NCBI GenBank assembly: GCA_000146465.1
Contig: CP001948.1
DNA length: 64,000 nucleotides
Strand: one strand, 5' to 3'
Shown: positions 1 through 64,000 of the stretch, one piece after another
How positions within the stretch are numbered: the first letter of the stretch is position 1
Layout of the letters: each line of letters opens with the position of its first letter
Position numbers and translations under genes: made by a program
The notes under the pieces: model-generated
What the model saw: only the letters and a program-made list of their open reading frames with translations
Told to the model about the DNA's origin: nothing
Database searches by the model: none

Positions 1-1681
1 GGAAGAAGATGCCTATGGATGTGCTGTACCTGACTCTTCGGAATCCGTAGAGATGCAGGGCTTCTCTCCCATTGGGAATGCATCTTTCGGAATCCTTGCA
101 TTCGAAGGTCAAGTTTTCAAACTGACTCTGTAGAATGGTTTCAAAAGCATAGTACACAGGAGACATCCATACAGTCCACTTAACAAACTCCGGGGCCTCC
201 TCAGGGTTAACAAACATCCCTCCAAGCATTATGAACAATGCAGCTACTGTAGACGAAACCACCTGTGCGTGGATAAGTGTTTTGGTGTGGAGAGAAACTA
301 TAACTCCAAATGATATAGAGAAAAGCACAAGCATCACAAAGACAAATACAAACAATATGAATTGGAGGAGGCCTGGGTTCAAACCCACCACCCAGTACAC
401 CACAACGGTATAAAGAACGCTAGGGATTCCAGATATAAAGAAGCTAGACATCACATTGGCGAAGTAAGATTCAACTGCACCATACATCCCTGCACAGACC
501 TCTCTTCTGAGTGCCTTCTTGTGGGAGTCGATGAATATGATTGAGGAAGCTATTGACCTTTCAAGGCCGCTTATAACCATAAACGAGAGGATTCCAAATC
601 GGTCTCGGATGCCTTTCTGTGTGTAGTCTAGGCGGAAGTAAACAAGAACAAGAAACAGCAAGGTTACAAGCTTTTGGACACTCAGAGTCCTCATGAGCCC
701 ACGTCTTCTGGAAAAGTCTGACAGGTTTCTTTCAAGGACCAGTAAGAAGCTTAAAAAGGACTTCTGAAGCATCACTGGGAGCTCTATCTTCTCTATTATT
801 GATGATATGGCCAAGGGCTCTATTCTTTTCCAGGATGCTTTTAGTCTTTCTATCCTTCTAGTAGACTCTCTTTCCGACACTGGCGATGCCATATCGATAG
901 ATAGGATCTTCATAAAGAAGTCCAGCGGGTTTTCATGTTTTTTAAGATTGTATCCACACTTCTTCAAGAAGCTCTTACATTCTCTAAGACTTCCACTGAA
1001 CACAATTTCTCCTTGGCATATCATTATGATCCTGTCAAAGAACGAAAGAATTTCCTTGGGAACCCTTTGGAACGAAACCATAATTCCCTTTCCTTTACTC
1101 TTCAGATCCATAAGAATGTTTAGGATGTGAATGATATTCAGCAGATCAAGATCGTTAGTGACTTCGTCTATAATCAGCACCGAGGGTCTCTTTGCAAGAA
1201 TTATTCCCAGGGAAAGCCTTACTCTTTCTCCAGTTGATATTGAGCTGACTGGAATGTGTGCAACTTTATACAGTCCTAGACTATGGATCAGGTTGGGCAC
1301 CTCTTCTGCCACAATTATTCTCTGATCTCGGTTCCTTGACGCCATCACTGCAAATCTCAAGGTTTCCTCAACCGTCTGTGTTTCATACGAATGGAGATGC
1401 TCTCCCACAAATCCTACGGCATGCTCCCACACTCTTGCATCGGCAAAGTGACCATTTAGGAGGACCTCTCCCGATATCCTTAGTCCTTCCATTGGTTTTC
1501 CTATTATCGCATTTACCATCGTTGTTTTACCTGAACCGCTTGCTCCCACAAGTACAGTCATTTCCGAAGGCCCTATCTTTCCCTGAACCCGATGGATTAC
1601 TGTTTCCTTGAAAGGCCCCTTAATTGATTCCACGTTTATGCTCCTCCAAACGATCTCTACCTTTCCATTCGTTGGATCCAT
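1..1681 (-). CDS. ABC transporter, ABCG (White-like) half-transporter, NBD-TMD order. The C-terminus is truncated by the window start.
   Basis: My manual reverse-strand translation from the ATG at 1679-1681 has no stop down to position 1. It gives Walker A VGASGSGKTT, signature ISTGERVRLSLG, Walker B LIIDEVTNDLD, then about six hydrophobic TM segments. An in-frame stop lies upstream at 1715-1717. The gene is absent from the ORF track because it is open-ended. Confidence 0.75.
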   Translation of the reverse strand, partial: MDPTNGKVEIVWRSINVESIKGPFKETVIHRVQGKIGPSEMTVLVGASGSGKTTMVNAIIGKPMEGLRISGEVLLNGHFADARVWEHAVGFVGEHLHSYETQTVEETLRFAVMASRNRDQRIIVAEEVPNLIHSLGLYKVAHIPVSSISTGERVRLSLGIILAKRPSVLIIDEVTNDLDLLNIIHILNILMDLKSKGKGIMVSFQRVPKEILSFFDRIIMICQGEIVFSGSLRECKSFLKKCGYNLKKHENPLDFFMKILSIDMASPVSERESTRRIERLKASWKRIEPLAISSIIEKIELPVMLQKSFLSFLLVLERNLSDFSRRRGLMRTLSVQKLVTLLFLVLVYFRLDYTQKGIRDRFGILSFMVISGLERSIASSIIFIDSHKKALRREVCAGMYGAVESYFANVMSSFFISGIPSVLYTVVVYWVVGLNPGLLQFILFVFVFVMLVLFSISFGVIVSLHTKTLIHAQVVSSTVAALFIMLGGMFVNPEEAPEFVKWTVWMSPVYYAFETILQSQFENLTFECKDSERCIPNGREALHLYGFRRVRYSTSIGIFF

Positions 1682-1818
1682 GGGTGGAAGGGAGTAGCTG
1701 TTAAAATAGTCCTCCTACCATTCAAGTCCCAGAACAAAAAGAAAGAGACCTCCATGAGGATCAATGCCAGACACCTCTGATTCCTTGTCTTAATATCCAA
1801 AGATTTGTTTATCCTAAA

Positions 1819-3351
1819 ATGAAGAGGTCGATTAAGGTTTGCCATTCCAAAACATATGGATTTCCATCAGGTGAGAACATATGCCATCAGGAACTTGCGG
1901 AGAGCTTCCAGATTCTTTCGGCAGTAAATCTTTTGGTGTTGCCTGAGTCGTTTGTAAGAATCGAGTTTTTTTCCACTCGTAGAAGCGTTTTCACTAATGA
2001 TTCCTTTAATGCAACAGACATCTACTCTGTATACAGGAACGGCGAGCTTTTTTTCAATTCCTCCCCGCTTCCATGGGAGTCGGATGCACAGATACCCTGG
2101 GCAGAATATAGAAAAAGGCTAGTCGACTATATTTCAAAGAGGCTAGCTCACGGGATAGAGAACATGGAGGGACTTAACGATCGTTATATATTCTATACAA
2201 AATATCGCCTTGCAAATTCCATCAATCCAAGACAGTGCCGAAAAGACCTCCAGAAGCTCTCCAAAGAGTTTAAGCTATTGGAGAGGATAGAGGTTTTACG
2301 GCTGTCTACACAAAAAGAAATCTCAGGTCCCCTTGCTGATGAAGTATATAACATATTTTTATCCTATAAATCAGATCCAGAGCTAGAAATCAGGTTTATT
2401 TTGGAAGTGATAGACATACTGCCGCTGTCTGTCATTGTAAGAATGGCTAGAAGTATTAGCAAGGCAAGAAGATACCAGGCTGTATTACTGTATTACGAGG
2501 TATACTTGAGATCTCTACAGAAGGAAAGATACAGAACAGCATTTCTGTTTGCCATCAGTGCATCAAGACTTCTTAAGCAGGGGGTGAACTTAAACTTTGA
2601 GGGGACGATCAAGTCAGATTCAATCCGCTGTATTAAGGAAAAAAACTGGCAGATGGTGTTGAAGAATGTGATTAAGGGAATAGAGGAGTTAGATTCACTC
2701 AGATACGGGGTAAATCCATATATATTACACGACATTGATAGATGTGAGTTTACTGTCGATTCTGTGGAACTTGACTGGTCCAACATTACCAAGTGCTCCG
2801 ACACAGTGCTCTTCAATGGAGAAAGCACAAGAACATACTTCACGGATCGGTTCAGAATCAGAATCTTATTTTCTAGAATATCTTGTGCCAATCTCCATGG
2901 GATTTCGGGAAGTATTGCGGGAGGACCGGATATATTTATACCAATATACCAGGTCTTAAATGAAAGTCCTGCAGTTGTCCAAGTATTCTTTGATCTAGCC
3001 AAAGTACTTCCTTCTGCGGAAGATAGAGCCAGTGAGCTTGAACTAAACCTTAAAAGATTAGTTTTCTCCGAAAACATAGTTGTACCTATCGACCTTGAGA
3101 TTACCTGGGTGAGAAGAAAGAGCACAGTCCACGTCAAGGATGCCAGTACTATCGATGACGAAGGGAAAATCATCGTTCTCCTTGTATTATCAAATCAGGA
3201 GGGATTTGAATCCAGAATTCTTGGGCCAGATGTTATAGAGAGAAATGGATGTGAGACAACTGTTTCTCTGCATGTGTCCAAGGGATTCAAAGTATGTTTA
3301 CGCCATGAGATCTCGGAAAGCATATTTGAGACATTCGAACTCACATACTAA
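1819..3351 (+). CDS. Hypothetical protein, 510 aa
   Basis: Long ORF that fills the gap between flanking genes. I recognise no motif in it. Confidence 0.4.
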   Translation: MKRSIKVCHSKTYGFPSGENICHQELAESFQILSAVNLLVLPESFVRIEFFSTRRSVFTNDSFNATDIYSVYRNGELFFNSSPLPWESDAQIPWAEYRKRLVDYISKRLAHGIENMEGLNDRYIFYTKYRLANSINPRQCRKDLQKLSKEFKLLERIEVLRLSTQKEISGPLADEVYNIFLSYKSDPELEIRFILEVIDILPLSVIVRMARSISKARRYQAVLLYYEVYLRSLQKERYRTAFLFAISASRLLKQGVNLNFEGTIKSDSIRCIKEKNWQMVLKNVIKGIEELDSLRYGVNPYILHDIDRCEFTVDSVELDWSNITKCSDTVLFNGESTRTYFTDRFRIRILFSRISCANLHGISGSIAGGPDIFIPIYQVLNESPAVVQVFFDLAKVLPSAEDRASELELNLKRLVFSENIVVPIDLEITWVRRKSTVHVKDASTIDDEGKIIVLLVLSNQEGFESRILGPDVIERNGCETTVSLHVSKGFKVCLRHEISESIFETFELTY

Positions 3352-3387
3352 CTTCAGGATTAACAAAACGATCCACTAAATAACATA

Positions 3388-4251
3388 TTACTTGCCTCCA
3401 TTGGCCCCGGAATCCCATGTGTATTGACCCTCTCCTAACTTCTTTTCCGCAATCTTGATATCTTCAACAAACTCCACTTGCTCTGATTTGGTAAAAGAGC
3501 ATCTTGCCTCGGGCGGATATTCCACCTCCTCTTTTGGAAACACAAAACTTTCCACAATGTCCTCAACGGTATTCTCCGAGACATCCATGTCTTCGTCTTC
3601 TATTGCTTCTTCACTAGAAGCTTTTTCTGTATAATCCTCCTCCCCAAAGAAGACCCTGTTCCGAGGCTTCCGGATAAACCTTTTCTTGAGCTTTCTCAGT
3701 ATGTTTCTGTTTATCTCTAACATGTCGTGGTTGTGCTTCTTGGAAGGTTCTTCATAGTCTTCATCGGACGAGGCAATAAACGACAGGGCATCGGAATCAC
3801 CTCCATCCTCTTCATAGGAGGATTCTCCATCCTCAGATGTTTTTGCTTCCAAGTCTATGAATCTTTTAAATCCTTTGGACTTCCCAGACTTGGACTTTGC
3901 TTCTGAACTTGAACCCAAACTCGATGAAGAAGAATGATGCAACGGTTGGGCCTCGGTTTCATCTTGGTCTTCCATTTGTTTACTGGAAGAAAAACACTCA
4001 TCATCGCTTGACATACAACAGACTCCATCCATAGAGGTATCATGACGGCTCTTAAGAAAAATTAAGTCAAAATCATCATCTTTCCTTCCAAGTATCTTAT
4101 TGGTTATTCTCTTCTGGACCTCTCTAACCGCAAGTTCCCTTAAGATCTGCTTGCGATGTTCCCCATAAAGTCCCATCGCATGAGATATTGTATAGACACA
4201 TGCCTTTCTGCTTGTCAAGGAGTTTCTTGGGAATTCTTCGGCTTCCTTCAT
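3388..4251 (-). CDS. Hypothetical acidic, Ser-rich nuclear-type protein
   Basis: 287-aa ORF with a structured N-terminus followed by a D/E/S-rich low-complexity region. Confidence 0.4.
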   Translation of the reverse strand: MKEAEEFPRNSLTSRKACVYTISHAMGLYGEHRKQILRELAVREVQKRITNKILGRKDDDFDLIFLKSRHDTSMDGVCCMSSDDECFSSSKQMEDQDETEAQPLHHSSSSSLGSSSEAKSKSGKSKGFKRFIDLEAKTSEDGESSYEEDGGDSDALSFIASSDEDYEEPSKKHNHDMLEINRNILRKLKKRFIRKPRNRVFFGEEDYTEKASSEEAIEDEDMDVSENTVEDIVESFVFPKEEVEYPPEARCSFTKSEQVEFVEDIKIAEKKLGEGQYTWDSGANGGK

Positions 4252-4296
4252 GTCTGGAAATAGGTTAGCGATAAAAACAAATAAAAGGGCTCCCTT

Positions 4297-5466
4297 ATGA
4301 TTGAAGAGCTGAAAGGGATAGTGAGAAACAAGGAGACAGTGCTTGAGGAAAAAGAAGCTGCAGTCCTTGAGATTTTTAGGATCCTGATTTCCAAGGGTGA
4401 CTACCAGGAGATCGGGGCCACTATCATTTCATTGAGAGAGACTTGGGAAGATATAACAACACCCAGAATCACAAAGATCATAAGAAACCTTTTTGAAATG
4501 ATCCCATACTCGTCTGACAACTTTGGAAATGTTCTTGAGCTTCTTACTGTTCTTGTGGAATGGGCAGACAAGGAAAATAAGAAGATGCTCCGCCTCGACT
4601 TAGAGTGCAAAAAGATATATGCTTTGCTGAAGACAGGAAGATATTCGGAGGCATTGGCACAGATAGGACCTGTAGCCCATGAGCTCAAGAAGTACGATGA
4701 CAAGATCAATCTCATAACCTTATATGTGTATGAAAGCAAGGCATTCTATGAGATAAAGAACATCTCGAAGTCAAAGTCGTCTCTGACATCTGCAAGGGTT
4801 CTTGCAGTTTCTGCGTACTGCCCGCCCCAGCTTCAGGCACAGATCGATCTTCTAAGTGGAATTTATATATGTGACGAAAGAAACTATGGAGTTGCGTCTT
4901 CTTACTTCATAGAAGCTCTCGAGGGCTTCACACTTGGAAAGATGGATCCTGAAGCCTGCATATCGCTGAGATATCTTATTTTGTCAAAGATCATGGCAAA
5001 TAAGAGAGAGGAAATCAATACGGTGATGAAGAATAAAAGCACTCTCAAACATCTTGGAGACGAGATAATCAGGGTCCTCCTCAAAGTCAGCAACAGTTTC
5101 GCAAACAGAGATCTGAAGTCATACACCAATGTTCTTCAGGAGTATTCCGAGCAGATACACAGCGATTCATTTATCTGCAGCCATCTACAATACTTGTATG
5201 ATCTTCTCCTTGATAAGAACATCATTAAGATAATTGAGCCTTACTCTGTTATCCGAATCAGCTTCATAGCCGATGTATTGGGCTTTGGAGTAGACGTCAT
5301 TGAAAAGAAGCTTAGAAAGATGATCTTGGACAGAGCTGTCAACGGCACCCTCGATCACATAGACGAATGCCTAATTCTGCAAGGAGAGAAAGCCGATGAA
5401 AGCTTTGCAGACGAATGCATGAAACAAGTCAAGGCATTGAATTGTATTGTCTCCCCTCGCTATTAA
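4297..5466 (+). CDS. PCI-domain protein, probably 26S proteasome lid subunit Rpn6 (PSMD11) or CSN-like
   Basis: Helical-repeat N-terminus and a C-terminal PCI/winged-helix-like region. The 389 aa length fits Rpn6. Confidence 0.5.
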   Translation: MIEELKGIVRNKETVLEEKEAAVLEIFRILISKGDYQEIGATIISLRETWEDITTPRITKIIRNLFEMIPYSSDNFGNVLELLTVLVEWADKENKKMLRLDLECKKIYALLKTGRYSEALAQIGPVAHELKKYDDKINLITLYVYESKAFYEIKNISKSKSSLTSARVLAVSAYCPPQLQAQIDLLSGIYICDERNYGVASSYFIEALEGFTLGKMDPEACISLRYLILSKIMANKREEINTVMKNKSTLKHLGDEIIRVLLKVSNSFANRDLKSYTNVLQEYSEQIHSDSFICSHLQYLYDLLLDKNIIKIIEPYSVIRISFIADVLGFGVDVIEKKLRKMILDRAVNGTLDHIDECLILQGEKADESFADECMKQVKALNCIVSPRY

Positions 5467-5504
5467 AGCCTTTCGCAGCCTATTTTGGTTCTTTCTTTAC
5501 CCAT

Positions 5505-5891
5505 ATGGACATGGCAAATGCTCCAGACAAGACCTCCGGGAAGGTCGGCCTACTTTTCAAGACCATGGGGAAAATGATTCCTGTCAATGCAGTGTATGGA
5601 GACACAGTATTAGAGACTGCACACAAGAATGGCGTGGATCTTGAAGGAGCCTGCGAGGGAAACTTGGCATGCTCAACATGCCACGTGATCCTAGAGGAGC
5701 CTCTATACAGAAGACTTGGAGAGCCTTCCGACAAGGAATACGACTTAATCGACCAAGCGTTTGGCATCACAAGTACCTCAAGACTGGGATGCCAATTGAA
5801 AATTGATAAGAGCTTTGAGAAGACAGTCCTTACAATTCCTAGAGCAACGAAGAACATGGCTGTGGATGGATTCAAGCCCAAGCCCCACTAG
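5505..5891 (+). CDS. YAH1: Adrenodoxin-type [2Fe-2S] ferredoxin (Yah1-like), part of the mitosomal Fe-S cluster machinery
   Basis: Cys pattern CEGNLACSTCHV...LGCQ (C-x5-C-x2-C...C) and the adrenodoxin core GACEG/CSTCH. The start is taken at the MDMANAP ATG because the track ORF begins inside the previous gene. Confidence 0.8.
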   Translation: MDMANAPDKTSGKVGLLFKTMGKMIPVNAVYGDTVLETAHKNGVDLEGACEGNLACSTCHVILEEPLYRRLGEPSDKEYDLIDQAFGITSTSRLGCQLKIDKSFEKTVLTIPRATKNMAVDGFKPKPH

Positions 5892-5924
5892 CTGGGAAGA
5901 AGAATATCCAAGAGTCAAAAAACT

Positions 5925-8900
5925 TTATTCCATTCCGTACACAGAATGTCTTACAATTGTAGAGTCTCCATTTCCGTTTCTACTGAGTCTATAGAAGTAT
6001 TCAGGCCCGTCTCTACTTAGCAGCTGGACAAAATCCTCGTCGTGTGTGATTACAATCAGCTGGAAGTTGGAATCCTTTTTGTGCTTCGAGATTATCTTGG
6101 AGAGAGTGAATGCAAGGCTTTCTATGTTGTCTCTGTCGAGATTGGTCGTTGGTTCATCAAGAGCCAATATATTACAGTTGGAAGCAAAGGAATCTGCAAG
6201 CGCCAGTCTTATGAGAATGCTAGCTATCATCTTTTGTCCGGCACTCGACCTTCCTCTCATGTCGAGCTCCACCCCTCCTTTGATAAATACAACCTTGTAG
6301 TTATATGTTCTTTGGCCCGAACTCTCTGTCTTGATCTCTATCCAGTCAACGTCATCTCCTCGGTAAGTATTCATCCACAGGTCCTTCAGCGTTGCATTGA
6401 CTTCTTCTAACTTCGAGGTATGGAAATCCACAATAGCCTTGTCCAATGCCTGGATGCACTTCTCGAGGTCCAGAGAAGATATCTCCAGAGCCTTAACTTC
6501 AATGAAGCATTTGTTATAGTCCTCTACAGTCTTTTCATGATCTTTCTGAAGCTCCTGCCTACAGGACTTTATCCCCAGAGCAATCTGCTTGCATTCCCCT
6601 AGTAATAATGACTTCTGTGCAATCAGCTTCATCTTCTTTTCTTCCAAAAGCTGTTTCTTCTCTCTAAGTCTGGTTAGATACTCAAAGTCAATTTCAGACA
6701 ACTCCTTCTCTATTTCTTCAATTATCCTTTGTCTTTCGTAATACTTCACACTCTCCTCTGCCAGGACACGCATTTCATGCATAGTACGAATCTTCTGTCC
6801 AGCCTCCAAAACCTCATTTTTCTTCTCAAGGAGCTCATTTCTCACAGCATCAAACTTCCCTTCATCCTTAGCCTCATCACAATACTCAATATGAAGAAGC
6901 TTCTTCACCTTACTGTTCAGCTCTTCTATCTCTTTTTCAAGCACTGCTATTTCCTTTTCCTTTTGGTAGAAAATCTCCATACTCATTTCCAACTCTACTC
7001 TCTTTCTCGAAAACTTCTCCAGAATCTTCTCAACCCTGCCTTTCTTTCGCAATACTTCCTCAGAGACTTCTGCAATCCTCGCTCTTATGCTACTCCTCTC
7101 AATCTGGCGAATGGCTTCTTTTGCATCCTCTCGAAAATTGATCTTTTCTCGGATCTCTTTCTCTGCCCTAACTACTTCCTGCTTCCGCTCAAGATACTCA
7201 ATCCTTTCTTTCTTTCTTTTCATCTCCCCTCTCTTCTCCTCATAGATCTTCTTTATTCCATCAATCATTGACTTCAGCTCCTGAACAGACTCTCCTTCCT
7301 TTTCATCCTTCAGCTTCCCCTCTATCGAAAATAGCTCGGAAACTAATGAAAGATAAAACTCTGTTTTCTTGATTCCCTCAGACTCGTCCAGGATGTCTAA
7401 CTCCATCTCCTCTAGAACTTCCTCATCTACTATGCCTTCGCTAGGCTCGTATTTCAGAATAAGCCCAACAATCTCTTCTCGTTTCCTGTTTCTATCCATC
7501 ACTCCTTCATTGATCCTCTCTATTTCCGTCTTTCCCCTACTTTGTCTCTTGGATGTATTTTCTTTCCCTTCTAAAGAGACTCTTTCAATTGCAAGCTCCA
7601 GTCTTCTTTTAAACCCTATCTCTTCCTCCATAGAAAAGGATCGGTGGCAAATAGGACATCCATGGCTTCTTCTTCCATCCTCCAGCATTTCTCTATAAAT
7701 CTTTTCTCTCCACAAACTCTCTGACTCACTTGTCATATCCCAAAGCTCAAAGGCCTCCTTCTTTCCATAGAATCCTTCAAAGTTCAGTAGGTCAACTCCA
7801 AACATTGCTGAATCCGCTCCAAAGAATGTTCGATTTCTTTCTACAATTTCCCTTGCCTTTTCCACTTCACACTCATTTTTGTAGTAGAATCCTGAAACCT
7901 CTAACTCTAGCACTGCTTGATCTCCAGCTTTGAGTTGCATGGCTCTAAGCTCCTCACACTTCCGACCTATTTCCCTTTTGATTCTTTCATTCTCCTTCTC
8001 TCTTTGCATCATTTCAGCCTTCTTAAGATTTATTTCTGTCTCAATCTTCTTTGCCTTCCTCTCCTTCTTTCTAAGTTCTATTCTTTGTCTCTCAAGTTTC
8101 TGGTGAAGCTCAGAGACATTAACCTCGCTCAGAATCCCCTCAATCTCTTTCTTTCTGTTTCTTATCTGGCTCACCATGAAGTTTTTCTCTGCAATGCTAT
8201 ATGCATCGTTCAACCTCCTTTGATAGTCCTCTAACCTTTCTTCCAAGGCCTCCATCTCTCTATCTCCACTTATCTCCATCTTAAGCCTCTCCATCTCCTC
8301 CAAATATGAGACAGAAACATCTATACTTCCATTGTCCTCAAGACCCTCATATTCGTCCACTATTCTTCTCTTCTCAAAGAGGATTTTCGTCCGATTCCCC
8401 TCTTCCTCCTTCAGCTTCCGAAGCTCCTCCTCAAGCTCATTTATACGTTTCTTTTTGTCTCCAATGTCTTCCTCCACTTTCCTGAAAACCTCAAGAGCCG
8501 TTTCCCTGAAGTCCTTCTCAACCCTCAGCTCCAATGAAAGGTTCTTAAAAGCCTCTGTCTTCTGCCGTTTTGCTTCATCTAACAGAGAGGACTTAACAGA
8601 TATCTCCGAAAACACTCCGTCGAGTTCCCCCTTACTCCGGAGATAGCTGCTTCTTTTCTCGCTCAGACTCCTGAATCTTGCTTCCTTTTCCTCTGCATCC
8701 ATCTTCATCCTCTCGTACCTTTCCTCTACCCTCTTCAGGAACTCTCTGCTCAAAATTTCTCTTGCTTCTTCCAACTCCAACCTCTTTTCCTTCAGCCCAT
8801 CAATAAAGCTCTTTAGTTCCTTATGTTCGTTTCTTAGCAAATATGCCCTTTTCTCCCTTTCCCCATTCTTCTCAAGCTCCATATCTATCTCTTCAACAAT

Positions 8901-9686
8901 TCTTTCACATCTTCTTATTTCATTTCCATAGGCTTCAAGTTTTATCTCATTTCTTTCAATAGATCCACATCCATTTCTTATCCGTGACTCCAGCGATTCC
9001 TTCCTTTCCTTCATCTTTCTCAGGAACTCTAGCTCTTGCATCTTCATCCGGATATCCGAAGAGCATTCTTTCTTTGATGACTTCAGACTGTCCAAGGCCT
9101 TCCCATATTTCACAGATGCAAATATCTCGTCTAGCTTCTTCTTGACAACAATCGGTTCTCCAAGAGGCCATGTGCTTTCCTCCTGATGGCAGAATATAAC
9201 GTTTTCCAGTACACTACTCGACACCCCAAAGTGCTGTGGCATCTCCGTATCGACATCTCCACTCCTTCCACTCACTCCTCCTCCATCCTTTTCAGCCCAC
9301 ACCATACTTTCCAGTGTTTTTTGTTCCTTCTTACCTCCTCTCTGTGTTAACTGAAGAGAGCGCGAACATACCATCGTCTCCCCATGCACATTGGTAAACA
9401 AAAGCTTCACCTGTCCTTGAACCTCTACTAGTCTTGCAACCCTCGGGTCATAGATAAACGCTCCACCTCTACTGTTTGGAGGAAGACTTCCAGTACTGAT
9501 ATACTTCAGCGATTCGATTATCGTTGTCTTTCCTGTTCCGTTGGGCCCAACTATCAGTGTCAACGGAGAATAGAACTCCAGTATACTACCCTCTCTATGG
9601 CTGAATGACCTTATTCCTCGTATCATCAGCTTCTTAAGAGATGACATTCCGCAAGGGATCCAAACCTTTTCAAAGTACACTTTCAA
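5925..9686 (-). CDS. RAD50: DNA repair protein Rad50
   Basis: N-terminal Walker [20 protein letters not shown], a very long coiled coil, the central zinc hook GCPICHRSF (CxxC), and a C-terminal signature/Walker B region ([17 protein letters not shown]...LDEPTTNLD). Length 1253 aa. Confidence 0.85.
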
Positions 9687-9707
9687 AATACTACATAAAC
9701 TATAGCT

Positions 9708-10388
9708 TTATTTTTCCACACATTTGTTCATCATCGAAAGCACTTCCTCGCTTGCAACCCCAAGAAGCTCATCCCTCTCGTTTCGAGCAAGGCTACTCTT
9801 TACTTCCCTGTATTCAAGGAAGGTGTTGTAATCCTCGTCCCCAATACAGCTCACCATACTCATTTGGCTGTAGAGTCTCGTAACATTCTCAAGCTCCAAA
9901 CAGACCTCTGTAATCCTTCTGGCCAGGCCGTCCACAGACTCAGAACATTCAAGAAGAGATCTATACCACTCTTCCCTATATCTTTCAACCTCAATGCTTT
10001 CCCTCACTCCTTCAATCTCTGCTCTATAATAATCCTCAGACTCTAGTACATTCATCAGATCGTCCGTGATCGTCTGCAGATCCACCGTCACAACAACATC
10101 GCTCACTCTCCTCTCCGGTTGGAAAGAGCTCGGAAACCTAAGAATATTTCTCAAAACAAAGTTTGAAAATATAAAGTAGTTTCGACGAAAAGACTCCAAT
10201 ATCGTCCCTGACATTCGATGTATCTTTTTTTTGCCAAGAAACGATAGCTTCTCAATCCCTTCCTTCAGAATCCCTTCTATCTCCCCCTGTAGCTCAGAAA
10301 CTAGGGTCACAGGTGCAAATCCAAAGAACTCAATCTCTTCCTCGCTTCCCATCCTCAGGGTCAATTTTCTTTCCCCATTCTTATCCAA
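9708..10388 (-). CDS. Hypothetical protein, 226 aa
   Basis: ORF tightly packed between Rad50 and the next gene. No motif recognised. Confidence 0.35.
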   Translation of the reverse strand: MDKNGERKLTLRMGSEEEIEFFGFAPVTLVSELQGEIEGILKEGIEKLSFLGKKKIHRMSGTILESFRRNYFIFSNFVLRNILRFPSSFQPERRVSDVVVTVDLQTITDDLMNVLESEDYYRAEIEGVRESIEVERYREEWYRSLLECSESVDGLARRITEVCLELENVTRLYSQMSMVSCIGDEDYNTFLEYREVKSSLARNERDELLGVASEEVLSMMNKCVEK

Positions 10389-10393
10389 GACAA

Positions 10394-11521
10394 TTAAATG
10401 ATAAAAAGAACCTTCTCCTTTAGTATCCGCAACCCAGTACTATTCCACTCTTTATCTGTCATCCACATCTCCTTGATGCAGTCCAGCCCTGAAAACACTC
10501 CCATAACATTCATTATCATATCTTCGGCTGAGTCCGGATACATACAAACCTCAGGATAAATCCCACACTCCTCGAAGACCTTTTTTAGAGATGTCTCTGA
10601 CAACAGAGTTCCCCCATGGTTAAACACTATCACCTTACCTCCTATCTTCTTCATCTTTTCCTTACTAAGGACATGGTTTATTCTCTTGCCTATAATCTCA
10701 TAGATGTCTCCCTTTTCATCATACATCTTTAAATGCATCTTGAAGTGCTCCTGAGGATCTACATCTGGATGGCATTCGTTCTCCTTCTGGTGCTGTTGCT
10801 GAAAGTGTGTTTCCATCTTCTCCTCGGTCTCGTCCTTGTAATCACATTTCCCACAAGAAAAGATATTTTTCTCCTCAAACACCTTGATCTTGTTGAACTC
10901 GTCGACAAAGTCTATAGAGTCGGCAAGCTCAAATCCCTTGTTGCTTTCTTTAGATACACAGATCCCATCCAGCATCCAGAAGTCTTCCACAAGACACACC
11001 GTCGTGTAGTTTTCATAGACATTCACCACAACACAGTTTGGTGAAAGAGTTCCGATCGCTTGGGAAAGACTCCGTGGCGTGATCAGAATCCCCTTGAATG
11101 ACAGGACATTAATGAAGAGGTTGCACATCGCCAATATCTCGGTCCTGCCCAGAAGATCTTGGAATATAAGAGAAACAAATGAGTTCTTCGGTTTTATCCC
11201 AAGTTTATGAAGTGCTCCAGAAACCTGGTTCCCCAGCCATCCAATGCATTCCTCAAGATTCCTAAATCTCCTCGTATTCATTCCCGTCGGAAAAAAGAAA
11301 TCCCCCAGATCAATGGACTCCGACTCCACAAGAAGCTTGTTGTTCCAAACCACAATGTGGATTATCTCCTCATCTGCCTTGTAGTTTCCCATTCTATACT
11401 TTTCGTCAACATAGAACGAGACATCGCTTCTCATAAAGAAGCTTTGTATGTTTTTGTTCGGCGTAGTTATTTGCTCAATCTTTGGAACTGTGCACAGTTT
11501 CGGGGTGTATTTAAGCGCCAT
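10394..11521 (-). CDS. Divergent actin-related protein (Arp family)
   Basis: Segments MCNLFINVLSFKGILITPRSLSQAIGTL...VVVNVYENYTTVCLVEDFWML resemble the actin core ETFN.PA.Y...LSLYASGRTTG.V.D.GDG...P.YEGY. The match is weak elsewhere. Confidence 0.4.
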   Translation of the reverse strand: MALKYTPKLCTVPKIEQITTPNKNIQSFFMRSDVSFYVDEKYRMGNYKADEEIIHIVVWNNKLLVESESIDLGDFFFPTGMNTRRFRNLEECIGWLGNQVSGALHKLGIKPKNSFVSLIFQDLLGRTEILAMCNLFINVLSFKGILITPRSLSQAIGTLSPNCVVVNVYENYTTVCLVEDFWMLDGICVSKESNKGFELADSIDFVDEFNKIKVFEEKNIFSCGKCDYKDETEEKMETHFQQQHQKENECHPDVDPQEHFKMHLKMYDEKGDIYEIIGKRINHVLSKEKMKKIGGKVIVFNHGGTLLSETSLKKVFEECGIYPEVCMYPDSAEDMIMNVMGVFSGLDCIKEMWMTDKEWNSTGLRILKEKVLFII

Positions 11522-11557
11522 GGGCTTGGGATTTGATATCTAAATGAACAGTCTTCC

Positions 11558-12199
11558 ATGCCCATGACCTCGAAATATTCTGGAGTCAGTTTAGAGAGTG
11601 ATGAAGAGGAAAAGATTCATCCCAACATAGACGAGAAGAGTTATAAGGAATGGAAAAGAAGACAGAGAGAGCTGAAGAGAAAGGAGCTGGAAAGGAGGCT
11701 TGAAGAGATCAACTCGGTTGAATTTCCGAGTAAAGAGCTGGCCGAAGAGAGAGAGGAGATAGAGAAGATTTTGAAGCCATCCTATGTATGCCTTGGCACC
11801 GAGTCGTTCCGGACCCCCTCTTCAAATGAAGAAAAGGACTATATCCAGGAGTTGAGCCACCTTATAGTTCACAACGAGTTGGACAATTTTATTGAGCTGA
11901 TGGACCAGTGTAAAATTGACATGGAAGAGTTCGAGGTTGTTGTCCTTCACAATCTAGCAGAGCAAATCAAGGAAGGAAACGATGCAGGCGGGCTTATACT
12001 TTCGAAGATATCCTTGTATGTCAAGTATGCCTTGTCGCATGGAAAGGAATTTCTCTTGAAGCTACGTGCCCAACTTACAAACAAAGAAAGGCGAAGGCAA
12101 TTTGAGGAAGACTGTAGAAAGGACTTTGAAGAAACAAGACGAATGTTCTTGGAGCAGTTTGGCACATTGGACTCTACCTGTAGCCAGACTCCTAAATAG
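11558..12199 (+). CDS. CDC37: Hsp90 co-chaperone Cdc37
   Basis: N-terminus SDEEEKIHPNIDEKSYKEWKRR matches the conserved Cdc37 start (...[22 protein letters not shown]), followed by a basic coiled coil. Confidence 0.65.
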   Translation: MPMTSKYSGVSLESDEEEKIHPNIDEKSYKEWKRRQRELKRKELERRLEEINSVEFPSKELAEEREEIEKILKPSYVCLGTESFRTPSSNEEKDYIQELSHLIVHNELDNFIELMDQCKIDMEEFEVVVLHNLAEQIKEGNDAGGLILSKISLYVKYALSHGKEFLLKLRAQLTNKERRRQFEEDCRKDFEETRRMFLEQFGTLDSTCSQTPK

Positions 12200-12226
12200 G
12201 GGTGCTAGGGACCTAGAACGAATCTT

Positions 12227-12655
12227 TTATTTTGTGTTTGTCTTTAAAGCTGCAAACGGCTTATATAAAAACTCATAACAGCAGGAGATGACAAAGAAGA
12301 CATAAAGCAGCCATGACTTACTGGAGTAGAGCAGAAGCAGCTTCACAACCATCGAAATAAACAGGAAATCAAATGCAACACTGACATGGCCCTTTCCGTT
12401 AAGAGATGCCCCGGGGCTCACCAGAGTTGTTGTCTTTCCGTCGTGAGAAATAACAGGCGTTGAGATTCTATAGAGATAATAAACAGCAAGTGCCTCGGGA
12501 ATGGATCTAACAAGATATACCAGGATGTTTTTCTCTTTGTTCATCAAATACACTGCAAGCGCACATATGTTGTACAGAGCTATGCTTCTTAATATCAACT
12601 TCCTTGTGGTTTTGTTTTTTTCAAAAACTCGAATCTGAGACTTACTTCCTCTCAT
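12227..12655 (-). CDS. Hypothetical small membrane protein
   Basis: 142-aa ORF with 3-4 hydrophobic segments. Confidence 0.3.
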   Translation of the reverse strand: MRGSKSQIRVFEKNKTTRKLILRSIALYNICALAVYLMNKEKNILVYLVRSIPEALAVYYLYRISTPVISHDGKTTTLVSPGASLNGKGHVSVAFDFLFISMVVKLLLLYSSKSWLLYVFFVISCCYEFLYKPFAALKTNTK

Positions 12656-12758
12656 CTTTGTAGGGCAGAAATAGTAAAAAATATTGATTTCCAGAGCATT
12701 TGTTTAATTCCATTTCCCAAGATAAAAATAGCCTTCCCAGAAGAGGAAAGCTTACATG

Positions 12759-13061
12759 CTATCCCCCTACTTGTGATGTTACCACTTCGAGTTCTTCATT
12801 GCCCTCAAAGCCGAGGTCGCCTGGGGTTTTCCCAGGATCGATATTCTTTCCATTAAACAATAGACGGAACTCCGAGCTGTTCTTCCCGACATTGGAAGAA
12901 AAGGCATCGAGTATCTTCTTGAATGTTGTAGCCGGCTTGACATTGAACACAAGCATTGTACCATCCTGGTCAATAAGCTTCAGCGGCATCTTTTCTGAGG
13001 AAGTTATTTGCGGGATATTCTCTTTGGTCTTGGATTCATTTCCAGAATCCGGCGATCCCAT
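12759..13061 (-). CDS. SMT3: SUMO (Smt3)
   Basis: Ubiquitin-like fold ending in a di-glycine (…TSQVGG-stop). LKLIDQDGTMLVFNVKPATTFKKILDAFSSNVGK...LLFNGKNIDPGKTPGDLGFEGNEELEV matches the SUMO consensus. Start taken at the internal M (MGSPDSG); the track ORF abuts the upstream gene's stop. Confidence 0.75.
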   Translation of the reverse strand: MGSPDSGNESKTKENIPQITSSEKMPLKLIDQDGTMLVFNVKPATTFKKILDAFSSNVGKNSSEFRLLFNGKNIDPGKTPGDLGFEGNEELEVVTSQVGG

Positions 13062-13103
13062 GGGGTTTCCATCCCACTTGTTTTTGGCCCTGTTTCCTCC
13101 CAA

Positions 13104-13826
13104 TTATCCCTCTTCCCTATCTTCCATCTTTTTTTTCTGGTTTCTTGGCTCCTGAAGCCTGTAGAGTGTGGAAGCTTCGCTGTAGTATGCATTGCCATCT
13201 CTTATGCAGAGAACCAGGAGATTGTCTATCTTTTGTGGTGAGCATGTGAAGACTCGTCCGTCGGACATACAGGCTTTCTTGAACAGCTGGGAAGACCCTT
13301 CTTCTAGAATGGTAAAAGAATCTTTTTGGAAGTCTATCCCGTCCGACTGGATAATGACACTCTCATCTTCCGTCGACGGAAAGAGACTGTAAACCTCTTC
13401 GGCCTTGATGTTCTCGTCTGTAGGGTGAACTATTGTGTTTACATCCTCGAAGGACTCTTGGATATATTTTTGATAGTCGAAGATCTTACTCATGCTTTTC
13501 TTTATCCTTTCTCTCTCCAGAGCCTCGCCTCTTCTTTCCAGCCCACTGGAAGCTCCAAGTCGATGCCCAGGCTTTCCCGTACTTGAGGCCTCCCTTTCGA
13601 TATAGTCCATGACCATTTCTACGAAGTCTATGTCCAAGGCTTCAAGAAGATCTGTATGTAGCCGCCTTGGCACAATCTTCTCAAGGGACCCGTCAAATGA
13701 GGTGAAGTCTCTTTTTATCTGAGGCTCAATGTAGCACATCCCAGGTGTTGGTGCGGGAGGTGCATTTGCCCAGCATATGCTCTCTTCAAGCTCACGGAAG
13801 GCTTTTTCTGGATCCATCTTGGGCAT
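13104..13826 (-). CDS. Hypothetical protein, 240 aa
   Basis: ORF with no recognised motif. Its stop is immediately adjacent to the SUMO ORF. Confidence 0.4.
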   Translation of the reverse strand: MPKMDPEKAFRELEESICWANAPPAPTPGMCYIEPQIKRDFTSFDGSLEKIVPRRLHTDLLEALDIDFVEMVMDYIEREASSTGKPGHRLGASSGLERRGEALERERIKKSMSKIFDYQKYIQESFEDVNTIVHPTDENIKAEEVYSLFPSTEDESVIIQSDGIDFQKDSFTILEEGSSQLFKKACMSDGRVFTCSPQKIDNLLVLCIRDGNAYYSEASTLYRLQEPRNQKKKMEDREEG

Positions 13827-14074
13827 TGGGTTGAGAATTTTTCTAGGGTTGATTAAGGCCTTGGCAGCTTTGCCGGCGAAGAAATAAACTTTAAAATCAA
13901 GTGGTCGGGTGCTGGAGAGTAGTCTGAATCCTGTTACAGCACAAACAGCTGCCTTTCGAGTTGGACTATTGGAGTCTAAGACATCGTCCAGTTTCCAAAC
14001 TCCTTCTAGTCATTCCGTTCCGGTCATAGAAGAAGTGAACTTTTCTGTTATGAACGATTTCTGGCATTAACCAG

Positions 14075-17000
14075 ATGCCCTTTCGGCAATGTGTCTCATC
14101 TCAGACCTTCCCAAGGGCAGAGCCCCTAATCGAAAGCTTCCAGCCGCCGACAGGGGTAGGAGAAGAAAAATTTATGAATGGCAGAAAGGCCCTTTTGATG
14201 AATCTAAGGCTAGAATCGATAACAATCCACAACTTCAAAAGCTACAAAGGGACCCATGTGATCCAAGGCCTGGATCCAAGGTTCACGGCGGTAGTTGGGG
14301 CAAATGGCTCGGGGAAGAGCAACATAATAGACAGCATTCTTTTTGTGCTTGGGTTCCGAGCCCGAAGGATGCGTCATTCGTCGATGGCAGGCTTGATCTA
14401 TAGTGGAGACGGAAACCAAGACATGTGTTATGTAGAGCTAGGATTCAACAAGTTCCAAATAAGGAGAGAGGTTTCCTTGGCAGGAAGGACTAGGTATTTT
14501 GTGGATGGAGAAGAGGTACCTTGTACTATGGTGGAGTCTTTGCTCAAGAGCGAGGGTGTTGATATGGAGCACAATAGGTTTTTGATACTACAAGGAGAGA
14601 TCGAGAATATTGCTATGATCAAGCCCATGGATGGTGGTTTGCTGGAATATCTTGAGGATGTAATTGGGACTGGAGAATACAAGGCAGAGATTGAAAAGGA
14701 AGAAAGTGAGCTCCGAAGGGTCTCTGAGGAATGTGAAAGCAAGTCGGCAGCACTGAAGTTCTATGAGAAGGAATACAAACATATTGAAAGAAAGCAGGAG
14801 GAGTGTCTGAGGACAGCCAAAAGAAGAGCTGAATGCCTGTGTCTGGATCGGGATTTACATCTTCTCTTTTCAGAAAGAGGGAAAAAGAAGCTAGAAGGGC
14901 TTCTGTTGGAAAAAAAGAAGATTGAAGAAGATCTTCAGGTCCTTGAAAAGAAGAATAAAGAGAATGGAGGCAAGCTTGAGGTACTGGAAGGGAAAGGAGC
15001 AAATGCAAGAGTTTCGGCTCGAGAAGCCGAGGAGAGGTTTTTGAAGGCGAGAAAAGAATACCAGAGAGCAGAAAGACGAAATAAAATGATGGAAGAGGAC
15101 CTGGAGAGGGAGTCAAAGCGTATTGAGGAGTTATCTCGTGAGATTTCTGAAATCAGGTGTCTGGAAGATAAAAGGCAAAAGGAGGGGCTTAAATGGACAG
15201 AGGAAATTAATCGAAATGTGGAAGAGATCTCTAGATGTAGTGAATTAAGCGAGAAGCTCCGAAGTGAAATTGGAGAAGGACAGAGAAGGATTGAGAAGGA
15301 GGCCAGAAAGAGTATTGAAGAGATTTACAGAGAAGAAGAGCGGATGATGAAGCTTCTCAAGAGGAAAGGAGAGATTGGAGAGAAACAACGAGAATCGGAA
15401 TCTCGATTAGGAATTCTGATGTCGAGGAAGGAGGAGATTTTGAGAAGGGTTGGGGACATCGATGGCAGGCTATCGAAAATGGATGAAGGAAAAATAGAAA
15501 TGGGAAGGTCTGAGGAGGAAATTAGCAGGGAGATTGAAGAGATTGAGAGGGATCTGGCGAAGACAAGAAAGGAAATGAGTAGAAGAATGCAAAGGGCTGA
15601 AGAGCACAGAGAAAACGAGGAGACAAGTTGGAAGGAGAGAGAGATTCTAAGAAGTATTGAGCATGTGAAAGGAGTCTATGGAAGGCTAAGTGATCTTGGG
15701 TCTGTGGAGTCCCAATATGATAGGGCATTCAGGATTGCAGGAAAGGGATTGAACAGCATAGTTGTTGATACAACATGCACTGCAGAAGAGTGTATTTCCA
15801 TAATAAAAAGTCTGGGACTTGGGAGAGCTACATTTATAATATTGGACAGGATTTCCTCGGAGCCTAGCCTTCCTAAGGAGTCTGTGCCTTATCTGTACAA
15901 TCTTGTCAAGTGCCCAAAGGAGTTCCGAAAGTGCTTTTATTTTGCTCTGAAAGACACACTTGTATGCGAAGGATTGGAAGTGGCCGAGAGGCTTGCATTT
16001 GGAAAGACAAGAAAAAGGGTTGTGACGATTGATGGAAAGCTTATTGAGAAGAGTGGAGTCATGAGTGGAGGAAAAGGGAACGGAAGGATAAAAAGCATTG
16101 AAGAGCTTGAGAAGGCGTGCTTGAAGATGATGGAGCTGAAGAAGAAGAAAGTTTCGGAGATGGATATGGTTAGAGACTTGAAGGAAAGAGGAGCCCTATG
16201 GAAGACCCGAGAAAGACTTGCTTCGGACTTAGAGGAAGTGTGCCGGGAGATTGGGAGAGTAGAGAAGAGGATCAATCGAAAAGAGATAGAGGATATTGAA
16301 GTAGAGATTGAGAAGATTAAGAAAAAAGTGTCTTCTCTCCGAGAGGGAATTGAGAGTCTTACCGACATGGAGACCCGTAGGAAGAAAGAAAACCTTCGAA
16401 ATCTTAACGAGAGGATTGAGGTGTTTGAAAAGAGAAACCTTGAACTGAGACTGCATCTTGAAAGCAGTGGATCAGGGGAGCTTCGAGAAAAAGAGCTGGA
16501 GGTTGAAAGAAGAAAAAAAGACTTTGAAAGAATCAGCATCGAAGATATTTCAGGAATGAAGAGCAAGATGATTGAATGTGAAAGGGAATATAAAGAATGT
16601 GCAGAAAGGTTGAGGGGGATATTGAAGGAGATTGCAAACGTGAAAGCCTCTCTTGGAAACGACTACCATATGGAAATTGACCTGAAGAACAGGTTGGATG
16701 ATGCTTGCGATAAGATTGAGGAGTGGACACAGAGGATTAAGGAGAGCGAGACAAAAATAGCTTCTCTTGAGGAAGAATCCAAGAAGTATATGAGGATATG
16801 CAGGCTTGAAATCCATAGTACAGTCAAGGTTGAGGAAATGAACGAAGAGGAAATTGATCGGACAATAGGAAGGATCGGTGGCACGGTGGCAAGACTTAAA
16901 GGCGAAGAGATTGGAGAGATTGATCTAGATGTGTTTGAAGATTGTGAGAGGGCAAGGGTGGAATACGAGAAGGCAAAGGGGGAACATGGATGGTTTGAAT

Positions 17001-17515
17001 CTCGGCAGAAGGAGATCAAGGAGTCACTTGAGTATCTGAAAAAGAAGAGGTACGACGAGTTTATGAAAGGATTTACTCAAGTATCTGAAAACCTTAAGGA
17101 GATTTATAAGTCGATTACACATGGGGGAAACGCAGAATTGGAATTAGTTGACCATCTTGATCCGTTTAGCGAGGGGGTGGTTTTGAGTGTAATGCCACCT
17201 AAGAAGAGCTGGAAGAACATTGGGAATCTGAGTGGAGGGGAAAAGACACTCAGTAGCCTTGCACTTATTTTTGCACTCCATAAATTCAGGCCATCCCCGT
17301 TCTATGTTATGGATGAGATAGATGCGGCTTTGGACTACAGAAATGTAGGAGTGATATCCCACTTCATCAAGGAGATGTCCAGGACAGCCCAGTTTCTTGT
17401 GATAAGTCTGCGAAGTGACATGTTCGAGCTCAGCGAAACCCTCCTTGGAGTGTATAAGGCAAACAATGCTTCTCAATCTCTGATTGTAAACATAGGCAAG
17501 CTTGCAGGCCAATAA
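14075..17515 (+). CDS. SMC4: SMC family ATPase, SMC4-like (condensin)
   Basis: N-terminal ITIHNFKSYKG...AVVGANGSGKSNIIDSILFVLGFRARRMR, hinge GVYGRLSDLGSV...AGKGLNSIVVDT, C-terminal LSGGEKTLSSLALIFALH and the D-loop MDEIDAALD. The FRARRMR element after Walker A resembles the SMC4 YRAxKIR element. Confidence 0.85.
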   Translation: MPFRQCVSSQTFPRAEPLIESFQPPTGVGEEKFMNGRKALLMNLRLESITIHNFKSYKGTHVIQGLDPRFTAVVGANGSGKSNIIDSILFVLGFRARRMRHSSMAGLIYSGDGNQDMCYVELGFNKFQIRREVSLAGRTRYFVDGEEVPCTMVESLLKSEGVDMEHNRFLILQGEIENIAMIKPMDGGLLEYLEDVIGTGEYKAEIEKEESELRRVSEECESKSAALKFYEKEYKHIERKQEECLRTAKRRAECLCLDRDLHLLFSERGKKKLEGLLLEKKKIEEDLQVLEKKNKENGGKLEVLEGKGANARVSAREAEERFLKARKEYQRAERRNKMMEEDLERESKRIEELSREISEIRCLEDKRQKEGLKWTEEINRNVEEISRCSELSEKLRSEIGEGQRRIEKEARKSIEEIYREEERMMKLLKRKGEIGEKQRESESRLGILMSRKEEILRRVGDIDGRLSKMDEGKIEMGRSEEEISREIEEIERDLAKTRKEMSRRMQRAEEHRENEETSWKEREILRSIEHVKGVYGRLSDLGSVESQYDRAFRIAGKGLNSIVVDTTCTAEECISIIKSLGLGRATFIILDRISSEPSLPKESVPYLYNLVKCPKEFRKCFYFALKDTLVCEGLEVAERLAFGKTRKRVVTIDGKLIEKSGVMSGGKGNGRIKSIEELEKACLKMMELKKKKVSEMDMVRDLKERGALWKTRERLASDLEEVCREIGRVEKRINRKEIEDIEVEIEKIKKKVSSLREGIESLTDMETRRKKENLRNLNERIEVFEKRNLELRLHLESSGSGELREKELEVERRKKDFERISIEDISGMKSKMIECEREYKECAERLRGILKEIANVKASLGNDYHMEIDLKNRLDDACDKIEEWTQRIKESETKIASLEEESKKYMRICRLEIHSTVKVEEMNEEEIDRTIGRIGGTVARLKGEEIGEIDLDVFEDCERARVEYEKAKGEHGWFESRQKEIKESLEYLKKKRYDEFMKGFTQVSENLKEIYKSITHGGNAELELVDHLDPFSEGVVLSVMPPKKSWKNIGNLSGGEKTLSSLALIFALHKFRPSPFYVMDEIDAALDYRNVGVISHFIKEMSRTAQFLVISLRSDMFELSETLLGVYKANNASQSLIVNIGKLAGQ

Positions 17516-17559
17516 AGATCTTCTTTTCTTGGAATTCTTGTCTGTCCCTTTTCCCCTGG

Positions 17560-18609
17560 ATGAAGAGGTATCAAGAGCCATTTCTGCACTTCATAAAAGA
17601 CGGCTTTCTGGCTCCAAAGGATCTAGAGAATATACGAAATATACATGGGAAATGTGCGTTTAGAGAGATATACACAGACCTGTTCAGATTCCTGCAGACT
17701 GCCGAGTTGAGAGAGAGGAAGGATCTTCAGTTTTTCAGAGACTCTCTGATGAGGGCTTTTGAAGAGATTGGGGATGTAAAGGGAGGATGGATAGACCTTT
17801 TTGGGTCGTATTACCGAAAGGGAGACTACCTCCTATGCCATGATGACAGAACAGAAAGCCGGAAGTTTGCCTTCAGTTACTACTTGGAAGATCACAGTTC
17901 CGGAGAGCTCATCCTCTATGAAAATGATGGGATGAGTGTTTCGAAGAAGGTAGAGGTAAAGTCAAACAGACTAGTGATATTTGAGGTATCTGATGTATCT
18001 TTCCATGAGGTTGGATACTGTAGCAAAGATGGAAGAAGAGCATTTACTGGATGGCTAAACTTCGAGTATATCAAGCATAACGACCATAGCGAATGTGTGA
18101 ATATGGAGAGTCCGAATGTATGTGGTACGTTTCCGATGGAGATTGACTTCAATGAAAGCCCCCTTGTATTCTATCCTGGCGTGGAGTATGACTTTGAGCA
18201 CACCTCTGGAAGTGTCGAAGGTCCCTTTTGCTTCAGAAGAGTGAAGAGGATAGAGGTTAAAAGCCCATTAGCCCCATGTTTGGATGGATGGGAACTTAAG
18301 GGAGGAGGCTTCTACCACTTCAGGGTCGGAGACTATATACTTCTGAACGATGGATGCAATGCATTTGAAGGAGACGTGTGTGATGTGTTCTTCATAGGAG
18401 GTGATGAACATGTCTTTGAAGACAGGCCAAACATATTTGAAGATTCAAAAAACCCAATCAAATATCTAGATGAAGAAGGGAGGTTTGTGTTCGGCCTTCC
18501 GATAGCTAAGGGGATGTTTGCTATCAAGCGGAACGGCCTTTCTTTGTTTGTAGAAAGGTCTGGGACCGAGTTCTTTATGGGACACTTTATTTATGTTTCC
18601 AAAAATTGA
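17560..18609 (+). CDS. 2-oxoglutarate/Fe(II)-dependent oxygenase, Tpa1/Ofd1/OGFOD1-like (ribosomal prolyl hydroxylase family)
   Basis: H-x-D...H facial triad in CHDD...FHEV, a double-stranded beta-helix N-domain and an Ofd1-like C-terminal domain. A CCC-rich tract lies just upstream of the ATG. Confidence 0.6.
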   Translation: MKRYQEPFLHFIKDGFLAPKDLENIRNIHGKCAFREIYTDLFRFLQTAELRERKDLQFFRDSLMRAFEEIGDVKGGWIDLFGSYYRKGDYLLCHDDRTESRKFAFSYYLEDHSSGELILYENDGMSVSKKVEVKSNRLVIFEVSDVSFHEVGYCSKDGRRAFTGWLNFEYIKHNDHSECVNMESPNVCGTFPMEIDFNESPLVFYPGVEYDFEHTSGSVEGPFCFRRVKRIEVKSPLAPCLDGWELKGGGFYHFRVGDYILLNDGCNAFEGDVCDVFFIGGDEHVFEDRPNIFEDSKNPIKYLDEEGRFVFGLPIAKGMFAIKRNGLSLFVERSGTEFFMGHFIYVSKN

Positions 18610-18643
18610 AATAAAGGCACCGGAGTTTCTAATACAACCATAT

Positions 18644-19240
18644 TTATTTTTCATTCTTTACTTTCTTACTCCCGTGGTATTCCCACAGAGGAACAAAGCT
18701 CTCAAAGAAGCCCACGTCTTCAAACAGATTTGGGAACAGCCAGATCCCGGGAGAATACAGAAAGTATGTTATCGAGAACAGGATCAGCCTTATTATTGCC
18801 AGAACAATTATGAATGTGATGAATCCTCCCAGAGGGTAGACCATATATGAGAACAGACGCTGCTGGAGGTTTCTTGGCCACATTCGGAAGAGAACGATTG
18901 TAAATGTCATCAGGACAAACACCACACAGAGGATAAGAGAAATGTTAGATGTCTTTTCATTTGCAAAGACATAATATTGGTCCTCTTGAAACTTCTGATC
19001 AAGTACCACATCGCATTCCCTTGCATTTTTCTTGTTAATGGACACCTTGAATAGGACACTTTCGTTTAGAAGCTCCTGCATAACAGACTTCGCCTTCAAG
19101 GGCTCCAGCCCCTTTTTTGCCAGAAGAGCAAGGCCACTACTTCCCTTGAACGTCCCCACTCTCCTTCTATATCTCAGTGTTTTCTCCTCTGTTCCAACCT
19201 GTCTCAGAATGGCCTCGTACTTTTTTAATTCTTCCACCAT
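18644..19240 (-). CDS. SEC62: Translocation protein Sec62
   Basis: Basic N-terminus, two adjacent TM helices and the conserved GIWLFPNLF motif following them. Confidence 0.5.
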   Translation of the reverse strand: MVEELKKYEAILRQVGTEEKTLRYRRRVGTFKGSSGLALLAKKGLEPLKAKSVMQELLNESVLFKVSINKKNARECDVVLDQKFQEDQYYVFANEKTSNISLILCVVFVLMTFTIVLFRMWPRNLQQRLFSYMVYPLGGFITFIIVLAIIRLILFSITYFLYSPGIWLFPNLFEDVGFFESFVPLWEYHGSKKVKNEK

Positions 19241-19819
19241 TTGTTTGGGATCAAATTTTCGGCTTTTTTGTCTCTGGCTTATATCTGTAACTTACCCTCA
19301 ACTGGAATGAGACTCAAGGCCTTGATAAAAAAGAGGACAAACGATCTTCTAGTTGCCTTGAGAAGTCTTAGAGGAAAGATATGCAGTGAAGACGTTCTTA
19401 GACAAGTTCTGGGCAATATCCATAAAAGCTATATCCGCCTTGAGGTGCTACTAAATAAGCCAGGACTTTCACATCAGGAGCCTGTGGAAGTTGATTCCAC
19501 AAATGGAGTCGTAAGGTATAAAACAGGGAACCTTGAATTTCTGTATCATGAGGAACATGGGGTTATCTCTGTAAGCACAGGCGACACGGGGATAAATAAT
19601 TACCTCCTCTGTTTGATAAGAGGCAAACCGGTCGACACACACTTAGAAACTGCTTCGGCAATGCTTGGGATGTATGCAGGAAATGAAAGAGCATTGTGTG
19701 ATGTGTGTGGAAATTATGCAACTGTTCCAGGGCTCTTGACACCGATATGCCGGTCTCCTGAAGAAGACTTCGTACTTGTACACCACGCCCAATGCAAAGT
19801 GGAATCTCTGGAGAAATAA
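19241..19819 (+). CDS. Hypothetical protein, 192 aa
   Basis: ORF that overlaps the next same-strand ORF by 28 nt in another frame. Confidence 0.3.
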   Translation: MFGIKFSAFLSLAYICNLPSTGMRLKALIKKRTNDLLVALRSLRGKICSEDVLRQVLGNIHKSYIRLEVLLNKPGLSHQEPVEVDSTNGVVRYKTGNLEFLYHEEHGVISVSTGDTGINNYLLCLIRGKPVDTHLETASAMLGMYAGNERALCDVCGNYATVPGLLTPICRSPEEDFVLVHHAQCKVESLEK

Positions 19820-20373
19820 TATTTGAACGCCTGCAACAAATTTTGCACAATCCCCTTAGGATGATTGAATGCTCCGTATTCGGATATTTGATGGAGGTCG
19901 ATTGTATCTGCAACCATCTGAAGTTGCATAAAAGAACAGACAAAACTGTTAGTGAAGCCGTTTATTCTAATGGGACAAATGTGTTGCTTGTGTCTAAGGA
20001 GGATGATGGTATTTACCTGTCAAGCAGAGGGCCACCCGACAGAAACAAGAACAGAATGTCGTTCTGCTCAAGAGTACAGAAGTCAAGGATTAGGACATTA
20101 GACACTTTGAAGGAGTTTCTATCTTCGTTTGGCTTTGAGCTGGTGAGGGAAGGGCAAGTTGAACTAACCACCTTTGAGAAAGGAGCAGGGCGCATTGAAA
20201 TATCCAGGTCCATCTCTGATGAGGGCAACAGCCAGGAAGTAGACACCGGCAGATATTGGCTAGTCAAGGTATTTGTAACTTCAGAAAACACACAGAACGG
20301 AGAAAGAATGTTAAGCAGGTTAATCGAGGAGCTGGAAGACCAAGTCCAACTCATCAAACCCTCAATAAAGTGA
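19792..20373 (+). CDS. Hypothetical protein, 193 aa
   Basis: ORF with no recognised motif. Confidence 0.35.
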   Translation: MQSGISGEIIFERLQQILHNPLRMIECSVFGYLMEVDCICNHLKLHKRTDKTVSEAVYSNGTNVLLVSKEDDGIYLSSRGPPDRNKNRMSFCSRVQKSRIRTLDTLKEFLSSFGFELVREGQVELTTFEKGAGRIEISRSISDEGNSQEVDTGRYWLVKVFVTSENTQNGERMLSRLIEELEDQVQLIKPSIK

Positions 20374-20481
20374 TTTCGGCAGTCTCAATAATATGTATTT
20401 CTGCTCCTTTCCACCTCTCCAATGATTTTATTGGAGGCCCTGATCAAAACCCCTTAAGCCAGTGAAAAGAACCCTCCCTAG

Positions 20482-21474
20482 ATGGCAAGAGAATACAAGG
20501 AGACGGTTTACAGCATATTGGCATCTCTTTGTCTGGTGGGAGGGCTGTCCTTGGAAAGTTTTGTGTGTAAGACTGCAAATTGTTCGTTTTTCCTGAGCTC
20601 TACTCTGTTTATTTCAATGGCTCTAACACTCCTCAGTCTTGCACACATGGTAAGGACAAAGGCAAAAGTTACTCTTTTCTCTGCATACAAAGGATCTATC
20701 AGTGCTTTGATGGACATTATGATTGTGTTCATATACACCAAGATCTTGTGCACAAACTCCCTGTTCTTCTGTCTATCCTTTTTAACATATCAGATGACCG
20801 TGTCCATTCTGACCTGCTTCACGTCCTTTTCCAGCTCTGGCTTCATGGTTTGCATATGTGTCATATTTCTTTCCCCACTATTTGACCTGTGGTTTGTGGA
20901 GGAACATGGATTCTCAAGATCTCAGATTCCGGACTTTATGAAGTACTACATCACAAACGGATCTATGAACATAATCTTTTTCATCCCCATAGTTGGGATC
21001 AGGGTGATGTTCGGAGAGTTTTTTGGGAGACTCGAGAATAGAGAGTCGTCCACACTCTTCAACTCTCTGGGAATGGTTGCAATCGGAGCCATATTGGGGC
21101 TTATTGATAGATCCGCATTCTTGGAGGAATTTCGCAAAATGTATCAGGTTTCTATTCCATTTGTTGTGTCAAACATCATGCTTGTAACGTCCTTGGCTAT
21201 CTTCAGATGGAACAAGAACATCAACTTTACCTCTGTATATCCACCTGTATCGGTGCTGTCCATTTTAGTATCTGGACTGTTTTGTTACACCTCAGCACCC
21301 TTGTTCTGGAGGAAAACCATTTTGGAATGCTCGCTTAATGCCCCGTATCTTTTCTATCTCCTCACGTTTTCTCTTTTCACCTTATATATAATCGTTGTGT
21401 ATAAGAGTAATATTGTCTCAAGGCCTGCCAGGGATGGATTCATACCAGGAGTGACCTGGTGGCTTTGGGGATAG
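20482..21474 (+). CDS. Multi-pass integral membrane protein
   Basis: 330 aa with about eight hydrophobic helices. Confidence 0.4.
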   Translation: MAREYKETVYSILASLCLVGGLSLESFVCKTANCSFFLSSTLFISMALTLLSLAHMVRTKAKVTLFSAYKGSISALMDIMIVFIYTKILCTNSLFFCLSFLTYQMTVSILTCFTSFSSSGFMVCICVIFLSPLFDLWFVEEHGFSRSQIPDFMKYYITNGSMNIIFFIPIVGIRVMFGEFFGRLENRESSTLFNSLGMVAIGAILGLIDRSAFLEEFRKMYQVSIPFVVSNIMLVTSLAIFRWNKNINFTSVYPPVSVLSILVSGLFCYTSAPLFWRKTILECSLNAPYLFYLLTFSLFTLYIIVVYKSNIVSRPARDGFIPGVTWWLWG

Positions 21475-21709
21475 TGAGTTCTTGATGGCTGGATATAAAT
21501 CCATAAATTACAGTGATTAAATTAATTTAAAACCGATCACAGCTTGTAGTTTATGACTCAGCACCGCTTTTTGACTTTTTTGTTTGTAAACAATGTTCGG
21601 GAGTTAGTCTACTAGTGATTTAATTTGGTATTAAAGTATCAGGCCGATTTTAATTGGCCCACTTATGAATCAGAAACAAAATATTTAAGAACGAAAACAC
21701 AACAAACAA

Positions 21710-22465
21710 ATGGCTAAGGAAGCGCTAAAGACTCTACAGTCCATGTTTGGAGAGATGGTTGCATCCTTTGTCTTTGGATTTGCGGTATATTCTGCTATAC
21801 TGGGATCTAGCATTAGCCAGTCATCGGCAGATAAGGTCATTGTAGGACTAACAGTTGGATTTTCCGGAATCGGTGTGATATATTCATTTTGCGACGTGAC
21901 CATTGCACACTTCAATCCTGCAATCACTCTTGCAGCCATACTGACATCTAAGATCGATGTACTTCAGGGACTGGGATATATGTTGGCCCAGTACATAGGA
22001 TTTATGCTTGCTGTGTGTGCCCTGCTGGTATGCTCTCCTGTCGAATACAAGGAGACTTTGGACACAATAAGGCCAGGACCTACGGACTTTGGAGCAACCA
22101 GCCTCAATGTTTTCTTCGCCGAGTTTTTCCTAACTGCAATCTTTGTTCACATTGTCTTTGCAACAGCTGTTAATCCATACAAGCCAAAGGTCGACACCGA
22201 AGGAAAGTTTGTGGATCCCGACGAGAAAGAGCCGGTGGATCGCAGAATAACTGCACCCCTCTGTATAGGTCTGACACTTGGGTTCTTGGCATTCATGGGT
22301 TTGGCCAGTTCCGGAGGTGCATTCAACCCCGGCCTCACATTTGCTCCAATGGCAATGTCGAACACTTGGAGCCATTTCTGGATTTATCTTGGGGGTCAGT
22401 ATCTAGGAGGCTTGACAGGAGGTCTTCTCCAGGTGCTTGTGCTATATAAGCTTAGCTCGGACTAG
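21710..22465 (+). CDS. AQP: Aquaporin (MIP family)
   Basis: First NPA box HFNPAITLA, second box GGAFNPGLTF (NPG variant) and six TM segments. Confidence 0.85.
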   Translation: MAKEALKTLQSMFGEMVASFVFGFAVYSAILGSSISQSSADKVIVGLTVGFSGIGVIYSFCDVTIAHFNPAITLAAILTSKIDVLQGLGYMLAQYIGFMLAVCALLVCSPVEYKETLDTIRPGPTDFGATSLNVFFAEFFLTAIFVHIVFATAVNPYKPKVDTEGKFVDPDEKEPVDRRITAPLCIGLTLGFLAFMGLASSGGAFNPGLTFAPMAMSNTWSHFWIYLGGQYLGGLTGGLLQVLVLYKLSSD

Positions 22466-22517
22466 AGTTCAGAGCATCAAATAATGGAAAAGATAATAAA
22501 ATCACACAAAATTCTTT

Positions 22518-23708
22518 TCATTCGGTCCGCGGCACCTGCCATATCTGTAACATGTTGTCTTCAGAGACACTAACAATCTCAAAGGGCTCTGCAGGGTTCC
22601 AAGAGAGGTCGCATACAGTGCTTGTATGTCCTCCATGAAGAAACCTCATCTCGGGAGGTCCTTCTGCCTTGTACTCCTCAGACACCTCTGCTCCAATCCG
22701 ATTCAGATCCCATATAATTACTCTTCTGTCTGTACTTCCAGATGCAAGTATCCCTTTGTCGTGAGGAGACCACTCTGTGCTCAACACCTCCTTCGAATGT
22801 CCCAGGAGAATATGGAGTGGTTGTTCCAGATTCCTCCTATCCCACACCTTCACAGATTTGTCTCCAGATGATGTAGAGACAATATTCCCGTCCAAGGGCG
22901 AAAACCTTACAGAAAGAACATCAGACGTGTGTGCTTCCTCAATGGCATGTATGCAATCTCTACTCCTCGTGTCCCAAAACACCACCATCCCATCATCTCC
23001 TCCAGATGAGAGAAGACCTTTGTCTAGGAAGCTGAACGAACAGTCGTTGACAGTCATTCTGTGTCTTCTTAATACCACTGTGGGAGAAATTAAAGAAGAT
23101 TCCTGGGATATATCAAACACACATATCTGCTTGTCCTCCCCACAGCTTGCAAGCTCCCCAGAGCTCTGAGGACTCCATGACAATCCAAAACCTCCCCCCT
23201 CGTGCCCCCGAAGAACCATATCAGGCCTTGGAATCTTCTCATGTGAAAGATGCTTTGTGTAATCATAAACATGTATATCCGAAAGATCAGAGCGTACCGC
23301 CAGTACATTGCATGCAAACGGACTGTATCTAACCCTATTGGCCTCGTCCATAATCGAGATCCTTTGCACAATCTTGAATCTCATGTCCCCATTCACCTCC
23401 TCATTCTGAGACTCGTCAAATTCGTCGGGAAACTCAACCTGGGCAATCATTATATACTCGTCTTCCACTCCGCTTGTATGGGTACTCAGCAACAACCTTT
23501 GCACTGTCCTTCCTCCCTCCTCGTCTCTCTTCACATCCGGAAACCACTGCACAGAAAGAGACGGCCACTGGAGAGTGTGGCAGAACATAAGGTCGTAAAG
23601 ATACGGTACATTCTTCTTCCATATCTTATACTCCTCATTGATTATCTTCTGCTCCAACACCTGGTTGTTCATCCACGAGGGCTTTGAGGCCAGGGAATTA
23701 AAACCCAT
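22518..23708 (-). CDS. Histone-binding WD40 protein RbAp48/Hat2/Msi1 (CAF-1 subunit C family)
   Basis: NEEYKIWKKNVPYLYDLMFCHTLQWPSLSVQWFPD is a near-match to the RBBP4 N-terminal helix region, followed by 6-7 WD repeats. Confidence 0.85.
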   Translation of the reverse strand: MGFNSLASKPSWMNNQVLEQKIINEEYKIWKKNVPYLYDLMFCHTLQWPSLSVQWFPDVKRDEEGGRTVQRLLLSTHTSGVEDEYIMIAQVEFPDEFDESQNEEVNGDMRFKIVQRISIMDEANRVRYSPFACNVLAVRSDLSDIHVYDYTKHLSHEKIPRPDMVLRGHEGGGFGLSWSPQSSGELASCGEDKQICVFDISQESSLISPTVVLRRHRMTVNDCSFSFLDKGLLSSGGDDGMVVFWDTRSRDCIHAIEEAHTSDVLSVRFSPLDGNIVSTSSGDKSVKVWDRRNLEQPLHILLGHSKEVLSTEWSPHDKGILASGSTDRRVIIWDLNRIGAEVSEEYKAEGPPEMRFLHGGHTSTVCDLSWNPAEPFEIVSVSEDNMLQIWQVPRTE

Positions 23709-23759
23709 TGAAAAAGATACTCCAAATAGTTAGTTATACCTTAAAACGTTTATTCTCCC

Positions 23760-24956
23760 TTAGAAAAAGCTGAAGCTGTTGAAGAAGCTCCTGGGATTGT
23801 GCATGCCATCGTCAGAGGCCTCTTCATGCTCCCTCTCCTCCTCAGGCATGGTTCCAAACTCCCCGTTTACTTTTGTAAATGTTCCATAGGGCTTCCTTGG
23901 AGGCTCTGCAAGTACTTGCATGATCTTTGCCCTGTCAGACTCACTGCCAATTATCACATTTGGCTTAAGAATCAGACTTCCTTGCTTGTTCCCCTTGAAC
24001 CCTTCGTTCCGAATCTTGAGCACTGTATCAAACGTCTTGAACGGATTCACATTGATCTCAAGCACTCTTCCGTCAATATGGGTGAAGTATACCACTCCTC
24101 CTCCGACTGCAGTGTATAGCGGAATGTCTATCTTCCCCACCAGGTCACTTCCACGCCTCTCAAACCTGCTGTCTTCTTGCACATCAATTATGAAAATTAC
24201 ATCTCCTGGAACGTGGTTTCTTCTCTGGTCTCCCATACCCTCAAAGACAATCTTTTCTCCTTTTCTTGCTCCTGGCTTTATATTCACTTCAAACATGGTC
24301 TTGTCCTGTATATACTCAGACCCGTTACATGTACCACAAGGCTTACCTTTGATCTTATGTCCAGAGCCTCCACACCCATCGCATCGCGTCTCTGCAAGAG
24401 TTACAAACCCTCCTAGATTTCGCCGACTAGTGCACACTCCACTTCCATTGCATCTCTTGCACGTCTCTACATCCTTTCCTCCCTTTCCATCACATGTCCC
24501 ACATATCTTCTCGGTCCTGACATTGAACTTCGACACCTTCCCAACAAACGATTCTCTAAGTGAAATAGTAATCACATACTTTGTTGAGTTGACTTTGTTT
24601 GTTCTCTGGTGTCCTCTTCCTCCAGTAAACTGGCTGAATATATCAAAGATGTCGGAATATCCTCCTCCAGAGAAATGTGCTCCAAACTCCCCAAGCCCAC
24701 TGTCGTACTCTCTCTTCTTCTTCTCGTCAAACAATACACTCTTTGCAGAGTTTAGCTTTGCAGACATCTCTCCACATTCCTTCTTGATCTTCTCCCTTTC
24801 CTCATCATTGGCCGCATTCCTCAGCCTATTCTTGATAAACGGCGAGTCCAGGTGGTACTTTGCCTGTTGCTTTGAGTAGGCCTTTCTTATCTCGGCTATA
24901 GACGCCCCAGGACTAAGCTCAAGTATTTTATAATATCCCTTGGGATCTTTAGACAT
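23760..24956 (-). CDS. Type-I DnaJ/Hsp40 (Ydj1-like)
   Basis: Degenerate J domain with YHLD replacing HPD, G/F region, four CxxCxGxG zinc-finger repeats (CGTCDGKGG, CKRCNGSG, CDGCGGSG, CGTCNGSE) and a C-terminal peptide-binding domain. Start taken at the internal MSKDPKGYY. Confidence 0.75.
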   Translation of the reverse strand: MSKDPKGYYKILELSPGASIAEIRKAYSKQQAKYHLDSPFIKNRLRNAANDEEREKIKKECGEMSAKLNSAKSVLFDEKKKREYDSGLGEFGAHFSGGGYSDIFDIFSQFTGGRGHQRTNKVNSTKYVITISLRESFVGKVSKFNVRTEKICGTCDGKGGKDVETCKRCNGSGVCTSRRNLGGFVTLAETRCDGCGGSGHKIKGKPCGTCNGSEYIQDKTMFEVNIKPGARKGEKIVFEGMGDQRRNHVPGDVIFIIDVQEDSRFERRGSDLVGKIDIPLYTAVGGGVVYFTHIDGRVLEINVNPFKTFDTVLKIRNEGFKGNKQGSLILKPNVIIGSESDRAKIMQVLAEPPRKPYGTFTKVNGEFGTMPEEEREHEEASDDGMHNPRSFFNSFSFF

Positions 24957-25071
24957 GGCCCCACAAGATCTACCCTCTTTTATCTTTTTTTTTCCGCGGA
25001 AAAATCTAGAAAAAACCAGATGTCTCTTCAAAACTCCAATACTATAAAGCATTTAATCACAGAAAGACGGT

Positions 25072-26589
25072 TTAGTCTCTTCCTCCCCCACACATTTCGC
25101 ATAAAGATGTATTTCTTTCATTGGCAAAGGTACAGGCCTTGCATTCCCATACAGTACATCTATATTTCTCCATACTCGACACAAAACTCCTAAAGTCCTG
25201 GCTATTGGAAATGGCCTTGAACTTGACCTTGTCTTGCTTGGCTATACACATGAAAAGATCCTTCCAATTGGGAAAGATCTCTTTCACTCTTACCAAAAGA
25301 GTAAAGTTCGAGAACTTCTCCATCGAAAAGTCTCCTCCAAAGTATTCGGCCATCTTCCTCTCCCCAAACTTCTTTGGAATAAACTCTGTATTCTTGAAGA
25401 GTGGATTTGTCTTACACCCATGTGTTAGCTTCACCAGGAAAAACTCTCCTGGGAGGTATGGGTTTGCCTTGACCATCGATTCCTTTGTCTTTGTTCTATA
25501 AAGAATATCCCTTGTTGTCAGGAGCATCAGGGGGTTTTCGGTGGGAAAGATCCAATCTCCCTTGAAAAGAGCCATGCACTGGTTACTTACTTGATACTCC
25601 TGCAGCCCGATATTTCCATCCTTTTCCACAGTAACAACAATGGTTGCAAATCTCGACCCAAACTCTATCTCCTGCTCTCCATCCCTAACCACATAAGGAT
25701 GCATAAGCTGCATCTTTGCTATAAATTCAATCTCCAGAGATGACAAGAAGTAGCTTCGACCAAGTTTGTCGCTTGTAATTCCTCCCTTCTCCATCAGAAT
25801 ATCTGTGTATATCATCCCAACTATTTCAAGGCCTGTTCCCAAAAAGGGCCCGTCCATGGACCCTGTTATCACGAATCCGTCTGGATAGTTTTCCTGTTCT
25901 GGCTCCCATATCCCAGACACCACAGCCTTTAGTCCCAGGGGAATCATCTCATGGTCCATGTATCTCCCGACAAGAAATCCAAATCTCTGCCGTCCACTCT
26001 CCCTCCAGTTCCTAATGAAGTTCTCTACCAAATGCTGCCCGTCAAACTCGACATGGTCAACCATTCGGAACACCTGTGGTGCCAGGATTATGTTTTTTTC
26101 TTGGCATCTATTGCACCTTGTATTGGACCCATGATCCGTGCACGTCTTGATGGTGTAGTCCTCGGCACTTAGTCCCTTATTCTTGCTTTTTATCATCTCA
26201 TGATATGACTGAAAGCTGAGATATTTGATCATGTTGTCTTTGTAATACTTCTCGTCCCATGGATCTAAGGGTGCACAGTTGCTACACATCGCATTAGAGT
26301 CATGCTGGCACATCATCCTATCCCTTTCTCTTTTGATGTTTTTGGAGGCTTCTGGATTCTTCTTTGGCTCCTCTTTCTTCTTCTCGTACTCTACATACAG
26401 CACCTGGCCATTCCTGAGCCCCAAGGCGGTCGGGGTTTGGGTCTTATCCATCTTGTCCTTGCCATCTGGAGTAGAGGATATTGATATCTGACCCACATTA
26501 AAGAAGGCAAGCAGCTGCGTCTCCAATATTCTGGATTCGTCCACTTCCACCCGTCTTTGGCCTTCTGGGCCTCGAACGATGAATATCAT
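25072..26589 (-). CDS. NPL4: Npl4, a Cdc48 cofactor
   Basis: UBX-like N-terminus, zinc-finger/MPN core and a C-terminal RanBP2-type NZF finger WECKACTFANERNTSLCEMCG. Confidence 0.7.
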   Translation of the reverse strand: MIFIVRGPEGQRRVEVDESRILETQLLAFFNVGQISISSTPDGKDKMDKTQTPTALGLRNGQVLYVEYEKKKEEPKKNPEASKNIKRERDRMMCQHDSNAMCSNCAPLDPWDEKYYKDNMIKYLSFQSYHEMIKSKNKGLSAEDYTIKTCTDHGSNTRCNRCQEKNIILAPQVFRMVDHVEFDGQHLVENFIRNWRESGRQRFGFLVGRYMDHEMIPLGLKAVVSGIWEPEQENYPDGFVITGSMDGPFLGTGLEIVGMIYTDILMEKGGITSDKLGRSYFLSSLEIEFIAKMQLMHPYVVRDGEQEIEFGSRFATIVVTVEKDGNIGLQEYQVSNQCMALFKGDWIFPTENPLMLLTTRDILYRTKTKESMVKANPYLPGEFFLVKLTHGCKTNPLFKNTEFIPKKFGERKMAEYFGGDFSMEKFSNFTLLVRVKEIFPNWKDLFMCIAKQDKVKFKAISNSQDFRSFVSSMEKYRCTVWECKACTFANERNTSLCEMCGGGRD

Positions 26590-26641
26590 TACAGGGCTTC
26601 CTGGTCTTGTTTTTATTGATCATGGTTATGGCGAGCCCATC

Positions 26642-27238
26642 ATGCCAAAAAGAAAGGATCCATACAAGACACTTGGAGTAAAGTGGACATCCTCTGGGAC
26701 AGAAACAAAAGAGGCATACAGGAGATTACAAAGGCTGTACCATCCTGACAGCAAGACGGGAAATAAAGAAAAATATGAAGAGGTATGCAAAGCATATGAA
26801 GAGACTCTCAAGGATCCACCTGTAGAGATTGTTCCTATTAAAGATGTAGCGAGAATCTACAAGGGCTCACAAGAGGAGGTTGGAGATATCATTGCGTTGT
26901 ACAACAAATACAAAGGGAAGATGGGAAAGATTGTAGACAACCTTCTTCTGTCTGACGATGGGGATGAAGAGAGACTTCGAGGGATTATTGATGAACTGAT
27001 TGGGAACAGGACTCTCAAACAGTACTGTAGCTATAGCAAAAAGGTCAAGGAAGACCCGAAAAGAAGAAGAAGAAAAGCAGAAGAAGAGAGAATGGCTAGG
27101 CAGATTGCAGAGGAAATGGGGATTGATCTCGATGCTCCATTAGAAGATATCCTTGGAGGACATAGAAGAAGGGAAGAAAGGCTTCTTATCAGTCTTGAGG
27201 AAAGGTGTTTGGAGGGTCCTGGAAAAGAAGGAAGATAG
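26642..27238 (+). CDS. J-domain (DnaJ-C) protein
   Basis: KDPYKTLGV...AYRRLQRLYHPDSKTGN carries an HPD motif, with a charged C-terminal tail. A CCC motif (gagcccatc) lies just upstream of the ATG. Confidence 0.6.
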   Translation: MPKRKDPYKTLGVKWTSSGTETKEAYRRLQRLYHPDSKTGNKEKYEEVCKAYEETLKDPPVEIVPIKDVARIYKGSQEEVGDIIALYNKYKGKMGKIVDNLLLSDDGDEERLRGIIDELIGNRTLKQYCSYSKKVKEDPKRRRRKAEEERMARQIAEEMGIDLDAPLEDILGGHRRREERLLISLEERCLEGPGKEGR

Positions 27239-27263
27239 ACTTGAAATATGAAGAATAGATGTT

Positions 27264-28736
27264 TTGTTGACAAATAGATACCCTCTGATGGAAAAAGAGA
27301 TCGATGACTTGTTCCTATATGGGAGTGTTAAGAAGGTTGGGAAAGACAGAATAAGGACCTTGGAGAAATGCATGGGAGACCTTCCAAAGATAAACCCAAA
27401 TCTTGAGCAGGTGTGGACGAAGTGTAAAGAGATTGATTCAAGCTTGGAGCTGTACAGTATCAAACTGGAGTCATTGGCAAGAGAAATGAAAGGGATAGAA
27501 AAGGAAAATACGAAGCTAGAGAACGAGATTCAGTATCAAACATCCATATATGAGCATCTGAAGGAACTCCTGATCAATGTGGAGATAAAGGAGGACCACT
27601 TTATAACGTTAGAGAGCGAGTCCTTTGACAGTATTGATGGGCTTTGCAGGATCGAGAAGGCACTGGAGGTGCTTGATGGATTCCATGTGGATGAGTATGA
27701 CATCAGGATAGTCCGAGAAAAGAAGGAAAGGATCAACGATGCACTGAGGGAATTCTACAAAAGGTTTATAACATATATGGGGAGTTTTATGGTTGACAGC
27801 GAAAGCAGCGGAGACCTGAAGGTTCACAAAGGTCTCTACGGGGCGATCAAGAGGTTCAAGAAGATATTCCAACACTCGAAGAGGTATAGAGATTACTATG
27901 TTGTTCTGTGCTCGATATACATGGCACGCTCGAAGAAGTTATATGAAAGGGAGTTTGGGTTCCACTTGAAGACAGTTCTCCGGCTACTGAAAGAGGATGT
28001 GACACAAGATAAGATGGACCGAATATTCGAGACTCTTTTTGAATCGTACCGCAGCATAGTGAAGTGTGAGGATAGATTTCTTAAGAGTATGGAGATCGAT
28101 GGGACATGCCAAGAGATCTTCCGAAACACAGGGCTCCTGATTGTAGGATTTGTCGAGGATGCATATGACATTGCAGATATCGAAGTATTGAATGGATTGG
28201 GGAAAATATGGAAGGAAGTTGAGCCAGATGAGGATGTATATGGATCTTTCCAGAAGGAGCTTAGAGAAGTATATGGAAGATTAGAGGAAGAGTATCTAAA
28301 GAAGAAGATGGGCAAGGGAGAGAATGGAGTTGGAAAGCTGGAAGAGATCCTCAGCAGGTCCAGCAATGAAGACCTGAAGAGAAAAGCAATAGTTATGGGA
28401 ACACAGAGAATTATGGAGGAGGAAGACAAGGGAGACTTGAGAAGAATAGTAAAGAGATGGAGGCTTCTAGACTACATGGGGAAGAAGTGTACCAAGGAGA
28501 TAGAAGAGGTTTTGGATGCAGAAAGAAAAACCGAATCTGAATTTGAAAAGAGCTGTGCAGATATGATTCTTGGTAGCGGAAAAACAGTCGACAATGTGAA
28601 GAAGGTACTATCTCTCATCAATGGAGAAAAGGGCTTCAAAACAAAGGTGATCAGGAAGATGAGGGAGATGGTTTCAAACGACGTTGAGGAGAAGGATGCA
28701 GAAGATGCAGACAAGCTGCTGAGAGAGGCAATGTAG
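27264..28736 (+). CDS. Hypothetical helical/coiled-coil protein, possibly a vesicle-tethering complex subunit
   Basis: 490-aa ORF with heptad-like coiled-coil signature and no clear motif. Confidence 0.4.
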   Translation: MLTNRYPLMEKEIDDLFLYGSVKKVGKDRIRTLEKCMGDLPKINPNLEQVWTKCKEIDSSLELYSIKLESLAREMKGIEKENTKLENEIQYQTSIYEHLKELLINVEIKEDHFITLESESFDSIDGLCRIEKALEVLDGFHVDEYDIRIVREKKERINDALREFYKRFITYMGSFMVDSESSGDLKVHKGLYGAIKRFKKIFQHSKRYRDYYVVLCSIYMARSKKLYEREFGFHLKTVLRLLKEDVTQDKMDRIFETLFESYRSIVKCEDRFLKSMEIDGTCQEIFRNTGLLIVGFVEDAYDIADIEVLNGLGKIWKEVEPDEDVYGSFQKELREVYGRLEEEYLKKKMGKGENGVGKLEEILSRSSNEDLKRKAIVMGTQRIMEEEDKGDLRRIVKRWRLLDYMGKKCTKEIEEVLDAERKTESEFEKSCADMILGSGKTVDNVKKVLSLINGEKGFKTKVIRKMREMVSNDVEEKDAEDADKLLREAM

Positions 28737-28814
28737 TCTGTGAAATCGGAAGGAGGCTATCTTTGTTTCCAACCGCAGTGAAATTAAACTTAATTGCAGG
28801 GACGGGGTTTAATG

Positions 28815-29795
28815 TCATTTTTTCCTTGAATATGCATACTTTAGTAAGTCATACACTCTGCATGAATATCCATACTCATTGTCGTACCAGCTGATGAGCT
28901 TGAAAAAATTGGGTCCTATCGAGATGCTCGCATTAATGTCAAACACCGAGCTTCTCGAGTCTCCAATGAAATCGGAGCTTACAACATCATCCTTTGTTGT
29001 TCCTATGATCCCTTCATTGCTTTCCGAGAACCTTTCGATGGCATCCACTATGGCCTCGATGGTTGTCTCTTTCCTTGTTCTGCAGACAAGGTCGACCACA
29101 CTAACATTTGCAACAGGGACCCTCATTGCCATTCCGTTCAATTTCCCGGCAAGAGAGGGAATTACCTTTCCCACGGAAGTTGCTGCACCCGTGCTTGCAG
29201 GGATTATATTGGCCAATCCTGACCTCCCGCTTCTCAGGCACTTTCCAACTCCATCAACAATCTTTTGTGTTGCTGTCACTGCATGAACTGTAGTCATCAG
29301 TCCCTCCACAATTCCAAAGTTGTCGTCGACAATCTTGGCAAGGGGTGCCAAGCAGTTGGTGGTACAGCTCGCATTGCTGATGATCCTTTGGGACACATAG
29401 TCTTGATGGTTGACTCCGTACACAAACATAGGTGCGTCCTTGCTTGGCGCAGTAATCACAACAATCTTGACGTCCTTATGGCCTTCGCAATCCTTCAGTG
29501 TTGTAAACACCCCACTGGCTTCGACAACTGCATCCACTCCATATTCCGTCCATGGGATCTTCTCAGGCCTATCAAAGGCAGACAAGCTTGTTTTTTTTCC
29601 TTTGTATAGGATCTTTCCTCCCTCAACCTTACACTCCTTGCATCTTCCAAAGACACTATCGTACTTCAAAAGGTATTCTGCCTGCTCCGGCTTCAAAAGA
29701 GGGTCATTCACAAGAGGCACCTCTACACCTTTCTCCCTTAGAATCCTGTATACCAACTTTCCTATCCTTCCTAATCCGTTTATTCCCACCTTCAT
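28815..29795 (-). CDS. GAPDH: Glyceraldehyde-3-phosphate dehydrogenase
   Basis: MKVGINGLGRIGKLV Rossmann start and the active site SNASCTTNCLAPLAKIV. Confidence 0.9.
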   Translation of the reverse strand: MKVGINGLGRIGKLVYRILREKGVEVPLVNDPLLKPEQAEYLLKYDSVFGRCKECKVEGGKILYKGKKTSLSAFDRPEKIPWTEYGVDAVVEASGVFTTLKDCEGHKDVKIVVITAPSKDAPMFVYGVNHQDYVSQRIISNASCTTNCLAPLAKIVDDNFGIVEGLMTTVHAVTATQKIVDGVGKCLRSGRSGLANIIPASTGAATSVGKVIPSLAGKLNGMAMRVPVANVSVVDLVCRTRKETTIEAIVDAIERFSESNEGIIGTTKDDVVSSDFIGDSRSSVFDINASISIGPNFFKLISWYDNEYGYSCRVYDLLKYAYSRKK

Positions 29796-29976
29796 TTATA
29801 CGGCACATTGAATTTTGTTTAAATACCTTTTGACAGAAGTAACAAGGAAAGACCCAATTGCCGCCTGGAATCGATTGCAATGATAGCGGCTCATCCAATC
29901 ACCAGGTCTGCTCGATTATCGAGAATATACCGATGCATTCTGTAAACAAAAAAGAAAATACAGGCACCCAAGGAAA

Positions 29977-30996
29977 ATGATTTTGAATAGCCTATTCAAA
30001 AACTTCAAGAACATCAAAAGATATCAAAAGCCAATCAAAGCTATTCTCGTGGTTGTGCCTCTGCTTACCTTCAAAGTAAGCAAAGAGACCCATGTCTCCA
30101 CTAACGAGCCTGTTCAACATTATATAGATAGAAACATCGAACTCGAGAAGCCTTCAGACTCCACACCTCTTTTTACTTGTAACAGATTCATCCTCAATGA
30201 CCTTCCTCCAAGACGGACATTAAGGATTCAGGGACTTCCAGACCAAAAGGAAAACTACTATCCCATAATCTCAACTCTAAAGTCGATGGCCATAAAGAAT
30301 ATCAATGTGATCATCGACCTAAACCCTCCAGATGAGAAATGCATGTATCTGTTCGAAATAGACCTGAGGTTTGCCGGCAGCACATGCATGCTGATACATC
30401 CACTGAAGAACCACCAGCCCAACTCAGACTTCTTTCTTGTTGCTGGAGACTTCTTTCCCTCCAAAATGTCCTTCGACCCCATGGACATCCTTGTCACAAA
30501 CAAGCCGTCAAATCGCCTGCACATCTTGCTGAAAGGTACTCCCCGGAGTCTGAAAATGCTTATTTGCTTTATTAAGTCGATTTCGTTTATAAGGACCCAT
30601 CCATACGGAAGCTACTTCTATATCCCAGTAAGCCATGGATACATAGATATCACCATATTCATGCCTCTAGTGATTTGCGTGTTGGTTTACTACATACTTG
30701 ACTGGATTTGGACTCCCCACCATGTCTCTGTTCCAAGGATATTTCTAGGATCTCTTCTCTATTCGTTCTTTCCTATTTCATTTCTGTTCTTCACAAGGAA
30801 AAACGAGTTTCTTTGTCTTTCAACGATCTTCATGGTCCTGAACCCAAAAATAGGCCTGGCGTACATTGGGATATGCTACCTAAGAATGGTGTACGATACC
30901 TTCTCCATTGCCATACAGATGCTGAAGTCATCAAGAATGTCCCCAATGGATGAAAGATCTTTTATAAATTACAAAGCTAAACACAAGGTAGAATAA
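29977..30996 (+). CDS. Hypothetical membrane protein
   Basis: 339-aa ORF with several hydrophobic segments in the C-terminal half. Confidence 0.35.
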   Translation: MILNSLFKNFKNIKRYQKPIKAILVVVPLLTFKVSKETHVSTNEPVQHYIDRNIELEKPSDSTPLFTCNRFILNDLPPRRTLRIQGLPDQKENYYPIISTLKSMAIKNINVIIDLNPPDEKCMYLFEIDLRFAGSTCMLIHPLKNHQPNSDFFLVAGDFFPSKMSFDPMDILVTNKPSNRLHILLKGTPRSLKMLICFIKSISFIRTHPYGSYFYIPVSHGYIDITIFMPLVICVLVYYILDWIWTPHHVSVPRIFLGSLLYSFFPISFLFFTRKNEFLCLSTIFMVLNPKIGLAYIGICYLRMVYDTFSIAIQMLKSSRMSPMDERSFINYKAKHKVE

Positions 30997-31003
30997 ATGT
31001 CCT

Positions 31004-31843
31004 TTAATTAGCCATGACCATGGATTGCTCCTTGATCGCAAAGTCGGCTCCGAAGGAAACATGCAGGATATCCTTGAATGAGTTTCGGATGTTGTATGGC
31101 ATACTGGCTTGAGTAATGATTTCGGCACCAAGGCTTATTGCTGCTATGCTGCTTATTGCACTTCTCAAGGATGAGACGATGTCTTCCGTTCCGATGTCGA
31201 TGAGAGATGAATCATAAATCACTCCATCCTCGTAGACCTGGTGCATCACCATCTTGTAACTGAATGGCTTGATGTTGAGCATTCCAAGGAGGTTGGCCTG
31301 TGAAGGCCCCACCTTATCTCCTACAGAAAGAACCTTGTATGGAGAGATGATCTCCACCTTACCCTTTGTGATCTTGGTTGCTATTCCAAGAACCTGGAAG
31401 TATGATGTCTTGTCTGGAGTCATTCCTGTGATGCAGTTTTCCACCCATACGTCTTTCTGTGCAATGTTTCCAACCTTGGCACACGCTTCTCTGACGTTAT
31501 CGTCAATGGCCTTCTTGACATCCCTAACGTCTCCCTTGAAAAACACAAAGCAGACGTCTCCCTTGATGAGCTCAAGGATACTTGACAGCTTGGGATTTTC
31601 AAGACTTGCTACTGCACGCTTGATTGCCGAGTTCTTTCCCATGAGAAATTCAACATCCTCTCCCCAACCCTTCTTGATGTTCTTGAGCTGAGTCGACTCC
31701 ACATTCTCGATTCCCACAAGAGCAAACCTGGTGTAGGTTCCAAAGAGCCTCCTAGCCTTCTCATATACCTGTTCCTTCCTTTCCTTGGAGTCCTTTCTAG
31801 TCATTCCAGGGTGAAAAAATTTCTCTCTTTTGGACTCCGGCAT
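31004..31843 (-). CDS. RPP0: 60S acidic ribosomal protein P0 (uL10)
   Basis: [16 protein letters not shown]...[12 protein letters not shown] and [45 protein letters not shown] match the P0 core. Start taken at the internal [10 protein letters not shown]; the track ORF starts at a non-ATG codon and would overlap the next gene. Confidence 0.8.
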
Positions 31844-31964
31844 ACCCAAAGAGCTCTGGCCAGTCTGGTGGAGCCCTATCAAGAGAAGTTCTGATTTGAA
31901 GGTCATTCCAGCCACCCTCTGAATGGACGGGGTGGTCAGAAGGATTTCCAACCGGCTTGGAACA

Positions 31965-34900
31965 ATGCCAAAGGAAACAACAGAAATGATTTCCCAAGCA
32001 CTCAAGGATCCATCCTATCAGGAGAGACTGGTTGAGATTCTTGGATATGAGATGATGGAGGAAGTGGAGATGATTTGTGCAAACAAAGAGTACTTTGTTT
32101 CTCAGGAAGAGGTAGAGGACCACGGCTTTTATGTGGAGTACAACTTTCCAGAGTCCATTCCCATAGAGGTTGACTGTTCAGAGATTGTTAGTACAGATGT
32201 GATGGGGGGATACAAGAAGTACTTCGACTACAAGAAGTTCAACGGGGTCCAGTCAAAGGTGTTTAACTCGGCATACCAGAGCGATGGAAACATGCTGGTC
32301 TGTGCACCAACAAGCTCTGGAAAGACAGATATTGCATTTCTATGTGTTCTCCGGGCACTTGGTAAGGGAGACAAGGTTGTTTATGTCGTTCCGATGAGGG
32401 CATTAGCAACAGAAATAGCATCGAAGTACAGAAAGAAGCTTGGAGAGCAAAGGGTTGTGGAGTACACTGGAGACACAGAGATAAAGACAGAAGATGTGGC
32501 AAGGTGCGATGTCATAGTGTCAACACCGGAGAAATTTGATGTTGCAACACGAAGACAATGCAATGTATTCCAGAGCCGTGTTGGGCTTGTTATACTTGAC
32601 GAGGTTCACATGCTCCAGGACGAGAGGGGGCCTGTTTTAGAAGCGATTGTATGCAGAGTGCTTAGGTATGTAGAGCTCCGCCAAAGACCCATACGTGTTG
32701 TGGGGCTTTCTGCCACACTCCCTAACTATGAGGATGTGGGAAGGTTCCTCAGGGCCGAGCATGTGTTCAGCTTTGACCAAGGATATAGACCTGTTCCACT
32801 GAAGATGCAAGTTGTTGGAATGAAGAAGAGGAGCAAGCTCCAGCTCGAGGATGAGTTTCTAAAAAAGAAGGTGGAGAGATATCTGAGTGATGGAAAGCAA
32901 GTTCTGGTGTTTGTGCATTCCAGGGGAGAAACTTCTAGGACAGCAAAGCTTTTGAGTGATGATGGAGAAAGAAGAGATGTAAAGGGAGGAGTAGTGGGAG
33001 GAATACTTTTGGAACTGGCTCGAAGGGGGGTTGGGATACACCATGCTGGACTTCCTCGGAAGATAAGACTGTATATGGAAGATGAATTCAAGGCAGGGAG
33101 GCTAAGGATATTGGTTACGACATCAACCCTGGCATGGGGAGTCAATCTTCCGGCATATGCAGTGGTGATCAAAGGAACCAGATTTTATGACTCTTCTCAG
33201 GGAGGATTTAGGGATGTAGGCATTCTGGATGTATTACAAATATTTGGAAGGGCTGGGAGGCCTCAATTTGATTCCAGGGGAGAGGGATGTCTGATAACGA
33301 CAGGGGACAAGATGGACCATTATGTGTCTCTCCTCAAGAACAGCAGGGATGTGGAGAGCAGGCTGCTTCGACATGTTGCAGATATCATGAACGCAGAGAT
33401 ATACCTGAACACGATTGAGGATGTCAACACGGCTGTGGAATGGCTAAGAAGTACTTTTATGTATGTCAGGATGTCCAAAAATCCTATGTGTTACGGATTG
33501 AGTAAAGAAGATTTGTATGATGAATACAAGGCCCTGTCGGATTATGCTATTCTTACATGTAGAAGGCTAGAGGAGTGCTCGATGATAAGAATACATAGAA
33601 AAAGGATTGGAGACTTTCAAACATGGAGATTCTGTAGCACGGAGTATGGGAGGATTGCCAGCATGTATTATCTATCTCATGAAACCATGGAGAGGTGGCT
33701 GAGGGAAATAGAAGATATATATGACGAAGACTCCATACTTAGGCTTTGCTTTGAAGATAGGGAGCTTTCGGTGCTGGGATGTAGGGAAGAAGACGAAGAA
33801 AGTATCAAGGAGCTTTGTATGGAGGTTGGAGTTAAATACGAGGTGTCGATAGGATGTAAGCTGATGGTTCTTGTGAAAGCACATATCAAAAGACTCCCAA
33901 TCCAAAGGTTTTCACTTGCATGTGACAGTGAGTATGTTGTCAAGAATCTCCGGAGGATTCTGATGGGGCTATGCCAGATCCTGATATTCCAATGCAAGCA
34001 TCTATTTGTTGCAAAATGTTGCATACTATTGAAAAGAATAGAAAGGCAAAAGGAAAAGCCTTGGGATGCCAACAACAGAGTCGAAGTAGATCTTTTCCGA
34101 GTTCTTGGAATGGTTAGAATGGAAGTTTCCCTGAAGATGAAAGGGGAATATTGGATATTTGTATGGGATGGAGACTCTGCCATCTACTCGGGTCTCTTTG
34201 CACATCGAGCAAATTTATTCATCAAAACAAAGTGTGATGTGTTGAGGATTGAGATTGTTGCACGAGATGAATGGGCAAGAACAGAGGAGAGATGCTGGGT
34301 TAGCCGAGACACAAGTACAAGATCATTGTACCATAACGGTGTCCATGAGTGTGATCAAGGATGGTCTTTGGTAGGAGAGAAGCAAAGCTGTTCCCATTTC
34401 TGTGTGATAAAGTCGCTTTCGGATCTTTCCGATATGATGGATGGATGGAGATTGGACGGAATCTCCGAGCCTGGAAGATTGATTATGACAAACAGAAGGA
34501 TTAATTTTTCGAGTATGAGGAAGGGAGACATAAGCATAAAAGGGTGGGATAAGAGAGATCTAAGGGATGCTCCTGGTGTGAGTGTGGGCTACTTAATGCC
34601 CGAGGTTCCGCCGAGATATGTTAAGTATATTTTGTGTGATTTTTCTCTTCGGATAAAATTTGTGCAAATCGACTGCATGCTGTTCAGGGAGAGGCTTCAG
34701 CTCATGAGCTCCTGTATCACATTCATGGATAACTACGAAAGCAAGAAAGTTGTCATAGTGGCACCAGACACAAGTGACATGGAAAGAACAGCACAAGACC
34801 TCGAGACTAGAATGACTCTGAAGAGTTTGTCTTGTGGAAAATGTGATGTGAAAGTAAGGCGTGGAAGACCTATGGCAGGAGACACAGGGATATTTGTAAC

Positions 34901-35090
34901 TGCATTTGATAGGAGGTTGGAGATACAAAAGGATTTCACGGTGATTTTCAAGGGATGTTCCAATTCCAATGGATATTTTCCTATATTTGAGGTTTTGAGG
35001 ATATGCGACTCGAGAGAGGCGCTTATATATGAAGGAAGGGACTATATAGAGTATTTTAATAGCTGTGTACTGAACGGGGATGAAGAATGA
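31965..35090 (+). CDS. DExH-box helicase with a Sec63 domain (Brr2/Slh1/Mer3 family, single cassette)
   Basis: Motif [13 protein letters not shown], motif II DEVH, motif VI HHAGL, plus a winged-helix and Sec63-like C-terminal region. Start moved to an internal ATG to remove the overlap with P0. Confidence 0.7.
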
Positions 35091-35136
35091 AAATTAAAAG
35101 CGATGTTTAATTATCGGGATGTATAGGTGTGAAGAT

Positions 35137-35553
35137 TTATAGCACAAAGGTGAGTGCCAGGGATATGTCATCTTTGTCTCCAAGACCTCTGGTAACCTCC
35201 TCTGGAGCATCTATTATAAGAAGAAGGCCGCCAAGGGAAACCCTCACAATGGTCCTGGGCCCTTTTCTTTCAAGGGAATAGACCCTTCCATAGGCTAGAT
35301 AGAAGCAATCTATGTTCTCATGGATTCCTCGAAAAATACGCACCTCGACAGCATGTCCTACCTGAAGCCTGCACAAAGTGGTGTTGTAATCAAGAGAAAT
35401 GGAAATTTTGGGGGATTCCATGTACAGCCTCGAGACTTTTGTGTAGAGCTTTCCTTCTTTGTCGATGTCAACGACTTTGAAGCTGTCGGCCAAGATCTGC
35501 ATCATGGGTGCAAAAATTTGAATGTTGAAATGCCCTGTGATGGAAGGAAACAA
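35137..35553 (-). CDS. RPB8: RNA polymerase I/II/III common subunit Rpb8 (RPABC3)
   Basis: OB-fold protein with C-terminal YLAYGRVYSLE...VSLGGLLLIIDAPEE matching the Rpb8 motif YVMYGKVY...SFGGLLMRL. Confidence 0.65.
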   Translation of the reverse strand: MFPSITGHFNIQIFAPMMQILADSFKVVDIDKEGKLYTKVSRLYMESPKISISLDYNTTLCRLQVGHAVEVRIFRGIHENIDCFYLAYGRVYSLERKGPRTIVRVSLGGLLLIIDAPEEVTRGLGDKDDISLALTFVL

Positions 35554-35863
35554 GGGCAGAGAAGAGGAAGGAAAGGAGCTTTTTGATGAGGAGTGTTCCT
35601 CCGAGTTTCTTCCAATCGACTTCTATGATAAGAGCCGGAGGCCTAGGGACGACCAAGGGATTGAGTTTGTAGTTACCAAGAATGGTTTTCCTGAAGGAAC
35701 AAGGGGGGTGTGTTTTGAAGGAGTTGTGGATGGCCTTGAGTTTGAGAATCGGAAAATGGAGGCGGAGATTGAAGGGCTGAGCAAGAAGGAGAGAAGAATA
35801 GAAAAGGAAAATGCAGCTCTGAAGGATGTCCTATTGGGGCTTTTGTCAAAGCTTTCTTCTTGA
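35540..35863 (+). CDS. Small coiled-coil protein, doubtful
   Basis: 113-aa ORF in the Rpb8/cullin divergent gap. Its C-terminal heptad leucines are bZIP-like but not canonical, and it overlaps the Rpb8 start. Confidence 0.2.
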   Translation: MEGNKGREEEGKELFDEECSSEFLPIDFYDKSRRPRDDQGIEFVVTKNGFPEGTRGVCFEGVVDGLEFENRKMEAEIEGLSKKERRIEKENAALKDVLLGLLSKLSS

Positions 35864-35915
35864 CAGATGTTTGTTTTACCTTTATAATGAGCTTTGAGCA
35901 TAAACAAACCGTAGG

Positions 35916-38141
35916 ATGGACATAGGAAGAAAGCCACTGAGCGACGAGGATTTTGGAAGTGCGTGGAAGTCTATAGAGAAGGAACTTCGGAAGCTTTCCT
36001 CGGGGGGCTTGTGCAGTGGGCTTGAGATTTATAACAACATATACACGGTGTGTACGTCGTCTACACCCAGGCTTGAAAACAAGCTGTATTGGAAGATAGG
36101 AGATTTTGTGTATATGAGAGCACGGGAAATAAGAAAGGAGGTGTTTGAGGCAAAGGACTGGATTAAGGAGTACAACGAGGGGTTTAGGAAGTTTAGGCAG
36201 ATGGTCTTTGCAATTGACGAGCTATGCGACTTCTTGAACGAGTGTGTGAAGGGCCGGACGATGCGGGATCTAGGATTTCTCTTATGGGAGAGATGTGTGC
36301 TGCAGCAGACGATGAAGTACAAGCACACAACGCTTGGGTTCGAGCTTGTGAACCAGGAGAGGATTGAAGTGATCAAGGATGCAATTGAGTCGTTTCGGCT
36401 GATTGTTCCCGACCTGAAGAAGCCGATGCTTTACTATACACAGAGGTATGAGCAGTTTGCCCTACAGAAGATTGGAAGCAAGTACCAGGAGGAAATAAGA
36501 TCCATGTGTGGGGAAGTTGAGAAGTACTCGTTCTATGTAAGAGAAAAGATTTGGTATGAGAAGAGCATCCGGGAAAAAATATTTCTTGAAGAGTCTTGGG
36601 AGAAGATGGAGGAGATACTTGAAGAGGTGTTTATCTTGAACAAAAGAGAGTATCTCTTTGCAGAAATATACAAGATAATGTCGATGCACAGACTTCCTGT
36701 GGAGATTCTTGACAAGATCTCCAAAGAGATGGAGCATGACAAGCATCGAGAGGTTGGAGGATATCGAACAAACGATTTCTATGAGTTGCAGAATGATGAC
36801 GAGCCTAAGGTCAAGCATAGCGATGTCTTTCTGGAAAGGATGTCTGTCCTTTACAGGAACCTGTCCGGGCTGAAGTCAGCATGCGAAATATTCCGAGAGG
36901 TGTTTACCCGATATGTACGGGAAGAGAGTGAAAGGCATGTGGATGTGTACAGCAAGGGTATTGAGACGCTGTATATCTTTCACTGCATGCTTAGGCATGT
37001 TGTGGATGTCGGGTTTTTGGGGGACCATGAATATTTCAAGATACTGAAGAGAGAGTTTTCCACAAGCTGTATGAAACTGAGGCCATCTCTGGAAGCAAGA
37101 CTGCTTGAGTTTTCGGATTGGATTGTTGGGGAGAACAGCAATGTATTCAGGTTTCTTGACAGAGAATTTGAAAAAAACACTGGGGGAAGCCACCTGGATC
37201 TTCCTTTTCTGGGGCCTGGGAAGGTGAAAGAGGAAGGATTGGAGCTTGGAAGGAGGTTTGAAGGGAAGAATGAATTTTTGCGGCAGGTGTTTGGAACACT
37301 GTACAAGATGATAGAGAACAAGCATGTGTTCTACGAGATGTATCTTTCAGGGCTCGGAAGGAGGCTACTGGAAAAAGGCCCGAATCTTTATGAGGAGAAG
37401 AAGTTGATTTCCCTAATGAAACGAAAGGGGAACCAGGACTTTATAAAGAAGGCTGAGACGATGGTTGCAGATATAAACATCTCCCTGAGCTACAACAAGG
37501 ATACTGACCGATTTGTGTGGGTTCTGACACAAGCATATTGGCCACAGCAGGCAGAAGCCCCGCTGATCCGGATTCCAGAGTCTCTTGAAATGATAAAGAG
37601 GGTATATGATTCGAAGTTCAACAAAAAGAAGTTGTGCTGGGCATGGAATCTAGGAAGTGTGTGTGTGGAGATCTATGGAGTCGAGATCCAAATGAATGTT
37701 CTCCAGTACTCTGTGATTGATCTGTTCAACAGACATGAGCAGGTGGATTTCGAAAAGGCATTGAGTGCCACGAAGATGGGGACAAAGGTTATCGGGGATG
37801 TTCTTAAATCCTTAGTTGATAGTGGCCTCCTTGTCTGTGCCGAGGGTTGGTACAGAATAGGAGATATATTTGGTATCGAAAAGGATATCCGTGGCTTTTA
37901 CTGCAGCGAAAGTGTTTCCATGGTGCATGAGATAGACAAGAATTCGTACTACCAATCACTTGCATCGCGAATACTAAAGAGGAGGAAGAGGATGTGCATG
38001 GATGACATAGTAAAGGAAACTCAAGCGGAGCATACCGAGAGATTTGGATACGACGAAGTAATCTTCTCCGAAGCCATAAGAATTCTTGGGGATAAAGGAA
38101 TCATAGAGGAGGTGGAGGATGCATATGTCTATCTCCCCTAG
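35916..38141 (+). CDS. CUL: Cullin
   Basis: Cullin-repeat helical N-terminus, cullin homology domain and a C-terminal neddylation/winged-helix region (ASRILKRRKRMCMDDIVKE ~ IVRIMKxRK). Length 741 aa. Confidence 0.85.
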   Translation: MDIGRKPLSDEDFGSAWKSIEKELRKLSSGGLCSGLEIYNNIYTVCTSSTPRLENKLYWKIGDFVYMRAREIRKEVFEAKDWIKEYNEGFRKFRQMVFAIDELCDFLNECVKGRTMRDLGFLLWERCVLQQTMKYKHTTLGFELVNQERIEVIKDAIESFRLIVPDLKKPMLYYTQRYEQFALQKIGSKYQEEIRSMCGEVEKYSFYVREKIWYEKSIREKIFLEESWEKMEEILEEVFILNKREYLFAEIYKIMSMHRLPVEILDKISKEMEHDKHREVGGYRTNDFYELQNDDEPKVKHSDVFLERMSVLYRNLSGLKSACEIFREVFTRYVREESERHVDVYSKGIETLYIFHCMLRHVVDVGFLGDHEYFKILKREFSTSCMKLRPSLEARLLEFSDWIVGENSNVFRFLDREFEKNTGGSHLDLPFLGPGKVKEEGLELGRRFEGKNEFLRQVFGTLYKMIENKHVFYEMYLSGLGRRLLEKGPNLYEEKKLISLMKRKGNQDFIKKAETMVADINISLSYNKDTDRFVWVLTQAYWPQQAEAPLIRIPESLEMIKRVYDSKFNKKKLCWAWNLGSVCVEIYGVEIQMNVLQYSVIDLFNRHEQVDFEKALSATKMGTKVIGDVLKSLVDSGLLVCAEGWYRIGDIFGIEKDIRGFYCSESVSMVHEIDKNSYYQSLASRILKRRKRMCMDDIVKETQAEHTERFGYDEVIFSEAIRILGDKGIIEEVEDAYVYLP

Positions 38142-38351
38142 GGGGTAGGCCTTTGATATGTATACTTACAAAGAAGATCTTTTGGCCCATGGCAGAGCTG
38201 TCGGAAGAAAAAAGAAGGATGTATTTGGAGCAAATAGAGGAGCTTGAAAAGACACTTGAGAAGGAGAAAGATAGTCTTAGAAAGACTATAGAATCTCAAG
38301 ACTCCAAACAATAAAAGATTTATTTTCTATATCAAGAGATCTTTGGCAACT

Positions 38352-38597
38352 TCAAGGAAATGCAGGCTCCTTTCCACCCAGCAAGTTCCTGGCCTCGTTG
38401 ATCTTTGACGCTATGTATGGGCTTCCTCCCCTATCTGGATGGTTGATCTTCATCATCTGTATATATCTCTCTGCCACACTTTCCCTACGACCCTCGATGG
38501 ATAGGATCTTTCTTGCCTCGTTGAGATCCATCACAGGCTTGAATCCTTTTGGATGGCTTGGGACGAACGGAAGATAGTCTACAAGTCTCCGAAGCAT
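38352..38597 (-). CDS. PAM18: J-domain protein, Pam18/Tim14-like (mitosomal import motor)
   Basis: EARKILSIEG...RYIQMMKINHPDRGGSPYIASKINEARNLL matches the Tim14/DNAJC19 J domain (HPDKGGSP...KINEAK). No TM segment falls within the ORF. Confidence 0.5.
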   Translation of the reverse strand: MLRRLVDYLPFVPSHPKGFKPVMDLNEARKILSIEGRRESVAERYIQMMKINHPDRGGSPYIASKINEARNLLGGKEPAFP

Positions 38598-38630
38598 GGG
38601 GACCCCATAAGGCCAAATTTTTGACTCCCC

Positions 38631-39218
38631 ATGGACATTCAGAAAATAGTTGATGCCATTAGATCTAACGACATAGATGCAAACAGAGCTGCTATCGAAA
38701 GCATCTATGCCAACTGCAGCCAGCTAGACGACAAGGACATTATAGAAATAACTCCGTCTGTGATCTACTACCTGTGGAAGCTTCCGAAGTTCACGGCTCA
38801 GAAGCAGTTTGTTCTGGAACTTTTGTCCCATGCCGACCAAAGGTTGCGCTACAGCCTGTTCATGTATCTCATCGATCACTGGAGTAGCATCCAGCTGGTA
38901 AGAATGGACAAATTCTACTATCTTGTCAAGAGGATTCTGGAATATTATGTACTGGATGTGGAAACAGTCTCTTCCTTGTTCAATATATCCACGAGCATGG
39001 ATCTTAGAACATTTATAATTCGATGTGTTGTGGACAGACTTAAAGAAACCACCGAGGACATGGAGCATTTCTTGGCTGGGTTTGCTTCCACGTGCCCTCC
39101 GGCATTGCTGCTTCCTCTCGAATCCCTAAGGCTCCGGAAGGAGGTTGCCCTGGAATATGCAGGGAATAAGGACATCGGAAAGAAGAACAGAGCTGCATTA
39201 TACTCCATGATCAAATAA
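38631..39218 (+). CDS. Hypothetical helical protein, 195 aa
   Basis: ORF with no recognised motif. Confidence 0.35.
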   Translation: MDIQKIVDAIRSNDIDANRAAIESIYANCSQLDDKDIIEITPSVIYYLWKLPKFTAQKQFVLELLSHADQRLRYSLFMYLIDHWSSIQLVRMDKFYYLVKRILEYYVLDVETVSSLFNISTSMDLRTFIIRCVVDRLKETTEDMEHFLAGFASTCPPALLLPLESLRLRKEVALEYAGNKDIGKKNRAALYSMIK

Positions 39219-39241
39219 AAGATATTTCCACTAACTCAGCT

Positions 39242-39883
39242 CTAGCTCTCATGCTTCACAAAGCTGAACTTGCTTTTGCACTTCTTGCAGACAGGAACAA
39301 ACCTGCAGAACACAGAGAGACATATTGGACATACAAGCCCCAGCAGAACTTGCTTGTTATGGCAATAGCAGGTTGCAGGGAATCCCAGAGGCTTTGAATC
39401 TCCTTTTGTTCCAAGGAGAGAGAGTAGAAATCTCAAACATCCGTCTTCAGATGTTGAATAACCGCCGCCCGTTGCAGCACAACATTGGAGAATCGTCTTG
39501 TTTTCAAACAGCGAGAATGCACTTATTCTTACTCCAAACCTCTGTGCAGCAAACATGCATTTCAGATATCTCAGATACTCGTCGTTCCGCTCCTTCTCAA
39601 GTGTAAATATTACGATTTGGGATTCCCCGAGTCTGTGGAGACACAATGCATATCCGAGATCCCCCACGTCATAGCTGGACTGGTGTTGAGTTATCCTGTA
39701 TATTTCCTCGATGCTACTTTCCAAGGAGTCGAAGAGGATCTTCTTCCCACTTACGACGACAATTCGATTGTTTCGGCTTGACTTGTGATATGCATTCAAA
39801 AAGACAACAACGTCATTGAAGAGGTCTCTCCCCGTCATCTCCCAATTCTCTTTCTTCAGGTCGATTAGAAGGAAAAGAATCAT
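39242..39883 (-). CDS. TFB4: TFIIH subunit Tfb4/p34
   Basis: vWA-like N-terminus with LFNDVVVFLNAYH ~ yeast Tfb4 VLEALIVFLNAHL, and a C-terminal zinc finger CYCHNKQVLLGLVCPICLSVFC...CKKC. The track's N-terminal extension is translation through the tRNA, so the start is moved to an internal ATG. Confidence 0.6.
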   Translation of the reverse strand: MILFLLIDLKKENWEMTGRDLFNDVVVFLNAYHKSSRNNRIVVVSGKKILFDSLESSIEEIYRITQHQSSYDVGDLGYALCLHRLGESQIVIFTLEKERNDEYLRYLKCMFAAQRFGVRISAFSLFENKTILQCCAATGGGYSTSEDGCLRFLLSLLGTKGDSKPLGFPATCYCHNKQVLLGLVCPICLSVFCRFVPVCKKCKSKFSFVKHES

Positions 39884-39928
39884 GAGGGATTGGCAAGGAC
39901 AGATCTTGTGTTCTGTGGAGCAAAAAGA

Positions 39929-40009
39929 TGTCAGAAACGGGATTCGAACCCGTGCCTCAATGAGAATACGACCTGAACGTATCGCCTTAGACCACTCGGC
40001 CATCCTGAC
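39929..40009 (-). tRNA. tRNA-Leu, anticodon CAG, class II with a long variable arm
   Basis: Reverse complement reads GTCAGGA-T-GGCCGAGTGGTctAAGGCG-ATACG-TTCAGGT-CGTAT-variable-ACGGG-TTCGAAT-CCCGT-TTCTGAC-A. It has a 7-bp acceptor stem with one G-U pair, a D-loop of the Leu/Ser type, an anticodon loop TTCAGGT giving CAG, a T-loop GTTCGAATC, and no encoded CCA. Coordinates +/-2 nt. Confidence 0.8.
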
Positions 40010-40013
40010 TTAT

Positions 40014-41324
40014 ATGTCCCCCAGGGGAGGGTATCGCCAATTCCTTGCCCCATGCTCCAGACAAACATATATTCGCCAAGGGGATGTCCTCTATTATCTA
40101 ATGGACGGGTGCAGTCATCCCGTAAGACTGGGCACATTGTGCGGGGTATGTGGAATCGAAATCCCTGAAGATTCACACCTCTTCTGTGCACTCTATAACA
40201 CAGACAATGTTAAGATAACGCACAAAGAGGCTGTCTCAATATATAAAGAAAAAATGAAAACTTTAGAGACACAGATGAAGCTGATTCTGGTTCTTGATCT
40301 TGACCAGACAATTCTTCATACAACATACGGGGAATCCAGGATCCATGGAACTGTGAGATTTATAATGGATGGGAGCAAGTACTGTGTGAAACTAAGACCA
40401 AACCTTGATCATATGCTTCGGAAAATTTCCAGGCTGTATGAGATTCATGTGTATACCATGGGAACAAGAGCATATGCAGAGAGAATAGTTGGGATTGTTG
40501 ATCCTTCTGGAAAATACTTTCAGGACAGAATCATTACAAGGGACGAGAATGAAGGGGTTTTGGTGAAGAGGCTGAGCAGGCTCTTTCCACATAACCACAA
40601 AAACATAGTAATCCTTGATGACAGGCCTGATGTATGGGACTACAGTGAAAATCTGCTTCTTGTTCGGCCGTTTTGGTATTTCAACCGTACGGACATCAAT
40701 GATCCATTGAGGCTGAAGAGAAAGATAGAGGAAGAGGGAAGAACATCTAGGGACTTGGAAGGGTTTGTGGACAAGAAAAAAAGAGTTGAGGAAATTGAGG
40801 ATCCGGAGATTGTCTCGAAGCTGGATGATATAGTGCTTGAATGCTCTTCTGGATCCAAGGAGCCAAGGAAAGATATCGAAAGCACGGAAGAAAAAGAAGT
40901 AAGCAGATGCTTGGAGGATTGCGAGCTGTTAAGAGTGACAAAGGTGTTGAGGAGGATTCACAAGAAGTACTTTTCAAGCAGCCACAGAAACGTAAAGAAG
41001 ATTCTGAGGAACATCCGAAAAAAGATTTTCGGTGGAGATCGGTTTCTTGTTCCACCTGCCCCAAATAGGATGTGGCTTGTAAAAACAATCGAAATGAACG
41101 GAGGGACAGTAAGTTCTCTGGAGAACGAGGTTGACTTTATAATTTCTTCTAGCAAGGAGGAGGTCAAGGCCCTGGCACAGAAGCTTGAGTGTCTTGTTGT
41201 ATCTCCAAAGTGGATAGCCGATTGTGTGTATTCCCTGAGGCGAGTAAGGCACGGAAGGTACATTGTGTGCGACTATAGGCCCAAGGATGAATACGAAGAA
41301 GAGCTTGAAAGGCTCTTTTCGTGA
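40014..41324 (+). CDS. FCP1: RNA polymerase II CTD phosphatase FCP1
   Basis: N-terminal CSHPVRLGTLCGVCG motif, as in human CTDP1 (CSHPTVMKGLCAECG). FCP homology domain LVLDLDQTILHTT (DxDxT), and a C-terminal BRCT-like region. Start taken at the first ATG after the tRNA. Confidence 0.75.
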   Translation: MSPRGGYRQFLAPCSRQTYIRQGDVLYYLMDGCSHPVRLGTLCGVCGIEIPEDSHLFCALYNTDNVKITHKEAVSIYKEKMKTLETQMKLILVLDLDQTILHTTYGESRIHGTVRFIMDGSKYCVKLRPNLDHMLRKISRLYEIHVYTMGTRAYAERIVGIVDPSGKYFQDRIITRDENEGVLVKRLSRLFPHNHKNIVILDDRPDVWDYSENLLLVRPFWYFNRTDINDPLRLKRKIEEEGRTSRDLEGFVDKKKRVEEIEDPEIVSKLDDIVLECSSGSKEPRKDIESTEEKEVSRCLEDCELLRVTKVLRRIHKKYFSSSHRNVKKILRNIRKKIFGGDRFLVPPAPNRMWLVKTIEMNGGTVSSLENEVDFIISSSKEEVKALAQKLECLVVSPKWIADCVYSLRRVRHGRYIVCDYRPKDEYEEELERLFS

Positions 41325-41434
41325 TGGAGGCTGTTTGTTATTAAGTGGCGGGATAAATTTGAAGCCTTGCTAACAATCTTTATATTTGTTACCCATAAGT
41401 TTGTTTTGAGTTTATCACATTTGAAATAAAACCC

Positions 41435-42553
41435 ATGGAAGGAATTGTTCAGGAAGTAATACAGTGCATGCTTGGAGCAATTGTAAGGAACAATGCAATC
41501 CAGATGATAATTCTCTACTCGGTGTTTTATTTCACAAGGTGTGCAAAGCGCCCGGATGTATTCTACAGCGGAATGAAAAGGGACTCTGTCTTCAAGATGG
41601 GGAGCCTGCATAGAAGCTATTATCCCCTATTTTTTGCACCCTTTGGAACCATCCAGACCGTTCTTCAACTATTCCGAAGGCCCATGTTCCTTGAGAGAAT
41701 AAGTATTCAGGTGAAGACGCCCCACAACGGGTCGATCCTGCTTGACCTTGTGGAAGGTGACAAAAATTCCAAGAAGAATGCACTTCTAGTCCACGGATTC
41801 AATGGGTCGGGAAACTCAACGTACATGAGGGGACTGGCAGGGCATCTTTCAAAAGAAGGGTACAGAGTCTTCTGCTTTAATGCAAGAGGTATCAGGTCGA
41901 AGCTCAATAGTCCTGTGTTTTTCCATATAGGATGGACAGTGGACTTGAAGGCAGCCGTGGAGTTTATTCTTTGTGACTATCAAGGGACACTGGAGATATT
42001 TGGGTTCAGCATGGGAGCCAACTGGGTAGCAAAGTTTTTTGGAGAGGAGAAGCTCGATCCCAGAATAATAAAGGGAGGGGCTGTGTGTCTTCCATTTGAC
42101 TTCTTCAAAATAGGAATCCACTTTCTGAAGAATCCGTACACTAGGCTATTCAACAAACTACTGGCAATGAACTTTGTAAAGTATATCAACAGAAACAAGG
42201 ATGTATTTAGAGATGCAGGGTATGACATGAATATGATAAGAAAGTGCAGTAGCGTCCAGCAGATAGACATGATGGTAACAACAAAAATCTTCGATATCAA
42301 GGACGTCAATGAGTACTACAAAAACCAGTCGTGTGTGAACTACATCGATCAAATAAGTGTTCCTTTCATCATACTCAACACATACGACGACCCGATCATC
42401 CCCCCATTTTCAATAGACAAGGAAGTGTGCATGAGGAACAAAAACATACTGTTGGTAATAGCTCACAAGGGAGGGCATCTGGGCTTTCTGTCAAATAGGC
42501 TGGATAGAACTTGGGCAGAAGATGTTCTAATGGACTTTGTCAAGCACTTCTAG
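41435..42553 (+). CDS. Alpha/beta-hydrolase (ABHD1/ABHD3 / YheT-like family)
   Basis: LLVHGFNGSGNS, the nucleophile elbow GFSMGAN, and a C-terminal acid/His region HKGGHLGF. Confidence 0.6.
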   Translation: MEGIVQEVIQCMLGAIVRNNAIQMIILYSVFYFTRCAKRPDVFYSGMKRDSVFKMGSLHRSYYPLFFAPFGTIQTVLQLFRRPMFLERISIQVKTPHNGSILLDLVEGDKNSKKNALLVHGFNGSGNSTYMRGLAGHLSKEGYRVFCFNARGIRSKLNSPVFFHIGWTVDLKAAVEFILCDYQGTLEIFGFSMGANWVAKFFGEEKLDPRIIKGGAVCLPFDFFKIGIHFLKNPYTRLFNKLLAMNFVKYINRNKDVFRDAGYDMNMIRKCSSVQQIDMMVTTKIFDIKDVNEYYKNQSCVNYIDQISVPFIILNTYDDPIIPPFSIDKEVCMRNKNILLVIAHKGGHLGFLSNRLDRTWAEDVLMDFVKHF

Positions 42554-42626
42554 GCATGGCGGAGAAGAAATGTGTCGATTATTAAAGCATGAGTTTATTG
42601 CATCTATGCCCTGGAATATCCTGACT

Positions 42627-43646
42627 TCAAAGATCAAATCCCCTTGCAGCCAACTCACTCCGGACAATTTCTCTATACACTCCTTCAAGCCCGTCGAGTT
42701 CCATGGGATTAAGTTTAATCATCCTCAAGATCTTGTCTTCACAATCCTTGAGAACGGGTCTGGAGCCTTCAGGCATCTCGTTGTTGACCTGGTTTATGAT
42801 CTTCTTAAGATCCATCAAATAGTTTGGCCCAACAATCTTCTTCTTGTGTGCAGCACTACAGTTGAGCTTGAGCTCGAGGCAATCCAGAATTTCTTTTGTA
42901 GGTAGACTTTCCTTGGCATAGAAGATAGGGGCATCATGCTTCGAAGATGAAAGTTCTCCATCGGCCAAGATACAGTATGAAGTCTCGTTGCGCTTTGCCA
43001 AGCAATAAATCTCATACCTCTGTGGTTTCATTTCACAATTCTCCACTATGTATGCTGTGTCTGGATCCATGTTGCTAAGCTTGCTTCTTATGACTCGGAA
43101 CTCATCGTCCAGATGAACAACTCGAAAGTGCGCCGATAGACAGCTGCGCAGCTCCTCTAAATACATCCTCGACCTTCCCATCAGAATTATAACAGGCATC
43201 GAGGGGCTTGGGGACAAATGGATAAGACGGCTGGTAGCACTAGTCTTGTGTGAAACGGCTAATGAGGTTAGCCAGTCTTTCCTTGTTTCAGGGTCGAACG
43301 CCGAAGTTTCGTCCCATGAAACGATCGTGTTTCGTGTTTGAGAATAAATAGTAAGGTGAAAGAGACTCAAAACCAATATGCTACTGTCTCTGATATTCCC
43401 TCTTGTAGTGCTGGGAGAAAAGTTCGATGGATATGGACCCACGGCATTCGACATCTCTCTGAGCCCCGAGATTCCTCTTGAGGAGCTTACGGGATATGGT
43501 ACAAAGCATGCCAAAGAGAGAAAGAACAAAGGATTTGGAGATTTGAGTCTGGTCGACTTCAACATGGAGACAGAAGATAGCTTTGACAGAAATAAGCTGG
43601 TCGAGATTGCTTGGAATGTCTTGGACTCTTCCCACGGAACAATCAT
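42627..43646 (-). CDS. Hypothetical protein; the true start is probably internal (e.g. MPVIILMGRS...)
   Basis: 339-aa ORF whose first ~110 residues are low complexity and antisense to the next gene. The C-terminal ~190 aa look globular. Confidence 0.3.
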   Translation of the reverse strand: MIVPWEESKTFQAISTSLFLSKLSSVSMLKSTRLKSPNPLFFLSLACFVPYPVSSSRGISGLREMSNAVGPYPSNFSPSTTRGNIRDSSILVLSLFHLTIYSQTRNTIVSWDETSAFDPETRKDWLTSLAVSHKTSATSRLIHLSPSPSMPVIILMGRSRMYLEELRSCLSAHFRVVHLDDEFRVIRSKLSNMDPDTAYIVENCEMKPQRYEIYCLAKRNETSYCILADGELSSSKHDAPIFYAKESLPTKEILDCLELKLNCSAAHKKKIVGPNYLMDLKKIINQVNNEMPEGSRPVLKDCEDKILRMIKLNPMELDGLEGVYREIVRSELAARGFDL

Positions 43647-44313
43647 GACTATGCAATCAATCAGGAAGGGAGAGATCGATGCTTTGTCAATAAGGGCTCT
43701 TGGCCACTACGAGGTGCTGAACTCATCAGAAGGCTCTTACAACGTCCAGGAGGCGCCGATAACATATCTTCCAATCGTCTTTGACACACTGGTTCTTGAC
43801 CACAAGAAGAGTGGGTATGTCCGAAATCCAGAGAACAATAAAATCATCTATGCAAGCTGGGCAATATTCGAGCACAAGCGAACAAAGAGATGGTTCACTG
43901 TGGTCAATGTTGACATGTACAGCGCATACTCGGAGAAGACCGATGTCCAAATGGCAAATATTCTAGAGGATATGAATCGGGAGCACACAGTGGACTCCAA
44001 CCCGGTGTTCTTCATGGGGCACATCAATGCAATCTCGGACAGGCTTCAGAAGGTGATTGAGGACAAGTACATAAATCCTTTGGATGTAGACAGGAACGCA
44101 AAGGAAGGACCCAAGTTCACCATGAAGAATCTCCCAGATATTCTTGGCAATTTCCAGAGGGACTTTGTGTTGGTTAGAGATGCGTCATCCAAGGTGGTGA
44201 GAGTCAACTATGCAAGAATACTAAGAAAGGGCCTTCCCACCCTCCACTATCCCATTCATGCAATAGTGTCGTTTGAGGCGGGGGACCAGCACCGTACACC
44301 CTCGGCTGCCTGA
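43378..44313 (+). CDS. Hypothetical protein, 311 aa
   Basis: ORF with no secure motif. Its 5' end overlaps the upstream antisense ORF. Confidence 0.35.
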   Translation: MLLSLIFPLVVLGEKFDGYGPTAFDISLSPEIPLEELTGYGTKHAKERKNKGFGDLSLVDFNMETEDSFDRNKLVEIAWNVLDSSHGTIMTMQSIRKGEIDALSIRALGHYEVLNSSEGSYNVQEAPITYLPIVFDTLVLDHKKSGYVRNPENNKIIYASWAIFEHKRTKRWFTVVNVDMYSAYSEKTDVQMANILEDMNREHTVDSNPVFFMGHINAISDRLQKVIEDKYINPLDVDRNAKEGPKFTMKNLPDILGNFQRDFVLVRDASSKVVRVNYARILRKGLPTLHYPIHAIVSFEAGDQHRTPSAA

Positions 44314-44373
44314 ACAATAATAAACCACCTTTTGTGATGTTTTGAATAATTTTTCGGTAAAAGCAGTCCCTTC

Positions 44374-44676
44374 ATGATTGAAGGTCTTTCGACGTTTTCT
44401 GGACGCACCATGCCAAAAGGATCTGGAATCTACTCGGTGATGAACGACGGCAGGACGATACTGACGGCATCGAACAAGGAGAGAAAGCTTATCCAGCGAA
44501 AGATCAATCCACGAGATATCCGATGGACGACGACAAGTAGGGAGTTCTTTGGAAAGGAATCCCAATATGTGGTTGAGAAGATGAATGTGCAGAAGGTCAA
44601 GATCGTCCGTGGATTTAGACATATCAGTGCTGGCTTGCTTGAAAAAGCCAGGCAGACAGAGTCTTCAAGAAAATGA
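44374..44676 (+). CDS. Small basic protein, weakly SRP14-like
   Basis: SGIYSVMNDGRT resembles SRP14 SGSVYITLKKYDGRT. The rest of the alignment is weak. Confidence 0.25.
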   Translation: MIEGLSTFSGRTMPKGSGIYSVMNDGRTILTASNKERKLIQRKINPRDIRWTTTSREFFGKESQYVVEKMNVQKVKIVRGFRHISAGLLEKARQTESSRK

Positions 44677-44747
44677 AATCGCTTTATTTTTATGTCTTAA
44701 TCTTCTCTATTGAAATTGGAAAATTTGGTTCTCTATAAACAAAAAGG

Positions 44748-45368
44748 ATGGGTATAGGAAATCACCAGGATTCCTCGGATGGCCGTTTACCTGCTCTACC
44801 GGAGCTTGAATTCAGGATGACATATGGCGGAGAAAGATATAAGACCTCGATTCTGTCCAAGGAGATTGTTATGGGTCTGAGGGAAGCTCTCCAGGACAAA
44901 TATAAATATTCCCTGAGTTGGAAACTTCTTTTCTCCACATTTGAAAATGGATTTTCCTACAGAACCTTTCTTTCAAGCTTTGAAAGAGACGAACTACCTT
45001 TTGTACTTGCCTGTAGGACCAGGGATGGAGAGCTGTTTGGAGCATTCTTTGAGGATAGAATTAGGGTGTCCAGGACCATGTATGGGAGGCCATCCACTTT
45101 TTTGTTCACCACAGCCCAAAACATGATCTCGGAATCCGAAGATGGCAAAGTGGCTGTCTTCCCTGTATCTCAAGGCAGTGGAGCAAATATCTATTGCACC
45201 CCAGACTTCCTTGCATTTGGTTGTAGTGGAGAAAGGTTTGGGCTGCTGATAGACAGATCATTGTCAAGTGGAGAAACACATCCGGTGGAGACCTTTGGGA
45301 AGGCCATCCTTGCATCCAACAGCCATTTCCAAATATCGTACCTCGAACTGTGGCTTATCCAGTTATGA
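44748..45368 (+). CDS. TLDc-domain protein (Oxr1/NCOA7-like)
   Basis: Pattern WKLLFSTFENGFSYRTF...LACRTRDGELFGAFFEDRI...TFLFT...FGCSG fits the TLDc consensus. Confidence 0.55.
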   Translation: MGIGNHQDSSDGRLPALPELEFRMTYGGERYKTSILSKEIVMGLREALQDKYKYSLSWKLLFSTFENGFSYRTFLSSFERDELPFVLACRTRDGELFGAFFEDRIRVSRTMYGRPSTFLFTTAQNMISESEDGKVAVFPVSQGSGANIYCTPDFLAFGCSGERFGLLIDRSLSSGETHPVETFGKAILASNSHFQISYLELWLIQL

Positions 45369-45465
45369 GTCTTAACCTGTCTTCAATGCTCTTTGGAAAC
45401 CAAACAACTGCACCAATCAAGAATATTTTAATATGTTTTTGGCACAATGGATTGACATGAATTCT

Positions 45466-45750
45466 TCAGAATAGGTCTGGGTATTTTGCTGCAACATCTA
45501 CAAACCGGCAATATGTCTCCATGTCAAACCCATTTCCAACGGGATGGACACTGTTTTCAACAAGTACCCCATCTTCCACAACGCCGCTAACCCGGACCAG
45601 GCCAGACTTGTAAAGTCCAACATCCTGGTGCTTAACCTGAATCTCTCTCTCCATACATTTCAGAACAACAATGCCATCCTCAACCCTCTCAAGCCTTCCT
45701 ATCACTACGACTGTCTGTCCTTCACAGTTTCTAGGATCCAGTGAATGCAT
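45466..45750 (-). CDS. RPA3-like small OB-fold protein (replication protein A 14 kDa subunit)
   Basis: 94 aa. GQTVVVIGRLERVEDG...VSGVVEDGVLVENSVHP resembles the RPA3 OB fold. Confidence 0.4.
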   Translation of the reverse strand: MHSLDPRNCEGQTVVVIGRLERVEDGIVVLKCMEREIQVKHQDVGLYKSGLVRVSGVVEDGVLVENSVHPVGNGFDMETYCRFVDVAAKYPDLF

Positions 45751-45790
45751 GGGGACAGAATATCAAACGGGAAAAATCATCCCCAACCAA

Positions 45791-46393
45791 ATGGCTCTAG
45801 AACTCAGGGCTTTATGTCTAAGCAGAAACACTACAATAGAGATGATAAAGGACAGGGGATACACAACGACACAAGAGGTGCAGACCCTCGACGAGTTCCA
45901 TGAAAAGTATCCCTTTGCCCTTACAAAGAGATCGACATTGAACTTTGTCTGTGTAGATACGAACAGACCTGTTGCTATACACTTTGGAGAGGACGAGAAG
46001 ATGGGCAAGAAAGTATTTGAAGGGCTTCTGACGCAGTATGAAAAGGACAACATATTCCATCTGATTCTGATTCTTCCGCTTGCACCCAGTCCTACAGTTA
46101 TGTCGATGATATCTCTGAACCCAAAGTTTTGCATCGAGATCTTCCTTGTTGAGGAGATGATATTTAACAAGACAAAGCATTCATGGGTTCCTCCACATAG
46201 AATCCTGTCTCGAGAGGAGAAGGAGAAGGTTTTCAATACTCTGAAGCTTGGGCCGGGAGATCTCCCCAGGATTCTGAAAAGCGATGCGATTGCTAGATAC
46301 TACGGGGCAAGGCAAGGAGATGTTGTGGAGATAGTTAGAAAGTCGAAGACCGCTGGGGAATCCATTTATTACAGGATTGTGGTGGAAAAATAA
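45791..46393 (+). CDS. RPB5: RNA polymerase common subunit Rpb5 (RPABC1)
   Basis: N-terminal LRALCLSRNTTIEMIKDRGY and C-terminal HSWVPPHRILSREEKEKVFNTLKLGPGDLPRILKSDAIARYYGARQGDVVEIVRKSKTAGESIYYRIV match Rpb5 (H.LVPKH..L...EK..LL..Y.....QLPRI...DP.A.Y.G...G.VVKI.R.S.TSG....YR). Start at the MALEL ATG; a CCCC motif lies upstream. Confidence 0.85.
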   Translation: MALELRALCLSRNTTIEMIKDRGYTTTQEVQTLDEFHEKYPFALTKRSTLNFVCVDTNRPVAIHFGEDEKMGKKVFEGLLTQYEKDNIFHLILILPLAPSPTVMSMISLNPKFCIEIFLVEEMIFNKTKHSWVPPHRILSREEKEKVFNTLKLGPGDLPRILKSDAIARYYGARQGDVVEIVRKSKTAGESIYYRIVVEK

Positions 46394-46446
46394 AGAGGTG
46401 TTTTGGCTTCTGTGTAAATTTAACTTGTCTGGCATGGCCCTGGACA

Positions 46447-46698
46447 ATGGATGGGGTTCTTGAGAAACTGCTTCTGGATACAAGATTCACAACGAACAAA
46501 ATCCCGAAGGAGTTTCTCCTGAGGAGAGTGGGTCTTGGATACAGTATAAGAAGCAAGAGATTGGATCGAGATATCATAAAGCCCTGTCTTAAGGCAAAGA
46601 AGAACAAGGAGAAAGCTTTGAGTATTCAAGAGGAGGAGTCGGAGGATGCTGGGCGATCGGAGTCTGTCAAGAAGAAAGCCCGATCAAGAAAGAACTAG
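46447..46698 (+). CDS. Small basic protein, hypothetical
   Basis: 83 aa with a K/R-rich C-terminus. Confidence 0.3.
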   Translation: MDGVLEKLLLDTRFTTNKIPKEFLLRRVGLGYSIRSKRLDRDIIKPCLKAKKNKEKALSIQEEESEDAGRSESVKKKARSRKN

Positions 46699-46750
46699 CT
46701 CCCTCGCAACCAAAGTAGATGGCTATTTGTGGCCAAAAAAAGCCCCTAGG

Positions 46751-46972
46751 ATGGGAAAGGCAAGAAGAGCCTACGAGCTAGAGATCACAAAGATCCTGGC
46801 CAAAACCATGCAAAATAGCTACAGGAAGAAGCAAGTTGAAGAATTGATAACGAGGATCTTCCAAAAAATGCAGACGATAATTGGGCCTTCCAAGAATCAT
46901 GAGGAGTTGGAAACATTAAAGTCGGAGTTTCATCTACTAAAACAAGAAGCATACTCTCTTATGAAGACTTGA
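46751..46972 (+). CDS. Small hypothetical protein
   Basis: ORF starting at the internal MGKARRAYELE. The upstream part overlaps the previous ORF. Confidence 0.25.
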   Translation: MGKARRAYELEITKILAKTMQNSYRKKQVEELITRIFQKMQTIIGPSKNHEELETLKSEFHLLKQEAYSLMKT

Positions 46973-47012
46973 AAATAGGGTTGCTTTGTTTATTAAACCT
47001 CAAAAGGATACT

Positions 47013-48056
47013 TTATCTATAGTTCTTCCACTCTCCGTCCCCTTCTTTTGAATAGTAATCCATTAGATATTCTCCTCCCTGATAGAACACTTCGAAGGGC
47101 GACAGCAATGGCTTCTTGAACAATTTCCCCCAGTCTATGCTAAGTCTGGGACACGATATTTGAACAAAACTGTCTATGAACTCATACCTTTCGAGCTTCT
47201 TGGGACTTATTTCGTCCTGCATTATCAAATAGATCTTGTATCCTTTCAGTCGGTTGACCACACTTCTCAGGATATTCTTGTTTCCCTGCCTTCCGAGAGA
47301 CCCTAGTATTACTCCAAACGATCTTCCCTTGAATGCCGTCCTGATTTCAGACCTTCTATCACTCAGCATCTTATTGTAATCATAGAACTCCTGAGTCATC
47401 CGGCGACTGAAGGGACAGTACTTGTAGAACTTCAGATGGGGGTTCCTTATCATGGCTCCCTCCAAGTGGAATCTTCCATCTCCTATCGAAATAACGGCTG
47501 AAACTCCCTCGATTTTTGGTGATGTGCACCCTAATACCTCTCCACTGCTAAGAGGTTTCACTTGCGGAAGAATACATTCCACTCCACTCTTCTCGTCATT
47601 TAGAGCCCTTCTCAGTCTGCTTATACTTGAGTTAAATTGGATCGTCCCTATCACACCTACACGCCCTTGGAAGTTTCTCTTGATCATTTCAACAGCATGA
47701 TCTACATCTATCCGGATGTCCACAAAGACATAAAGAACCCTTGTGCTCATCTCGCCTACAGGGATAAGGCATGAATGGCCGTAGTGTACAAGGAGATCAG
47801 ACCCAATGCTCTCATCGTCCACACAGCATCCTCCATAAACAACATCGTTCAGAATTATACATTCTGCATCGGTATACTTCTCTATAATGTCTATTATCAC
47901 AAAAGAGTATTTCAAAAGCCCGTCTGGGAACTGCAATGTCACCTTCTTTGCAGACTGCCTTCTAATTGTTCTCAATACCTTTCCCATCTCAAAGTTGTAG
48001 TTCCTTGGAAGATATCTCTGGCATTCTGGGACCTCCTTCTGCTCAAGTACAACCAT
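47013..48056 (-). CDS. DPH1: Diphthamide biosynthesis protein Dph1/Dph2
   Basis: VVYGGCCVDDESIGSDLLVHYGHSCLIP matches the Dph1/2 signature (TYGACCVDD...ADFLVHYGHSCL) and carries the conserved Cys ligands. Confidence 0.75.
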   Translation of the reverse strand: MVVLEQKEVPECQRYLPRNYNFEMGKVLRTIRRQSAKKVTLQFPDGLLKYSFVIIDIIEKYTDAECIILNDVVYGGCCVDDESIGSDLLVHYGHSCLIPVGEMSTRVLYVFVDIRIDVDHAVEMIKRNFQGRVGVIGTIQFNSSISRLRRALNDEKSGVECILPQVKPLSSGEVLGCTSPKIEGVSAVISIGDGRFHLEGAMIRNPHLKFYKYCPFSRRMTQEFYDYNKMLSDRRSEIRTAFKGRSFGVILGSLGRQGNKNILRSVVNRLKGYKIYLIMQDEISPKKLERYEFIDSFVQISCPRLSIDWGKLFKKPLLSPFEVFYQGGEYLMDYYSKEGDGEWKNYR

Positions 48057-48104
48057 GTGCCCTTGGAGGGCCTGTCTATTTCATAATCGATTTCCTGGCC
48101 CAGA

Positions 48105-48380
48105 ATGGATGCAGAGGCATTGCTGAGAAACGAAGAAAATAAGAGTTTTTTGATGAAGAGACTTGAGGATCTAATAGAGAAGCATGGCTTTGACAGGAGG
48201 ATAGATGAATTTGTGGAGAATCTTGTGGGAGCCAAGATGGCCGACGTCATAGATATCAACAAAGTTTTTGACAAGTTATATGATTTCGTGATTATGAATC
48301 TACCTCCAGAGATTCAGGAAACATTCTATCATGACGTAAGAAGCTTTATAGAAAGAAGCGTTGTAACAGAGGATCAATAA
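48105..48380 (+). CDS. ENY2/Sus1-like small helical protein (SAGA/TREX-2)
   Basis: 91 aa. The helix pattern LMKRLEDLIEKHGFDRRIDEFVENLV...VIDINKVFDKLYDFVIMNLPPEIQETFYHDVRSFIE matches the ENY2 fold pattern. Confidence 0.45.
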   Translation: MDAEALLRNEENKSFLMKRLEDLIEKHGFDRRIDEFVENLVGAKMADVIDINKVFDKLYDFVIMNLPPEIQETFYHDVRSFIERSVVTEDQ

Positions 48381-48452
48381 ACAATATCCTTAACTCATGT
48401 TTCGTCTCTGATGTCTCGAAGACAAGACAAGGTTTCGAATAGCTATTGATAA

Positions 48453-49811
48453 GTGTCCCTAGAAGTGGAAAAGGAAATGAAGAGGCGGGCTTACATCTGT
48501 TTCTTTCTTGGGATTGCAACCTGCGAGATCTTTTTAACAACCATAAGACCGATTGACAACCCTAATGTTCTTATGGTTTCTGGAAAAAACGTTGTACTCA
48601 CGGCGAACAGGGAGGACGAGATGGCCACCTTCCGTGTCGAGACCCAAGACAGGAAATCCAGGTTCCTTGGAATAAAGTTTGGGAAACGGAAGCATACTGT
48701 TCTCATATCACCGGGGGACAACCCGAATCTTTATATGAAGTACAGTAAGTCGGATGGGAGGCCTACCATGGGGAAGAAAAAGAAGTACTGGGAATACAAG
48801 GAGATGAAGGATGGAGGCTACATGCTTAGTTCAAGCAAAAACAAGTGTTTGGGAGTGGTTGGGAATAGCTTCAGGATCTCCGAGTGTGGAACTGGAAAAG
48901 GCCAGGTGTTTGTTTTTGAAAGGAGAGACTACAGCGAATCTTCAAGCACTTCTAATTTTGAAGAGCAGATTTCTATTTCTTCGGAGGTTCCCTTGGTTCC
49001 TCCGGTCTCTCAAACTTCTTTGGTTTCTTCAACTTCTCGGTCCTCTCTTGTTTCTTCAACTTCTCCAACCTCTCTAACCTCTCGGATTCCTCAGTCTTCC
49101 TTTGTTTCTCAGACTTCTCCAACCTCTCGGGTTCCACAGGCAATCCAGGCCAGCCAGGCTTTCGAGGCATTGTTTCCATTTGATGAAAGTAATGACTCCG
49201 ATAGCAATAGCGACGACATGAAGCCCGTGTTTATTAATCTGGATATGAAGGACAAAAAGACAAATACAGAAACCCAGGAAAGCAGTTCTCCCATTTCGAT
49301 TTCAACGATGACAGTTTATGTATCTGTCACCAAGTCTCTTTCCGCAGGAGCGGTGTCTTCTTCACCAATAGTGACGATCATCGACAAGTTTCCGCCTGTC
49401 AGTGCCAAACTTCCTCCAAACGTGACGCTTATTCGGAACAGGATTGCATCTTCCGAGGAATCGCAGTCTTCTTGCGAGTCAAGTGATTCTTACTTGGGAA
49501 ATGAAACAGTATCTCACAAAAGTTCCAGCAGAAGCTTAGGAGGAGCCAAGAACGATGCAAATCTGGACTTTGATCTTGAGTTTTATCCAGAGCTGGGGAG
49601 GCTCCTAGACGATAGTATCCGCAAAAAGAAAGAAGAAGAGCTTCGGAAGGAAGCAACAGCTAAAAGGGCTCGAGGGAATCCTCTGGGCGAAGAAAGAAAA
49701 GACGGAGAGTTCTTTAGTGCCTTGGCATATTTAGATACCTCCATCCCAAATCCTTTACGCCAAAACCTAGCGGAAGCACAATCTGCCTGTGCAGACATTG
49801 GGCAAGTATAA
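48453..49811 (+). CDS. Secreted beta-trefoil (ricin-B-lectin-like) protein with a Ser/Thr-rich repeat stalk
   Basis: Signal peptide MKRRAYICFFLGIATCEIF. N-terminal domain with KCLGVVGNSFRISECGTGKGQVFVFE. Central S/T/P-rich imperfect repeats SQTSLVSSTSRSSLVSSTSPTSLTSRIPQSS... and an acidic C-terminus. Confidence 0.6.
   Translation: MSLEVEKEMKRRAYICFFLGIATCEIFLTTIRPIDNPNVLMVSGKNVVLTANREDEMATFRVETQDRKSRFLGIKFGKRKHTVLISPGDNPNLYMKYSKSDGRPTMGKKKKYWEYKEMKDGGYMLSSSKNKCLGVVGNSFRISECGTGKGQVFVFERRDYSESSSTSNFEEQISISSEVPLVPPVSQTSLVSSTSRSSLVSSTSPTSLTSRIPQSSFVSQTSPTSRVPQAIQASQAFEALFPFDESNDSDSNSDDMKPVFINLDMKDKKTNTETQESSSPISISTMTVYVSVTKSLSAGAVSSSPIVTIIDKFPPVSAKLPPNVTLIRNRIASSEESQSSCESSDSYLGNETVSHKSSSRSLGGAKNDANLDFDLEFYPELGRLLDDSIRKKKEEELRKEATAKRARGNPLGEERKDGEFFSALAYLDTSIPNPLRQNLAEAQSACADIGQV
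48990..49140 (+). repeat. Imperfect in-frame tandem repeats of ~27 nt encoding S/T-rich peptides
   Basis: Recurring units tcaaacttctttggtttcttcaacttctcggtcctctcttgtttcttcaacttctccaacctctc...cagacttctccaacctctcgg. Confidence 0.6.
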
Positions 49812-49845
49812 TATAAATAAATGTAAATGGATGCCAACTCTCTGT

Positions 49846-50502
49846 TTAATAAGGAGCCCTTCTAAGCCGGGTTATATCGACCACGCCTATAATTTTCTCT
49901 ATCTTTCTGAATATATCGTACATCTTGTGAATCATTTTACGGGTTCTAGCCTTTTCATTAAGCTTCAGCACGGCCTTGAGTGAAGGAATCATCACGAAGG
50001 TTTGGGAATTGTCTCCAGGATTGCAGTCTGTAAAGGAAAGTGCCCATCCGCTTACTCCCTCATAGTTGATTTCGTTTCCAACTGTAAGACACTTTCCTTC
50101 CGATATAAGCTGGAATTTCACACTGTTTGGAAGCCTTTTCAAGTAGATGGAGGACGGTGAGATCTTCATCCTCACGCCTTTCAGGGAGGAGTGAACGTCT
50201 GCTATTTCTATGCAGCGCTCCTTCTTGAGCTCCAGCCACACCTTCTTTGAAAAGCTCTCGTACTTCAAGTCAAAAACCTGGTTTTCCATCATCTCCTTAG
50301 AAAACTCAGAGAGTAGGGCTGGTAGGCTTATTCTTTCTGGATGGATGGTGTCAAACACGGTTAAGGGTTGATTCCGGTGCAGCACATTCAGCATCATTAC
50401 CCCGTCATAATCGGAGTTCCGAAGATGCCTATTGGACCTACCACAAGGCCCATATCCTCTTTGGAATGAATATGCAAATGCAAAGAATAACAACAACATC
50501 AC
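49846..50502 (-). CDS. Secreted beta-trefoil (ricin-B-lectin-like) protein
   Basis: Signal peptide MMLLLFFAFAYSF, and KCLTVGNEINYEGV...CNPGDNSQTFVM shared with the other lectin-like paralogs. Confidence 0.5.
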   Translation of the reverse strand: MMLLLFFAFAYSFQRGYGPCGRSNRHLRNSDYDGVMMLNVLHRNQPLTVFDTIHPERISLPALLSEFSKEMMENQVFDLKYESFSKKVWLELKKERCIEIADVHSSLKGVRMKISPSSIYLKRLPNSVKFQLISEGKCLTVGNEINYEGVSGWALSFTDCNPGDNSQTFVMIPSLKAVLKLNEKARTRKMIHKMYDIFRKIEKIIGVVDITRLRRAPY

Positions 50503-50568
50503 TTCCTTGTTTTGGAAAGATATTTAACTTGTGTTAAAACCTGTTCCGAAACAGTTTAAAGCTTTGTG

Positions 50569-50933
50569 TCAGAAGCAGGGCTGCTCCCCAGAGACATAAG
50601 TCAAGTCGGAAGAAGAAAGTTTATTTCGCATTGTACTGCTTGACCATGTTAATAAAAACCTTCCCTGCAGGCGTAGATGGGCATATGACCCTCCTGCAAA
50701 AATACGTCTGCATGACTTGCATTTCCATATTCCAACTGCCGTTCTCTTCACACTCTTCTTTCCACATGCCTCACAGCTGTACTTGGCCCTCTGTGTTTCA
50801 AGAACCGCTTTCATTCTCTTACGGAGAGTCGATCCATATCTTGCTCCGAAAGAGCCTGCAATCCCTACCTTCTTGGTTTTTCCCTATAAGTTAGTCTGCT
50901 TCAGAATCCCCTTGGTCCCAAGTCACTTACCAT
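50569..50933 (-). CDS. RPL43: Ribosomal protein eL43 (L37a), two exons: ATG at 50931-50933, intron 50884-50930, exon 2 from 50883 downward
   Basis: Spliced product [69 protein letters not shown] matches the eL43 N-terminus and C4 zinc ribbon. The track ORF lacks the first 27 residues. The 3' portion appears frameshifted; see findings. Confidence 0.85.
50884..50930 (-). other. Spliceosomal intron, 47 nt, immediately after the start codon of eL43
   Basis: mRNA sense: ATG|GTAAGTGACTTGGGACCAAGGGGATTCTGAAGCAGACTAACTTATAG|GGAAAAACC. The 5' splice site is GTAAGT, the branch point ACTAAC lies 5 nt before a 3' AG, and splicing restores the reading frame. Confidence 0.85.
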
Positions 50934-51274
50934 TTTGATGGGTAAAAAAAATTCTCCTTAAACCGCAATACTTGCAGGACACCTTCCAAGAGATGATGCA
51001 TCCGTCAGGAGCGGTCGTTTATCTTTTCCTCAAGAAATCCCTCCCCCGTCAGTTTCTTGAAACTTTCAATGTTCTTATTGATGCTTTCTATTAATCTATC
51101 TCCAAGTTCTATTTCAATTCCCTTTGCGGGATTAGAATTCAGGTGAGAAATAGCCAATCCTACGAGAGACAGAAGCATCCACATTGTTTACAGGCTTCCG
51201 TTACACTAAATAGTCTGTGTTTTGGATCATTCATTTCAAAACTCGATACATCCAAAAACAACTTGGGTTTACTA

Positions 51275-52549
51275 TCAATCATATTCATCAGAATCCACAA
51301 TCATGCTATCGTTTTCAGATTCATACTCGTCCTCCTCAAAGTCGGAGCTTGCTCCGTCGTCAATAACCTCGCTCCTCGCCTTAATTCCCTTCGAGTGGAA
51401 GTACTGCTCCAGAAGTCCGAATTCATCTTTCGAAAGCCCACTGAAAGCGTACGGACCCTCGCAGAACAAAGTCATGTCAAATGTCTTGGCCTGCATACTG
51501 CTCAAGTTGATTCTACTAAACTCCACAAGCGATATCTCACTTAAATCCAACTTAACGGCTTTGGGAAGAAAGAGAACACAGTCTTCCAGAGGATATAACT
51601 GCCCCTCGTATGCCTTCATTGCACACCTTAGGCATCTCATTCCATCTCTAGACTCAAAAGCACTTCTCACAGACTTGGTAACACATAAAGCTTCCATCAC
51701 CTCGGAAAAGATCTCGGAAAACAGCCCAGAATACTCCTCCTTGAGCCTTTCGTCACTAGCACTTATCTCTCCCTCCGAATCGTCAAACGATACAACAATG
51801 CAGTCATATTTCGTCTGCCCCTGCCTGATAGGAGGGTCGACACACACCACAGCATATTTGTCTTCGTCTCGAATGTATCCTTTCTCAAGGACATAGAGTT
51901 GCTTGATACTTTTGTAGTATATCTTGTGGTCGTAGCTGCTCCCAACTAACCTTAGGTAATCTCGAAAGAAGATCAGGTTGAACTTCCCCCTCGGATAGGC
52001 AAAAGAAAGACCCTCCATCTTAAATATCTCGTCATCAACCGAGGAGCTGCATCCTTCCTTGACTCCCTCAATGGTCTTCTTGTTAGAAATAAACCTTATC
52101 TCCACATCCTTCAGAGATACAGAAAGTTCGTTCTTTATGTCGACGACGCTTTCGATGTCCTCAACAGGAATCTCAAGTATGGTCTTTGTGTTTCGGAACT
52201 CCAGTGCTCTCTGCCCATTGATCCCAAGCTCCCCAGAAAGGACGTCGACTATCTCCAGCTCCTTGACATACAGACTAACCTTGAAGTATTCGGAAAACAT
52301 TCTTTTTAACTCGTCAATGTAGTTTTGGTCCACATTATTGAGTTCATAGACTGTACTTCCAAATATTCTTATGGCCATTTTTCTTACTCCATAAAACAGC
52401 TCTGCATCTTTGACTTCGTCCTTCTCCATTGTGTATACTTCTCCATCCTCTGTCTTGATTGCTATTCCATCCCTCGAAATCTTGACTGTTGCTTTCTTGT
52501 CGGCTTTCGACTTCAAAAAACAGTTGTTAAGTGTCAGGACCTCCATCAA
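51275..52549 (-). CDS. POB3: FACT complex subunit Pob3/SSRP1
   Basis: VCVDPPIRQGQTKYDCIVVSFD ~ yeast Pob3 LAIEPPLRQGQTTYPFLVLQF; AMKAYEGQLYPLEDCVLFLPK ~ SFKANEGYLYPLDNAFFFLTK. Tandem PH-like domains and an acidic tail. Confidence 0.85.
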   Translation of the reverse strand: MMEVLTLNNCFLKSKADKKATVKISRDGIAIKTEDGEVYTMEKDEVKDAELFYGVRKMAIRIFGSTVYELNNVDQNYIDELKRMFSEYFKVSLYVKELEIVDVLSGELGINGQRALEFRNTKTILEIPVEDIESVVDIKNELSVSLKDVEIRFISNKKTIEGVKEGCSSSVDDEIFKMEGLSFAYPRGKFNLIFFRDYLRLVGSSYDHKIYYKSIKQLYVLEKGYIRDEDKYAVVCVDPPIRQGQTKYDCIVVSFDDSEGEISASDERLKEEYSGLFSEIFSEVMEALCVTKSVRSAFESRDGMRCLRCAMKAYEGQLYPLEDCVLFLPKAVKLDLSEISLVEFSRINLSSMQAKTFDMTLFCEGPYAFSGLSKDEFGLLEQYFHSKGIKARSEVIDDGASSDFEEDEYESENDSMIVDSDEYD

Positions 52550-52578
52550 GGGATAAAAACATCTGCGCCAAGACCTTC

Positions 52579-53772
52579 ATGGATGGAAGGCATGAAATGT
52601 CGGAGGAGGAGTACAAGAGACTAAGGAAGTCACAGCCAAAAAAGAAGAAGGTTCCCAGAGAGGACTTTGGAGACCCGTCGGAAATAGGAGGATTTAAAGG
52701 ACCCTGGAGTCGGTTTGTGGGGATCTGCGAAGACACAAAGACCCCAAGAGACGTCAAGGAAGAATACTCGTTGAAGAAAATAGTCAACAAGCATTGTCTA
52801 ACTGCAGGAAAGGAAAGATCGAGGAGCAGCTACTTTTTGTCCATGAAAGATCCAAGCCTGGGAAGAGTACCATCAAAGAAGTTTCTTGTTCCAAAGAGCA
52901 ACGTCATGCTATTCCACGACCACAAGGACATGGTTTCCTCTGCAATCCTCTTCCGAAAACATAAGTTGTTTCTATCCTCTGGCTTTGATGGAAAGGCATA
53001 TTTGTACAATCTGAAGGACAGGGAGCTTGTGACCACATACATGGGACACAGCAAGGGGGTATCTTCGGCAATAGTATCTGAGTGTGAGAGTAAATTCTCA
53101 ACAGTATCCTTCGATGGGTTCTTGAAAGGTTGGGATGTGGAGACGGGAAGATGCAACACAAAAGTAGACTTGGACTGCCCACTCACCTGCCAAACATCAG
53201 AGGCATTAGATAAAGCCATCTTTGTGGGAGGAATAGATGGAAGAGTCAGAACAGTAGATATGAGGAGCCGAGCTGTTTTAGATGCAATGATAGAAGAGAG
53301 GATCTCGGAAAAAGATGCTTTCAAAACATTCTCCATACGGGATATCCTTACAATCAATGACTCCTCCCTAGTGTTTACAAGGAGAGAGGGCTCTCTGCAT
53401 TACCTAGACCTCCGAAATAATCAAATAGTCAAGTCTCTTCGAAACTCTTACTCCTTCGTTGGATTCAGCCATGGGAAAAATGCCATTATGGCCACAGGCC
53501 AAGATGAGATTGTGCTTTTGGATGCTCATACTCTGGAGAAAAAGGAAGAAGAGATTAAGGCTCCCGAATGTTCTACTCCTGCAAAGGCCTCGGAAGACGG
53601 AGGTATTCTGTGTTATGGAAGCAGCAAGGGCCTTGTCAGCTTCTTCACTTCAAAGTCTACTGCTTCTTTTGGATCCGCCGGTGAGATGATAACTGCAGTT
53701 GACTGGATAGACGGTAGCTCTTCAAGCTTCATATCGGGAGACATACTAGGGAACGTGAAGATATGGGAGTGA
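52579..53772 (+). CDS. WD40 protein, probably pre-mRNA splicing factor Prp17/Cdc40
   Basis: Basic N-terminus then seven WD repeats; MGHSKGVSSAIVSE ~ Prp17 GHSKAVRDI. Start moved to the internal MDGRHEM to remove the overlap with Pob3. Confidence 0.5.
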   Translation: MDGRHEMSEEEYKRLRKSQPKKKKVPREDFGDPSEIGGFKGPWSRFVGICEDTKTPRDVKEEYSLKKIVNKHCLTAGKERSRSSYFLSMKDPSLGRVPSKKFLVPKSNVMLFHDHKDMVSSAILFRKHKLFLSSGFDGKAYLYNLKDRELVTTYMGHSKGVSSAIVSECESKFSTVSFDGFLKGWDVETGRCNTKVDLDCPLTCQTSEALDKAIFVGGIDGRVRTVDMRSRAVLDAMIEERISEKDAFKTFSIRDILTINDSSLVFTRREGSLHYLDLRNNQIVKSLRNSYSFVGFSHGKNAIMATGQDEIVLLDAHTLEKKEEEIKAPECSTPAKASEDGGILCYGSSKGLVSFFTSKSTASFGSAGEMITAVDWIDGSSSSFISGDILGNVKIWE

Positions 53773-53839
53773 CTTAAGAGATGTCTTTATTCAAATAAAA
53801 TTACATTCATAGAAGTCTACAGAACTAGAACAAGTAGTG

Positions 53840-54724
53840 TCATGATGTGCTGGAATCTCGAGATTTCTTCTTCTTTTTATCAACCTTCAGAAGAGACTTT
53901 GCAAGCTTCTTCTTGAAACGAGAACCAAGGCGCTTCATTTTCTTCTTAATTCTTGGCTTCTTGAACCTCACGTGTTCCATAAACTCTTCAAGGGATTCTT
54001 CATCACTCTTTGGCTCCCGATGCTTCTTTTTTTTCTTTTCTTTCTTTTTGGTCTTCTCTTTCTTTTCCTCTCTTTCTTCTTCCTCTTTCTTCTCATCCTC
54101 CTCTAGATTTTTCTTGCATCCAGGCTCCTCGTCATCAGTGGTTTCCGAGGAGATTCTTTCCTCTTGGTCCTTTTCCTTGGTATCTTTCTCGCCATCCTTA
54201 TCTCGATCCCCATGCAAGCCTCTCCTGCTCTTCTCTAGATATTCGCATCTATCTCTAAAAACTTTGATTTGGAATCGGAATTCCAGAGACTCTCTTCCAG
54301 GTGGCATGCACTCTTTGAACTTCACTTCTCTACCCACATCTGCCATACATAGTCCACTGTCATGCCCTATCACAATACTTTTGCACTTTGTTGGTGACAC
54401 AAAATGGAACTCAAATCCAGATGGAATATCCTTTCCTCTTCTTTTGTGTCCTCTATAGATTGTCATTCTTCTATATTTGCTATCTACAGTTAGATATCCT
54501 TCCCTTGTATAAAGCTTAAATCCATAAGGCACATTTCTATTCCAATCATATCCAAAAACATAGTCTTCTCTTCTCCGCTTGTCAACAGGCTCTAACCTCA
54601 GAGTTCTTAAGTTAAGGTATCTTCCACTCATCATGGATTTGATTGCAATCCCCATCCTTGACACTACCATTCCCAGATGCAATAGGATATAAACATTCAT
54701 GGCACCTTCCGAGATGCAAACCAC
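53840..54724 (-). CDS. Hypothetical protein with a K/E-rich low-complexity C-terminus
   Basis: Globular N-terminal ~170 aa followed by a (K/E)n tail encoded by the aaga/ctt-rich tract at ~53,990-54,130. Confidence 0.4.
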   Translation of the reverse strand: MVCISEGAMNVYILLHLGMVVSRMGIAIKSMMSGRYLNLRTLRLEPVDKRRREDYVFGYDWNRNVPYGFKLYTREGYLTVDSKYRRMTIYRGHKRRGKDIPSGFEFHFVSPTKCKSIVIGHDSGLCMADVGREVKFKECMPPGRESLEFRFQIKVFRDRCEYLEKSRRGLHGDRDKDGEKDTKEKDQEERISSETTDDEEPGCKKNLEEDEKKEEEEREEKKEKTKKKEKKKKKHREPKSDEESLEEFMEHVRFKKPRIKKKMKRLGSRFKKKLAKSLLKVDKKKKKSRDSSTS

Positions 54725-54833
54725 CTGTTTTAATATGTCACACCATCAGACACATATCCACTGATTGGTTAGAGAAACCAGAAACCCCAATCTGTTTTGG
54801 ATTCAGCTAAGAAAACAAGAAACAGATACTCGT

Positions 54834-55508
54834 TTATTGAACTACAGAGTCGATCACATCCATGATAGCAGACTCTTCCACCCGCTCGCATCCCCTTCTG
54901 CTTAGTACAAAAGATGATATTTTTTTCGAGTCGGACTGGACAACCTCCATGAGTCCGAGAATAGTGAGTCTTACAAGGTCTCCCTTGTCCTTCTTCTCCA
55001 AATACTCACATACTCTTTGGCTTTTCTGTCCAATCGCTCCACAGAAGAATTCAGAGAAGTTTCCGTCCGGCTCAATAACATACGCCACAGGCCTGGGCTT
55101 TAGTCCAAACAGAACTGTACGGACTCCAAATGGCCTTTGGTGGTAAACAACAGTATATCTCTGCTTATATTCACTTAGCCTTCTTGCAAGCTGATCGATG
55201 CTTATGTCCTCTCCCGTGGTATTTTTGTATGAAAAACATATCATCCTTGCTGCATTCATCACCAAATATGCATCAGGTTTGAACCCAGAGTAACTCATCC
55301 AAATACTCTGCCGTTCGTTGACAAGAAACACCTTTTCCTCCTCCAGAAAAAGCTTGTTCCCCGACTTTCTCTCAATGCTCACAGATATCTTCTCGGAATC
55401 TACCCCAAACACAACAAGAGACCCTTGCTCGCTGGCCTGCTGTGCATACTCAACCTGTATAAGCCTTCCGTCAGGTGAAAACACTGCCAGCTGCTCTTCA
55501 AATCCCAT
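54834..55508 (-). CDS. 20S proteasome alpha-type subunit
   Basis: AVFSPDGRLIQVEYAQQASEQGS matches the alpha-subunit N-terminal signature (FSPDGRL.QVEYA). Confidence 0.8.
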   Translation of the reverse strand: MGFEEQLAVFSPDGRLIQVEYAQQASEQGSLVVFGVDSEKISVSIERKSGNKLFLEEEKVFLVNERQSIWMSYSGFKPDAYLVMNAARMICFSYKNTTGEDISIDQLARRLSEYKQRYTVVYHQRPFGVRTVLFGLKPRPVAYVIEPDGNFSEFFCGAIGQKSQRVCEYLEKKDKGDLVRLTILGLMEVVQSDSKKISSFVLSRRGCERVEESAIMDVIDSVVQ

Positions 55509-55570
55509 TAAGGGCTACCCCATTTACTTTATTTTGGAATACTTCTCTGCATCCCGAGACACAAGGTTCG

Positions 55571-56290
55571 TCATAGTAGAAAAAGCTCCTCAATTTGTTT
55601 CTGTCTGTCATAGTGGTTTAGATACCCAAACCTTACACTAGACCCGTCATAGCACACATCAAAAGACTTCTCCTCGCAGACTATTCCATCGAGTATAATC
55701 TGAGGGTCTCTATCGATCTCCACTCGGATTCTGGTTCCCATCCTACACACAATAGGTTTGAAGTTGCATCTGTTTGGTGCAACCACATTAATGACTATTC
55801 CTTCGTCTAGAAGCAAAGGCCCGTTCAGGGATGCATTGTATGCACTACTTCCTATTCTTGTTGACACAATAACTGCATCTCCCCTCAATTCTATCATGGT
55901 GTCATCTATGAATATCTTGAATGTTCCAAGTCCCAAAGAGGACGGCTTAATGATAGCCTCGTTGAGAAAATAGTGTTTTGGCTGCAGACAGAGTCTCTTG
56001 GTCTCCATAAACTTGATTTCTCCATTTCCCCTTAGCCGTGCAATGAGCTCGTCCACAGAAGAGTAGGAGATGGGGCATAGAAACCCCACCTTTCCCCTAT
56101 TGATCGCATACACCACGGGAGGGTCCCGATAAGGTGCAATGGCTCTAAGTACAGTTCCATCTCCCCCAATGACTATAATTCCGTCGTAGTTGATTCCATG
56201 GTCATAAACATCGCAATCCAGTGAACTCTTAACTCTTTCAATGAGCTCTTCATTGACATCATTTTTGGTAACAAGCAAGAACCTTCCCAT
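55571..56290 (-). CDS. NAD+ kinase
   Basis: GGDGT motif in IVIGGDGTVLRA, an NE/D short motif, and a C-terminal conserved domain. Confidence 0.8.
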   Translation of the reverse strand: MGRFLLVTKNDVNEELIERVKSSLDCDVYDHGINYDGIIVIGGDGTVLRAIAPYRDPPVVYAINRGKVGFLCPISYSSVDELIARLRGNGEIKFMETKRLCLQPKHYFLNEAIIKPSSLGLGTFKIFIDDTMIELRGDAVIVSTRIGSSAYNASLNGPLLLDEGIVINVVAPNRCNFKPIVCRMGTRIRVEIDRDPQIILDGIVCEEKSFDVCYDGSSVRFGYLNHYDRQKQIEELFLL

Positions 56291-56337
56291 TGCGTTATTT
56301 CTGGGATCGGTGAAACAAGCTAAATTGAAGAGCCCTA

Positions 56338-57588
56338 ATGGAAGACATTCTTTTGAGAGGAATAAAGCAGAAGAAAAAGAGGATTCTAAAGGAGGAAGTT
56401 GAGTACAACGTCGATGGAGAAAGACTACCCCTTCTTAACACATTTGACAGTCTAAAGACAAAAGCTCCTTTTTCCTCTCCTCTTTTGGCCCAGAAGGTCG
56501 TTGTGCCGTATTTCATGAAGAAGTACAACATTATTGTACAGGCCTTTACTGGGAGCGGGAAAACACTATCGTACTGCCTACCGCTTGTCGAGACTGCACG
56601 AAACGAGAATCTTTTTGGAATGATACTTGTTCCTGGAAGGGCGCTTGTGAGACAAGTCTATAGGGTTGTAAGAGAAATCAAGCACAGGGAACTGGAGATC
56701 AAGGGGATCTACAGAGATGGTTCCGAGGACTTCTTTGTTGAAGAGGATGAAGAAGGGGGATTGGTTGAGAGGAGAATCGACAGTAGAACACAAAAGGAGA
56801 TTGCTGGGTTCCCTCGGGAAGGAGGAAGAATTGTAATAGGAACGCTCCCGTCGATTCTTAGTTTGATGGATCTGTTTGAAATGAAAGCTATCACACATCT
56901 TATTATAGACGAGGCAGATCTCCTGATAAACCCCGAGACCATCGATGTTTTTGCATCTATTCTTCAGGAAATAGACGTGGAGAAGACACATGTCGGATGT
57001 TTTAGTGCTACTATGAACGAGTATGTTGAGCAGGTTATAGAAACAGTGAAGAACATCACAAAGATACATATTGTGTCGAGGAAACATATAGACCATGAGT
57101 TTGTATTTGGGACAAACAGAAAGATCAAACACCTATCGCTGCTACAGATCGTTGCAGATGGAATTGAATCACCGACCCTGATATTTGTCAGAAATGAAGA
57201 GACCGGGGAGTTTTTAAGTAAGCTGCTGGATAGAAGCGGAGTTTATAAAGAAGGAAGCGGGGAAAGCGCAGAAGTCCTTGACGACTTCCGGCTAAAGAAG
57301 ATCTGGTACCTGTTTGCAACAGATGCATTGAGTAGAGGAATAGACTTCTATAACATTAGGAGTGTGATAAACTATGATCTTCCAGATACTAAGACCCAGC
57401 TTGTGCATAGGGTTGGAAGAGTCAATAGAAATTGCCAGGGACAAAAGGTGTATACAATCTATTCGGGCGAAGACTTTGGAAGAATCTCCCTTGTTGCCGA
57501 GTTTCTAGAGGAGAACGGACATGAGATACCAAGCCACATTACTCGGATTATAGAAAAGAGCCGGAAAAGGATTGGCAGGAGGAGCTAG
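56338..57588 (+). CDS. DEAD-box ATP-dependent RNA helicase
   Basis: Motif I AFTGSGKT, motif II IIDEADLL (DEAD), motif III SAT, motif VI HRVGRVNR. A CCC motif lies upstream of the ATG. Confidence 0.85.
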   Translation: MEDILLRGIKQKKKRILKEEVEYNVDGERLPLLNTFDSLKTKAPFSSPLLAQKVVVPYFMKKYNIIVQAFTGSGKTLSYCLPLVETARNENLFGMILVPGRALVRQVYRVVREIKHRELEIKGIYRDGSEDFFVEEDEEGGLVERRIDSRTQKEIAGFPREGGRIVIGTLPSILSLMDLFEMKAITHLIIDEADLLINPETIDVFASILQEIDVEKTHVGCFSATMNEYVEQVIETVKNITKIHIVSRKHIDHEFVFGTNRKIKHLSLLQIVADGIESPTLIFVRNEETGEFLSKLLDRSGVYKEGSGESAEVLDDFRLKKIWYLFATDALSRGIDFYNIRSVINYDLPDTKTQLVHRVGRVNRNCQGQKVYTIYSGEDFGRISLVAEFLEENGHEIPSHITRIIEKSRKRIGRRS

Positions 57589-58109
57589 CTCCTTTCCTCC
57601 TCTTCGGAGTCTGTGCAGAACGAATCCATATCGTCAACCATCTCTGCTATCCGGGTGCTAACGGGGTCTACGAGTCCTTCCACTTTCCCAACAAGATCCA
57701 TTTTCCTGCGGATTCCATTTGAGTTTTTGGACACCCGAGTAGTACTGTCTATCTGAAACAGCTGGGATGCACTCCTGAAGTCGGATGGATCGAAGCATGG
57801 AGACATCTCCAAGCCTTCTTCTGTGTAAGTTAGACATTGGTCCTCCGAGCATATGATTGTGCCTAATTGCCTGTCGTACACATTCCAGTAAAACTCATCG
57901 TCGCCAATGCTTACTGAATCATTTCCAGATATATACAAGTTTCCTATTGTTATTGCATATTTTCCCTCTTTTTCCTCGATGCTTGTGTTGATCAAGGGAA
58001 TTCTGCCAACCTTTAGTTCTAGATCCGGCTTGAGGAATAGCCTTATCTCCACCGGATTCTTAATATGCCCACAAGCACCCGATAATAAAAGTAGAAATAT
58101 AAATTCCAT
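57585..58109 (-). CDS. Secreted beta-trefoil (ricin-B-lectin-like) protein
   Basis: Signal peptide MEFIFLLLLSGACG, and QCLTYTEEGLEMSPCFDPSD...QLFQI shared with the other lectin-like paralogs. Confidence 0.5.
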   Translation of the reverse strand: MEFIFLLLLSGACGHIKNPVEIRLFLKPDLELKVGRIPLINTSIEEKEGKYAITIGNLYISGNDSVSIGDDEFYWNVYDRQLGTIICSEDQCLTYTEEGLEMSPCFDPSDFRSASQLFQIDSTTRVSKNSNGIRRKMDLVGKVEGLVDPVSTRIAEMVDDMDSFCTDSEEEERS

Positions 58110-58179
58110 ATCTTTTTATTTACTTCCAGGCATCCTGGTATTTATAAATGGGCTTCATCTACGATTGACAGACAAATAT

Positions 58180-58938
58180 TTACCACAACTTCTTACAAAA
58201 CGGGAAACTAAACCAAGGCATGGAGAAGCTGGAAGGACCGAACTTGGGCCTCCTCCAATTAAAATCCCATAACTTGCGAAGGACATCCTTTACATCATCC
58301 TTTCCATCAAGGTCCGGAAGGTTTTTTTTGGCATACTTCGAGAAGTCATTCTTGTCCTCCAGGTTCTTCTTAATCTTTTCTACCTCATCTCTATTTTTCC
58401 TTCCCAGGTTTTCTAATTTCTTTTTGAGCTTGAGCTGTTGCACCATTTCTGCCTCAGTTCTAGGCTTTGCGTTTAGATCGACCGAATCCAGACAACTTTC
58501 AACACCCATATCTTCAAAGAGGAAGACATGACTTCTACTTCTCCCGTTGCACCTCTCCAACACAAGTTTATTCTCATCCCTAGTGCTAAGGCAATATCCT
58601 TCCTGGGATACAGTGAATCCATCTCCACTCTTGGATATTTCCCAGAAATCTATGCTGTCCTCGCATTTAAGAAGATCCCTACCCTTCCGACACAACCAGG
58701 AGTCTCCAACACGAATCTTAAAGACTCGTCCATTCCTGTTGATCTGAGATCTTGTGTTATGTCCGTAAGTTAAATTAAGCTCATCCACAGCTCTAAAAGG
58801 GTTTGATCCAAAGTCTCTTTTGAGTTCGGAGACAAGAAGATGATACTCTGCTGCCAAGATTCTGATAGGTTTGTTGGTAAATGAGTCGAGGTATAGCGGA
58901 TAGGAAAATGCCATTCCAAGAACCAATATCAGAATCAT
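58180..58938 (-). CDS. Secreted beta-trefoil (ricin-B-lectin-like) protein with a lysine-rich C-terminal tail
   Basis: Signal peptide MILILVLGMAFSYP. DSWLC, DFWEI, YCLSTRDENKLVLERCNGRSRSHVFLFE, and a K-rich tail KLKKKLENLGRKNRDEVEKIKKNLEDK. Confidence 0.55.
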   Translation of the reverse strand: MILILVLGMAFSYPLYLDSFTNKPIRILAAEYHLLVSELKRDFGSNPFRAVDELNLTYGHNTRSQINRNGRVFKIRVGDSWLCRKGRDLLKCEDSIDFWEISKSGDGFTVSQEGYCLSTRDENKLVLERCNGRSRSHVFLFEDMGVESCLDSVDLNAKPRTEAEMVQQLKLKKKLENLGRKNRDEVEKIKKNLEDKNDFSKYAKKNLPDLDGKDDVKDVLRKLWDFNWRRPKFGPSSFSMPWFSFPFCKKLW

Positions 58939-59047
58939 GGATGTTGATCTGTATTCCCACTATTTAAAGAAGATGTGATACACGAGTTAGGAGATGTTTA
59001 CGCAAATCACAAGACAATCTTCAGTATAATCGTTTTTAATCCACGAA

Positions 59048-59887
59048 CTAGAAAATTATAGGATCCCTCCTAACCAGATTTTTACTTCTGTAATGGTGAG
59101 GAGAATGATGATGATCTAAGTGCACCCTTTTGACCCCAGAATGGGGGTTTCTTGTCAAGACATGTGTGACAGTCACTTCTTCTTCCTTTGGCAAGGTTTC
59201 TTCATACAAGGGGAAGTCCGCTTCGTCTCCTGAATAGCTGGAGACGTCCCCTTGCTGAGAAAAGGAAGTGTTTCTATTCTTTTCTCTCTTAATGGGGAGG
59301 ATGATGTTCTTATTTACATCTCCCTTTGTCTTTATCCTGATGGATGAAGGACATTCACTCTCTGGATGAAATATATTCACATTTGTTGTCATATTCTTTC
59401 TCCCTTCGTTCCTCAGAAGGGACCCTATGTCTCCACATCCCCCGAGGTCTGCAAGCTTGAAGCTAAATATCTGATCGTCCGTATTGACACAGATCTTCAT
59501 CTGAATGGACTCCTCAGGACCCTTGGTAATGCATTTGTTGTCCGTAGAGATTGTGTATCCAAACTCCTTTCTGTCTATGTCCCAGGGTCTTTCTTCTTTG
59601 CACTTCACCACCGAGTTTCCATCTTTGCATATGTTATTTTCTCCAAATATCACAACATACTTCTCTCCAGACTTCACCAGCCTCGCCCTTGTAACAAACT
59701 TGTACTTGCTTGGATTCACATACTTGCTGTGAGACACTAGAAGCCCATTTTCCTCTTCTAGCCCAAGAATCTGTGTGGGATAGGACGAAAAAAAAACCTT
59801 GATGTCTTTTTCAACAAACTCCTCTAACTCTCTGTCCCTTGCGCTAACAAAGATTGACATAAACATCAAGATCAAACCCGGTTCCAT
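59048..59887 (-). CDS. Secreted beta-trefoil (ricin-B-lectin-like) protein
   Basis: Signal peptide MEPGLILMFMSIFVSA at an internal ATG. YVVIFGENNICKDG...KCITKGPEESIQMKICVNTDDQIFSFK shared with the other lectin-like paralogs. Confidence 0.55.
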   Translation of the reverse strand: MEPGLILMFMSIFVSARDRELEEFVEKDIKVFFSSYPTQILGLEEENGLLVSHSKYVNPSKYKFVTRARLVKSGEKYVVIFGENNICKDGNSVVKCKEERPWDIDRKEFGYTISTDNKCITKGPEESIQMKICVNTDDQIFSFKLADLGGCGDIGSLLRNEGRKNMTTNVNIFHPESECPSSIRIKTKGDVNKNIILPIKREKNRNTSFSQQGDVSSYSGDEADFPLYEETLPKEEEVTVTHVLTRNPHSGVKRVHLDHHHSPHHYRSKNLVRRDPIIF

Positions 59888-59993
59888 GCTTTCCAGAACG
59901 GCTTTTCTTTTGTATAAAATCGTTGAAACCACAGAGGCCTGTCTCACCCCATCATGCGATGAGAAGAAACTCTGTTCCAGACCTGAAGCATTA

Positions 59994-61229
59994 TCATTGA
60001 AATAACTTTGGCTTTCCCTTTGTCTCCCTGACACAGAGGAGTACAAATACACTGAAGACTAGGCAAAGACCTCCGTAAATCCCAGACATAACTTGTGCAT
60101 GGTTATAGTTCAGAGGATGTAGCAAGGTTGTTGTTATGAATCCAAATAGCCAATTGAAACTGACTCCAAACTCAAAGCCGGTGGATGTATATCTCGAGGG
60201 AAATATCTCTGCCGAGATTATCCATGGGATTACTGCAAGCCCGAGGTTGAATCCAATAAAGCAGATTATCACTCCTAGAAGGGGAAACCTGTCCATGGCA
60301 AGAGGGATCATTCCAAATGCCATTATTGTCGAAGAGATGATCGACATTGTTTTCCTCCCAAATCTATCAACTATCAGTCCACAGAATGCAGTTGTTATAA
60401 ACGATACAAACAAAGAAGAACTTGTCATCAGGTTGGGATATTTGCTACTCGAGAATAGGCAAGACTGCTGAAACGTCAAAAAGTTGATTCCAGACAGATG
60501 GTGGAAGGCGTGGAATACTACTGTTATTGCAATCGACTTTGCGGATCCAGGGGTCCTGATTAATTCCTTCATGGATGGCCTGGTGTTGAATGTATTTGGT
60601 GTTCTTGGATGGGGACTTCTAATAAATGCAAATCCTATCGTCTGGAGAACAAGGAACACAAGCATTGCAACGAATGGGATCCTGTAGCTTTCCTTGTTTC
60701 CAAAGAAGTTGAACATGGAGCCTACAAAGAGTCCCCCAACTATCCCGACTGGCTGGAGACTGGCCAGGAACCCCCGGATATGGTCTGGAGCAATGGCATC
60801 TATATAAGATGAAATTGATCCAGAAGTGAGGTCGAGTGCAAATCCAAGTATGAATCTGGACGTTAAATAATGAGCAAAATCCAATGTCATCAGCGGGGTT
60901 GCAAACACAATCATATATATGACGTTGGCTACGATCAACTTCACTTTGTCGTTAGTGAAAGACACAAACTTGAAGATAATTCCTGCAATAAATGCACCTA
61001 GGAAGTGTGTTCCTGGGATTAATGCTTCATGGTATATGGTGTAGGTCTTTCCAGTAGACTCTGTAAAGTGATCTTCTATCAAGCCATAGAGACAGGACAG
61101 GCTTATCAGAGAGACCCCAAATGTAAAGGCTGTCAGAACAACCAAGATCAGGCTGGCAAGCTCTCTTTTGGAAAAGACTTGGTGTTTCATCGATGCTTGG
61201 AGATGTCCCAAAACTTTTATATACTTCAT
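59994..61229 (-). CDS. Major facilitator superfamily transporter (sugar/solute)
   Basis: About 12 hydrophobic helices and the MFS loop motif VDRFGRKTM (D-R-x-G-R-K). The start could be the ATG at 61229 or the one at 61190. Confidence 0.7.
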   Translation of the reverse strand: MKYIKVLGHLQASMKHQVFSKRELASLILVVLTAFTFGVSLISLSCLYGLIEDHFTESTGKTYTIYHEALIPGTHFLGAFIAGIIFKFVSFTNDKVKLIVANVIYMIVFATPLMTLDFAHYLTSRFILGFALDLTSGSISSYIDAIAPDHIRGFLASLQPVGIVGGLFVGSMFNFFGNKESYRIPFVAMLVFLVLQTIGFAFIRSPHPRTPNTFNTRPSMKELIRTPGSAKSIAITVVFHAFHHLSGINFLTFQQSCLFSSSKYPNLMTSSSLFVSFITTAFCGLIVDRFGRKTMSIISSTIMAFGMIPLAMDRFPLLGVIICFIGFNLGLAVIPWIISAEIFPSRYTSTGFEFGVSFNWLFGFITTTLLHPLNYNHAQVMSGIYGGLCLVFSVFVLLCVRETKGKPKLFQ

Positions 61230-61242
61230 TTTTGGAATAGGG

Positions 61243-61791
61243 ATGCCGGTAAAAGAAAAGGAAGAGGTTCTTCTGAAGGATATCAAGGAGGATGTTCAGA
61301 GTGTAAGAGACGCAGTTGTCTTGTCGGACGACGTGTCCAGGATTGACGAGTATAACTTTGAGAGTCTTTTTGGAATATATAAAAATCCGCAGCAGCAAGT
61401 GGTCTTTGTAAGGACGATATATAGGCAGTTAGTAGGAGAGATCTTAAAGTTTTTCTCCTCGAAATGTGTTGCAGAGGCAATGACTAACATCTGCATTCTC
61501 GAAGAAGTCTTTAGGAGCCAGAGGGGGTACATTGACATAGAGATGAGTCTGGAGGATGTGGAGTGCATTAACCAGCATGCATATTCCTTGGGAAAGAAGG
61601 AAAACTCCGGAGTGGTGAGGGAAGGTATACGGGCATGGAACTGTCTAAAGCAGAGAAAGGCTATTCGAATATGTGTCATGCCATTTCCAGATGACGAACG
61701 AAGTTTAATGCTTATTGAAGAAGAATTAGAGGCCATATCGAAGACTCTTGATGGTTGGGAAGATTCTAGAGATGGGAACTGTACAAATTAA
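61243..61791 (+). CDS. Hypothetical protein
   Basis: ORF starting at the internal MPVKEKEE; the upstream part is antisense to the MFS gene. Confidence 0.35.
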   Translation: MPVKEKEEVLLKDIKEDVQSVRDAVVLSDDVSRIDEYNFESLFGIYKNPQQQVVFVRTIYRQLVGEILKFFSSKCVAEAMTNICILEEVFRSQRGYIDIEMSLEDVECINQHAYSLGKKENSGVVREGIRAWNCLKQRKAIRICVMPFPDDERSLMLIEEELEAISKTLDGWEDSRDGNCTN

Positions 61792-61984
61792 ATTCCTTTG
61801 GGTATTCCATTTGATAATCGTCGAATGCTCCATCTTCAAATGGCATGTCGATGACATCCAAGTCCATTATAGACTCTTCTGGATGAACGACACATAGCTC
61901 GGGCTCACTGGGCTTTTTGAATGTTCTTAGAGATGATGTGTTTGTTATCTCCGACAACTTTCTTCTGGGTTCCTGACTGCTCAT
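61766..61984 (-). CDS. Small acidic protein, hypothetical
   Basis: 72-aa ORF in a gap between flanking genes. Confidence 0.25.
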   Translation of the reverse strand: MSSQEPRRKLSEITNTSSLRTFKKPSEPELCVVHPEESIMDLDVIDMPFEDGAFDDYQMEYPKEFNLYSSHL

Positions 61985-62030
61985 CTCAAGGGATGAAGGG
62001 ATTTAGGTTATCTGCCACTAGGGGCTAGAG

Positions 62031-63287
62031 ATGCAATGCACCGAGGAATACTTGTTTGACAGAGACAAACAATTGGGAAGGTGTCTGAGGGAGATTCTTT
62101 TGGAAGACTACTGCTTTGAGCTTGGAGGCGAGGAGAGGACACCTTTTGAAATAAAGAAAGGATTTCTGTGGTATGGAAGATACAAGGTTATTAAAATCGA
62201 TGGGGATTGGGCATATCTTCATGGATACAAGCTGTTTGTTGCAAAAGACAGGCTCCGGGTTTATGAGCTACCTCTTGGACAGTCACGTAGTCTTGGGGAT
62301 TTGATAGTGAAGGAAGGTAGTATGGTCTTGGCTGAAAGGGATGGAAAGCGATGGAACTTGGCAGCGATATGCGAAGAAAAAGTTTTGGATGTAGCCTTTT
62401 CAAAGGACAAGGCATGGATATGGTATAGCGAGGGGGAAGAAGAAGAGTACTTGTGCAAGAGTATCTATCTGTTGAAAGATTCGGAATGGGTTAAATGGAA
62501 GAAAGAGACTTATAGAGAGAGTGGAGAGGAGATTCTTCGGATACAAGATATAGTTGTCAGAAAAAAGACGGTGGTACGGAATCCACTAAGAGTATGGAGT
62601 AAAGTATTAATGAATGAAGTGGTGAGCATAGTGGTAACTGAAGATATGGTGTATGTGGAGTGTGGGGGATACATCAGTTTGAAGCCCTGTTGTGGAGGCA
62701 TCTATGATATGGACGGATGCAGGCTTCTTGGGCTGTCTTCTTGGGAAAATATATCTGATCTGTATCTAACACTTCTTCTGTTTACTGACATTGCAGTAGA
62801 GAACTTGGAGCTGGAGAGGATTGAGGAATATCTCTTCAAGCTGTTTGTTTTTACCGAAGAAGGAGAAAGGCTTGTCAAGTGGTTAATGGAATCGGGGATG
62901 GACGAAAAAAAAGAGATGATTGTTTGCAAGCTGTACAGGAAGATAGATGATAGGGGCAAGAGAAAGATAGAGGGATGGGTGAGAAGAGTGAAGAACTTGG
63001 ATGCATTGAAGCTGGTGATTATATACTTTCCAGAGGAAATGGAAAGATACATCCGGATGTGTATAGAGGAAAAGAGAGAGTATGAGATAGAAGAGGTTAT
63101 CGAACACTATCGAGGGAGCGAGATGATGAAGGAGATATCCCGTGTTCTACTTCAGAACAACTGCTTCTATCTCTTTAGCCAATGTATGCCTGAATATGAG
63201 GGAAGCTTTGGAGATGTGGTTCTAGTTGAGAAGTACAACATGGAAAGCCAGAAGAACATACGACTGGAAAGGGATAGGAAGATTTGA
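62031..63287 (+). CDS. Hypothetical protein, 418 aa
   Basis: ORF with an aromatic-rich beta region and a helical C-terminus; no motif recognised. Confidence 0.4.
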   Translation: MQCTEEYLFDRDKQLGRCLREILLEDYCFELGGEERTPFEIKKGFLWYGRYKVIKIDGDWAYLHGYKLFVAKDRLRVYELPLGQSRSLGDLIVKEGSMVLAERDGKRWNLAAICEEKVLDVAFSKDKAWIWYSEGEEEEYLCKSIYLLKDSEWVKWKKETYRESGEEILRIQDIVVRKKTVVRNPLRVWSKVLMNEVVSIVVTEDMVYVECGGYISLKPCCGGIYDMDGCRLLGLSSWENISDLYLTLLLFTDIAVENLELERIEEYLFKLFVFTEEGERLVKWLMESGMDEKKEMIVCKLYRKIDDRGKRKIEGWVRRVKNLDALKLVIIYFPEEMERYIRMCIEEKREYEIEEVIEHYRGSEMMKEISRVLLQNNCFYLFSQCMPEYEGSFGDVVLVEKYNMESQKNIRLERDRKI

Positions 63288-63335
63288 TTTGAGGAAAAGT
63301 TTGCCCTAGATTTAACTAGAGGAAGATTTATAGAG

Positions 63336-64000
63336 ATGAACAAGGGAAAGTATGAAATGGAGTCGGACGAGTTTTTTATCAATGCCATTCTAGAGGATCG
63401 GGAGGTCAATGACTTTTCCTGGGAGTTCAGTGAGATAACAAGCTGCTCTGATATGCGGAGTAGCATAAAGGTTGAGAAGATTGACTCTGATAGTGACGTG
63501 GAGTTTATAGACAGGATAGATGTAGAGCCGCCTTTGTGGGAGAAGAGTGGAGAGGATGATACGTCGTCAGGGAGTAGGTTAAAAAAGAATCTAGGGAGAC
63601 TGGAATTGAATGGAGAGTCAGTTTTGGGAAGAGCAGATGCATGTCTAAGAAGTGGACTTGGAAGCAAGGATCTGGGAAAGGGAAGGGAAGTTGAGAAAGG
63701 AGGTGTGGATTATGAATATTACTCATCACTTGGAGAGGATATTTCGGACATCAGTATTGTTTCAGGGTCGTCGATGGAGGGATCTTCTGATATTGAAATT
63801 CTGTCTGGGGAAGAGAATGAAGGAGAAAGAATGGAGAGGCACCCAGACTCATGCAGTCTTAACAACGACTGCATCCGAGCAACGTTTCTCAGGTCCTCTG
63901 GCGAGGATAAGGAAGATGTGGACAACTCGTTTCCAGCGCATGTGCTTGAAGAGTCTTCTCTGTCGTCGCACGAAGACTTCGAGCCCAAGTCTATAGAGGA
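63336..64000 (+). CDS. Partial ORF for an acidic, Ser-rich protein that runs off the window end
   Basis: ATG at 63336 and no stop through 64000, so more than 221 codons. It is absent from the track because it is open-ended. The antisense 89-aa track ORF lies inside it. Confidence 0.35.
   Translation, partial: MNKGKYEMESDEFFINAILEDREVNDFSWEFSEITSCSDMRSSIKVEKIDSDSDVEFIDRIDVEPPLWEKSGEDDTSSGSRLKKNLGRLELNGESVLGRADACLRSGLGSKDLGKGREVEKGGVDYEYYSSLGEDISDISIVSGSSMEGSSDIEILSGEENEGERMERHPDSCSLNNDCIRATFLRSSGEDKEDVDNSFPAHVLEESSLSSHEDFEPKSIE

Follow-up and report, generated by a model that had tools for sequence, protein, structure and literature searches.

The tRNA-Leu(CAG) gene and its neighbors

A single tRNA gene is returned by ARAGORN in the window, the whole 64-kb stretch of DNA that was analyzed, and it lies between the genes for Tfb4 and FCP1. 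It is a class II tRNA-Leu(CAG) of 81 nt, encoded on the minus strand at 39929..40009. ARAGORN and Rfam agree on this gene, as the original prediction had it, and the ARAGORN run that the prediction proposed as a check accepted the structure and returned the Leu(CAG) identity. The match to Rfam RF00005 scores 55.2 bits (E 2.9e-11, gathering score 29) and covers the full model from 1 to 71. The CAG anticodon (39973-39975, minus strand; given by ARAGORN as cag at position 35) is carried in a 7-nt loop, UUCAGGU, in which position 33 is U and position 37 a purine. The gene has a variable arm of 11 nt whose 3-bp CUC/GAG stem recurs in every relative, and it ends in the discriminator base A (A73); A73 is an established mark of Leu identity, and together with the long variable arm it points to Leu and not Ser or Tyr.

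Both internal Pol III promoter elements that had been predicted are present. The A box TGGCCGAGTGG (39992-40002, minus strand) fits TRGYNNANNNG and the B box GGTTCGAATCC (39940-39950, minus strand), the TFIIIC site, fits GWTCRANNC, the consensus sequences reported in all Encephalitozoon tRNA genes (PMC5499648). A T5 run, TTTTT, stands at 39922..39926 on the same strand, 2 nt past the 3′ end of the tRNA in the sequence ACA followed by TCTTTTTGC, and a T-run of four or five is found directly 3′ of the tRNA in all relatives. By analogy with established Pol III biology, in which such runs act as terminators, the T5 run is likely to be the terminator of this gene. With A and B boxes at consensus inside the transcribed region and a T-run close downstream, the gene has the make-up of a type-2 Pol III gene.

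On the minus strand, downstream of the tRNA, lies the coding sequence for the TFIIH subunit Tfb4 (39242..39883, 213 aa, starting MILFLLIDL). It matches Pfam PF03850 at 72.9 bits (E 4e-20, cut-off 27) over the C-terminal half of the profile, and the exact 213-aa product is present in NCBI assemblies. On the plus strand, an FCP1-type Pol II CTD phosphatase of 407 aa, starting MDGCSHPVRLGTLCGVCG, is encoded at 40101..41324, an assignment based on Pfam, sequence identity and a conserved start. At 100% identity it matches the “Fcp1-like phosphatase” recorded for Encephalitozoon intestinalis ATCC 50506, and the window is E. intestinalis DNA. The protein contains an NIF domain (E 2.7e-29) and a C-terminal BRCT_2 domain (E 1e-07), displays the catalytic DLDQT (DxDxT motif) in its translation, and shares 43% identity over 221 aa with Mucor Fcp1. 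The divergent pair of Tfb4 and FCP1 that was originally described is thereby borne out by the domain matches on both sides.

Mechanical open reading frames extend both protein genes across the tRNA, as had also been pointed out. On the minus strand the frame runs over 39242..40003 and begins MAEWSKAIRSGRILIEARVRIPFL, while on the plus strand it runs over 39816..41324 from a TTG start. These extensions are six-frame artefacts. The automated gene call for a relative from a sequencing-run assembly, L009, repeats the over-extension error. In compact genomes, calling by first ATG or longest ORF carries protein genes through non-coding RNA genes, and at this locus both neighbors are affected.

Synteny and selection on the tRNA

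The order and orientation of Tfb4, tRNA-Leu(CAG) and FCP1 are kept in E. cuniculi (L003, L004), E. hellem (L005, L006) and Ordospora colligata (L007, L008), and likewise in L010 and L013 as well as L009, all three being relatives taken from sequencing-run assemblies. At greater distance the arrangement loosens: in L011, whose FCP1 is 47% identical, a gene for a HAD hydrolase lies between Tfb4 and the tRNA, which there too diverges from FCP1, at a distance of 95 nt, and in L012 (FCP1 38% identical) FCP1 and Tfb4 are tandem neighbors without tRNA-Leu. Since the spacers in Ordospora are wider (147 nt and 113 nt) and those in Encephalitozoon are shorter, the layout predates the tightest packing.

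Across the relatives' alignment all 23 of the 23 cloverleaf pairs are standard in each of the six distinct sequences, and three pairs show compensatory double changes: U2-A to A-U, a U-A to C-G change in the anticodon stem, and an A-U to G-C change in the T stem. In slid controls of the same alignment only 29-48% of cells are paired, compared with 100% of stem cells, and in 500 shuffles the covariation score of the real alignment is never attained. Mean column identity is 96% in the tRNA alignment against 57% in the whole intergenic alignment, and the tRNA has hardly changed among relatives in which FCP1 retains only 47-71% identity. CTG is also the commonest Leu codon of the five neighboring genes, with 59 of 193. 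Judged by this comparison of sequences, the preserved pairing with its compensatory changes, the excess of identity over the surrounding gap and the codon usage, tRNA-Leu(CAG) is functional and under purifying selection. That it might instead be a decaying pseudogene or a functionless tRNA-derived repeat has a negligible probability. The one result in favor of such decay is an unremarkable free-energy z-score of -1.08 in single-sequence folding. A value that modest is usual for tRNAs, for which folding of single sequences is uninformative. Decay is difficult to reconcile with a full-length Rfam match far above the gathering score, perfect A and B boxes, the retention of every pair in a nearly invariant sequence, and the fixed syntenic position of what is the sole tRNA of the window.

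Start codons and the size of the gap

The Tfb4 start codon at 39883 stands, because the N-terminus MILF(L/F)LIDL is common to seven species and in-frame stops lie upstream of it in several of them. Between this codon and the tRNA 3′ end there are exactly 45 nt, as had been estimated.

The FCP1 side requires a different conclusion, as the original prediction placed the tRNA 5′ end about 5 nt from the FCP1 ATG. The codon in question, an in-frame ATG at 40014..40016 on the plus strand, is separated by 4 nt from the 5′ end of the tRNA, and were FCP1 to begin there the gap would shrink to about 130 nt with the tRNA touching the start codon. In its favor, the reading frame of this ATG runs into FCP1 and meets no stop before 40101, and an in-frame ATG adjoins the tRNA in two of eight loci, those of E. 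intestinalis and L009 (where it is 3 nt from the tRNA). The codon is nevertheless not conserved: E. cuniculi has no in-frame ATG in the equivalent stretch, where the codon is frameshifted or missing, and in-frame stops fall between the tRNA and the conserved FCP1 ATG in E. hellem, O. colligata, L010 and L011. The 436-aa version of the protein is absent from the protein collection, where the 407-aa product is on record. Homology to the Fcp1 of fungi starts only from the second Met, with similarity to Mucor Fcp1 beginning at residue 32 of the 436-aa version, and the 29-aa extension finds no match in Mucor Fcp1. A start at 40014 would also turn an invariant ATAT element, described below, into coding sequence. 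The base at position +4 is T at ATG 40014, whereas ATG 40101 is followed by G and A at +4 and +5, in agreement with the published A/G bias (PMC2803860). Initiation of FCP1 at 40014 is, on this balance, very improbable, and the 29-codon extension was rejected on the stops and frameshifts in relatives, the missing 436-aa product and the lack of homology; a minor extended isoform in E. intestinalis is conceivable, though unlikely. The start at 40101 is kept in all orthologues, and from this comparison of sequences it is the true FCP1 start, 91 nt from the tRNA 5′ end. Comparison with relatives is what settles the start codons here.

With FCP1 starting at 40101, 217 nt and not ~130 nt separate the two start codons, and the tRNA occupies 37% of it, so that the earlier description of a gap almost filled by the tRNA no longer applies. 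The remainder is divided between a 45-nt spacer (39884..39928, minus strand) in which the tRNA 3′ end faces the Tfb4 ATG in tandem, and a 91-nt non-coding spacer (40010..40100) that would hold both the upstream region of the tRNA, presumed to be its TFIIIB side, and the FCP1 core promoter. The first of these measures 47 nt in E. cuniculi, 38 nt in E. hellem, 37 nt in L010 and 147 nt in O. colligata, and the second ranges from 78 to 116 nt over eight loci.

Candidate promoter motifs

Each spacer contains conserved motifs close to its own protein gene. As the organism is a eukaryote, a scan for bacterial-type promoters and terminators was set aside. On the Tfb4 side a CCC motif (CCCTCATG) lies at 39886..39888 on the minus strand, 2 nt before the ATG, and a C-run directly precedes the Tfb4 ATG in E. 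cuniculi (CCCCCATG), E. hellem (CCCTCATG), L010 (CCCATG) and O. colligata (CCCCAATG). In E. cuniculi a CCC-like signal, which the Tfb4 motif matches, is known immediately 5′ of start codons, usually after an A/T-rich stretch (PMC2803860). At Tfb4 the customary -30 position lacks an A/T hexamer. The Pol III T-run was considered as an A/T-rich element doubling for Tfb4, an idea of low probability given the poor to marginal fit: the run occupies -43..-39 in E. intestinalis and -36..-32 in E. hellem, compared with a peak of A/T hexamers at -30..-26 from start codons across the window.

On the FCP1 side the CCC-like motif is CCTC, degenerate by one base and located 10-13 nt before the ATG. Further upstream is a TATA-like element, ACATATATT, at 40065..40073 on the plus strand, 28-36 nt before the FCP1 ATG, whose ATAT core is invariant in all seven aligned loci. 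ATATAT stands 32-35 nt before the FCP1 ATG in six of these loci and 24-26 nt before it in L010, whereas between it and the tRNA there are 53 to 85 nt, depending on the locus. The element was also considered as the TATA box for TFIIIB at the tRNA, and this assignment was rejected on the same two distances. Because its spacing to the ATG is nearly fixed, its spacing to the tRNA is variable, and A/T hexamers peak at a similar place across the window, ATATAT is best viewed as a putative TATA-like element of FCP1. Nearer to the tRNA, a TATCGC block (GCGATA on the tRNA strand) at 40032..40037, about 23-28 nt 5′ of the gene, is a candidate Pol III upstream element. It aligns in E. intestinalis, E. 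cuniculi and E. hellem, is partial in L010 and is absent in L009 and Ordospora, and its sequence may mark the Pol III upstream region.

Compaction

The original prediction saw in this arrangement an extreme case of genome compaction, and here the published genomes give a different scale. In E. intestinalis, with 46 tRNAs by tRNAscan-SE, the mean intergenic length is 115 bp (PMC4355639), and both spacers of the tRNA, at 45 and 91 nt, fall below this mean; in E. cuniculi head-to-head genes are found just 35 bp apart (PMC2803860). Divergent gaps in the window range from -11 to 420 nt, which serves as rough context, being taken from crude first-ATG ORF calls that underestimate the gaps. A second non-coding RNA gene of the window, that for RNase P RNA (13908..14148), is likewise wedged between divergent ORFs, where a first-ATG ORF overlaps it. 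Given the published mean, the 35-bp pairs, the other gaps in the window and the placement of RNase P RNA, “extreme” is not the right word: the locus is a case of ordinary compaction in a published genome, and the feature is already known.

Three probable transcription units in 217 nt

An ordinary, selected and syntenic Pol III tRNA-Leu(CAG) gene in a 217-nt gap, with Tfb4 and FCP1 each seeming to have a small core promoter of its own, is very probably the correct description of this locus. The Tfb4 promoter would be pressed on its start codon, with the CCC motif 2 nt before the ATG, and the FCP1 promoter would use the conserved ATATAT about 33 nt before its ATG. Separate conserved motifs beside each ATG suggest, at the level of sequence, two small promoters and not one that is shared. 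The tRNA is tandem with Tfb4, upstream on the same strand, and divergent from FCP1 only, so we prefer to think in terms of two separate short spacers rather than of a shared bidirectional promoter. Since 5′ RACE in E. cuniculi gave 5′ UTRs under 7 nt (PMC2803860), we infer that both mRNAs most likely begin between the tRNA and their own ATG, and not within or past the tRNA. Longer, overlapping and run-through transcripts have also been reported in these genomes, and these count against such starts (PMC2803860). The degenerate CCC-like motif of FCP1 and the missing A/T hexamer of Tfb4 also speak against the description. No short transcript-like assemblies carrying Tfb4, the tRNA and FCP1 were found, all contigs on record being genomic and at least 10 kb long. 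Three small transcription units would then lie side by side, with the initiation footprints of Pol II and Pol III nearly abutting.

Two readings would give the tRNA a greater part in the control of its neighbors. By analogy with yeast, the tRNA with bound TFIIIC and TFIIIB could be a roadblock or insulator against Pol II run-through and antisense transcription, or could damp the Tfb4 and FCP1 promoters. In Saccharomyces cerevisiae, Pol III complexes once assembled obstruct Pol II transcription between genes, limit bidirectional initiation at divergent gene pairs and can silence nearby Pol II promoters (PMC4228148). E. cuniculi has documented run-through transcription (PMC2803860), and the tRNA-FCP1 spacing stays at 78-116 nt over the eight loci. 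A conserved position is, however, expected in any case from genomes that are almost fully collinear within Encephalitozoon (PMC5499648, PMC4355639), and the distant L012 has adjacent FCP1 and Tfb4 genes without tRNA-Leu, so that we regard this role as unlikely, if worth keeping in mind. More doubtful still is a fuller coupling, in which the Tfb4 Pol II pre-initiation complex would sit over the terminator and 3′ end of the tRNA, initiation by Pol III and Pol II would be mutually exclusive or coupled, and the tRNA would be a selected control part of these two genes of the Pol II machinery as well as an insulator between them. In this reading the TATA-like element of FCP1 and the site presumed for TFIIIB lie only ~30-40 nt apart, and the T-run would possibly be reused as the A/T-rich upstream element of Tfb4.

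The locus could be used as a natural case, on a small scale, for studying the coexistence of the Pol III and Pol II machineries within ~200 nt. There is no sign of unusual biology at the locus, and its value lies mainly in annotation practice.

Comparison with known systems

The nearest analogy in function is with the effects of tRNA genes in yeast. These effects, namely tgm silencing, insulation and the Pol II roadblock (Wang et al. 2014, PMC4228148), resemble this locus in that a tRNA gene stands less than ~100 nt from Pol II starts and between divergent genes. The likeness is one of layout, and with 45 and 91 nt to the two ATGs the promoter complexes here would have to nearly abut. Insulation and tgm silencing by tRNA genes are known only from yeast (PMC4228148), and no microsporidian data on them were found in the literature.

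Parallels are also offered by the compact head-to-head promoters of microsporidia (Peyretaillade et al. 2009, PMC2803860), with which the locus shares the CCC of Tfb4, the A/T-rich element ~30 nt before the FCP1 ATG and the very short 5′ UTRs that these would imply. It differs from them in having a Pol III gene between the divergent starts, which makes one shared element improbable, and in the degenerate CCTC of FCP1. A further comparison is with the tRNA genes annotated in Encephalitozoon, of which each genome has 46 (Corradi et al. 2010, PMC4355639; Belkorchia et al. 2017, PMC5499648), which have the same type-2 Pol III form with A and B boxes and short spacers. There is no material difference from these genes, the same orthologous position being occupied in E. 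cuniculi, E. hellem and Ordospora, and tRNA-Leu(CAG) appears to be one of the 46 already annotated.

Over-called reading frames beside RNA genes

In L009, the locus of a close relative that keeps the Tfb4/tRNA-Leu/FCP1 order, the automated Tfb4 call (2139..2828) is a protein of 229 amino acids that carries 16 extra codons ahead of the conserved MILFFLIDL start, which brings it as close as 6 nt to the tRNA. The extension is an over-calling artefact, of the same kind as the original prediction had described for the protein reading frames extended through the tRNA in the window. The nuclear RNase P RNA gene (13908..14148, minus strand; Rfam RF00009, 99.8 bits) is flanked by a minus-strand ORF with its ATG at 13826 and by a plus-strand ORF whose first ATG, at 14075, lies within the RNA gene itself. 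It is the second non-coding RNA gene of the window to occupy a divergent gap with an over-called adjacent ORF.

Genes adjoining Tfb4

Tfb4 (39242..39883, minus strand) converges on a Nop52-like gene (38631..39218, plus strand), and the two stop codons are separated by just 23 nt (39219..39241), so that the 3′ UTRs of these genes must overlap unless they are extremely short. A small plus-strand ORF (38153..38314), located between the Cullin gene and the Pam16-like gene, has a 41-amino acid product beginning MAELSEEKRRMYLEQ; 41-amino acid genes are called at the matching position in Encephalitozoon cuniculi (L004, 1075..1200) and, likewise matched by place, in locus L002.

Gene order in more distant relatives

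In L011, a more distant relative drawn from a JGI metagenome, tRNA-Leu and FCP1 are divergent and 95 nt apart, while a HAD-family hydrolase gene, in the stretch 2077..2905, separates Tfb4 from the tRNA, so the divergent tRNA–FCP1 pair is older, or more stable, than the adjacency of the tRNA to Tfb4. FCP1 is followed there by a second HAD gene. In the still more distant microsporidian L012, where FCP1 is 38% identical, tRNA-Leu is absent from the FCP1/Tfb4/Cullin neighbourhood (4001..8558); these three genes remain adjacent, all on the same strand, with tRNA-Arg(CCG) at 6053..6126, between Tfb4 and Cullin, in place of tRNA-Leu.

What the first reader, a model, noticed from the sequence alone, without database searches (positions are those of the whole stretch)
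48453..50502. Second mini-cluster of the same secreted lectin-like family, convergently arranged
The genes at 48453-49811 (+) and 49846-50502 (-) carry the same signal peptide and KCLxVG...C...Q[VT]F[VM] motif as the 57.6-59.9 kb array. That makes five paralogs in 12 kb, which suggests local duplication and divergence of a secreted family, as expected for accessory or host-facing genes.
Basis: partly seen in the sequence, partly recalled or inferred. Interest (0 to 1): 0.6.

Follow-up and report, generated by a model that had tools for sequence, protein, structure and literature searches.

The report
Ancient ricin-B-lectin (PTP4/PTP5-type) gene pair
The two convergent genes are real, very old members of the known microsporidian family of secreted ricin-B-lectin-like proteins, which includes polar tube proteins PTP4 and PTP5 10 kb away, so the finding is correct but mostly already described.

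Summary
The window is Encephalitozoon intestinalis ATCC 50506 chromosome VII. The two genes are Eint_070940 (A, 48477-49811 +) and Eint_070950 (B, 49846-50499 -). They are convergent and 34 bp apart.

- **Observation:** it holds. Both have a hydrophobic signal-like N-terminus and the C-[LI]…C…Q-x-F motif. This motif also occurs in Eint_071030, Eint_071040 (PTP5) and Eint_071050 (PTP4).
- **Homology:** pairwise BLAST does not link A or B to the array. Signal-peptide-free ortholog profiles do (A-B 2.6e-6, A-PTP5 2e-6, B-PTP4 2.9e-5).
- **Literature:** a 2025 paper already lists Eint_070940 among 14 E. intestinalis ricin-B-lectin (RBL) proteins. Every annotation I saw for B's family says only "hypothetical protein".
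- **Interpretation:** "recent local duplication of accessory genes" is not supported. All six genes are one-to-one orthologs in six Encephalitozoon-type genomes and evolve under purifying selection. In Nosema bombycis the same genes form one contiguous array (PTP4, PTP5, two Eint_071030-like genes, L37ae, B, A-like gene), so the two mini-clusters look like halves of one ancient array.
- **Copy number:** only Ordospora colligata differs, lacking the PTP4/PTP5 block at this locus.
- **Function:** a spore or polar-tube role is inferred, not shown.

The parts
48477..49811 (+). Gene A = Eint_070940 (444 aa). Signal-like N-terminus, one ricin-B-like beta-trefoil domain, a long Ser/Thr/acidic low-complexity tail and a conserved basic C-terminus.
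   Evidence: Exact protein look-up; UniRef name 'Ricin B lectin domain-containing protein'. Listed as RBL protein number 13 of 14 in PMC11972355. Orthologs in six further genomes.
48522..48944 (+). Beta-trefoil (RBL) domain of A, residues about 16-156. The gamma-repeat motif CLGVVGNSFRISECGTGKGQVF is at 48846-48911.
   Evidence: Domain limits from PMC11972355. hhalign of the domain to B 2.6e-6, C 7.9e-6, D 2e-6, E 9e-5. Pfam CCL2-like lectin hit below threshold, E 0.026. Motif.
49008..49083 (+). Imperfect 27-bp and 9-bp tandem repeats encoding Ser/Thr-rich units (SQTSLVSST...). They lie inside a stretch that is an insertion in E. intestinalis relative to the other species.
   Evidence: Tandem Repeats Finder; ortholog alignment.
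49812..49845 (.). 34-bp AT-rich spacer between the two convergent stop codons; it contains AATAAA-like runs.
   Evidence: Sequence read directly.
49846..50499 (-). Gene B = Eint_070950 (217 aa). Signal-like N-terminus, beta-trefoil domain and C-terminal helices.
   Evidence: Exact look-up, named only 'uncharacterized protein'. 27 representative relatives at E <= 1e-3 among 1.84 billion proteins. AlphaFold2 model pLDDT 88.5, pTM 0.84.
49984..50400 (-). Beta-trefoil domain of B (residues 34-172, 12 strands). The gamma-repeat motif C137...C159...Q166-T-F168 is at 49996-50091. It includes a long hairpin (residues 136-158) between the two invariant Cys.
49879..49983 (-). C-terminal helical extension of B (residues 173-207), present in the aligned family members.
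   Evidence: Model; alignment A3.
50569..50933 (-). Ribosomal protein L37ae gene, the conserved upstream neighbour of B. It serves as an anchor for synteny.
   Evidence: L37ae lies next to the B ortholog in loci L001-L006, L008, L009 and L010. Coordinates.
53840..54700 (-). Gene F = Eint_070990 (286 aa), a candidate sixth family member. Signal-like N-terminus, a Cys-containing domain of about 135 aa and a Lys/Glu-rich tail.
   Evidence: The E. hellem ortholog is named 'Ricin B lectin doma...' by UniRef. No significant profile link: best 0.038 to C, and gamma-third to gamma-third 2-3e-3. No Pfam hit. Its position is collinear with a C-like RBL gene in N. bombycis.
57585..58109 (-). Gene C = Eint_071030 (174 aa), an RBL protein.
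   Evidence: RBL number 14 in PMC11972355. hhalign to D 1.1e-6 and E 2.8e-7.
58180..58938 (-). Gene D = Eint_071040 (252 aa), probable PTP5. Assigned by its position next to PTP4 and by the 'PTP5' clade in the literature.
   Evidence: UniRef name 'Ricin B lectin domain-containing protein'. Pfam Ricin_B_lectin E 0.014, below threshold. ptp4/ptp5 adjacency described in PMC5413088 and PMC10759460.
59048..59887 (-). Gene E = Eint_071050 = polar tube protein 4 (PTP4), 279 aa.
   Evidence: Named PTP4 (Eint_071050) in PMC11972355. The E. cuniculi ortholog ECU07_1090 is annotated PTP4 in PMC10759460 supplement.

Best explanation
**What the genes are.** A (Eint_070940) and B (Eint_070950) are two anciently diverged members of the microsporidian family of secreted single-domain ricin-B-lectin-like (RBL, beta-trefoil) proteins. 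This is the family of polar tube proteins PTP4, PTP5 and PTP6. Each protein has a signal peptide and one beta-trefoil. In its third repeat the trefoil keeps the ricin-type pair of Cys residues and the QxW-type (here QxF) core motif.
- A adds a long Ser/Thr-rich tail that is probably disordered and glycosylated.
- B adds an extra hairpin and a C-terminal helix.

**How they arose.** Together with Eint_071030, PTP5, PTP4 and possibly Eint_070990, they are what remains of one old tandem array. That array is still contiguous in Nosema bombycis. In the Encephalitozoon/Ordospora lineage, housekeeping genes now interrupt it.

**Inferred mechanism (not shown here).** Like most of their paralogs, they are made late in spore formation and enter the secretory pathway. 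They are then built into the polar tube or spore surface. There the trefoil acts as a binding module, either for glycans on mannosylated polar tube proteins during assembly or for host surface molecules during invasion.
For: **Identity**
- Exact protein look-ups place the window in E. intestinalis chromosome VII.

**Homology of A and B to the PTP4/PTP5 array**
- Domain-only profile-profile E-values range from 2e-6 to 1.2e-4.
- A's HMM ranks D, E and C first among 315 window ORFs.
- The motif is enriched five-fold over shuffles.

**Fold of B**
- AlphaFold2 with a 28-sequence alignment gives pLDDT 88.5 and pTM 0.84, with 12 strands.
- The 79 Foldseek matches at E <= 1e-3 that were listed are all beta-trefoils.
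- Recurrent below-threshold Pfam hits of B relatives go to Ricin_B_lectin, CDtoxinA and RicinB_lectin_2.

**Fold of A**
- PMC11972355 reports a ricin-B fold for residues 16-156.

**Antiquity**
- Gene order is identical in E. cuniculi, E. hellem, E. romaleae and two unnamed relatives.
- B relatives occur in O. colligata, N. bombycis and Dictyocoela muelleri.
- The N. bombycis array is contiguous: PTP4 / PTP5 / C-like / C-like / L37ae / B / A-like.
- dN/dS is 0.08-0.25.

**Function by analogy (literature)**
- PTP4 sits at the polar tube tip and binds TfR1 (PMC5413088).
- 10 of 12 PTP4/PTP6-type paralogs are upregulated in the late sporoblast cluster, and the N-termini of 15 PTP/RBL proteins drive secretion of GFP (PMC11972355).
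- RBL proteins are enriched in affinity-purified Vairimorpha necatrix polar tubes (PMC10931468).
Against: - No Pfam ricin model reaches its gathering score for any of the six proteins.
- Pairwise BLAST does not link A or B to the array.
- B's HMM alone finds no paralog in the window.
- Profile-profile probabilities are moderate (54-89%), and most of the signal comes from the third repeat.
- Whether A and B are among the genes upregulated in late sporoblasts, or were in the secretion assay, could not be read because the supplements are not held.
- Neither protein has been localised.
- In ricin B chain (from memory: Asp22 and Asp234) a sugar-contacting Asp follows the Cys/Leu strand. By eye, that position is Gly, Thr or Ser here (CLGV, CLTV, CLTY, CLST, CITK), so classic galactose binding is doubtful.
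Confidence: 0.8

Rival explanations
1. One reading: a young, lineage-specific expansion. Recent tandem duplicates are diverging fast under host pressure, so copy number should vary between close relatives.
For: The genes are clustered and secreted, and sequence identity between paralogs is very low (16-21%). A is the fastest-evolving gene of the region (45% identity between E. intestinalis and E. cuniculi). A also carries an E. intestinalis-specific repeat insertion.
Against: Orthologs are one-to-one in identical order in six genomes. A, B and F are also in place in O. colligata. B and the array are present in N. bombycis. dN/dS is 0.08-0.25 for all six genes, and B (0.08-0.13) is close to its housekeeping neighbours at 0.03-0.15.
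Confidence: 0.04
2. A and B are not homologous to PTP4/PTP5. The shared signal peptide and the Cys...Cys...QxF motif are convergent or chance features of small secreted beta-rich proteins.
For: Pairwise BLAST is not significant. Pfam hits are below threshold. B's HMM does not find the paralogs. The top Foldseek hits of B are IL-18, a different beta-trefoil superfamily.
Confidence: 0.07
3. Same family, different job. A and/or B are effectors exported into the host cell, as reported for NbRBL28 which enters the host nucleus, rather than components of the polar tube or spore wall.
For: NbRBL28 of N. bombycis is reported to be secreted into the host nucleus (PMC9224602). A has conserved basic stretches near its C-terminus (IRKKKEEELRKEATAKRAR in E. 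intestinalis, with basic equivalents in orthologs) that resemble a nuclear localisation signal. Two of the 12 E. intestinalis paralogs are not upregulated in the late sporoblast cluster, and these could include A or B.
Against: Most characterised members (PTP4, PTP5, PTP6, RBLL-1) localise to the polar tube or spore wall (PMC10759460). 10 of 12 paralogs are co-regulated with PTPs. Basic tails also occur in PTP4. No localisation data exist for A or B.
Confidence: 0.15
4. Same family and location, but the trefoil is a protein-binding module rather than a carbohydrate-binding lectin, so 'lectin-like' describes the fold only.
For: PTP4's identified partner is a protein, TfR1, with direct in vitro binding (PMC5413088). 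The canonical sugar-contacting Asp position appears substituted in all five proteins (sequence read by eye against ricin, from memory). Only two of three QxW-type motifs are recognisable in B: Q74-V-F76 and Q166-T-F168.
Against: TfR1 is a glycoprotein, and PTP4 still bound TfR1-knockout cells. RBL proteins of other microsporidia are described as promoting adhesion via glycans (PMC10931468). Beta-trefoil lectins use varied sites.
Confidence: 0.4

Closest known systems
Polar tube protein 4 (PTP4: EhPTP4, ECU07_1090, Eint_071050) and PTP5 (Eint_071040)
   Same: Signal peptide plus a single ricin-B-like beta-trefoil with the C...C...[QH]xF third repeat. Same chromosome region. Contiguous with A/B homologs in N. 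bombycis. Profile-profile E 2e-6 (A-PTP5) and 2.9e-5 (B-PTP4).
   Different: Paralogs share only 16-21% identity. A has a Ser/Thr-rich tail of about 290 residues instead of PTP4's shorter His-rich tail. B has an extra long hairpin between the two Cys and a C-terminal helix. No localisation or host-receptor data exist for A or B.
Microsporidian RBL catalogues: 14 RBL proteins of E. intestinalis (PMC11972355), 13 RBL clades of Nosematida (PMC10759460), 52 NbRBLs of N. bombycis (PMC9224602)
   Same: A is explicitly in the E. intestinalis list, as is Eint_071030. The family is described as secreted, clustered in the genome and extremely divergent in sequence.
   Different: B's N. bombycis orthologs NBO_6g0012 and NBO_462g0006 are absent from the part of the 52-NbRBL table (Table 2) that was returned, and from that paper's main text and held supplements. 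Yet they lie next to NbRBL02/03 and NbRBL33/34. Whether B is in the other two catalogues could not be read. By its extra hairpin and one gene per species it may be the 'RBL1' clade of PMC10759460 (inference).
RBLL-1 / ECU08_1700-1730 ricin-B-lectin cluster of E. cuniculi chromosome VIII
   Same: Same protein family, tandem arrangement, and a role in invasion reported (cited).
   Different: It is a different chromosome and a different clade. That cluster is the one usually cited as 'the' syntenic RBL cluster, and its copy number does vary between species. The chromosome VII set studied here does not vary within Encephalitozoon.
R-type (ricin B chain / CBM13) lectin domains, botulinum HA1/HA33, CdtA, fungal ricin-B-like lectins (CNL, SSA)
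   Different: 8-14% identity. Pfam models are not reached. The QxW Trp is replaced by Phe. The canonical sugar-binding Asp is apparently not conserved. No carbohydrate binding has been shown.

Membership tests
Ricin-type beta-trefoil lectin domain (R-type lectin; Pfam PF00652 / PF14200, clan CL0066) | Beta-trefoil fold: 12 strands in three pseudo-repeats. | tested here: met
Ricin-type beta-trefoil lectin domain (R-type lectin; Pfam PF00652 / PF14200, clan CL0066) | Sequence match to the curated family model above its gathering score. | tested here: not met
   Best hits are below threshold: D Ricin_B_lectin 16 bits against a cut-off of 29; A CCL2-like 15 against 27; B none. B relatives reach at best E 0.0087. 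The PDB sequence-profile search found nothing.
Ricin-type beta-trefoil lectin domain (R-type lectin; Pfam PF00652 / PF14200, clan CL0066) | (QxW)3 core motif, one per repeat. | tested here: inconclusive
   B has Q74-V-F76 (nearly invariant Q) and invariant Q166-x-F168 but no clear first-repeat motif. A, C and E have QxF in the third repeat only, and D has HVF. Trp is replaced by Phe, as also noted for NbRBLs.
Ricin-type beta-trefoil lectin domain (R-type lectin; Pfam PF00652 / PF14200, clan CL0066) | Carbohydrate binding (galactose/GalNAc type) through conserved Asp, aromatic and Asn/Gln residues. | not testable with these tools
   By eye, the Asp position after the Cys strand is Gly, Thr or Ser in all five proteins. 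The ricin reference residues are from memory. No residue-level structural alignment or binding assay was available.
Microsporidian PTP4/PTP6-type secreted RBL proteins | N-terminal signal peptide followed by a single RBL domain. | tested here: met
   Hydrophobic N-termini in all six proteins. One trefoil-sized domain each. Experimental secretion of 15 PTP/RBL N-termini is reported in PMC11972355, but the gene list is not visible.
Microsporidian PTP4/PTP6-type secreted RBL proteins | Detectable homology to established members (PTP4, PTP5). | tested here: met
   hhalign A-D 2e-6, A-C 7.9e-6, B-E 2.9e-5, A-B 2.6e-6; HMM of A against window ORFs. F: not met (best 0.038).
Microsporidian PTP4/PTP6-type secreted RBL proteins | Genomic clustering with other family members. 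| tested here: met
   Five or six members lie within 11.4 kb here. In N. bombycis scaffold NBO_6 the homologs form a contiguous array.
Microsporidian PTP4/PTP6-type secreted RBL proteins | Expression in late sporoblasts and localisation to the polar tube or spore wall. | not testable with these tools
   The literature gives 10 of 12 paralogs upregulated in cluster P4. Per-gene data for Eint_070940 and Eint_070950 are in supplements that are not held.

The most novel reading that the evidence does not exclude
B (Eint_070950) may represent a widely conserved, mostly one-gene-per-genome RBL clade that sequence-based catalogues have missed.
- It is "hypothetical protein" in every annotation seen.
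- Its N. bombycis orthologs are absent from the visible part of the 52-member NbRBL table, and from that paper's text and held supplements.
- Its distinguishing features are an extra hairpin and a C-terminal helix.
- It is locked next to the L37ae gene at the centre of an ancestral PTP4 / PTP5 / ... / L37ae / B / A array.

On this reading, the Encephalitozoon "two mini-clusters" are a split version of that array, and B is an uncharacterised core component of the invasion apparatus.
Probability: 0.35. Interest if true: 0.35.

Novelty: already known. Interest (0 to 1): 0.2.

Why it matters
RBL proteins are the largest recognisable class of microsporidian invasion-apparatus proteins, and E. intestinalis infects humans. 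This check adds three modest points to what is published:

- **Family membership of Eint_070950.** It is tied to the family by profile comparison and by fold. It is otherwise unannotated, and its Nosema orthologs are absent from the part of a published catalogue that I could read.
- **Origin of the clusters.** The chromosome VII RBL genes, including PTP4 and PTP5, are collinear with a single contiguous array in Nosema bombycis. This dates the duplications to before the split of those lineages.
- **Mode of evolution.** These genes are fixed, conserved core genes rather than variable accessory genes. Within this region, that argues against an arms-race reading.

None of this changes the current picture of the family. 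It gives two candidates (A and B) for localisation and binding studies.

Tried and rejected
- **Direct Pfam scan of the six proteins.** It gave only below-threshold hits, so Pfam alone neither confirms nor refutes the family.
- **Pairwise BLASTP.** It failed for A, B and F.
- **First hhalign run.** It was made in global mode by mistake and gave meaningless values. I discarded it and repeated the run in local mode.
- **First AlphaFold2 run of B.** With the six close orthologs the model was unusable (pLDDT 44.6). It worked only after adding 22 distant relatives from the representative search.
- **PDB sequence-profile searches.** Searches with the B and F alignments returned nothing.
- **AlphaFold database Foldseek library.** It was not available.
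- **Testing F.** I tried Pfam on seven orthologs, two homolog searches, whole-domain and third-by-third profile comparison, and comparison with the N. bombycis positional counterpart. The best values were 2e-3 to 4e-2, so F stays a candidate only.
- **Looking for A, B and F in published lists.** The supplements of PMC11972355 are not held. The supplements of PMC10759460 gave only PTP4 = ECU07_1090. A full-text search for the locus tags found nothing beyond PMC11972355 and its preprint.
- **L37ae-B adjacency in Dictyocoela muelleri.** No L37ae gene is called on the 6.4-kb contig that carries the B relative.
- **dN/dS.** Synonymous sites are saturated (dS about 1 or undefined) even between E. 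hellem and E. romaleae, so the ratios are only rough.
Full report
**1. Where the window comes from**

Exact-sequence look-ups of seven predicted proteins all hit Encephalitozoon intestinalis ATCC 50506. The genes of interest, with the labels used below, are:

| Label | Locus tag | Window coordinates | Strand | Length |
|---|---|---|---|---|
| A | Eint_070940 | 48477-49811 | + | 444 aa |
| B | Eint_070950 | 49846-50499 | - | 217 aa |
| F | Eint_070990 | 53840-54700 | - | 286 aa |
| C | Eint_071030 | 57585-58109 | - | 174 aa |
| D | Eint_071040 | 58180-58938 | - | 252 aa |
| E | Eint_071050 | 59048-59887 | - | 279 aa |

- UniRef calls A and D "Ricin B lectin domain-containing protein". The other four are "uncharacterized".
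- E is polar tube protein 4 (PTP4) according to PMC11972355. Its E. cuniculi ortholog ECU07_1090 carries the same label in PMC10759460.
- D is the gene next to ptp4. The literature describes ptp4 and ptp5 as always adjacent, so D is probably PTP5.

**2. Checking the observation**

This is a eukaryote, and the deposited proteins start at the first ATG (48477 and 50499).
- The two stop codons face each other across 34 AT-rich bases.
- All six proteins start with a strongly hydrophobic segment. Among the other 49 of the 55 ATG-ORFs of at least 170 aa in the window, three do.
Shuffled proteins give about one.

**3. Do the paralogs align outside the signal peptide?**

By pairwise BLASTP, only the array does: D-E 5e-9 and C-E 7e-5. 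A and B score no better than E 0.27 against any array member (A-B is 2.4), and F no better than 0.87 against any paralog.

To go further I fetched the orthologous loci from five further genomes:
- E. cuniculi (L001), E. hellem (L004) and E. romaleae (L005);
- two unnamed read-archive assemblies (L002, L003).

I then built ortholog alignments and compared profiles. After removing signal peptides and tails, hhalign gave the following:

| Pair | E-value | Probability |
|---|---|---|
| A-B | 2.6e-6 | 89% |
| A-C | 7.9e-6 | 84% |
| A-D | 2e-6 | 89% |
| A-E | 9e-5 | 59% |
| B-E | 2.9e-5 | 74% |
| B-C | 1.2e-4 | 54% |
| C-D, C-E, D-E | 1e-6 to 1.6e-10 | 91-97% |

- A's profile HMM, run against all 315 ORFs of at least 70 aa in the window, ranks D (4e-5), E (1.3e-3) and C (0.018) as its best non-self hits.
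- F shows no significant link (best 0.038). Only its third repeat aligns in register with the third repeats of B and A, at 2-3e-3.

**4. The fold of B**

- A search of 1.84 billion representative proteins with the B profile found 27 relatives, most of them about 200 aa long.
- In the 28-sequence alignment C137, C159, Q166 and F168 are invariant, and Q74 is nearly so.
- Scanned one by one against Pfam, these proteins give recurrent but below-threshold hits to Ricin_B_lectin (4 members), CDtoxinA (3) and RicinB_lectin_2 (2).
- AlphaFold2 failed with the six close orthologs (pLDDT 44.6). With the 28-sequence alignment it gave a confident model (pLDDT 88.5, pTM 0.84). The model has 12 strands between residues 34 and 172, followed by helices 173-207.
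- The Foldseek matches that were listed are all beta-trefoils, led by IL-18, HA33 and a mushroom lectin.

B is therefore a beta-trefoil, most like the ricin type. It has a long hairpin (residues 136-158) between its two invariant Cys. For A, PMC11972355 reports the same fold for residues 16-156.

**5. What is already published**

[quoted passage not shown] It names Eint_070940 and Eint_071030 explicitly.
- The same paper shows that 10 of the 12 are upregulated with the polar tube proteins in the late sporoblast cluster. It also shows that the first 40 residues of 15 PTP/RBL proteins drive GFP secretion from human cells.
- PMC10759460 (2024) sorts 74 RBLs of Nosematida into 13 clades, including PTP4, PTP5, PTP6 and RBLL-1. 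Its conserved clades RBL1 and RBL2 have one gene per species, and RBL1 has an extra beta-strand pair in a loop. B's features fit RBL1, but I could not confirm this from the held supplements.
- PMC9224602 (2022) lists 52 NbRBLs in N. bombycis, centred on scaffold NBO_6.
- The RBL cluster usually cited for E. cuniculi is a different one, ECU08_1700-1730.
- No paper in the held library mentions Eint_070950 or ECU07_0960 in its text.

**6. Synteny and age**

The gene order, read in B's orientation, is E, D, C, [DEAD helicase, NAD kinase, proteasome alpha], F, [WD40, SSRP1], L37ae, B, A (convergent), DPH2.

- **Encephalitozoon-type genomes.** This order is identical in all five fetched loci and in the window.
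- **Ordospora colligata (L006).** The locus was identified by a 100% match of its F ortholog to OCOL_000841. It keeps A (HMM 8.7e-14), B and F (7.6e-24) in place. The block C-D-E plus the neighbouring sugar transporter is absent there: the DEAD helicase gene lies 72 bp from the ortholog of window gene 61243-61791. This agrees with the remark in PMC10759460 that O. colligata is missing from the PTP4 and PTP5 clades.
- **More distant relatives.** B relatives sit next to L37ae in two short read-archive contigs and in N. bombycis. No L37ae gene is called on the D. muelleri contig.
- **N. bombycis scaffold NBO_6 (L010).** The order is contiguous:
  1. NbRBL01, the PTP4 ortholog (E-profile 2.4e-37)
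  2. a 271-aa PTP5 ortholog (1.8e-20)
  3. a 153-aa C-like gene
  4. a 207-aa C-like gene (hhalign to C 1.8e-10)
  5. L37ae
  6. NBO_6g0012, the B ortholog (1.8e-48)
  7. a convergent 817-aa gene whose N-terminal domain resembles A (7.7e-5)
  8. NbRBL02
  9. NbRBL03

This order is collinear with E. intestinalis once the housekeeping genes are removed. The simplest reading (an inference) is a single ancient tandem array that was later split in the Encephalitozoon/Ordospora lineage. The B orthologs NBO_6g0012 and NBO_462g0006 do not appear in the part of the 52-NbRBL table that was returned, nor elsewhere in that paper's text or held supplements.

**7. Selection**

Nei-Gojobori estimates for E. 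intestinalis against E. cuniculi, and for E. hellem against E. romaleae:

| Gene | dN/dS |
|---|---|
| A | 0.20-0.25 |
| B | 0.08-0.13 |
| F | 0.14 |
| C | 0.15 |
| D | 0.09 |
| E | 0.11 |
| six housekeeping neighbours | 0.03-0.15 |

Synonymous sites are saturated, so these values are rough. Even so, nothing suggests diversifying selection over whole genes. B is as conserved as its neighbours (76-86% identity). A is the fastest, largely because of its low-complexity tail. That tail in E. intestinalis carries an extra Ser/Thr-rich stretch with 27-bp repeats.

**8. How it most likely works**

- **Shown here:**
  - membership of the family;
  - the beta-trefoil fold of B;
  - signal-like N-termini;
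  - ancient origin;
  - conserved position.
- **Taken from the literature for paralogs:**
  - PTP4 is at the polar tube tip and binds host TfR1, and blocking it lowers infection.
  - RBLs co-purify with the polar tube of V. necatrix.
  - Most E. intestinalis paralogs are co-expressed with PTPs, and tested N-termini work as signal peptides.
- **Inferred for A and B:** synthesis during spore formation, entry into the secretory pathway, deposition in the polar tube or spore surface, and use of the trefoil as a binding module.
- **Open question:** whether the ligand is a sugar. By eye, the position of ricin's sugar-contacting Asp (from memory) is Gly, Thr or Ser in all five proteins.
- **Minority alternative:** an effector role in the host, as reported for NbRBL28.

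**9. Verdict**

The family assignment is right, and for A it is already published. The evolutionary reading of recent local duplication of accessory genes is wrong: these are old, fixed, conserved genes. The novelty is small. It consists of evidence that the unannotated B family belongs to the RBLs, and that the two mini-clusters are halves of one ancient array that includes PTP4 and PTP5.

Noticed in passing
window 53840-54700 (-): Eint_070990 lies between the two mini-clusters and has the same build: signal-like N-terminus, a domain of about 135 aa with the pattern GLCMADVGREVKFKEC...EFRF, then a Lys/Glu-rich tail. UniRef names its E. hellem ortholog a ricin B lectin domain protein. It may be a sixth family member.
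   Followed up: partly
window 50569-50933 (-), especially 50670-50685: The ribosomal protein L37ae gene has an intron directly after its ATG (50884-50930). Relative to E. cuniculi it also has an apparent 1-nt deletion near its 3' end. The open frame runs on to a TGA at 50569-50571 with an unrelated tail. The conserved ending (...[17 protein letters not shown], stop at 50621-50623) is in another frame. This may be an assembly error or a real frameshift.
   Followed up: partly
L006 (Ordospora colligata) 1880-3829, compared with window 56338-61791: In O. colligata the four-gene block Eint_071030 / PTP5 / PTP4 / sugar transporter is absent from this locus. The DEAD helicase gene lies 72 bp from the ortholog of window gene 61243-61791. 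A, B and F are retained. I did not test whether the block was lost or moved elsewhere in that genome.
   Followed up: partly
L010 (Nosema bombycis scaffold NBO_6) 5568-16203: Homologs of PTP4, PTP5, two C-like genes, L37ae, B, an 817-aa A-like gene, NbRBL02 and NbRBL03 lie side by side. The B ortholog NBO_6g0012 and its duplicate NBO_462g0006 do not appear in the part of the published 52-member NbRBL table that was returned, nor elsewhere in that paper's text or held supplements.
   Followed up: yes
window 49008-49083 (+): Imperfect 27-bp and 9-bp tandem repeats encode Ser/Thr-rich units in gene A. They lie within a stretch that is present in E. intestinalis but missing from the five other orthologs aligned. 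This suggests recent repeat expansion in a probably O-glycosylated tail.
   Followed up: partly
window 43378-44313 (+): Another ORF (311 aa) has a strongly hydrophobic signal-like N-terminus (MLLSLIFPLVVLGEKF...). Its orthologs have no Pfam hit on record. None of the six family profiles matched it, so it seems to be an unrelated secreted or membrane protein of unknown function.
   Followed up: partly
L008 (unnamed read-archive contig) 3-2814: A distant relative, Nosema-like by its 173-aa protein that closely resembles the N. bombycis 207-aa gene, shows the same local order: C/D-like RBL gene, L37ae, B relative, then a convergent gene with a low-complexity tail. The contig is too short to see more.
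   Followed up: partly

Follow-up and report, generated by a model that had tools for sequence, protein, structure and literature searches.

Results

The Eint_070940 gene and its neighborhood

The window, that is, the whole stretch of DNA analyzed (64 kb), comes from chromosome VII of Encephalitozoon intestinalis, and the feature considered here lies in an ORF at 48477..49811 (+) of 444 amino acids plus stop, whose product is 100% identical to Eint_070940 of strain ATCC 50506 (ADM11857.1), a secreted ricin-B-lectin-like (RBL) protein. Syntenic orthologues occur in five other species, namely E. cuniculi (ECU07_0990), E. hellem (EHEL_070970), E. romaleae (EROM_070940), and two relatives known from assemblies of SRA runs, and the order Rpb5, diphthamide synthase, a 91-aa ORF, Eint_070940, a 217-aa RBL paralogue, L37ae, and POB3/SSRP1 is common to all six. 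The protein is fast-evolving, with an overall identity to its orthologues of 36 to 45%, and no other part of it is as poorly conserved as the linker behind its N-terminal domain. Exhaustive searching of 1.84 billion representatives with a profile recovered only eight family members, indicating a narrow family. When the literature was searched with four locus tags, those of Eint_070940 and its orthologues, the sole match was the scRNA-seq study PMC11972355, with none for the tags of the orthologues. The gene and its trefoil domain are therein already published, and what is new here is a species-specific repeat insertion within the "disordered region."

The only hydrophobic segment of the protein is N-terminal (hydrophobic 19-mer, residues 4-26) and corresponds to a signal peptide of about residues 1-19, MKRRAYICFFLGIATCEIF (48477..48533, +), for which a SignalP probability of 0.78 has been reported (bioRxiv preprint supplements of PMC11972355). 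Construct pBEL3011 joins the N-terminal 40 residues of Eint_070940 to GFP (bioRxiv supplements of PMC11972355), and GFP secretion was driven by 15 of the 15 N-terminal constructs tested (PMC11972355), which together with the hydrophobic N terminus bears out the original prediction of a secreted protein. Expression of the gene is up 2.8-fold in the late-sporoblast cluster P4, with a mean of 5.3 compared with 1.0 to 1.4 elsewhere (bioRxiv supplements of PMC11972355), and in the same cluster 12 of the 14 RBL genes are up alongside PTP2, PTP3, and PTP4 (PMC11972355). By the arithmetic of that paper, the RBL genes upregulated in P4 include both of those that are of the Dol-P-Man O-mannosyltransferase type (PMC11972355).

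A predicted β-trefoil head followed by a long region of predicted disorder

Residues 20-150 (48534..48926, +) are predicted to form a basic, ricin-B-like β-trefoil domain with a pI of about 10 and a net charge of +13. The AlphaFold2 model of residues 16-156, built with an alignment of the six orthologues, has a pLDDT of 81.9, a pTM of 0.78, and 12 strands, and Foldseek matches it in the PDB to botulinum HA17/HA33 and to the fungal lectins CCL2 (4uso) and MPL (4ion) with TM scores of 0.72 to 0.77. The modeled N-terminal domain is a β-trefoil with a lectin-like fold, as had been proposed from the sequence, and the protein is best described as a putative lectin by fold only; the non-lectin trefoils FGF and IL-18/33 are also among the matches at TM 0.72-0.77. 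Sequence profiles give no more than hints of this fold: in Pfam, the CCL2-like family gives an E-value of 0.0023 (18.4 bits against a cut-off of 27) and Ricin_B_lectin one of 0.042, with neither above its cut-off; weak matches, the best at 8.9e-05, are seen for four of the six orthologues, again without passing the cut-off; and profile searching of PDB sequences gave trefoil matches that were sub-threshold only. The QxW motifs are reduced in the sequence to the remnants QVF (γ) and YW (β), short of a (QxW)3 pattern. In the published study, Eint_070940 is the 13th of 14 E. intestinalis RBL proteins, with the trefoil placed at residues 16-156, and these residues fold as a ricin B domain only once the signal peptide has been taken off along with the "predicted disordered region" (PMC11972355). 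The same behavior was reproduced here, the full-length model being poor and the trimmed 16-156 model confident.

The full-length AlphaFold2 model, made with the six-sequence alignment, has a mean pLDDT of 34.7 and is informative for disorder alone. In it, residues from about 150 to 370, roughly 220 in all, have a pLDDT of about 25 and no secondary structure and are predicted to be disordered. This part opens with the first part of an ancestral acidic, Ser-rich linker, residues 151-176 (48927..49004, +), which is alignable with the orthologues, carries a net charge of -5, and has a pLDDT below 30. The repeat tract described below occupies residues 177-221 and is followed by an acidic patch at residues 222-249, ...FDESNDSDSNSDD... 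(49140..49223, +), in which a stretch resembling SSDSDSDSS is conserved in the orthologues. The variable spacer ends at the motif PVFINL, residues 250-255 (49224..49241, +), the columns of which (P250-L255) are invariant and which is still recognizable in distant homologues. Further on, within the S/T-rich disordered half, lies a conserved TxTVxVxxT motif, TVYVSVTK in E. intestinalis, at residues 277-285 (49305..49331, +; invariant T277, T279, V280, V282, and T285), and residues 370-398 (49584..49670, +) combine a conserved YPELGRLL motif (invariant Y370-G374, L376, and L377) with a charged helix that AlphaFold2 predicts at low confidence for residues 371-398. The original prediction had spoken of an acidic C terminus, and the region C-terminal of the tract is indeed net acidic (pI 4.7, net charge -10), with the acidic patch directly adjoining the tract, but with its conserved motifs and charged helix it is not a simple acidic tail. 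The C terminus itself, ...AEAQSACADIGQV, is hydrophilic, and a GPI-type signal or a hydrophobic segment outside the signal peptide was not found in the protein.

A degenerate 27-nt repeat built on a 9-nt unit

The S/T/P-rich tract of degenerate repeats at 49005..49139 (+) encodes the 45 residues VSQTSLVSSTSRSSLVSSTSPTSLTSRIPQSSFVSQTSPTSRVPQ and lies inside the interval 48970..49160 marked by the original prediction, whose quoted peptide is exactly residues 178-221 of the ORF. In the 27-nt register, five units of nine amino acids can be set out with starts at 49008, 49035, 49062, 49089, and 49116 (49008..49142, +), and they read SQTSLVSST, SRSSLVSST, SPTSLTSRI, PQSSFVSQT, and SPTSRVPQA. They are 52 to 78% identical to one another in nucleotide sequence, and Tandem Repeats Finder (TRF) recognizes just the first 2.5 of them, reporting at 49008..49075 a period of 27 with 78% matches and a score of 87, together with a second, period-9 array at 49052..49083. 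The score of 87 is the highest tandem repeat score in the window; of three sets of 500 codon shuffles, those of the tract itself and the local ones never reached it, and those of the whole CDS reached it once. The imperfect repeats of about 27 nt are thus real, although the base period turns out to be shorter.

Identity at a lag of 27 nt is 0.60, compared with 0.37 ± 0.045 under codon shuffling (z 5.2; 0 of 5000 shuffles), and the result is still 0 of 5000 once the maximum over lags is taken, while at the protein level a lag of nine residues gives a z of 4.7. The periodicity therefore exceeds what composition gives. Because the autocorrelation is raised at 9, 18, 27, 36, 45, and 54 nt alike and depressed at the other multiples of three, the underlying repeat is 9 nt long and encodes an S-x-x triplet, with Ser at every third residue; super-periods of 27 and 54 nt are overlaid on it. 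The 54-nt super-period is visible as a higher-order copy of 18 amino acids, SLVSSTSPTSLTSRIPQS aligned with SFVSQTSPTS---RVPQ, and this copy accounts for the maxima at lags 45 and 54. The longest exact repeats are 16 nt in length, one pair being 49059..49074 and 49113..49128, 54 nt apart, and the other 49023..49038 and 49050..49065, 27 nt apart.

The S/T/P-rich character ascribed to the tract is reflected in its composition, with 53% S+T, 9% P, and no D or E, and the coding strand is 75% pyrimidine. Among the real genes of the window this is the most S/T-rich stretch of 45 amino acids; an antisense ORF at 33677..34183 is richer still and was rejected as an artefact inside a larger conserved ORF. 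No further copy of the tract turned up when the rest of the window was searched. In the full-length AlphaFold2 model, the tract has a pLDDT of about 25 and no predicted strands, at low confidence.

The tract is an insertion specific to E. intestinalis

Protein and codon alignments of the six syntenic orthologues place about 44 extra codons in E. intestinalis only, where the other sequences have a short xHVxDKS segment. If the spacer is counted between QVFVFE, the last trefoil strand, and PVFINL, its length is 101 aa in E. intestinalis, compared with 54 to 57 aa in the five orthologues; in the four more distant homologues that the profile search recovered, Ordospora colligata included, it ranges from 40 to 86 aa, and the tract is absent from all of them. 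By alignment, then, the tract is an insertion found in E. intestinalis alone that roughly doubles the spacer between head and body. Since the extra segment is internally repetitive, it was gained by duplication in the E. intestinalis lineage and not lost elsewhere. The insertion is without acidic residues, and the ancestral linker is acidic on both of its sides. Ser is encoded 17 times in the tract, always by a TCN codon (13 times by TCT), whereas 19 of the 52 Ser codons outside it are AGY, which points to amplification of a single DNA seed and not to convergent selection for Ser. That the tract is a species-specific insertion is the main point about it, and one that the original prediction missed.

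A purely neutral origin has to be considered alongside these observations, in which replication slippage expanded a disordered linker free of constraint, the expansion was tolerated, the tract does nothing in its own right, and glycosylation of it, if it occurs, is incidental. We consider this the main rival reading and a possible one, at well short of even odds. That neither the five orthologues nor any distant homologue has the tract, and that it sits in the least conserved part of a protein with only 36 to 45% identity, are both what a neutral expansion would produce, and the TCN-only Ser codons point to a mutational instead of a selective origin. The units have decayed to the 52 to 78% nucleotide identity given above, with pooled between-unit values of 0.50 for pS and 0.33 for pN (pN/pS about 0.67), which suggests, from sequence comparison, that they are weakly constrained and old. 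Other lineages carry small expansions too, at sites different from this one, which indicates that slippage recurs in this region of the protein across the family. On the other side, the tract is still in frame and free of stops despite the substantial divergence of its units, Ser is largely retained at unit positions 1, 4, and 7, and the complete lack of acidic residues within an acidic linker hints at a compositional constraint, though none of these three points is decisive. The expansions in the relatives, found elsewhere in the disordered half, are SLTKSVIK/SLTKSV in E. cuniculi and STSVLI/STSVLT/STSIST in O. colligata.

Sequence uniformity of the tract and the integrity of the assembly

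Repeat-number polymorphism between isolates had been anticipated for this tract and is not supported by the available sequences, which test it weakly. An identical protein is encoded on five contigs, which may not come from independent isolates, and is recorded under four NCBI protein accessions; no variant of Eint_070940 was found in a collection of 15 billion proteins, and clustering at 90% identity leaves it as the sole member of its cluster. Assembly GCA_051312775.1 has no mismatches to the window and one indel over 7,335 nt, at 50679 and outside the gene; the tract is identical in these two assemblies, which is a weak test of polymorphism as they are themselves almost identical (one base differs in 7.3 kb). 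Three versions of the orthologue from E. cuniculi and three from E. hellem show substitutions and no length difference, and scans of JGI metagenome contigs with a protein pattern and with an exact 29-mer flanking the tract gave no matches and so no extra E. intestinalis alleles. Degeneracy of the units, whose exact repeats do not exceed 16 nt, makes high instability of the tract unlikely, and for the same reason, together with the lack of variation among the contigs carrying the protein, it has the appearance of a poor typing marker.

The same comparisons bear on whether the tract could be an artefact, either a mis-assembled repeat, a stretch read in the wrong frame, or the shadow of a real gene on the other strand. 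Repeats are classic sites of assembly error, and the list of ORFs does contain an antisense 68-aa K/E/R-rich ORF at 48973..49179 (-). We find an artefact scarcely credible, given that the second assembly agrees without a mismatch over 7.3 kb and differs by its single indel elsewhere, that the protein is the same on five contigs, that the plus strand reads through 444 codons without a stop and has conserved domains flanking the tract on both sides, and that the gene is expressed. The reading frame originally assigned is right, being open throughout and kept, in synteny, on both sides of the tract in five other species. The antisense ORF was rejected as a gene, for it falls wholly within the conserved, expressed plus-strand CDS, and it is a mirror-image artefact of the TCT-rich tract.

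Discussion

The reading we prefer, at a probability of roughly 0.6, is that the tract is a slippage-generated, lineage-specific expansion of a disordered spacer in a secreted RBL protein, and that it is then most likely O-mannosylated and acts as an extended spacer. A TCT-based 9-nt unit encoding S-x-x would have been amplified and then duplicated in blocks of 27 and 54 nt, with the copies decaying since. The outcome is the addition of 45 uncharged S/T/P/L/V residues to an ancestrally acidic, Ser-rich linker, and the distance from the basic trefoil to the conserved module of PVFINL, TVYVSVTK, and YPELGRLL has grown from about 55 to 101 residues. Eint_070940 is expressed in late sporoblasts, at the same stage as the polar tube proteins and O-mannosyltransferases, and the tract would be mannosylated in the secretory pathway, becoming a stiffened, protease-resistant, extended spacer with roughly 10 nm of extra reach, which would about double the span between the trefoil and the C-terminal module and may keep the head clear of anything to which that module is bound. 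O-Mannosylation is the most likely modification because Encephalitozoon O-mannosylates S/T-rich secreted proteins, PTP1 being the experimentally demonstrated case (PMC7040029), and because an O-mannosyltransferase belongs to the microsporidian core gene set (PMC3879972) and is co-expressed. O-Mannosylation of the tract and a function as a stalk are plausible, and they, like a site for the protein in the spore, are inferred, whereas the reading frame, the repeat periodicity, the polarity of the insertion, the predicted disorder, the signal for secretion, and the expression stage are shown.

Several features sit less easily with a spacer. The pN/pS of about 0.67 is compatible with near-neutral drift, the 45 residues are short beside true mucin or adhesin stalks, and the hydrophobic residues L, V, F, and I are present, which a pure glyco-spacer would not need. 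Neutral expansion and the preferred reading differ solely in whether the added length matters. Judged from the alignments, the core function of the family cannot depend on a tract that none of the orthologues possesses. For studies of this RBL protein, the tract offers a candidate cluster of O-mannosylation sites, which is of modest value, and as a case of slippage growth in the low-complexity linker of a microsporidian secreted protein it is a clean, small example, arising despite a genome that at 2.2 Mb is extremely compacted.

Comparison with better-known repeat proteins helps to place the tract. The repeats of PTP1 are longer and near-perfect, and their copy number varies between isolates. 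Like the tract, they belong to a secreted protein of the sporoblast stage, and the genus is the same, but the tract of Eint_070940 is degenerate, contains only 9% Pro, does not vary among the contigs that carry the protein, and is part of a protein with a lectin domain. The PTP1 repeat region differs strongly between species, and PTP1 has been described as proline-rich (PMC7040029).

Among fungal adhesins of the Als, Flo, and Epa type, a secreted N-terminal ligand-binding or lectin domain is followed by O-mannosylated, S/T-rich tandem repeats that serve as a stalk, and these repeats arise and change by slippage or recombination. Compared with them, Eint_070940 is without a GPI signal, its tract is ten-fold or more shorter, and its units are degenerate; its head is a predicted β-trefoil and not a PA14 or Ig-like domain, and no homology is implied. 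Mucin PTS domains share with the tract a high content of S+T(+P), tandem repetition, and predicted disorder, yet the tract is just 45 aa long with 9% Pro. The known O-glycans of microsporidia are mannose based, and we know of no report of mucin-type O-GalNAc glycosylation in these organisms. The term "mucin-like" is therefore one of analogy and not of membership. By analogy, the tract may work in the manner of adhesin stalks and of the PTP1 repeat region, and it is a member of neither, because it has no GPI signal, little Pro, degenerate units, and no observed polymorphism. It is an ordinary low-complexity spacer repeat in a known RBL gene.

The example of PTP1 also raises the possibility that the tract is itself an interaction module, either a mannosylated ligand for host mannose-binding receptors or a site of β-type self-association through its S-L-V and S-F-V elements during assembly of the polar tube or spore wall. 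The O-mannose residues of PTP1 have been reported to mediate attachment to the host (PMC5413088; PMC7040029), hydrophobic residues recur regularly across the units, a compositionally similar STSVL repeat is present in the Ordospora relative, and the gene is co-expressed with polar tube proteins. Yet AlphaFold2 predicts no strands in the tract, albeit at low confidence, the tract is short and restricted to one species, and nothing links Eint_070940 to the surface of the polar tube, so that we regard an interaction module as improbable. Also quite improbable, in our view, is an adaptive version in which the tract is a heavily O-mannosylated extension of a lectin associated with the polar tube or sporoplasm that displays mannose to host mannose-binding receptors or lengthens the reach of the trefoil, and thereby contributes to the particular tropism of E. 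intestinalis for enterocytes and macrophages. Were this correct, the tract would represent a recent, species-specific gain in the invasion machinery.

Eint_070940 belongs to the microsporidian group of secreted, PTP4/PTP6-like RBL proteins by its fold, its signal peptide, and its expression, and not by Pfam thresholds. With the members of that group it shares a signal peptide, a single β-trefoil, a low-complexity tail, and P4 upregulation with the polar tube proteins. The RBL cluster on chromosome VII includes Eint_070940 together with 070950, 070990, 071030, and, by gene numbering, PTP4 as 071050. When the trefoil profile was compared by hhalign with the neighboring RBL paralogue Eint_070950, the probability was 8%, so that a sequence relationship is barely detectable and paralogy is not demonstrable by sequence. 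Relative to the other RBL proteins, the tail of Eint_070940 is unusually long (about 290 aa) and S/T-rich, with its species-specific repeat insertion, and the tails of the paralogues differ in character, that of 070990 being K/E-rich and that of 071030 acidic.

Tandem repeats among the RBL genes and their relatives

Six of the 14 E. intestinalis genes for ricin-B-lectin-like (RBL) proteins appear to be grouped at about 48.4-60 kb of the window, these being Eint_070940, which encodes the secreted protein with the S/T-rich repeat tract, 070950 (49846..50499, minus strand), 070990, 071030 (57585..58109, minus strand), a 252-aa ORF that is a candidate member by its weak Ricin_B Pfam match (58180..58938, minus strand), and a candidate gene for the polar tube protein PTP4 (59048..60052, minus strand). 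Going by gene numbering, the last of these should be PTP4 (Eint_071050). Eint_070990 encodes a further protein that combines a signal peptide with an RBL domain, and it contains the sole tandem repeat that TRF found in the 64-kb window besides the Eint_070940 tract (54024..54091, within 53840..54700, minus strand; TRF score 60-76). On the coding strand this repeat is translated into a K/E-rich tail (EEDEKKEEEEREEKKEKTKKKEKKKKK), and low-complexity tails therefore differ widely among RBL paralogues.

Small tandem duplications are also found in relatives of Eint_070940. In the E. cuniculi orthologue ECU07_0990 the duplication is SLTKSVIK/SLTKSV, which all three E. cuniculi versions share, and in the distant homologue from Ordospora colligata it is STSVLI/STSVLT/STSIST. 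Both lie in the disordered S/T-rich half of the protein, at sites other than that of the Eint_070940 tract, and the two duplications are independent.

Neighboring and antisense ORFs

Directly upstream of Eint_070940 is a conserved 91-aa ORF (48105..48380, plus strand) with weak, sub-threshold Pfam matches to EnY2 (transcription factor e(y)2/Sus1) and PP2C_C, each with an E value of 0.008. The E. intestinalis locus and the syntenic loci of five other species make six loci in all; in five of these a gene of 87 to 91 aa is called at this position, and E. romaleae alone has no gene call there. Two antisense ORFs of extreme composition, one K/E/R-rich (68 aa; 48973..49179, minus strand) and one S-rich (168 aa; 33677..34183, minus strand), were rejected as genes, as each lies within a larger conserved ORF on the plus strand; both are artefacts, arising as the mirror image of coding sequence with a biased composition.

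Window position 50679 lies in the gene for ribosomal protein L37ae (about 50621..50934, minus strand); there the window has GGG and the second assembly, GCA_051312775.1, has GGGG. The GGGG version gives the frame ...AGGSYAPSTPA, as expected of L37ae, whereas the GGG version in the window copy gives different residues and loses the frame. The GGG of the window's assembly probably reflects an error in sequencing a homopolymer and not a true frameshift of an essential gene.

What the first reader, a model, noticed from the sequence alone, without database searches (positions are those of the whole stretch)
50884..50933. eL43 gene carries a 47-nt intron immediately after its ATG, and the ORF track misses the first exon
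The track ORF starts at MKAVLE and lacks the conserved eL43 N-terminus. Upstream in the same frame the sequence encodes [23 protein letters not shown], preceded by a stop. On the coding strand an ATG at 50931-50933 is followed directly by GTAAGT...GACTAACTTATAG. Removing these 47 nt joins ATG in frame to GGA AAA ACC, giving [13 protein letters not shown]..., the canonical eL43 start. An ATG+GTAAGT arrangement with a short intron and a branch point adjacent to the AG is the hallmark of microsporidian ribosomal-protein-gene introns. It is the only intron I could find in 64 kb.
Basis: partly seen in the sequence, partly recalled or inferred. Interest (0 to 1): 0.6.

Follow-up and report, generated by a model that had tools for sequence, protein, structure and literature searches.

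The report
Known start-codon intron in eL43

Summary
On the minus strand, ATG (50933-50931) is followed by a 47-nt GTAAGT...GACTAACTTATAG intron (50930-50884). Removing it joins ATG to GGA AAA ACC and gives [13 protein letters not shown]..., a full eL43 N-terminus. The Pfam score rises from 62.8 to 105.4 bits and the match starts at profile position 1.

The window is Encephalitozoon intestinalis ATCC 50506 chromosomal DNA, 2010 assembly. GenBank already annotates this spliced product (ADM11859.1 / XP_003073219.1). The same intron position is present in E. romaleae and in two unnamed relatives. It is published for E. cuniculi, Anncaliia algerae and Octosporea bayeri L37a. The published ribosomal-protein promoter signal (AAATTT-like plus CCC) sits directly before this ATG.

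In about 54 kb of the window covered by a newer annotated assembly, eL43 is the only gene whose span exceeds its product length.

The window has CCC at 50679-50681 where four later E. intestinalis assemblies have CCCC. This frameshifts the C-terminus, giving 105 aa ending ...EQPCF instead of 88 aa ending ...[19 protein letters not shown]. It is most likely an assembly error.

Verdict: real, correctly interpreted, already known, low interest.

The parts
50934..50955 (-). Ribosomal-protein promoter / transcription-start signal AGAATTTTTTTTACCCATCAAA (AAATTT-like motif plus CCC at 50942-50940), ending directly at the ATG
   Evidence: Sequence. It is 21/22 identical to the E. cuniculi L37A upstream signal ATAATTTTTTTTACCCATCAAA, which is flagged '(intron)' in Additional file 3 of PMC2803860. 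The motif is defined. Equivalent signals precede the ATG in L002, L003 and L004.
50931..50933 (-). Exon 1: the start codon ATG only
50884..50930 (-). 47-nt spliceosomal intron, phase 0. 5' splice site GTAAGT at 50930-50925; branch-point motif GACTAAC at 50896-50890 (branch A inferred at 50891, 7 nt before the last intron base); 3' AG at 50885-50884
   Evidence: for the sequence. for conservation of position and signals with a diverged interior; the newer annotation gives a 314-nt gene span for an 88-aa product, an excess of 47 nt.
50621..50883 (-). Exon 2 of eL43, codons 2-88 plus the stop TAA at 50623-50621. As given in the window it is one base short and so changes frame at 50679-50681
50679..50681 (-). 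C-run with one C missing (CCC here, CCCC in later assemblies). It causes the frameshifted tail AHLRLQGRF...EQPCF, which ends at TGA 50571-50569
   Evidence: alignment with L001; the only difference found in window 25916-64000; adding one C gives exactly P0001; 88-aa form in 4 assemblies, 105-aa form in 1
50620..50625 (-). AATAAA polyadenylation-type signal overlapping the true stop codon
   Evidence: for the sequence. AAUAAA is named as the Encephalitozoon poly(A) signal in PMC2803860. Its role at this site is inferred.

Best explanation
This is the eL43 (RPL43 / L37a) gene of Encephalitozoon intestinalis. Exon 1 is only the start codon. It is followed by a 47-nt U2-type GT-AG spliceosomal intron of the short, 5'-biased class typical of Encephalitozoon ribosomal-protein genes.

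Shown here: the sequence signals, the restored eL43 reading frame, conservation of the intron position in relatives, the promoter signal in front of the ATG, and the existing public annotation.

Inferred mechanism: transcription starts a few bases upstream of the ATG, at the AAATTT/CCC signal. U1 snRNA recognises GUAAGU. U2 snRNA recognises the ACUAAC branch point, which lies only 7 nt from the 3' AG. Splicing then joins AUG to GGA AAA ACC. Unspliced mRNA would stop after 10 codons ([10 protein letters not shown]), so only spliced mRNA can give an eL43 with its conserved N-terminus.

The aberrant C-terminus in this window comes from a single-base undercall in a C-run of the 2010 short-read assembly. 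It is not biology.
For: Signals and frame.

eL43 identity: Pfam PF01780 scores 105.4 bits over profile positions 1-68 for the spliced product, against 62.8 bits over positions 23-68 for the ORF alone. With the frame corrected it scores 117.4 bits over positions 1-82.

Relatives: the best PDB sequence match is E. cuniculi ribosome eL43, 7QEP, at E 1.3e-48 over residues 2-88. N-terminal residues T4 K5 K6 G8 I9 G11 G14 R16 Y17 G18 L21 R22 K23 are invariant across 10 eL43 sequences.

Intron conservation: the same position is occupied in E. romaleae (48 nt) and in two unnamed relatives (45 and 30 nt). All keep GTAAGTGA at the 5' end and a branch-point/TAG at the 3' end, and all have stops if retained. 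Intron identity is lower than exon-2 identity in every pair: 0.55-0.75 against 0.75-0.88.

Public annotation: the 105-aa ATCC 50506 protein starts MGKTKK, and the 88-aa protein has a 314-nt gene span.

Literature: the L37a intron is listed for E. cuniculi and is homologous in O. bayeri (PMC2784321). L37A is flagged '(intron)' in E. cuniculi and A. algerae, with the same upstream signal (PMC2803860 supplement). E. intestinalis shares the E. cuniculi intron complement, with 14 introns of 23-47 bp (PMC4355639). These introns usually start directly after the ATG (PMC6349667). All annotated E. cuniculi introns were confirmed as spliced by RNA-seq (PMC3629993).

Chance: 0 of 200 randomisations gave ATG plus the motif.

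Frameshift as an error: the window is 100% identical to GCA_051312775.1 over 1-15466 and 25916-64000 apart from this one base. The 88-aa product is found in four assemblies. One of them is UTX45613.1, which I infer from the accession batch to be the telomere-to-telomere re-sequencing of the same isolate, ATCC 50506. The 2010 assembly was built from 31-bp reads with Velvet.
Against: No transcript data for E. intestinalis were examined, so removal of the intron in this species is inferred from sequence, conservation and E. cuniculi RNA-seq. In E. cuniculi most short introns are spliced in under 50% of transcripts, and one predicted 27-nt ribosomal-protein intron appeared unspliced by RACE, so efficiency here is unknown. 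The PDB sequence is the depositors' sequence and does not prove that the N-terminal residues were seen in density. The E. cuniculi and E. hellem DNA for this gene was not read here; only their annotated proteins were.
Confidence: 0.95

Rival explanations
1. There is no splicing. Translation starts at the internal ATG (M25, MKAVLE...) and the organism makes an N-terminally truncated eL43. The upstream GKTKKVG... segment would be an untranslated relic.
For: The mechanical ORF starts there. Microsporidian proteins are often shortened, and many E. cuniculi short introns are spliced at low levels.
Against: The 23 upstream codons match Pfam profile positions 1-22 and add about 43 bits. They are conserved at the protein level in seven Encephalitozoon-group sequences while the intron interior diverges. 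The ribosomal-protein promoter signal sits in front of the upstream ATG, not in front of M25. The splice signals are conserved in four genomes.
Confidence: 0.02
2. The gene in this isolate is a decaying pseudogene, or the 1-nt deletion is a real polymorphism that is tolerated or corrected by ribosomal or transcriptional slippage at the C-run. The aberrant 105-aa tail would then be biological.
For: The window and the RefSeq/UniProt entry XP_003073219.1 / E0S824 both carry the frameshifted form.
Against: eL43 is a single-copy essential ribosomal protein. Four later assemblies give the intact 88-aa protein, and one of them is apparently the same isolate re-sequenced with long and short reads. This base is the only difference in more than 53 kb compared. 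It lies in a homopolymer in an assembly made from 31-bp reads. The other frame encodes a tail conserved across species. An AATAAA signal overlaps the corrected stop. A re-annotation study lists 11 unpredicted frameshifts, sequencing errors or pseudogenes for the E. intestinalis genome annotation.
Confidence: 0.03
3. The ATG-GTAAGT...ACTAAC...AG arrangement is a chance motif with no function.
For: One other strict motif match in the window (6363-6417, plus strand) is clearly chance, being antisense to a long ORF.
Against: 0 of 200 randomisations gave the motif preceded by ATG. Here it also restores a conserved reading frame exactly, and it is conserved in position in other genomes.
Confidence: 0.005

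Closest known systems
Encephalitozoon cuniculi 60S ribosomal protein L37A (L43) intron (GB-M1 protein CAD25633.2 / NP_001402248.1)
   Same: It is the orthologous gene, with an intron flagged in the same gene. The upstream signal is 21/22 identical (ATAATTTTTTTTACCCATCAAA). The protein is 88% identical. It belongs to the original E. cuniculi intron set, and all annotated E. cuniculi introns were confirmed as spliced by RNA-seq.
   Different: E. intestinalis eL43 lacks one N-terminal residue (MGK-TKK against MGKGTKK). The E. cuniculi intron DNA was not read here, so its length and sequence identity are not compared.
E. intestinalis ATCC 50506 annotated gene product ADM11859.1 / XP_003073219.1 (the 2010 genome reported in PMC4355639)
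   Same: It has the same sequence as the window product: 105 aa, starting MGKTKK. The annotators therefore already spliced out these 47 nt. The paper reports 14 manually detected introns of 23-47 bp.
   Different: Nothing differs. The record carries the same frameshifted C-terminus. The later entries UTX45613.1, KAL7345405.1, KAL7347308.1 and KAL7349315.1 give the corrected 88-aa protein.
Short 5'-biased ribosomal-protein introns of microsporidia in general (for example L19, L27a, L37, L39 and S26 in E. cuniculi and O. bayeri)
   Same: GT-AG boundaries, strict GTAAGT and ACTAAC motifs, a position at or just after the ATG, and a stop or frameshift if retained.
   Different: At 47 nt this intron is about twice the roughly 25 nt described as typical. 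It equals the upper limit of the size range reported for E. intestinalis (23-47 bp). It is still shorter than the 76-nt 'long' poly-A-binding-protein intron class.
Start-codon-proximal introns of Saccharomyces cerevisiae ribosomal-protein genes
   Same: [quoted passage not shown]
   Different: Yeast introns are generally 50-1000 nt and are spliced at about 80% on average. E. cuniculi introns are 22-76 nt and are mostly spliced below 50%. Whether the position in eL43 is homologous with yeast was not tested here.

Membership tests
U2-type (GT-AG) spliceosomal intron, Encephalitozoon short 5'-biased class | GT...AG boundaries with the strict 5' splice site GTAAGT | tested here: met
   GTAAGT at 50930-50925 and AG at 50885-50884
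U2-type (GT-AG) spliceosomal intron, Encephalitozoon short 5'-biased class | Branch-point motif (ACTAAC-like) close to the 3' AG | tested here: met
   GACTAAC at 50896-50890; the branch A lies 7 nt before the last intron base. The motif is conserved in L002 and L004 and is TTAAC in L003.
U2-type (GT-AG) spliceosomal intron, Encephalitozoon short 5'-biased class | Length within the reported range (22-76 nt in E. cuniculi; 23-47 bp in E. intestinalis) | tested here: met
   47 nt; ranges
U2-type (GT-AG) spliceosomal intron, Encephalitozoon short 5'-biased class | Retention gives a premature stop or frameshift, and removal restores a conserved ORF | tested here: met
   Unspliced reading gives [10 protein letters not shown], and 47 is not a multiple of 3. 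The spliced product matches PF01780 from profile position 1.
U2-type (GT-AG) spliceosomal intron, Encephalitozoon short 5'-biased class | Intron position conserved in orthologues | tested here: met
   E. romaleae and two unnamed relatives. Literature covers E. cuniculi, A. algerae and O. bayeri.
U2-type (GT-AG) spliceosomal intron, Encephalitozoon short 5'-biased class | The segment is actually removed from the mRNA | not testable with these tools
   No E. intestinalis transcript reads were available. In E. cuniculi all annotated introns were confirmed by RNA-seq (PMC3629993), but the per-gene values are in a figure that is not held.
eL43 / Ribosomal_L37ae (PF01780) | Pfam score above the gathering threshold across the whole domain | tested here: met
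   105.4 bits as given and 117.4 bits when frame-corrected, against a cut-off of 21.9
eL43 / Ribosomal_L37ae (PF01780) | Four-cysteine zinc ribbon (CxxC...CxxC) | tested here: met
   C38, C41, C56 and C59 are invariant in the alignment
eL43 / Ribosomal_L37ae (PF01780) | Intact conserved C-terminal segment | tested here: not met
   In the window as given, the frame breaks at 50679-50681 and the Pfam match stops at profile position 68 of 85. The segment is intact in four other E. intestinalis assemblies, so this is judged a sequence error in this assembly and not a property of the gene.

The most novel reading that the evidence does not exclude
The most novel reading left open is that this unusually long (47-nt) start-codon intron is retained because it regulates eL43 output. 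That could work through deliberately inefficient or eL43-feedback-controlled splicing, with the conserved GCAGACTAAC stretch as a recognition element, rather than the intron being a passive relic. A weaker alternative is that the missing C reflects real heterogeneity in the 2010 culture. Nothing here tests either idea. In E. cuniculi, splicing changes over the course of infection were mostly too small to indicate regulation.
Probability: 0.05. Interest if true: 0.4.

Novelty: already known. Interest (0 to 1): 0.08.

Why it matters
It matters little as a discovery. The intron has been in the public annotation of this very genome since 2010, and in the literature on E. cuniculi L37a before that. 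Two practical points follow.

1. A prokaryote-style ORF track will always miss exon 1 of such genes. In Encephalitozoon, the ATG+GTAAGT pattern together with the AAATTT/CCC promoter signal is a reliable way to rescue them.

2. The RefSeq/UniProt entry for E. intestinalis ATCC 50506 eL43 (XP_003073219.1 / E0S824, 105 aa) carries a false C-terminal tail caused by a one-base homopolymer error. It should be replaced by the 88-aa sequence (for example UTX45613.1) in any structural or comparative work.

Tried and rejected
1. A second strict intron-motif match at 6363-6417 (plus strand) was rejected. It lies antisense inside a 1253-aa Rad50-like ORF, and one such hit is within chance expectation.

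2. About 20 relaxed-motif hits (GTRAGW...YTRAY...AG) were inspected by position only. None is preceded by ATG. Those inside the region covered by the newer annotation fall in genes annotated as unspliced.

3. The ATCC 50506 locus could not be fetched through P0004, and E. cuniculi DNA could not be fetched through P0002. Neither is on record in the contig index. E. cuniculi and E. hellem are therefore represented only by protein and literature evidence.

4. A search of the MicroAnnot supplements for L37/L43/Eint_07 found nothing. I could not confirm that this gene is among the 11 frameshift or sequencing-error cases listed for E. intestinalis.

5. The Grisdale 2013 text and supplements do not name L37a, and the per-gene splicing levels are only in a figure.

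6. An Rfam scan of the window found no snRNA, only RNase P RNA and one tRNA.

7. Two of the look-ups meant to cover window 15.5-25.9 kb returned only short read-archive contigs with prokaryote-style gene calls. That stretch therefore lacks an intron-aware annotation check.

Full report
**Observation**

On the minus strand the window reads ...AGAATTTTTTTTACCCATCAAA ATG GTAAGTGACTTGGGACCAAGGGGATTCTGAAGCAGACTAACTTATAG GGA AAA ACC AAG AAG....

- The ATG is at 50933-50931.
- The 47-nt GTAAGT...TATAG stretch is at 50930-50884.
- GGA starts at 50883.

The mechanical ORF covering the gene (50569..50814, 81 aa) begins at MKAVLE. Upstream in the same frame lies [23 protein letters not shown]. It is preceded directly by TAG, which is the 3' splice site itself. 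Reading straight on from the ATG gives [10 protein letters not shown] followed by a stop.

**Is it more than chance?**

ATG followed by GTAAGT, then NCTAAC, then AG within 8 nt occurred in none of 200 Markov-1 randomisations of the window. Without the ATG the motif is expected 0.375 times per window and was found twice. The other hit (6363-6417, plus strand) is antisense to a 1253-aa Rad50-like ORF and is a chance match.

**What the spliced product is**

The table shows Pfam PF01780 (Ribosomal_L37ae) scores.

| Product | Score (bits) | Profile positions matched |
|---|---|---|
| Spliced, as given in the window | 105.4 | 1-68 |
| Track ORF alone | 62.8 | 23-68 |

The 23 codons upstream of M25 therefore carry about 43 bits of family signal. 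The best match among solved-structure sequences is eL43 of the E. cuniculi ribosome (7QEP, E 1.3e-48). Next come Vairimorpha necatrix (6RM3), Paranosema locustae (6ZU5), fungi, archaea and others, including yeast L43. In an alignment of ten eL43 sequences, thirteen N-terminal positions before M25 are invariant, as are the four zinc-ribbon cysteines.

**Source of the window**

- A neighbouring 423-aa SSRP1/POB3-like protein is encoded identically in E. intestinalis assembly GCA_051312775.1, record CM119895.1.
- The window is 100% identical to that record over window 1-15466 and 25916-64000, except for one base.
- The as-given spliced product (105 aa) is exactly ADM11859.1 / XP_003073219.1, '60S ribosomal protein L37A (L43) [Encephalitozoon intestinalis ATCC 50506]'.

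The window is therefore from the 2010 ATCC 50506 genome, and its annotators had already removed these 47 nt. PMC4355639 states that spliceosomal introns were detected manually. [quoted passage not shown] Later annotations give an 88-aa product from a 314-nt gene span, an excess of 47 nt.

**Conservation**

The table lists the element found directly after the ATG in each relative.

| Source | Intron length | Intron sequence |
|---|---|---|
| E. romaleae (L002) | 48 nt | GTAAGTGACC...GCAGACTAACTTTATAG |
| Unnamed relative, read-archive assembly (L004/L005) | 45 nt | GTAAGTGAGT...GGCAGACTAACTTTAG |
| Unnamed relative, read-archive assembly (L003) | 30 nt | GTAAGTGAAG...GGTTAACTTTAG |

In each case the unspliced reading hits stops, and the spliced reading gives an 88-89 aa eL43. 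L002, L004 and L005 also share the flanking gene order. Intron identity (0.55-0.75) is below exon-2 identity (0.75-0.88) in every pair. The conserved bases are concentrated at the 5' splice site and the branch-point/3' end. That is the pattern expected of an intron and not of coding sequence.

**Start-codon support**

PMC2803860 showed that Encephalitozoon 5' UTRs are only a few nucleotides long. It also showed that ribosomal-protein genes carry an AAATTT-like signal followed by a CCC motif just before the start codon. Its supplementary table lists L37A in E. cuniculi with ATAATTTTTTTTACCCATCAAA '(intron)', and A. algerae L37A is also flagged '(intron)'. The window has AGAATTTTTTTTACCCATCAAA at 50955-50934, which is 21/22 identical and ends at the ATG. 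Similar signals precede the ATG in the three relatives.

**Literature on the class**

- PMC2784321 names L37a among the E. cuniculi ribosomal-protein genes with reported introns. It also reports a homologous intron in Octosporea bayeri at or near the start codon.
- PMC3629993 reports that all previously annotated E. cuniculi introns are spliced in RNA-seq. However, 30 of 37 are spliced in under 50% of transcripts. All contain stops or cause frameshifts if retained.

**Mechanism**

Shown here: the canonical splice signals, the restored frame, the conservation and the promoter placement.

Inferred from established spliceosome biology and the E. cuniculi data:

1. U1 pairs with GUAAGU.
2. U2 pairs with ACUAAC, with the branch A at 50891, only 7 nt from the 3' end.
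3. Excision joins AUG to GGA.
4. Efficiency is unknown and may be low, as in E. cuniculi.

A Brr2/SNRNP200-type helicase, which is a spliceosome component, is encoded in the same window at 31923-35090.

After ...FAGGSYA the as-given frame continues [36 protein letters not shown], which resembles no eL43. Another frame encodes [19 protein letters not shown], which does.

Alignment with the newer assembly shows a single missing C in the run at 50679-50681: CCC here, CCCC there. Adding it gives exactly P0001, the 88-aa protein.

The 88-aa form is annotated in four E. intestinalis assemblies: UTX45613.1, KAL7345405.1, KAL7347308.1 and KAL7349315.1. From the accession batches, these correspond to the telomere-to-telomere re-sequencing of ATCC 50506 (PMC10158259) and to three other isolates (PMC12697097).

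The 2010 assembly was built from 31-bp reads with Velvet. An AATAAA signal (50625-50620) overlaps the corrected stop TAA (50623-50621). I conclude that the missing base is an assembly error, and it persists in RefSeq and UniProt.

**The claim that this is the only intron in 64 kb**

In the newer annotation covering window 1-15466 and 25916-64000, every fully contained called gene has a span equal to 3 x (residues + 1), except eL43. The other two ribosomal-protein genes in the window are annotated without introns:

- uL10/P0 at 31004-31804 (minus strand)
- eL24 at 44374-44676 (plus strand)

Both carry their own AAATTT/CCC signals. Window 15.5-25.9 kb was covered only by the motif scan and by tight ORF packing. 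With 14 introns originally annotated and 19 more added on re-annotation in about 2.2 Mb, one intron per 64 kb is about the expected density.

**Verdict**

The feature is a textbook Encephalitozoon ribosomal-protein intron that is already annotated in this genome and published for its orthologues. It is therefore already known and of low interest. The one-base frameshift is a useful curation note.

Noticed in passing
window 50679-50681 (minus strand): One C is missing from a C-run relative to four later E. intestinalis assemblies. This frameshifts the eL43 C-terminus, giving 105 aa ending EQPCF instead of 88 aa ending KQYNAK. The error persists in XP_003073219.1 / UniProt E0S824. It is the only difference found between the window and GCA_051312775.1 in more than 53 kb.
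   Followed up: yes
window 13908-14148 (minus strand): Nuclear RNase P RNA (Rfam RF00009, 99.8 bits, full-length model match). The mechanical ORF 14075..17515 (SMC protein) overlaps it. The newer annotation starts that gene at window 14198, so the first 41 codons of the ORF-track version look spurious.
   Followed up: partly
window 39929-40009 (minus strand): tRNA-Leu(CAG), 81 nt. It is overlapped by the mechanical ORF 39242..40003 (253 aa), whereas the annotated Tfb4-like protein is 213 aa (39242-39883). This is another ORF-track over-extension.
   Followed up: partly
window 31923-35090 (plus strand): A 1055-aa DEAD/Sec63 helicase with a SNRNP200 (Brr2) winged-helix domain. It is a core spliceosome component, encoded 16 kb from the intron. 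An SF3a60/Prp9-like gene lies just beyond the window end, in locus L009 at 19377-20480.
   Followed up: no
window 31004-31804 (minus strand) and 44374-44676 (plus strand): The two other ribosomal-protein genes in the window (uL10/P0, 266 aa; eL24, 100 aa) are annotated without introns. Each has an AAATTT-like plus CCC signal just upstream of its ATG (GAAATTTTTTCACCCTGGA-ATG; AATAATTTTTCGG...GTCCCTTC-ATG). The ORF track over-extends P0 to 333 aa from a TTG.
   Followed up: partly
L003 99-131 (read-archive assembly DRR353006): An unnamed Encephalitozoon-like relative has only a 30-nt intron at the same position, with a non-consensus branch-point-like motif GTTAAC. L004/L005 (SRR21023579/80) come from another unnamed relative with a 45-nt intron. 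The organisms were not identified.
   Followed up: partly
protein P0002 (E. cuniculi AGE95905.1 / UniProt M1K9R9): This E. cuniculi strain record gives the eL43 N-terminus as MVRTKK..., whereas GB-M1 and the 7QEP sequence give MGKGTKK.... 'MV' is what ATG GTA would encode, so the splice boundaries in that record look mis-set.
   Followed up: no
window 6363-6417 (plus strand): A perfect GTAAGT...TCTAAC...AG motif of 55 nt lies antisense to the Rad50-like gene (5925..9686, minus strand). It is a chance match and shows that the motif alone is not sufficient evidence for an intron.
   Followed up: yes
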